Shown here one piece after another: positions 1 to 64,000 of a stretch of 64,000 nucleotides of DNA. The notes under the pieces are model-generated. The model had not been told where the DNA came from. It was given only the letters and a program-made list of their open reading frames with translations, and did not search any database. The DNA is from the human T2T-CHM13v2.0 reference genome, Homo sapiens: the NCBI RefSeq assembly GCF_009914755.1, contig NC_060935.1, one strand, 5' to 3'. Within the stretch, counting starts at the first letter, position 1. Every line of letters starts with the position of its first letter. The position numbers and the translations under genes are program-made.

Positions 1-3624
<3,624 letters not shown>

Positions 3625-3687
3625 TATGATGTTAGTCAGTTATTTTGCTCATTAGTTGATGTAGTTTCTTCCTAGTCTCGATGGTCT
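3625..3687 (-). other. 63-bp ORF1-ORF2 intergenic spacer (repeated in every complete unit)
   Basis: Exactly 63 bp between the ORF1 stop and the ORF2 ATG, the canonical length for hominoid L1. Confidence 0.9.
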
Positions 3688-4704
3688 TTACATTTTGGCA
3701 TGATTTTGCAGCGGCTGGTACTGATTGTTCCTTTCCATGTTCAGCGCTTCCTTCAGGAGCTCTTTTAGGGCAGGCCTGGTGGTGACAAAATCTCTCAGCA
3801 TTTGCTTGTCTGTAAAGGATTTTATTTCTCCTTCACTTATGAAGCTTAGTTTGGCTGGATATGAAATTCTGGGTTGAAAATTCTTTTCTTTAAGAATGTT
3901 GAATATTGGCCCCCACTCTCTTCTGGCTTGTAGGGTTTCTGCTGAGAGATCTGCTGTTAGTCTGATGGGCTTCCCTTTGAGGGTAACCCGACCTTTCTCT
4001 CTGGCTGCCCTTAACATTTTTTCCTTCATTTCAACTTTGGTGAATCTGACAATTATGTGTCTTGGAGTTGCTCTTCTCGAGGAGTATCTTTGTGGCGTTC
4101 TCTGTATTTCCTGAATCTGAACATTGGCCTGCCTTGCTAGATTGGGGAAGTTCTCCTGGATAATATCCTGCAGAGTGTTTTCCAACTTGGTTCCATTCTC
4201 CCCATCACTTTCAGGTACACCAATCAGACGTAGATTTGGTCTTTTCACATAGTCCCATATTTCTTGGAGGCTTTGCTCGTTTCTTTTTATTCTTTTTTCT
4301 CTAAACTTCCCTTCTCGCTTCATTTCATTCATTTCATCTTCCATCGCTGATACCCTTTCTTCCAGTTGATCGCATCGGCTCCTGAGGCTTCTGCATTCTT
4401 CACGTAGTTCTCGAGCCTTGGTTTTCAGCTCCATCAGCTCCTTTAAGCACTTCTCTGTATTGGTTATTCTAGTTATACATTCTTCTAAATTTTTTTCAAA
4501 GTTTTCAACTTCTTTGCCTTTGGTTTGAATGTCCTCCCGTAGCTCAGAGTAATTTGATCGTCTGAAGCCTTCTTCTCTCAGCTCGTCAAAGTCATTCTCC
4601 ATCCAGCTCTGTTCCGTTGCTGGTGAGGAACGGCGTTCCTTTGGAGGAGGAGAAGCGCTCTGTGTTTTAGAGTTTCCCGTTTTTCTGTTCTGCTTTTTCC
4701 CCAT
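3688..4704 (-). CDS. ORF1: LINE-1 ORF1p (338 aa RNA-binding/chaperone protein), intact
   Basis: ATG to TAA, MGKKQNRK...NHAKM; coiled coil, RRM and CTD; REKG, ARR and YPAKLS motifs retained. Confidence 0.95.
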   Translation of the reverse strand: MGKKQNRKTGNSKTQSASPPPKERRSSPATEQSWMENDFDELREEGFRRSNYSELREDIQTKGKEVENFEKNLEECITRITNTEKCLKELMELKTKARELREECRSLRSRCDQLEERVSAMEDEMNEMKREGKFREKRIKRNEQSLQEIWDYVKRPNLRLIGVPESDGENGTKLENTLQDIIQENFPNLARQANVQIQEIQRTPQRYSSRRATPRHIIVRFTKVEMKEKMLRAAREKGRVTLKGKPIRLTADLSAETLQARREWGPIFNILKEKNFQPRISYPAKLSFISEGEIKSFTDKQMLRDFVTTRPALKELLKEALNMERNNQYQPLQNHAKM

Positions 4705-5152
4705 CTTTGTGGTTTTATCTACCTTTGGTCTTTGATGATGGTGATGTACAGATGGGTTTTTGGTGTGGATGTCCTTTCTGTTTGTTAGTTTTCCTTCTAA
4801 CAGAGAGGATCCTCAGCTGCAGGTCTGTTGGAATACCCTGCCATGTGAGGTGTCAGTGTGCCCCTGCTGGCGGGTGCCTGCCAGTTAGGCTGCTCGGGGG
4901 TCAGGGACCCACTTGAGGAGGCAGTCTGCCCGTTTTCAGATCTCCAGCTGCGTGCTGGGAGAACCACTGCTCTCTTCAAAGCTGTCAGACAGGGACATTT
5001 AAGTATGCAGAGGTTACTGCTGTCTTTTTGTTTGTCTGTGCCCTGTCCCCAGAGGTGGAGCCTACAGAGGCAGGCAGGCCTCCTTGAGCTGTGGTGGGCT
5101 CCACCCAGTTCGAGCATCGGGGCTGCTTTGTTTACCTAAGCAAGCCTGGGCA

Positions 5153-5347
5153 ATGGCGGGCGCCCCTCCCCCAGCCTCGCTGCCGCCTTGCAGTTTGATC
5201 TCAGACTGCTGTGCTAGCAATCAGCGAGACTCCGTGGGCATAGGACCCTCTGAGCCAGGTGCGGGATATAATCTCGTGGTGCACCGTTTTTTAAGCCAGT
5301 CTGAAAAGCGCAATATTCGGGTGGGAGTGACCCGATTTTCCAGGTGA
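5153..5347 (+). CDS. ORF0: L1 antisense ORF0, shortened to 64 aa (canonical 71). Also at 10786, 16419, 22052, 27685, 33318, 38951, 44584, 50216, 55849, 61482
   Basis: gcaATGg start, MAGAPPPASLPPCSLISDCCASNQRDSVG...RVGVTRFSR then TGA where the family has TGC. Confidence 0.8.
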   Translation: MAGAPPPASLPPCSLISDCCASNQRDSVGIGPSEPGAGYNLVVHRFLSQSEKRNIRVGVTRFSR

Positions 5348-5573
5348 GTCCGTCACCCCTTTCTTTGACTCGGAAAGGGAACTCCCTGACCCCTTGCACT
5401 TCCCAAGTGAGGCAATGCCTTGCCCTGCTTCGGCTCGTGCAAACCCACTGACCTGCGCCCACTGTCTGGCACTCCCTAGTGAGATGAACCCGGTACCTCA
5501 GATGGAAATGCAGAAATCACCCATCTTCTGCGTCGCTCACGCTGGGAGCTATAGACCGGAGCTGTTCCTATTC

Positions 5574-5583
5574 GGCCATCTTG
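5574..5583 (-). promoter_or_regulatory. YY1 binding site at the L1 5' end (repeated in every unit)
   Basis: CAAGATGGCC on minus strand (ggccatcttg on plus). Confidence 0.85.
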
Positions 5584-5594
5584 GCTCCTCCTTC

Positions 5595-9257
<3,663 letters not shown>

Positions 9258-9320
9258 TATGATGTTAGTCAGTTATTTTGCTCATTAGTTGATGTAGTTT
9301 CTTCCTAGTCTCGATGGTCT

Positions 9321-10337
9321 TTACATTTTGGCATGATTTTGCAGCGGCTGGTACTGATTGTTCCTTTCCATGTTCAGCGCTTCCTTCAGGAGCTCTTTTA
9401 GGGCAGGCCTGGTGGTGACAAAATCTCTCAGCATTTGCTTGTCTGTAAAGGATTTTATTTCTCCTTCACTTATGAAGCTTAGTTTGGCTGGATATGAAAT
9501 TCTGGGTTGAAAATTCTTTTCTTTAAGAATGTTGAATATTGGCCCCCACTCTCTTCTGGCTTGTAGGGTTTCTGCTGAGAGATCTGCTGTTAGTCTGATG
9601 GGCTTCCCTTTGAGGGTAACCCGACCTTTCTCTCTGGCTGCCCTTAACATTTTTTCCTTCATTTCAACTTTGGTGAATCTGACAATTATGTGTCTTGGAG
9701 TTGCTCTTCTCGAGGAGTATCTTTGTGGCGTTCTCTGTATTTCCTGAATCTGAACATTGGCCTGCCTTGCTAGATTGGGGAAGTTCTCCTGGATAATATC
9801 CTGCAGAGTGTTTTCCAACTTGGTTCCATTCTCCCCATCACTTTCAGGTACACCAATCAGACGTAGATTTGGTCTTTTCACATAGTCCCATATTTCTTGG
9901 AGGCTTTGCTCGTTTCTTTTTATTCTTTTTTCTCTAAACTTCCCTTCTCGCTTCATTTCATTCATTTCATCTTCCATCGCTGATACCCTTTCTTCCAGTT
10001 GATCGCATCGGCTCCTGAGGCTTCTGCATTCTTCACGTAGTTCTCGAGCCTTGGTTTTCAGCTCCATCAGCTCCTTTAAGCACTTCTCTGTATTGGTTAT
10101 TCTAGTTATACATTCTTCTAAATTTTTTTCAAAGTTTTCAACTTCTTTGCCTTTGGTTTGAATGTCCTCCCGTAGCTCAGAGTAATTTGATCGTCTGAAG
10201 CCTTCTTCTCTCAGCTCGTCAAAGTCATTCTCCATCCAGCTCTGTTCCATTGCTGGTGAGGAACGGCGTTCCTTTGGAGGAGGAGAAGCGCTCTGTGTTT
10301 TAGAGTTTCCCGTTTTTCTGTTCTGCTTTTTCCCCAT
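9321..10337 (-). CDS. ORF1: LINE-1 ORF1p, intact (T30M)
   Basis: 338 aa; one CpG-derived missense at 10249. Confidence 0.95.
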   Translation of the reverse strand: MGKKQNRKTGNSKTQSASPPPKERRSSPAMEQSWMENDFDELREEGFRRSNYSELREDIQTKGKEVENFEKNLEECITRITNTEKCLKELMELKTKARELREECRSLRSRCDQLEERVSAMEDEMNEMKREGKFREKRIKRNEQSLQEIWDYVKRPNLRLIGVPESDGENGTKLENTLQDIIQENFPNLARQANVQIQEIQRTPQRYSSRRATPRHIIVRFTKVEMKEKMLRAAREKGRVTLKGKPIRLTADLSAETLQARREWGPIFNILKEKNFQPRISYPAKLSFISEGEIKSFTDKQMLRDFVTTRPALKELLKEALNMERNNQYQPLQNHAKM

Positions 10338-11224
10338 CTTTGTGGTTTTATCTACCTTTGGTCTTTGATGATGGTGATGTACAGATGGGTTTTTGGTGTG
10401 GATGTCCTTTCTGTTTGTTAGTTTTCCTTCTAACAGAGAGGATCCTCAGCTGCAGGTCTGTTGGAATACCCTGCCATGTGAGGTGTCAGTGTGCCCCTGC
10501 TGGCGGGTGCCTGCCAGTTAGGCTGCTCGGGGGTCAGGGACCCACTTGAGGAGGCAGTCTGCCCGTTTTCAGATCTCCAGCTGCGTGCTGGGAGAACCAC
10601 TGCTCTCTTCAAAGCTGTCAGACAGGGACATTTAAGTATGCAGAGGTTACTGCTGTCTTTTTGTTTGTCTGTGCCCTGTCCCCAGAGGTGGAGCCTACAG
10701 AGGCAGGCAGGCCTCCTTGAGCTGTGGTGGGCTCCACCCAGTTCGAGCATCGGGGCTGCTTTGTTTACCTAAGCAAGCCTGGGCAATGGCGGGCGCCCCT
10801 CCCCCAGCCTCGCTGCCGCCTTGCAGTTTGATCTCAGACTGCTGTGCTAGCAATCAGCGAGACTCCGTGGGCATAGGACCCTCTGAGCCAGGTGCGGGAT
10901 ATAATCTCGTGGTGCACCGTTTTTTAAGCCAGTCTGAAAAGCGCAATATTCGGGTGGGAGTGACCCGATTTTCCAGGTGAGTCCGTCACCCCTTTCTTTG
11001 ACTCGGAAAGGGAACTCCCTGACCCCTTGCACTTCCCAAGTGAGGCAATGCCTTGCCCTGCTTCGGCTCGTGCAAACCCACTGACCTGCGCCCACTGTCT
11101 GGCACTCCCTAGTGAGATGAACCCGGTACCTCAGATGGAAATGCAGAAATCACCCATCTTCTGCGTCGCTCACGCTGGGAGCTATAGACCGGAGCTGTTC
11201 CTATTCGGCCATCTTGGCTCCTCC
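10338..11224 (-). promoter_or_regulatory. L1 5'UTR, unit 2
   Basis: Copy of 4705-5591. Confidence 0.9.
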
Positions 11225-11227
11225 TTC

Positions 11228-14890
<3,663 letters not shown>

Positions 14891-14953
14891 TATGATGTTA
14901 GTCAGTTATTTTGCTCATTAGTTGATGTAGTTTCTTCCTAGTCTCGATGGTCT

Positions 14954-15970
14954 TTACATTTTGGCATGATTTTGCAGCGGCTGGTACTGATTGTTCCTTT
15001 CCATGTTCAGCGCTTCCTTCAGGAGCTCTTTTAGGGCAGGCCTGGTGGTGACAAAATCTCTCAGCATTTGCTTGTCTGTAAAGGATTTTATTTCTCCTTC
15101 ACTTATGAAGCTTAGTTTGGCTGGATATGAAATTCTGGGTTGAAAATTCTTTTCTTTAAGAATGTTGAATATTGGCCCCCACTCTCTTCTGGCTTGTAGG
15201 GTTTCTGCTGAGAGATCTGCTGTTAGTCTGATGGGCTTCCCTTTGAGGGTAACCCGACCTTTCTCTCTGGCTGCCCTTAACATTTTTTCCTTCATTTCAA
15301 CTTTGGTGAATCTGACAATTATGTGTCTTGGAGTTGCTCTTCTCGAGGAGTATCTTTGTGGCGTTCTCTGTATTTCCTGAATCTGAACATTGGCCTGCCT
15401 TGCTAGATTGGGGAAGTTCTCCTGGATAATATCCTGCAGAGTGTTTTCCAACTTGGTTCCATTCTCCCCATCACTTTCAGGTACACCAATCAGACGTAGA
15501 TTTGGTCTTTTCACATAGTCCCATATTTCTTGGAGGCTTTGCTCGTTTCTTTTTATTCTTTTTTCTCTAAACTTCCCTTCTCGCTTCATTTCATTCATTT
15601 CATCTTCCATCGCTGATACCCTTTCTTCCAGTTGATCGCATCGGCTCCTGAGGCTTCTGCATTCTTCACGTAGTTCTCGAGCCTTGGTTTTCAGCTCCAT
15701 CAGCTCCTTTAAGCACTTCTCTGTATTGGTTATTCTAGTTATACATTCTTCTAAATTTTTTTCAAAGTTTTCAACTTCTTTGCCTTTGGTTTGAATGTCC
15801 TCCCGTAGCTCAGAGTAATTTGATCGTCTGAAGCCTTCTTCTCTCAGCTCGTCAAAGTCATTCTCCATCCAGCTCTGTTCCGTTGCTGGTGAGGAACGGC
15901 GTTCCTTTGGAGGAGGAGAAGCGCTCTGTGTTTTAGAGTTTCCCGTTTTTCTGTTCTGCTTTTTCCCCAT
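14954..15970 (-). CDS. ORF1: LINE-1 ORF1p, intact
   Basis: 338 aa, same protein as unit 1. Confidence 0.95.
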   Translation of the reverse strand: MGKKQNRKTGNSKTQSASPPPKERRSSPATEQSWMENDFDELREEGFRRSNYSELREDIQTKGKEVENFEKNLEECITRITNTEKCLKELMELKTKARELREECRSLRSRCDQLEERVSAMEDEMNEMKREGKFREKRIKRNEQSLQEIWDYVKRPNLRLIGVPESDGENGTKLENTLQDIIQENFPNLARQANVQIQEIQRTPQRYSSRRATPRHIIVRFTKVEMKEKMLRAAREKGRVTLKGKPIRLTADLSAETLQARREWGPIFNILKEKNFQPRISYPAKLSFISEGEIKSFTDKQMLRDFVTTRPALKELLKEALNMERNNQYQPLQNHAKM

Positions 15971-16857
15971 CTTTGTGGTTTTATCTACCTTTGGTCTTTG
16001 ATGATGGTGATGTACAGATGGGTTTTTGGTGTGGATGTCCTTTCTGTTTGTTAGTTTTCCTTCTAACAGAGAGGATCCTCAGCTGCAGGTCTGTTGGAAT
16101 ACCCTGCCATGTGAGGTGTCAGTGTGCCCCTGCTGGCGGGTGCCTGCCAGTTAGGCTGCTCGGGGGTCAGGGACCCACTTGAGGAGGCAGTCTGCCCGTT
16201 TTCAGATCTCCAGCTGCGTGCTGGGAGAACCACTGCTCTCTTCAAAGCTGTCAGACAGGGACATTTAAGTATGCAGAGGTTACTGCTGTCTTTTTGTTTG
16301 TCTGTGCCCTGTCCCCAGAGGTGGAGCCTACAGAGGCAGGCAGGCCTCCTTGAGCTGTGGTGGGCTCCACCCAGTTCGAGCATCGGGGCTGCTTTGTTTA
16401 CCTAAGCAAGCCTGGGCAATGGCGGGCGCCCCTCCCCCAGCCTCGCTGCCGCCTTGCAGTTTGATCTCAGACTGCTGTGCTAGCAATCAGCGAGACTCCG
16501 TGGGCATAGGACCCTCTGAGCCAGGTGCGGGATATAATCTCGTGGTGCACCGTTTTTTAAGCCAGTCTGAAAAGCGCAATATTCGGGTGGGAGTGACCCG
16601 ATTTTCCAGGTGAGTCCGTCACCCCTTTCTTTGACTCGGAAAGGGAACTCCCTGACCCCTTGCACTTCCCAAGTGAGGCAATGCCTTGCCCTGCTTCGGC
16701 TCGTGCAAACCCACTGACCTGCGCCCACTGTCTGGCACTCCCTAGTGAGATGAACCCGGTACCTCAGATGGAAATGCAGAAATCACCCATCTTCTGCGTC
16801 GCTCACGCTGGGAGCTATAGACCGGAGCTGTTCCTATTCGGCCATCTTGGCTCCTCC
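15971..16857 (-). promoter_or_regulatory. L1 5'UTR, unit 3
   Basis: Copy of 4705-5591. Confidence 0.9.
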
Positions 16858-16860
16858 TTC

Positions 16861-20523
<3,663 letters not shown>

Positions 20524-20586
20524 TATGATGTTAGTCAGTTATTTTGCTCATTAGTTGATGTAGTTTCTTCCTAGTCTCGATGGTCT

Positions 20587-21603
20587 TTACATTTTGGCAT
20601 GATTTTGCAGCGGCTGGTACTGATTGTTCCTTTCCATGTTCAGCGCTTCCTTCAGGAGCTCTTTTAGGGCAGGCCTGGTGGTGACAAAATCTCTCAGCAT
20701 TTGCTTGTCTGTAAAGGATTTTATTTCTCCTTCACTTATGAAGCTTAGTTTGGCTGGATATGAAATTCTGGGTTGAAAATTCTTTTCTTTAAGAATGTTG
20801 AATATTGGCCCCCACTCTCTTCTGGCTTGTAGGGTTTCTGCTGAGAGATCTGCTGTTAGTCTGATGGGCTTCCCTTTGAGGGTAACCCGACCTTTCTCTC
20901 TGGCTGCCCTTAACATTTTTTCCTTCATTTCAACTTTGGTGAATCTGACAATTATGTGTCTTGGAGTTGCTCTTCTCGAGGAGTATCTTTGTGGCGTTCT
21001 CTGTATTTCCTGAATCTGAACATTGGCCTGCCTTGCTAGATTGGGGAAGTTCTCCTGGATAATATCCTGCAGAGTGTTTTCCAACTTGGTTCCATTCTCC
21101 CCATCACTTTCAGGTACACCAATCAGACGTAGATTTGGTCTTTTCACATAGTCCCATATTTCTTGGAGGCTTTGCTCGTTTCTTTTTATTCTTTTTTCTC
21201 TAAACTTCCCTTCTCGCTTCATTTCATTCATTTCATCTTCCATCGCTGATACCCTTTCTTCCAGTTGATCGCATCGGCTCCTGAGGCTTCTGCATTCTTC
21301 ACGTAGTTCTCGAGCCTTGGTTTTCAGCTCCATCAGCTCCTTTAAGCACTTCTCTGTATTGGTTATTCTAGTTATACATTCTTCTAAATTTTTTTCAAAG
21401 TTTTCAACTTCTTTGCCTTTGGTTTGAATGTCCTCCCGTAGCTCAGAGTAATTTGATCGTCTGAAGCCTTCTTCTCTCAGCTCGTCAAAGTCATTCTCCA
21501 TCCAGCTCTGTTCCGTTGCTGGTGAGGAACGGCGTTCCTTTGGAGGAGGAGAAGCGCTCTGTGTTTTAGAGTTTCCCGTTTTTCTGTTCTGCTTTTTCCC
21601 CAT
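20587..21603 (-). CDS. ORF1: LINE-1 ORF1p, intact
   Basis: 338 aa, same protein as unit 1. Confidence 0.95.
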   Translation of the reverse strand: MGKKQNRKTGNSKTQSASPPPKERRSSPATEQSWMENDFDELREEGFRRSNYSELREDIQTKGKEVENFEKNLEECITRITNTEKCLKELMELKTKARELREECRSLRSRCDQLEERVSAMEDEMNEMKREGKFREKRIKRNEQSLQEIWDYVKRPNLRLIGVPESDGENGTKLENTLQDIIQENFPNLARQANVQIQEIQRTPQRYSSRRATPRHIIVRFTKVEMKEKMLRAAREKGRVTLKGKPIRLTADLSAETLQARREWGPIFNILKEKNFQPRISYPAKLSFISEGEIKSFTDKQMLRDFVTTRPALKELLKEALNMERNNQYQPLQNHAKM

Positions 21604-22490
21604 CTTTGTGGTTTTATCTACCTTTGGTCTTTGATGATGGTGATGTACAGATGGGTTTTTGGTGTGGATGTCCTTTCTGTTTGTTAGTTTTCCTTCTAAC
21701 AGAGAGGATCCTCAGCTGCAGGTCTGTTGGAATACCCTGCCATGTGAGGTGTCAGTGTGCCCCTGCTGGCGGGTGCCTGCCAGTTAGGCTGCTCGGGGGT
21801 CAGGGACCCACTTGAGGAGGCAGTCTGCCCGTTTTCAGATCTCCAGCTGCGTGCTGGGAGAACCACTGCTCTCTTCAAAGCTGTCAGACAGGGACATTTA
21901 AGTATGCAGAGGTTACTGCTGTCTTTTTGTTTGTCTGTGCCCTGTCCCCAGAGGTGGAGCCTACAGAGGCAGGCAGGCCTCCTTGAGCTGTGGTGGGCTC
22001 CACCCAGTTCGAGCATCGGGGCTGCTTTGTTTACCTAAGCAAGCCTGGGCAATGGCGGGCGCCCCTCCCCCAGCCTCGCTGCCGCCTTGCAGTTTGATCT
22101 CAGACTGCTGTGCTAGCAATCAGCGAGACTCCGTGGGCATAGGACCCTCTGAGCCAGGTGCGGGATATAATCTCGTGGTGCACCGTTTTTTAAGCCAGTC
22201 TGAAAAGCGCAATATTCGGGTGGGAGTGACCCGATTTTCCAGGTGAGTCCGTCACCCCTTTCTTTGACTCGGAAAGGGAACTCCCTGACCCCTTGCACTT
22301 CCCAAGTGAGGCAATGCCTTGCCCTGCTTCGGCTCGTGCAAACCCACTGACCTGCGCCCACTGTCTGGCACTCCCTAGTGAGATGAACCCGGTACCTCAG
22401 ATGGAAATGCAGAAATCACCCATCTTCTGCGTCGCTCACGCTGGGAGCTATAGACCGGAGCTGTTCCTATTCGGCCATCTTGGCTCCTCC
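21604..22490 (-). promoter_or_regulatory. L1 5'UTR, unit 4
   Basis: Copy of 4705-5591. Confidence 0.9.
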
Positions 22491-22493
22491 TTC

Positions 22494-26156
<3,663 letters not shown>

Positions 26157-26219
26157 TATGATGTTAGTCAGTTATTTTGCTCATTAGTTGATGTAGTTTC
26201 TTCCTAGTCTCGATGGTCT

Positions 26220-27236
26220 TTACATTTTGGCATGATTTTGCAGCGGCTGGTACTGATTGTTCCTTTCCATGTTCAGCGCTTCCTTCAGGAGCTCTTTTAG
26301 GGCAGGCCTGGTGGTGACAAAATCTCTCAGCATTTGCTTGTCTGTAAAGGATTTTATTTCTCCTTCACTTATGAAGCTTAGTTTGGCTGGATATGAAATT
26401 CTGGGTTGAAAATTCTTTTCTTTAAGAATGTTGAATATTGGCCCCCACTCTCTTCTGGCTTGTAGGGTTTCTGCTGAGAGATCTGCTGTTAGTCTGATGG
26501 GCTTCCCTTTGAGGGTAACCCGACCTTTCTCTCTGGCTGCCCTTAACATTTTTTCCTTCATTTCAACTTTGGTGAATCTGACAATTATGTGTCTTGGAGT
26601 TGCTCTTCTCGAGGAGTATCTTTGTGGCGTTCTCTGTATTTCCTGAATCTGAACATTGGCCTGCCTTGCTAGATTGGGGAAGTTCTCCTGGATAATATCC
26701 TGCAGAGTGTTTTCCAACTTGGTTCCATTCTCCCCATCACTTTCAGGTACACCAATCAGACGTAGATTTGGTCTTTTCACATAGTCCCATATTTCTTGGA
26801 GGCTTTGCTCGTTTCTTTTTATTCTTTTTTCTCTAAACTTCCCTTCTCGCTTCATTTCATTCATTTCATCTTCCATCGCTGATACCCTTTCTTCCAGTTG
26901 ATCGCATCGGCTCCTGAGGCTTCTGCATTCTTCACGTAGTTCTCGAGCCTTGGTTTTCAGCTCCATCAGCTCCTTTAAGCACTTCTCTGTATTGGTTATT
27001 CTAGTTATACATTCTTCTAAATTTTTTTCAAAGTTTTCAACTTCTTTGCCTTTGGTTTGAATGTCCTCCCGTAGCTCAGAGTAATTTGATCGTCTGAAGC
27101 CTTCTTCTCTCAGCTCGTCAAAGTCATTCTCCATCCAGCTCTGTTCCGTTGCTGGTGAGGAACGGCGTTCCTTTGGAGGAGGAGAAGCGCTCTGTGTTTT
27201 AGAGTTTCCCGTTTTTCTGTTCTGCTTTTTCCCCAT
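26220..27236 (-). CDS. ORF1: LINE-1 ORF1p, intact
   Basis: 338 aa, same protein as unit 1. Confidence 0.95.
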   Translation of the reverse strand: MGKKQNRKTGNSKTQSASPPPKERRSSPATEQSWMENDFDELREEGFRRSNYSELREDIQTKGKEVENFEKNLEECITRITNTEKCLKELMELKTKARELREECRSLRSRCDQLEERVSAMEDEMNEMKREGKFREKRIKRNEQSLQEIWDYVKRPNLRLIGVPESDGENGTKLENTLQDIIQENFPNLARQANVQIQEIQRTPQRYSSRRATPRHIIVRFTKVEMKEKMLRAAREKGRVTLKGKPIRLTADLSAETLQARREWGPIFNILKEKNFQPRISYPAKLSFISEGEIKSFTDKQMLRDFVTTRPALKELLKEALNMERNNQYQPLQNHAKM

Positions 27237-28123
27237 CTTTGTGGTTTTATCTACCTTTGGTCTTTGATGATGGTGATGTACAGATGGGTTTTTGGTGTGG
27301 ATGTCCTTTCTGTTTGTTAGTTTTCCTTCTAACAGAGAGGATCCTCAGCTGCAGGTCTGTTGGAATACCCTGCCATGTGAGGTGTCAGTGTGCCCCTGCT
27401 GGCGGGTGCCTGCCAGTTAGGCTGCTCGGGGGTCAGGGACCCACTTGAGGAGGCAGTCTGCCCGTTTTCAGATCTCCAGCTGCGTGCTGGGAGAACCACT
27501 GCTCTCTTCAAAGCTGTCAGACAGGGACATTTAAGTATGCAGAGGTTACTGCTGTCTTTTTGTTTGTCTGTGCCCTGTCCCCAGAGGTGGAGCCTACAGA
27601 GGCAGGCAGGCCTCCTTGAGCTGTGGTGGGCTCCACCCAGTTCGAGCATCGGGGCTGCTTTGTTTACCTAAGCAAGCCTGGGCAATGGCGGGCGCCCCTC
27701 CCCCAGCCTCGCTGCCGCCTTGCAGTTTGATCTCAGACTGCTGTGCTAGCAATCAGCGAGACTCCGTGGGCATAGGACCCTCTGAGCCAGGTGCGGGATA
27801 TAATCTCGTGGTGCACCGTTTTTTAAGCCAGTCTGAAAAGCGCAATATTCGGGTGGGAGTGACCCGATTTTCCAGGTGAGTCCGTCACCCCTTTCTTTGA
27901 CTCGGAAAGGGAACTCCCTGACCCCTTGCACTTCCCAAGTGAGGCAATGCCTTGCCCTGCTTCGGCTCGTGCAAACCCACTGACCTGCGCCCACTGTCTG
28001 GCACTCCCTAGTGAGATGAACCCGGTACCTCAGATGGAAATGCAGAAATCACCCATCTTCTGCGTCGCTCACGCTGGGAGCTATAGACCGGAGCTGTTCC
28101 TATTCGGCCATCTTGGCTCCTCC
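27237..28123 (-). promoter_or_regulatory. L1 5'UTR, unit 5
   Basis: Copy of 4705-5591. Confidence 0.9.
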
Positions 28124-28126
28124 TTC

Positions 28127-31789
<3,663 letters not shown>

Positions 31790-31852
31790 TATGATGTTAG
31801 TCAGTTATTTTGCTCATTAGTTGATGTAGTTTCTTCCTAGTCTCGATGGTCT

Positions 31853-32869
31853 TTACATTTTGGCATGATTTTGCAGCGGCTGGTACTGATTGTTCCTTTC
31901 CATGTTCAGCGCTTCCTTCAGGAGCTCTTTTAGGGCAGGCCTGGTGGTGACAAAATCTCTCAGCATTTGCTTGTCTGTAAAGGATTTTATTTCTCCTTCA
32001 CTTATGAAGCTTAGTTTGGCTGGATATGAAATTCTGGGTTGAAAATTCTTTTCTTTAAGAATGTTGAATATTGGCCCCCACTCTCTTCTGGCTTGTAGGG
32101 TTTCTGCTGAGAGATCTGCTGTTAGTCTGATGGGCTTCCCTTTGAGGGTAACCCGACCTTTCTCTCTGGCTGCCCTTAACATTTTTTCCTTCATTTCAAC
32201 TTTGGTGAATCTGACAATTATGTGTCTTGGAGTTGCTCTTCTCGAGGAGTATCTTTGTGGCGTTCTCTGTATTTCCTGAATCTGAACATTGGCCTGCCTT
32301 GCTAGATTGGGGAAGTTCTCCTGGATAATATCCTGCAGAGTGTTTTCCAACTTGGTTCCATTCTCCCCATCACTTTCAGGTACACCAATCAGACGTAGAT
32401 TTGGTCTTTTCACATAGTCCCATATTTCTTGGAGGCTTTGCTCGTTTCTTTTTATTCTTTTTTCTCTAAACTTCCCTTCTCGCTTCATTTCATTCATTTC
32501 ATCTTCCATCGCTGATACCCTTTCTTCCAGTTGATCGCATCGGCTCCTGAGGCTTCTGCATTCTTCACGTAGTTCTCGAGCCTTGGTTTTCAGCTCCATC
32601 AGCTCCTTTAAGCACTTCTCTGTATTGGTTATTCTAGTTATACATTCTTCTAAATTTTTTTCAAAGTTTTCAACTTCTTTGCCTTTGGTTTGAATGTCCT
32701 CCCGTAGCTCAGAGTAATTTGATCGTCTGAAGCCTTCTTCTCTCAGCTCGTCAAAGTCATTCTCCATCCAGCTCTGTTCCGTTGCTGGTGAGGAACGGCG
32801 TTCCTTTGGAGGAGGAGAAGCGCTCTGTGTTTTAGAGTTTCCCGTTTTTCTGTTCTGCTTTTTCCCCAT
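31853..32869 (-). CDS. ORF1: LINE-1 ORF1p, intact
   Basis: 338 aa, same protein as unit 1. Confidence 0.95.
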   Translation of the reverse strand: MGKKQNRKTGNSKTQSASPPPKERRSSPATEQSWMENDFDELREEGFRRSNYSELREDIQTKGKEVENFEKNLEECITRITNTEKCLKELMELKTKARELREECRSLRSRCDQLEERVSAMEDEMNEMKREGKFREKRIKRNEQSLQEIWDYVKRPNLRLIGVPESDGENGTKLENTLQDIIQENFPNLARQANVQIQEIQRTPQRYSSRRATPRHIIVRFTKVEMKEKMLRAAREKGRVTLKGKPIRLTADLSAETLQARREWGPIFNILKEKNFQPRISYPAKLSFISEGEIKSFTDKQMLRDFVTTRPALKELLKEALNMERNNQYQPLQNHAKM

Positions 32870-33756
32870 CTTTGTGGTTTTATCTACCTTTGGTCTTTGA
32901 TGATGGTGATGTACAGATGGGTTTTTGGTGTGGATGTCCTTTCTGTTTGTTAGTTTTCCTTCTAACAGAGAGGATCCTCAGCTGCAGGTCTGTTGGAATA
33001 CCCTGCCACGTGAGGTGTCAGTGTGCCCCTGCTGGCGGGTGCCTGCCAGTTAGGCTGCTCGGGGGTCAGGGACCCACTTGAGGAGGCAGTCTGCCCGTTT
33101 TCAGATCTCCAGCTGCGTGCTGGGAGAACCACTGCTCTCTTCAAAGCTGTCAGACAGGGACATTTAAGTATGCAGAGGTTACTGCTGTCTTTTTGTTTGT
33201 CTGTGCCCTGTCCCCAGAGGTGGAGCCTACAGAGGCAGGCAGGCCTCCTTGAGCTGTGGTGGGCTCCACCCAGTTCGAGCATCGGGGCTGCTTTGTTTAC
33301 CTAAGCAAGCCTGGGCAATGGCGGGCGCCCCTCCCCCAGCCTCGCTGCCGCCTTGCAGTTTGATCTCAGACTGCTGTGCTAGCAATCAGCGAGACTCCGT
33401 GGGCATAGGACCCTCTGAGCCAGGTGCGGGATATAATCTCGTGGTGCACCGTTTTTTAAGCCAGTCTGAAAAGCGCAATATTCGGGTGGGAGTGACCCGA
33501 TTTTCCAGGTGAGTCCGTCACCCCTTTCTTTGACTCGGAAAGGGAACTCCCTGACCCCTTGCACTTCCCAAGTGAGGCAATGCCTTGCCCTGCTTCGGCT
33601 CGTGCAAACCCACTGACCTGCGCCCACTGTCTGGCACTCCCTAGTGAGATGAACCCGGTACCTCAGATGGAAATGCAGAAATCACCCATCTTCTGCGTCG
33701 CTCACGCTGGGAGCTATAGACCGGAGCTGTTCCTATTCGGCCATCTTGGCTCCTCC
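32870..33756 (-). promoter_or_regulatory. L1 5'UTR, unit 6
   Basis: Copy of 4705-5591 with T>C at 33009. Confidence 0.9.
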
Positions 33757-33759
33757 TTC

Positions 33760-37422
<3,663 letters not shown>

Positions 37423-37485
37423 TATGATGTTAGTCAGTTATTTTGCTCATTAGTTGATGTAGTTTCTTCCTAGTCTCGATGGTCT

Positions 37486-38502
37486 TTACATTTTGGCATG
37501 ATTTTGCAGCGGCTGGTACTGATTGTTCCTTTCCATGTTCAGCGCTTCCTTCAGGAGCTCTTTTAGGGCAGGCCTGGTGGTGACAAAATCTCTCAGCATT
37601 TGCTTGTCTGTAAAGGATTTTATTTCTCCTTCACTTATGAAGCTTAGTTTGGCTGGATATGAAATTCTGGGTTGAAAATTCTTTTCTTTAAGAATGTTGA
37701 ATATTGGCCCCCACTCTCTTCTGGCTTGTAGGGTTTCTGCTGAGAGATCTGCTGTTAGTCTGATGGGCTTCCCTTTGAGGGTAACCCGACCTTTCTCTCT
37801 GGCTGCCCTTAACATTTTTTCCTTCATTTCAACTTTGGTGAATCTGACAATTATGTGTCTTGGAGTTGCTCTTCTCGAGGAGTATCTTTGTGGCGTTCTC
37901 TGTATTTCCTGAATCTGAACATTGGCCTGCCTTGCTAGATTGGGGAAGTTCTCCTGGATAATATCCTGCAGAGTGTTTTCCAACTTGGTTCCATTCTCCC
38001 CATCACTTTCAGGTACACCAATCAGACGTAGATTTGGTCTTTTCACATAGTCCCATATTTCTTGGAGGCTTTGCTCGTTTCTTTTTATTCTTTTTTCTCT
38101 AAACTTCCCTTCTCGCTTCATTTCATTCATTTCATCTTCCATCGCTGATACCCTTTCTTCCAGTTGATCGCATCGGCTCCTGAGGCTTCTGCATTCTTCA
38201 CGTAGTTCTCGAGCCTTGGTTTTCAGCTCCATCAGCTCCTTTAAGCACTTCTCTGTATTGGTTATTCTAGTTATACATTCTTCTAAATTTTTTTCAAAGT
38301 TTTCAACTTCTTTGCCTTTGGTTTGAATGTCCTCCCGTAGCTCAGAGTAATTTGATCGTCTGAAGCCTTCTTCTCTCAGCTCGTCAAAGTCATTCTCCAT
38401 CCAGCTCTGTTCCGTTGCTGGTGAGGAACGGCGTTCCTTTGGAGGAGGAGAAGCGCTCTGTGTTTTAGAGTTTCCCGTTTTTCTGTTCTGCTTTTTCCCC
38501 AT
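37486..38502 (-). CDS. ORF1: LINE-1 ORF1p, intact
   Basis: 338 aa, same protein as unit 1. Confidence 0.95.
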   Translation of the reverse strand: MGKKQNRKTGNSKTQSASPPPKERRSSPATEQSWMENDFDELREEGFRRSNYSELREDIQTKGKEVENFEKNLEECITRITNTEKCLKELMELKTKARELREECRSLRSRCDQLEERVSAMEDEMNEMKREGKFREKRIKRNEQSLQEIWDYVKRPNLRLIGVPESDGENGTKLENTLQDIIQENFPNLARQANVQIQEIQRTPQRYSSRRATPRHIIVRFTKVEMKEKMLRAAREKGRVTLKGKPIRLTADLSAETLQARREWGPIFNILKEKNFQPRISYPAKLSFISEGEIKSFTDKQMLRDFVTTRPALKELLKEALNMERNNQYQPLQNHAKM

Positions 38503-39389
38503 CTTTGTGGTTTTATCTACCTTTGGTCTTTGATGATGGTGATGTACAGATGGGTTTTTGGTGTGGATGTCCTTTCTGTTTGTTAGTTTTCCTTCTAACA
38601 GAGAGGATCCTCAGCTGCAGGTCTGTTGGAATACCCTGCCATGTGAGGTGTCAGTGTGCCCCTGCTGGCGGGTGCCTGCCAGTTAGGCTGCTCGGGGGTC
38701 AGGGACCCACTTGAGGAGGCAGTCTGCCCGTTTTCAGATCTCCAGCTGCGTGCTGGGAGAACCACTGCTCTCTTCAAAGCTGTCAGACAGGGACATTTAA
38801 GTATGCAGAGGTTACTGCTGTCTTTTTGTTTGTCTGTGCCCTGTCCCCAGAGGTGGAGCCTACAGAGGCAGGCAGGCCTCCTTGAGCTGTGGTGGGCTCC
38901 ACCCAGTTCGAGCATCGGGGCTGCTTTGTTTACCTAAGCAAGCCTGGGCAATGGCGGGCGCCCCTCCCCCAGCCTCGCTGCCGCCTTGCAGTTTGATCTC
39001 AGACTGCTGTGCTAGCAATCAGCGAGACTCCGTGGGCATAGGACCCTCTGAGCCAGGTGCGGGATATAATCTCGTGGTGCACCGTTTTTTAAGCCAGTCT
39101 GAAAAGCGCAATATTCGGGTGGGAGTGACCCGATTTTCCAGGTGAGTCCGTCACCCCTTTCTTTGACTCGGAAAGGGAACTCCCTGACCCCTTGCACTTC
39201 CCAAGTGAGGCAATGCCTTGCCCTGCTTCGGCTCGTGCAAACCCACTGACCTGCGCCCACTGTCTGGCACTCCCTAGTGAGATGAACCCGGTACCTCAGA
39301 TGGAAATGCAGAAATCACCCATCTTCTGCGTCGCTCACGCTGGGAGCTATAGACCGGAGCTGTTCCTATTCGGCCATCTTGGCTCCTCC
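38503..39389 (-). promoter_or_regulatory. L1 5'UTR, unit 7
   Basis: Copy of 4705-5591. Confidence 0.9.
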
Positions 39390-39392
39390 TTC

Positions 39393-43055
<3,663 letters not shown>

Positions 43056-43118
43056 TATGATGTTAGTCAGTTATTTTGCTCATTAGTTGATGTAGTTTCT
43101 TCCTAGTCTCGATGGTCT

Positions 43119-44135
43119 TTACATTTTGGCATGATTTTGCAGCGGCTGGTACTGATTGTTCCTTTCCATGTTCAGCGCTTCCTTCAGGAGCTCTTTTAGG
43201 GCAGGCCTGGTGGTGACAAAATCTCTCAGCATTTGCTTGTCTGTAAAGGATTTTATTTCTCCTTCACTTATGAAGCTTAGTTTGGCTGGATATGAAATTC
43301 TGGGTTGAAAATTCTTTTCTTTAAGAATGTTGAATATTGGCCCCCACTCTCTTCTGGCTTGTAGGGTTTCTGCTGAGAGATCTGCTGTTAGTCTGATGGG
43401 CTTCCCTTTGAGGGTAACCCGACCTTTCTCTCTGGCTGCCCTTAACATTTTTTCCTTCATTTCAACTTTGGTGAATCTGACAATTATGTGTCTTGGAGTT
43501 GCTCTTCTCGAGGAGTATCTTTGTGGCGTTCTCTGTATTTCCTGAATCTGAACATTGGCCTGCCTTGCTAGATTGGGGAAGTTCTCCTGGATAATATCCT
43601 GCAGAGTGTTTTCCAACTTGGTTCCATTCTCCCCATCACTTTCAGGTACACCAATCAGACGTAGATTTGGTCTTTTCACATAGTCCCATATTTCTTGGAG
43701 GCTTTGCTCGTTTCTTTTTATTCTTTTTTCTCTAAACTTCCCTTCTCGCTTCATTTCATTCATTTCATCTTCCATCGCTGATACCCTTTCTTCCAGTTGA
43801 TCGCATCGGCTCCTGAGGCTTCTGCATTCTTCACGTAGTTCTCGAGCCTTGGTTTTCAGCTCCATCAGCTCCTTTAAGCACTTCTCTGTATTGGTTATTC
43901 TAGTTATACATTCTTCTAAATTTTTTTCAAAGTTTTCAACTTCTTTGCCTTTGGTTTGAATGTCCTCCCGTAGCTCAGAGTAATTTGATCGTCTGAAGCC
44001 TTCTTCTCTCAGCTCGTCAAAGTCATTCTCCATCCAGCTCTGTTCCGTTGCTGGTGAGGAACGGCGTTCCTTTGGAGGAGGAGAAGCGCTCTGTGTTTTA
44101 GAGTTTCCCGTTTTTCTGTTCTGCTTTTTCCCCAT
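43119..44135 (-). CDS. ORF1: LINE-1 ORF1p, intact
   Basis: 338 aa, same protein as unit 1. Confidence 0.95.
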   Translation of the reverse strand: MGKKQNRKTGNSKTQSASPPPKERRSSPATEQSWMENDFDELREEGFRRSNYSELREDIQTKGKEVENFEKNLEECITRITNTEKCLKELMELKTKARELREECRSLRSRCDQLEERVSAMEDEMNEMKREGKFREKRIKRNEQSLQEIWDYVKRPNLRLIGVPESDGENGTKLENTLQDIIQENFPNLARQANVQIQEIQRTPQRYSSRRATPRHIIVRFTKVEMKEKMLRAAREKGRVTLKGKPIRLTADLSAETLQARREWGPIFNILKEKNFQPRISYPAKLSFISEGEIKSFTDKQMLRDFVTTRPALKELLKEALNMERNNQYQPLQNHAKM

Positions 44136-45022
44136 CTTTGTGGTTTTATCTACCTTTGGTCTTTGATGATGGTGATGTACAGATGGGTTTTTGGTGTGGA
44201 TGTCCTTTCTGTTTGTTAGTTTTCCTTCTAACAGAGAGGATCCTCAGCTGCAGGTCTGTTGGAATACCCTGCCATGTGAGGTGTCAGTGTGCCCCTGCTG
44301 GCGGGTGCCTGCCAGTTAGGCTGCTCGGGGGTCAGGGACCCACTTGAGGAGGCAGTCTGCCCGTTTTCAGATCTCCAGCTGCGTGCTGGGAGAACCACTG
44401 CTCTCTTCAAAGCTGTCAGACAGGGACATTTAAGTATGCAGAGGTTACTGCTGTCTTTTTGTTTGTCTGTGCCCTGTCCCCAGAGGTGGAGCCTACAGAG
44501 GCAGGCAGGCCTCCTTGAGCTGTGGTGGGCTCCACCCAGTTCGAGCATCGGGGCTGCTTTGTTTACCTAAGCAAGCCTGGGCAATGGCGGGCGCCCCTCC
44601 CCCAGCCTCGCTGCCGCCTTGCAGTTTGATCTCAGACTGCTGTGCTAGCAATCAGCGAGACTCCGTGGGCATAGGACCCTCTGAGCCAGGTGCGGGATAT
44701 AATCTCGTGGTGCACCGTTTTTTAAGCCAGTCTGAAAAGCGCAATATTCGGGTGGGAGTGACCCGATTTTCCAGGTGAGTCCGTCACCCCTTTCTTTGAC
44801 TCGGAAAGGGAACTCCCTGACCCCTTGCACTTCCCAAGTGAGGCAATGCCTTGCCCTGCTTCGGCTCGTGCAAACCCACTGACCTGCGCCCACTGTCTGG
44901 CACTCCCTAGTGAGATGAACCCGGTACCTCAGATGGAAATGCAGAAATCACCCATCTTCTGCGTCGCTCACGCTGGGAGCTATAGACCGGAGCTGTTCCT
45001 ATTCGGCCATCTTGGCTCCTCC
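44136..45022 (-). promoter_or_regulatory. L1 5'UTR, unit 8
   Basis: Copy of 4705-5591. Confidence 0.9.
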
Positions 45023-45025
45023 TTC

Positions 45026-48687
<3,662 letters not shown>

Positions 48688-48750
48688 TATGATGTTAGTC
48701 AGTTATTTTGCTCATTAGTTGATGTAGTTTCTTCCTAGTCTCGATGGTCT

Positions 48751-49767
48751 TTACATTTTGGCATGATTTTGCAGCGGCTGGTACTGATTGTTCCTTTCCA
48801 TGTTCAGTGCTTCCTTCAGGAGCTCTTTTAGGGCAGGCCTGGTGGTGACAAAATCTCTCAGCATTTGCTTGTCTGTAAAGGATTTTATTTCTCCTTCACT
48901 TATGAAGCTTAGTTTGGCTGGATATGAAATTCTGGGTTGAAAATTCTTTTCTTTAAGAATGTTGAATATTGGCCCCCACTCTCTTCTGGCTTGTAGGGTT
49001 TCTGCTGAGAGATCTGCTGTTAGTCTGATGGGCTTCCCTTTGAGGGTAACCCGACCTTTCTCTCTGGCTGCCCTTAACATTTTTTCCTTCATTTCAACTT
49101 TGGTGAATCTGACAATTATGTGTCTTGGAGTTGCTCTTCTCGAGGAGTATCTTTGTGGCGTTCTCTGTATTTCCTGAATCTGAACATTGGCCTGCCTTGC
49201 TAGATTGGGGAAGTTCTCCTGGATAATATCCTGCAGAGTGTTTTCCAACTTGGTTCCATTCTCCCCATCACTTTCAGGTACACCAATCAGACGTAGATTT
49301 GGTCTTTTCACATAGTCCCATATTTCTTGGAGGCTTTGCTCGTTTCTTTTTATTCTTTTTTCTCTAAACTTCCCTTCTCGCTTCATTTCATTCATTTCAT
49401 CTTCCATCGCTGATACCCTTTCTTCCAGTTGATCGCATCGGCTCCTGAGGCTTCTGCATTCTTCACGTAGTTCTCGAGCCTTGGTTTTCAGCTCCATCAG
49501 CTCCTTTAAGCACTTCTCTGTATTGGTTATTCTAGTTATACATTCTTCTAAATTTTTTTCAAAGTTTTCAACTTCTTTGCCTTTGGTTTGAATGTCCTCC
49601 CGTAGCTCAGAGTAATTTGATCGTCTGAAGCCTTCTTCTCTCAGCTCGTCAAAGTCATTCTCCATCCAGCTCTGTTCCGTTGCTGGTGAGGAACGGCGTT
49701 CCTTTGGAGGAGGAGAAGCGCTCTGTGTTTTAGAGTTTCCCGTTTTTCTGTTCTGCTTTTTCCCCAT
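48751..49767 (-). CDS. ORF1: LINE-1 ORF1p, intact
   Basis: 338 aa; synonymous GCG>GCA at 48808. Confidence 0.95.
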   Translation of the reverse strand: MGKKQNRKTGNSKTQSASPPPKERRSSPATEQSWMENDFDELREEGFRRSNYSELREDIQTKGKEVENFEKNLEECITRITNTEKCLKELMELKTKARELREECRSLRSRCDQLEERVSAMEDEMNEMKREGKFREKRIKRNEQSLQEIWDYVKRPNLRLIGVPESDGENGTKLENTLQDIIQENFPNLARQANVQIQEIQRTPQRYSSRRATPRHIIVRFTKVEMKEKMLRAAREKGRVTLKGKPIRLTADLSAETLQARREWGPIFNILKEKNFQPRISYPAKLSFISEGEIKSFTDKQMLRDFVTTRPALKELLKEALNMERNNQYQPLQNHAKM

Positions 49768-50654
49768 CTTTGTGGTTTTATCTACCTTTGGTCTTTGATG
49801 ATGGTGATGTACAGATGGGTTTTTGGTGTGGATGTCCTTTCTGTTTGTTAGTTTTCCTTCTAACAGAGAGGATCCTCAGCTGCAGGTCTGTTGGAATACC
49901 CTGCCATGTGAGGTGTCAGTGTGCCCCTGCTGGCGGGTGCCTGCCAGTTAGGCTGCTCGGGGGTCAGGGACCCACTTGAGGAGGCAGTCTGCCCGTTTTC
50001 AGATCTCCAGCTGCGTGCTGGGAGAACCACTGCTCTCTTCAAAGCTGTCAGACAGGGACATTTAAGTATGCAGAGGTTACTGCTGTCTTTTTGTTTGTCT
50101 GTGCCCTGTCCCCAGAGGTGGAGCCTACAGAGGCAGGCAGGCCTCCTTGAGCTGTGGTGGGCTCCACCCAGTTCGAGCATCGGGGCTGCTTTGTTTACCT
50201 AAGCAAGCCTGGGCAATGGCGGGCGCCCCTCCCCCAGCCTCGCTGCCGCCTTGCAGTTTGATCTCAGACTGCTGTGCTAGCAATCAGCGAGACTCCGTGG
50301 GCATAGGACCCTCTGAGCCAGGTGCGGGATATAATCTCGTGGTGCACCGTTTTTTAAGCCAGTCTGAAAAGCGCAATATTCGGGTGGGAGTGACCCGATT
50401 TTCCAGGTGAGTCCGTCACCCCTTTCTTTGACTCGGAAAGGGAACTCCCTGACCCCTTGCACTTCCCAAGTGAGGCAATGCCTTGCCCTGCTTCGGCTCG
50501 TGCAAACCCACTGACCTGCGCCCACTGTCTGGCACTCCCTAGTGAGATGAACCCGGTACCTCAGATGGAAATGCAGAAATCACCCATCTTCTGCGTCGCT
50601 CACGCTGGGAGCTATAGACCGGAGCTGTTCCTATTCGGCCATCTTGGCTCCTCC
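49768..50654 (-). promoter_or_regulatory. L1 5'UTR, unit 9
   Basis: Copy of 4705-5591. Confidence 0.9.
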
Positions 50655-50657
50655 TTC

Positions 50658-54320
<3,663 letters not shown>

Positions 54321-54383
54321 TATGATGTTAGTCAGTTATTTTGCTCATTAGTTGATGTAGTTTCTTCCTAGTCTCGATGGTCT

Positions 54384-55400
54384 TTACATTTTGGCATGAT
54401 TTTGCAGCGGCTGGTACTGATTGTTCCTTTCCATGTTCAGCGCTTCCTTCAGGAGCTCTTTTAGGGCAGGCCTGGTGGTGACAAAATCTCTCAGCATTTG
54501 CTTGTCTGTAAAGGATTTTATTTCTCCTTCACTTATGAAGCTTAGTTTGGCTGGATATGAAATTCTGGGTTGAAAATTCTTTTCTTTAAGAATGTTGAAT
54601 ATTGGCCCCCACTCTCTTCTGGCTTGTAGGGTTTCTGCTGAGAGATCTGCTGTTAGTCTGATGGGCTTCCCTTTGAGGGTAACCCGACCTTTCTCTCTGG
54701 CTGCCCTTAACATTTTTTCCTTCATTTCAACTTTGGTGAATCTGACAATTATGTGTCTTGGAGTTGCTCTTCTCGAGGAGTATCTTTGTGGCGTTCTCTG
54801 TATTTCCTGAATCTGAACATTGGCCTGCCTTGCTAGATTGGGGAAGTTCTCCTGGATAATATCCTGCAGAGTGTTTTCCAACTTGGTTCCATTCTCCCCA
54901 TCACTTTCAGGTACACCAATCAGACGTAGATTTGGTCTTTTCACATAGTCCCATATTTCTTGGAGGCTTTGCTCGTTTCTTTTTATTCTTTTTTCTCTAA
55001 ACTTCCCTTCTCGCTTCATTTCATTCATTTCATCTTCCATCGCTGATACCCTTTCTTCCAGTTGATCGCATCGGCTCCTGAGGCTTCTGCATTCTTCACG
55101 TAGTTCTCGAGCCTTGGTTTTCAGCTCCATCAGCTCCTTTAAGCACTTCTCTGTATTGGTTATTCTAGTTATACATTCTTCTAAATTTTTTTCAAAGTTT
55201 TCAACTTCTTTGCCTTTGGTTTGAATGTCCTCCCGTAGCTCAGAGTAATTTGATCGTCTGAAGCCTTCTTCTCTCAGCTCGTCAAAGTCATTCTCCATCC
55301 AGCTCTGTTCCGTTGCTGGTGAGGAACGGCGTTCCTTTGGAGGAGGAGAAGCGCTCTGTGTTTTAGAGTTTCCCGTTTTTCTGTTCTGCTTTTTCCCCAT
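54384..55400 (-). CDS. ORF1: LINE-1 ORF1p, intact
   Basis: 338 aa, same protein as unit 1. Confidence 0.95.
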   Translation of the reverse strand: MGKKQNRKTGNSKTQSASPPPKERRSSPATEQSWMENDFDELREEGFRRSNYSELREDIQTKGKEVENFEKNLEECITRITNTEKCLKELMELKTKARELREECRSLRSRCDQLEERVSAMEDEMNEMKREGKFREKRIKRNEQSLQEIWDYVKRPNLRLIGVPESDGENGTKLENTLQDIIQENFPNLARQANVQIQEIQRTPQRYSSRRATPRHIIVRFTKVEMKEKMLRAAREKGRVTLKGKPIRLTADLSAETLQARREWGPIFNILKEKNFQPRISYPAKLSFISEGEIKSFTDKQMLRDFVTTRPALKELLKEALNMERNNQYQPLQNHAKM

Positions 55401-56287
55401 CTTTGTGGTTTTATCTACCTTTGGTCTTTGATGATGGTGATGTACAGATGGGTTTTTGGTGTGGATGTCCTTTCTGTTTGTTAGTTTTCCTTCTAACAGA
55501 GAGGATCCTCAGCTGCAGGTCTGTTGGAATACCCTGCCATGTGAGGTGTCAGTGTGCCCCTGCTGGCGGGTGCCTGCCAGTTAGGCTGCTCGGGGGTCAG
55601 GGACCCACTTGAGGAGGCAGTCTGCCCGTTTTCAGATCTCCAGCTGCGTGCTGGGAGAACCACTGCTCTCTTCAAAGCTGTCAGACAGGGACATTTAAGT
55701 ATGCAGAGGTTACTGCTGTCTTTTTGTTTGTCTGTGCCCTGTCCCCAGAGGTGGAGCCTACAGAGGCAGGCAGGCCTCCTTGAGCTGTGGTGGGCTCCAC
55801 CCAGTTCGAGCATCGGGGCTGCTTTGTTTACCTAAGCAAGCCTGGGCAATGGCGGGCGCCCCTCCCCCAGCCTCGCTGCCGCCTTGCAGTTTGATCTCAG
55901 ACTGCTGTGCTAGCAATCAGCGAGACTCCGTGGGCATAGGACCCTCTGAGCCAGGTGCGGGATATAATCTCGTGGTGCACCGTTTTTTAAGCCAGTCTGA
56001 AAAGCGCAATATTCGGGTGGGAGTGACCCGATTTTCCAGGTGAGTCCGTCACCCCTTTCTTTGACTCGGAAAGGGAACTCCCTGACCCCTTGCACTTCCC
56101 AAGTGAGGCAATGCCTTGCCCTGCTTCGGCTCGTGCAAACCCACTGACCTGCGCCCACTGTCTGGCACTCCCTAGTGAGATGAACCCGGTACCTCAGATG
56201 GAAATGCAGAAATCACCCATCTTCTGCGTCGCTCACGCTGGGAGCTATAGACCGGAGCTGTTCCTATTCGGCCATCTTGGCTCCTCC
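55401..56287 (-). promoter_or_regulatory. L1 5'UTR, unit 10
   Basis: Copy of 4705-5591. Confidence 0.9.
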
Positions 56288-56290
56288 TTC

Positions 56291-59953
<3,663 letters not shown>

Positions 59954-60016
59954 TATGATGTTAGTCAGTTATTTTGCTCATTAGTTGATGTAGTTTCTTC
60001 CTAGTCTCGATGGTCT

Positions 60017-61033
60017 TTACATTTTGGCATGATTTTGCAGCGGCTGGTACTGATTGTTCCTTTCCATGTTCAGTGCTTCCTTCAGGAGCTCTTTTAGGGC
60101 AGGCCTGGTGGTGACAAAATCTCTCAGCATTTGCTTGTCTGTAAAGGATTTTATTTCTCCTTCACTTATGAAGCTTAGTTTGGCTGGATATGAAATTCTG
60201 GGTTGAAAATTCTTTTCTTTAAGAATGTTGAATATTGGCCCCCACTCTCTTCTGGCTTGTAGGGTTTCTGCTGAGAGATCTGCTGTTAGTCTGATGGGCT
60301 TCCCTTTGAGGGTAACCCGACCTTTCTCTCTGGCTGCCCTTAACATTTTTTCCTTCATTTCAACTTTGGTGAATCTGACAATTATGTGTCTTGGAGTTGC
60401 TCTTCTCGAGGAGTATCTTTGTGGCGTTCTCTGTATTTCCTGAATCTGAACATTGGCCTGCCTTGCTAGATTGGGGAAGTTCTCCTGGATAATATCCTGC
60501 AGAGTGTTTTCCAACTTGGTTCCATTCTCCCCATCACTTTCAGGTACACCAATCAGACGTAGATTTGGTCTTTTCACATAGTCCCATATTTCTTGGAGGC
60601 TTTGCTCGTTTCTTTTTATTCTTTTTTCTCTAAACTTCCCTTCTCGCTTCATTTCATTCATTTCATCTTCCATCGCTGATACCCTTTCTTCCAGTTGATC
60701 GCATCGGCTCCTGAGGCTTCTGCATTCTTCACGTAGTTCTCGAGCCTTGGTTTTCAGCTCCATCAGCTCCTTTAAGCACTTCTCTGTATTGGTTATTCTA
60801 GTTATACATTCTTCTAAATTTTTTTCAAAGTTTTCAACTTCTTTGCCTTTGGTTTGAATGTCCTCCCGTAGCTCAGAGTAATTTGATCGTCTGAAGCCTT
60901 CTTCTCTCAGCTCGTCAAAGTCATTCTCCATCCAGCTCTGTTCCGTTGCTGGTGAGGAACGGCGTTCCTTTGGAGGAGGAGAAGCGCTCTGTGTTTTAGA
61001 GTTTCCCGTTTTTCTGTTCTGCTTTTTCCCCAT
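60017..61033 (-). CDS. ORF1: LINE-1 ORF1p, intact
   Basis: 338 aa; synonymous GCG>GCA at 60074. Confidence 0.95.
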   Translation of the reverse strand: MGKKQNRKTGNSKTQSASPPPKERRSSPATEQSWMENDFDELREEGFRRSNYSELREDIQTKGKEVENFEKNLEECITRITNTEKCLKELMELKTKARELREECRSLRSRCDQLEERVSAMEDEMNEMKREGKFREKRIKRNEQSLQEIWDYVKRPNLRLIGVPESDGENGTKLENTLQDIIQENFPNLARQANVQIQEIQRTPQRYSSRRATPRHIIVRFTKVEMKEKMLRAAREKGRVTLKGKPIRLTADLSAETLQARREWGPIFNILKEKNFQPRISYPAKLSFISEGEIKSFTDKQMLRDFVTTRPALKELLKEALNMERNNQYQPLQNHAKM

Positions 61034-61920
61034 CTTTGTGGTTTTATCTACCTTTGGTCTTTGATGATGGTGATGTACAGATGGGTTTTTGGTGTGGATG
61101 TCCTTTCTGTTTGTTAGTTTTCCTTCTAACAGAGAGGATCCTCAGCTGCAGGTCTGTTGGAATACCCTGCCATGTGAGGTGTCAGTGTGCCCCTGCTGGC
61201 GGGTGCCTGCCAGTTAGGCTGCTCGGGGGTCAGGGACCCACTTGAGGAGGCAGTCTGCCCGTTTTCAGATCTCCAGCTGCGTGCTGGGAGAACCACTGCT
61301 CTCTTCAAAGCTGTCAGACAGGGACATTTAAGTATGCAGAGGTTACTGCTGTCTTTTTGTTTGTCTGTGCCCTGTCCCCAGAGGTGGAGCCTACAGAGGC
61401 AGGCAGGCCTCCTTGAGCTGTGGTGGGCTCCACCCAGTTCGAGCATCGGGGCTGCTTTGTTTACCTAAGCAAGCCTGGGCAATGGCGGGCGCCCCTCCCC
61501 CAGCCTCGCTGCCGCCTTGCAGTTTGATCTCAGACTGCTGTGCTAGCAATCAGCGAGACTCCGTGGGCATAGGACCCTCTGAGCCAGGTGCGGGATATAA
61601 TCTCGTGGTGCACCGTTTTTTAAGCCAGTCTGAAAAGCGCAATATTCGGGTGGGAGTGACCCGATTTTCCAGGTGAGTCCGTCACCCCTTTCTTTGACTC
61701 GGAAAGGGAACTCCCTGACCCCTTGCACTTCCCAAGTGAGGCAATGCCTTGCCCTGCTTCGGCTCGTGCAAACCCACTGACCTGCGCCCACTGTCTGGCA
61801 CTCCCTAGTGAGATGAACCCGGTACCTCAGATGGAAATGCAGAAATCACCCATCTTCTGCGTCGCTCACGCTGGGAGCTATAGACCGGAGCTGTTCCTAT
61901 TCGGCCATCTTGGCTCCTCC
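61034..61920 (-). promoter_or_regulatory. L1 5'UTR, unit 11
   Basis: Copy of 4705-5591. Confidence 0.9.
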
Positions 61921-61923
61921 TTC

Positions 61924-64000
<2,077 letters not shown>

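What the first reader, a model, noticed from the sequence alone, without database searches (positions are those of the whole stretch)
5592..5609. Junction carries TPRT hallmarks: array seeded by an L1 inserted into another L1
Seen: on the L1 sense strand ORF2 runs ...GGATT^AAGAAAATGTGGC, then GAA, then the very first bases of L1 (GGAGGAGCCAAGATGG). The opposite strand reads 5'-TTTTCTT/AA-3' 13 bp from the breakpoint. Known: L1 endonuclease nicks TTTT/AA and variants such as TCTT/AA; TSDs are about 7-20 bp and begin at the A-tract; full-length insertions often carry an extra 5' G and a few upstream bases. Inference: a full-length L1 inserted co-directionally into the ORF2 3' end of a resident L1. 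That created two homologous direct repeats 5.63 kb apart, and unequal recombination between them yields exactly this monomer, without the 3'UTR and poly(A). This gives a specific route from nested retrotransposition to satellite birth.
Basis: partly seen in the sequence, partly recalled or inferred. Interest (0 to 1): 0.85.

Follow-up and report, generated by a model that had tools for sequence, protein, structure and literature searches.

The report
Human L1 array born from nested L1s
A 100-kb tandem array of LINE-1 copies on human chromosome 11 began when one full-length LINE-1 jumped into an older LINE-1 lying in the same direction; recombination between the two look-alike copies then multiplied the stretch between them.

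Summary
The junction ORF2...TT/AAGAAAATGTGGC-GAA-GGAGGAGCC sits on the minus strand at window 5592-5609. It recurs exactly 17 times, only on chr11 94.155-94.246 Mb, with a 5633-bp period.

I fetched both array ends. At the low end the last unit runs on through the ORF2 end, 3'UTR and a 13-A run. Then comes a second copy of the 13-bp target (12 of 13 identical) and the rest of an older L1 with its own tail. The high end is the 5'-truncated front of that older L1.

The 16 internal units are hybrids. The first ~5050 nt are the inserted L1. The last ~580 nt are host-type (30 differences from the last unit; all 32 host/insert-distinguishing columns there match the host front piece). Genome searches show the two types differ in age. 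That is the product expected from unequal homologous exchange.

The array itself is already described in a 2026 preprint (PMC13192797). Its main text gives no origin. The double-insertion route to satellites is known from Drosophila (PMC5932611). So this is a clean human member of a known kind.

The parts
5595..5607 (-). Left copy of the 13-bp target-site duplication AAGAAAATGTGGC at the junction named in the finding. This is junction 12 of 17, counted along the L1 sense strand.
   Evidence: sequence. Searches show the right copy, AAGAAAATaTGGC, after the poly(A) of the last unit. That copy lies outside the window at chr11 94,149,412-94,149,424, which is window place -28588..-28576.
5601..5609 (+). 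L1 endonuclease-type nick site 5'-TTTTCTT/AA-3' on the strand opposite the L1. The nick falls between 5607 and 5608.
   Evidence: The chance of such a site 7-20 nt from a random breakpoint is 1.4%.
5592..5594 (-). GAA between the target copy and GGAGGAGCC. It is either a 3-nt filler or the inserted element's own variant of the usual three terminal purines.
   Evidence: GAA plus the same 31 nt occurs at 19 other sites. The 13 examined have unrelated flanks and are 89-96% identical to this element.
5592..11224 (-). One complete 5633-bp unit (U11). It holds the inserted L1 from its 5' end to about nt 5050, then host-type ORF2 sequence, the target copy and GAA.
6175..11224 (-). Inserted-L1 part of unit U11: 5'UTR, ORF1 and most of ORF2. 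Over alignment columns 1-5054 the common internal unit type (U05) differs from the terminal complete element U17 at 2 columns.
   Evidence: The best matches outside the array are 98% for columns 3615-5054.
5595..6174 (-). Host-type part of unit U11 (alignment columns 5055 to the junction). It equals the host front piece and differs from the terminal inserted element at 30 columns.
   Evidence: Best matches outside the array are 96%, against 99-98% for the same segment of the terminal element.
9321..10337 (-). ORF1 of unit U11, 338 codons, open.
   Evidence: ORF1 is open in 16 of 17 units; U13 has a stop at codon 49.
1..64000 (-). Body of the array: the end of U01, complete units U02-U11 and the front of U12. 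The 16-nt junctions (target copy + GAA) lie at 5592-5607, 11225-11240, 16858-16873, 22491-22506, 28124-28139, 33757-33772, 39390-39405, 45023-45038, 50655-50670, 56288-56303 and 61921-61936.

Parts that belong to the feature but lie OUTSIDE the window, given as window places:
(a) U17, the complete inserted L1 with ORF2 end, 3'UTR and poly(A): -28575..-22574 (chr11 94,149,425-94,155,426).
(b) Right target copy AAGAAAATaTGGC: -28588..-28576.
(c) Host L1 3' remnant with its own 3'UTR and short A tail: -28959..-28576.
(d) Host L1 front piece, 5'-truncated at column 2883: 67557..70304 (chr11 up to 94,248,304).
(e) Units U12-U16 between the window start and U17, and the rest of U01 above 64000.
   Evidence: for the body. 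for the parts outside the window.

Best explanation
A full-length L1 of about 6.0 kb (called I here) inserted by target-primed reverse transcription into the ORF2 3' region of an older, 5'-truncated L1 (called H) lying in the same orientation.

Insertion step. The nick was at 5'-TTTTCTT/AA-3' on the opposite strand. It left a 13-bp target-site duplication and a short poly(A).

Substrate. The insertion placed two homologous ORF2 stretches in direct orientation, exactly 5633 bp apart.

First duplication. An out-of-register homologous exchange between them, with its switch point within roughly 60 bp upstream of alignment column 5055, duplicated the interval. The resulting unit is I(1..~5050) + H(~5051..target) + GAA. 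This is why the unit lacks the ORF2 end, 3'UTR and poly(A).

Later events. Further unequal exchanges, some apparently in a two-unit register, expanded and homogenised the array to 16 units plus the complete terminal element in CHM13. One such event overwrote most of the host front piece with monomer sequence.

Shown by the data: the nested insertion with all its hallmarks, the hybrid make-up of the units, and their near-identity.

Inferred: that the exchanges were crossovers between sister chromatids or homologues rather than another homology-driven process, and the order of the later events.
For: 1. The junction is exact and unique to this locus, 17 of 17 copies.

2. The low end carries poly(A), a second target copy (12 of 13) and an in-register continuation of a second L1 that is 88.3% identical to I's 3' end.

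3. The high end is a 5'-truncated L1 abutting non-L1 sequence.

4. The mosaic:
- Columns 2883-3614: the host front differs from unit U05 at 55 columns, and at each of them U05 and U17 agree.
- Columns 3615-5054: 3 differences only.
- Column 5055 to the end: host front and U05 agree and differ from U17 at 32 columns, 30 of them before the junction. Two other columns are private to the host front.

5. Age contrast. In each search the best 40 candidates were scored, so counts are lower bounds.
- U17 segment 5055-5630: 99-97% to outside copies.
- The same segment of the monomer: 96%.
- Monomer 3615-5054: 98%.
- Host front 2883-3614: 95-93%.
- I's 3' 600 nt: 98%.

6. U01-U16 differ by 0-7 nt, mean 2.0 per 5633 over 120 pairs.

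7. One in-frame stop and two frameshifts in ORF2 give the same open-frame pattern in 15 of 16 internal units. U04 has one further 1-nt deletion. U17 shares them. So the element had decayed before it was amplified.

8. Passages I read in the preprint PMC13192797 report 0-15 units across 94 HPRC haplotypes with conserved flanking L1s labelled L1PA2 and L1P1. That fits stepwise gain and loss.
Against: - The host's own target-site duplication was not found. The flanks share only a low-complexity 8-mer.
- The two target copies differ at one base.
- GAA is unexplained.
- The true host sequence in columns 3615-5054 is lost. The first switch point is therefore bounded only by the absence of differences from U17, not seen directly.
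- Sequence alone cannot separate unequal crossover from other homology-driven routes.
- No other assembly or species could be examined here. The ancestral un-amplified state is inferred from preprint passages, not seen.
- Each genome identity comparison scored only 40 of 721-5072 candidates.
Confidence: 0.85

Rival explanations
1. The nested pair is the same, but amplification went another way. Intrachromatid recombination between the two ORF2 homologies popped out a 5633-bp circle, which has exactly the monomer structure. Rolling-circle or break-induced replication then made a concatemer that re-entered by homologous recombination.
For: The circle would have exactly the hybrid unit seen. The 16 units are nearly identical, as a burst would give. 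Rolling circle is one of three routes listed in Fig. 1 of PMC5932611 (legend seen).
Against: Variants are arranged in alternating two-unit patterns: column 976 in U11/U13/U15, and columns 1847 and 2532 in U02/U04. The host front piece was overwritten separately. Copy number ranges 0-15 between haplotypes with differing unit orders (preprint passages). All three point to repeated stepwise exchange rather than one burst.
Confidence: 0.1
2. A single retrotransposition event with template switching. Reverse transcriptase reached the 5' end of one L1 RNA, added a few bases (GAA) and jumped to an internal ORF2 position of a second L1 RNA. This gave a head-to-internal dimer that later expanded.
For: It would explain a junction exactly at an L1 5' end with three extra bases.
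Against: It predicts no duplicated 13-bp target and no L1 3' remnant after the poly(A). Both are present. It also predicts contemporaneous templates. Instead the flanking pieces are much older-looking than the inserted element: 93-96% against 98-99% to outside copies.
Confidence: 0.02
3. Simple tandem duplication of part of one L1 by end joining or microhomology, with GAA coming from the unique 5' flank.
For: None beyond the fact that the array is tandem.
Against: There are two different L1s at the ends, plus a poly(A) and second target copy. The unique flank at the high end abuts ORF2 column 2883, not an L1 5' end.
Confidence: 0.01

Closest known systems
The chr11 'tandem duplicated LINE-1' array described in the preprint PMC13192797 (bioRxiv, May 2026; hs1 chr11:94,140,954-94,254,695)
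   Same: It is the same locus. The preprint reports 16 back-to-back units in hs1, units lacking an intact ORF2 but keeping the 5'UTR and ORF1, conserved older L1s on both sides, and 0-15 units in HPRC haplotypes. I read section 10, discussion passages, methods passages and the Fig. 3 legend.
   Different: The main text gives no origin. The terms unequal, target site duplication, NAHR and crossover each have 0 occurrences, and the one 'nested' is unrelated. It labels the units L1HS. Here the units differ from the terminal element, which by position I take to be the flank it labels L1PA2, at only 2 of the first 5054 columns, and they end in host-type sequence. I saw neither its figures nor its supplements.
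Double-insertion model of satellite birth (McGurk and Barbash 2018, PMC5932611), including the Drosophila R1 array and the ~16-copy hobo array
   Same: Two insertions of one element family create direct repeats. Unequal exchange then expands them, and target-derived sequence sits between units. I read the abstract, introduction passages and the non-LTR section.
   Different: In that work dimers arise mainly from repeated insertion at a preferred site, giving head-to-tail or tail-to-internal junctions. Nested insertions are mentioned only as an alternative reading. Here the seed is a true nested insertion into the body of an older subfamily member. The unit is an internal-to-head hybrid of two elements and lacks the 3' end.
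Tandem LTR-retrotransposon arrays made by unequal exchange between LTRs (Fig. 1A of PMC5932611, legend seen)
   Same: Direct repeats flanking a unit recombine out of register, and the unit shares one repeat copy.
   Different: L1 has no terminal repeats. The 'repeats' here were supplied by the host and inserted copies of ORF2.
L1 recombination-associated deletions in human (Han et al. 2008). I saw this only as an entry in the reference list of PMC5848613; its content is recalled.
   Same: Homologous exchange between two nearby L1s in direct orientation.
   Different: Those are the deletion products. This locus shows the reciprocal duplication product and its further expansion.

Membership tests
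Target-primed reverse transcription (endonuclease-dependent) L1 insertion | Nick site resembling 5'-TTTT/AA-3' on the strand opposite the element, at the start of the duplicated target | tested here: met
   The + strand reads TTTTCTT/AA at window 5601-5609. The chance figure is 1.4%. The consensus itself is recalled knowledge.
Target-primed reverse transcription (endonuclease-dependent) L1 insertion | Target-site duplication of about 7-20 bp flanking the element on both sides | tested here: met
   A 13-bp copy lies at every junction, and a second copy (12 of 13) lies directly after the A run of the terminal unit.
Target-primed reverse transcription (endonuclease-dependent) L1 insertion | Poly(A) tail at the 3' end of the inserted element | tested here: met
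   A run of 13 A's follows ...AAGTATAAT. The last two are shared with the target copy.
Target-primed reverse transcription (endonuclease-dependent) L1 insertion | Interrupted target is continuous once the insert and one target copy are removed | tested here: met
   The host front ends ...AAGAAAATGTGGC. The host remnant starts AAGAAAATaTGGC-ACATATACACC, which is the same continuation that the inserted element's own ORF2 shows.
Satellite born from a double or nested TE insertion (PMC5932611) | Two copies of one TE family in direct orientation at one site, with insertion hallmarks at the junction | tested here: met
Satellite born from a double or nested TE insertion (PMC5932611) | Expansion by out-of-register homologous exchange: the unit equals the offset between the two homologies, and the unit is a hybrid of the two copies | tested here: met
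   The period of 5633 equals the offset. The unit is inserted-type up to about column 5054 and host-type after it, with 32 of 32 host/insert-distinguishing columns matching the host front. This shows that homology was used, not the cellular pathway.
Satellite born from a double or nested TE insertion (PMC5932611) | Copy-number polymorphism, and an un-amplified ancestral state in the population or in sister species | not testable with these tools
   Only one human assembly is held. The preprint passages report 0-15 units with both flanking L1s kept. I could not inspect those haplotypes or any ape genome.
L1HS (human-specific L1), the label given to the units in PMC13192797 | 3'UTR diagnostic positions of L1HS, and each copy being an independent young insertion | tested here: not met
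   The units have no 3'UTR at all. They are local copies, not insertions. The complete terminal element's ORF2 and 3' end are 97-99% identical to their best outside matches, and its 5'UTR only 95%. Which bases are diagnostic is recalled and was not tested.

The most novel reading that the evidence does not exclude
The locus keeps every step of a macrosatellite's birth in one haplotype, and the birth may have happened more than once. The preprint reports two unit groups that never mix within a haplotype. These could be two independent first exchanges between the same nested pair, recognisable by different insert-to-host switch points. If so, any same-orientation nested L1 pair would be a recurrent, predictable seed of multi-kb copy-number variation in humans. 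The locus would also add up to 16 promoter-plus-ORF1 copies per haplotype that are miscounted as young L1HS insertions.
Probability: 0.15. Interest if true: 0.7.

Novelty: new member of a known kind. Interest (0 to 1): 0.5.

Why it matters
It gives a fully documented human case of how a dispersed retrotransposon becomes a tandem array. The steps are nested insertion, a first homologous exchange that fixes the unit, then expansion and homogenisation. All junctions and both parental sequences are still readable.

It explains why the unit lacks the L1 3' end.

It shows that the 16 'L1HS' copies at this locus are local hybrids of an older insert and its host. They are not young insertions, which matters for counts of full-length young L1s in complete genomes and pangenomes.

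It predicts specific alleles: the un-amplified nested pair, and a reciprocal single chimeric L1 without the junction. These can be looked for in existing assemblies.

The array varies by tens of kb between people. It lies inside a predicted lncRNA between PANX1 and IZUMO1R (hub annotation). Its units keep a 5'UTR and an open ORF1.

Tried and rejected
- Tandem Repeats Finder found nothing, because its longest period is 500.
- I looked for the host L1's own target-site duplication. The flanks share only a low-complexity 8-mer, so this is unresolved.
- I looked for a source element carrying GAA before the L1 5' end. There are 19 other sites. The 13 fetched have unrelated flanks and are only 89-96% identical over the first 1.5 kb, so none is the source. 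The other 6 were not examined.
- Literature. Hoyt et al. preprint main text has no mention of chr11 or an L1 array. PMC5848613 concerns L1-dense regions, not tandem arrays.
- Searches found no paper giving a nested-insertion origin for this array. Supplements of the 2026 preprint and its figures were not seen and might bear on this.
- Subfamily naming by diagnostic bases was not attempted, because no L1 reference library is available here. Relative age was judged from best genome matches instead.
- Rejected readings: simple tandem duplication, and template switching during reverse transcription. Both are contradicted by the low-coordinate end.

Full report
**Observation**

The L1 lies on the minus strand. 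At window 5609..5592 the minus strand reads TT-AAGAAAATGTGGC-GAA, followed from 5591 by GGAGGAGCCAAGATGGCCGAATAGG.

The 32-nt junction string occurs 11 times in the window, at steps of 5633 (one of 5632). It occurs 17 times in the whole assembly, all on chr11 94,155,411-94,245,569, with none in the reversed-pattern control.

The endonuclease-like site is not trivial. The unit holds only 6 TTAA[AG]A sites. A random breakpoint would have one 7-20 nt upstream in 1.4% of positions, or 2-5% with looser motifs.

**Array ends**

The window lies wholly inside the array, so I fetched both ends from the same assembly.

Low-coordinate end. The last unit (U17) does not stop at ...AAGAAAATGTGGC. It continues with ACATATACACC..., the rest of ORF2, a 3'UTR and a run of 13 A's. 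Directly after that comes AAGAAAATaTGGC-ACATATACACC..., a second L1 3' end with its own 3'UTR and short A tail, and then non-L1 DNA.

The second target copy matches the first at 12 of 13 positions. The second 3' end is only 88.3% identical to that of U17 (45 mismatches in 384, no gaps). It is therefore a different element, not a copy.

High-coordinate end. After the last junction there is only a partial unit. It runs from alignment column 2883 to the junction and abuts non-L1 sequence.

So a complete L1 of about 6.0 kb (I) sits inside an older L1 (H) that is 5'-truncated and lies in the same orientation. The insertion has a nick site, a 13-bp duplication and a poly(A). The outcome that would have refuted the reading was not found.

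Places outside the window, given as window places:

| Feature | Window place |
|---|---|
| U17 (complete inserted L1) | -28575..-22574 |
| Right target copy | -28588..-28576 |
| Host 3' remnant | -28959..-28576 |
| Host front piece | 67557..70304 |

**Unit structure**

I aligned the host front piece (H5) and the 17 units.

- U01-U16 are almost identical: 0-7 differences, mean 2.0 per 5633 nt over 120 pairs.
- U17 differs from the common unit type at only 2 of the first 5054 columns, but at 30 columns between 5055 and the junction. At all of those, H5 agrees with the internal units.
- H5 differs from the common internal unit (U05), and at the same columns from U17, at 55 columns between 2883 and 3614. 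It is virtually identical to them between 3615 and 5054 (3 differences).

Whole-genome searches give the polarity. In each search only the best 40 of 721-5072 candidates were scored.

| Segment | Best identity to copies outside the array |
|---|---|
| U17, columns 5055-5630 | 99-97% |
| Internal units, same segment | 96% |
| Units, columns 3615-5054 | 98% |
| H5, columns 2883-3614 | 95-93% |
| I, 3' 600 nt | 98% |

Each internal unit is therefore I(1..~5050) + H(~5051..target) + GAA.

That is the product expected if the ORF2 of I paired out of register with the ORF2 of H5 and exchanged. Given about 5% divergence and no difference from U17 upstream, the switch lies within roughly 60 bp before column 5055.

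H5's present make-up (host, then insert-type, then host-type with the same switch at 5055) is most simply a later exchange or conversion with a unit. Its left boundary is just after column 3614.

Columns 4116 and 4176 are where H5 and U17 agree against all 16 internal units. This fits that event having preceded the last homogenisation of the array.

**Timing**

ORF2 carries one in-frame stop and two frameshifts. They give the same open-frame pattern in 15 of 16 internal units (U04 has one more 1-nt deletion) and are shared by U17. The insert had therefore decayed before it was multiplied.

Its CpG-rich 5'UTR is only 95% identical to its best relatives, with a length difference of about 9 nt. 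ORF2 and the 3' end are about 98% identical.

ORF1 (338 codons) is open in 16 of 17 units. U13 has a stop at codon 49.

The internal units differ by about 3.6 per 10,000 sites. With a recalled human rate of about 0.5e-9 per site per year, that is a coalescence of a few hundred thousand years. It is a rough figure and depends on ongoing homogenisation.

**GAA**

GAA is not target sequence, because the host continues with ACATATAC.

Among 871 genomic matches to three purines + GGAGGAGCC..., my hand tally of the first 100 listed gives GGG 42, GGA 19, GAG 17, AGG 13, AGA 4, GAA 2, AAG 2 and AAA 1. These three positions are therefore normally part of the element.

GAA + the same 31 nt occurs 36 times, 17 of them in this array. 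Of the 19 others, the 13 fetched have unrelated upstream sequence and are 89-96% identical to I over 1.5 kb. None is a source element. Whether GAA is filler or a variant terminus stays open.

**Rivals**

- Simple tandem duplication is contradicted by the low end.
- Template switching during reverse transcription is also contradicted by the low end, and by the age contrast between flanks and insert.
- A pop-out circle followed by rolling-circle or break-induced replication would give the same hybrid unit. It cannot be excluded from sequence alone.

Against the circle route there are three observations:

- Variants alternate in a two-unit pattern: column 976 in U11/U13/U15, and columns 1847 and 2532 in U02/U04.
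- H5 was overwritten separately.
- The preprint reports a spread of copy numbers.

These favour repeated stepwise exchange.

**Comparison with what is known**

The array itself is in print. Preprint PMC13192797 (May 2026) describes 'tandem duplicated LINE-1s' at hs1 chr11:94,140,954-94,254,695. It reports 16 L1HS-labelled units, 0-15 units in 94 HPRC haplotypes, conserved flanking L1s labelled L1PA2 and L1P1, and two unit groups that do not mix within a haplotype. I read section 10, discussion and methods passages and the Fig. 3 legend.

Its main text gives no origin. The terms unequal, target site duplication, NAHR and crossover each have 0 occurrences. I did not see its figures or supplements.

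The general route, double insertion followed by unequal exchange, was set out for Drosophila by McGurk and Barbash (PMC5932611). I read the abstract, introduction passages and the non-LTR section. Their examples are the R1 array, with target duplications between units, and a ~16-copy hobo array.

Further searches found no paper giving this origin for a human L1 array.

**Verdict**

- The unit is a hybrid of the insert and the host.
- The host front piece was overwritten.
- The second target copy has one mismatch.
- GAA remains ambiguous.

This is a new, unusually complete human member of a known kind of event, at a locus already described. Interest is moderate.

Noticed in passing
window 1-64000 and beyond; alignment columns 976, 1847, 2532: Variants alternate between neighbouring units. 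Column 976 is T in U11, U13 and U15 but C in U12, U14 and U16. Columns 1847 and 2532 are A,A in U02 and U04 but G,G in U01 and U03. This suggests that some duplications copied two units (11.3 kb) at a time, an incipient higher-order repeat.
   Followed up: partly
window 45023-50654 (unit U04); 1-nt deletion near window 47641: U04 is 5632 nt long because of a 1-nt deletion at alignment column 3014. The deletion coincides with the break in NCBI's repeat mask at 47635-47639. It gives U04 one more ORF2 frameshift than the other units.
   Followed up: yes
unit U15 (outside the window, chr11 ~94,161,0xx-94,166,6xx), alignment column 5609: At this one column U15 carries the inserted-type base (T, as in U17) inside otherwise host-type sequence. 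It also has a private change at column 5468. This could be a recurrent mutation or a very short conversion patch.
   Followed up: no
L024 (chr1 58.84 Mb), L026 (chr2 186.08 Mb), L030 (chr5 91.31 Mb), bases just upstream of position 1500: For 3 of the 13 other L1 5' ends preceded by GAA, L1 ORF2 or 3'UTR-like sequence lies directly upstream. These are further L1-next-to-L1 or L1-in-L1 junctions. In L024 the upstream 23 nt equal the ORF2 stretch with which the host front piece of this array begins.
   Followed up: no
units U01-U16 versus U17 and preprint PMC13192797: RepeatMasker-based labels in the preprint call the units L1HS and a flanking element L1PA2. If that flank is U17, as its position suggests, the two labels apply to sequences that differ at 2 of 5054 columns. 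The L1HS label then probably reflects the missing 3' end, and these units inflate counts of full-length young L1s.
   Followed up: partly
L018 6827-7426 (5'UTR of U17) and the same part of every unit: The first 600 nt of the inserted element are only 95% identical to their best relatives elsewhere, and those matches span about 609 nt. ORF2 and the 3' end are about 98% identical. The promoter region has decayed faster, as expected for a methylated CpG-rich region.
   Followed up: no
alignment columns 5055-5087 (window about 6142-6174 in unit U11): Eight of the 30 insert/host differences fall within 33 columns right at the switch point. This is a much denser patch than in the rest of the segment. 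The reason is unknown.
   Followed up: no
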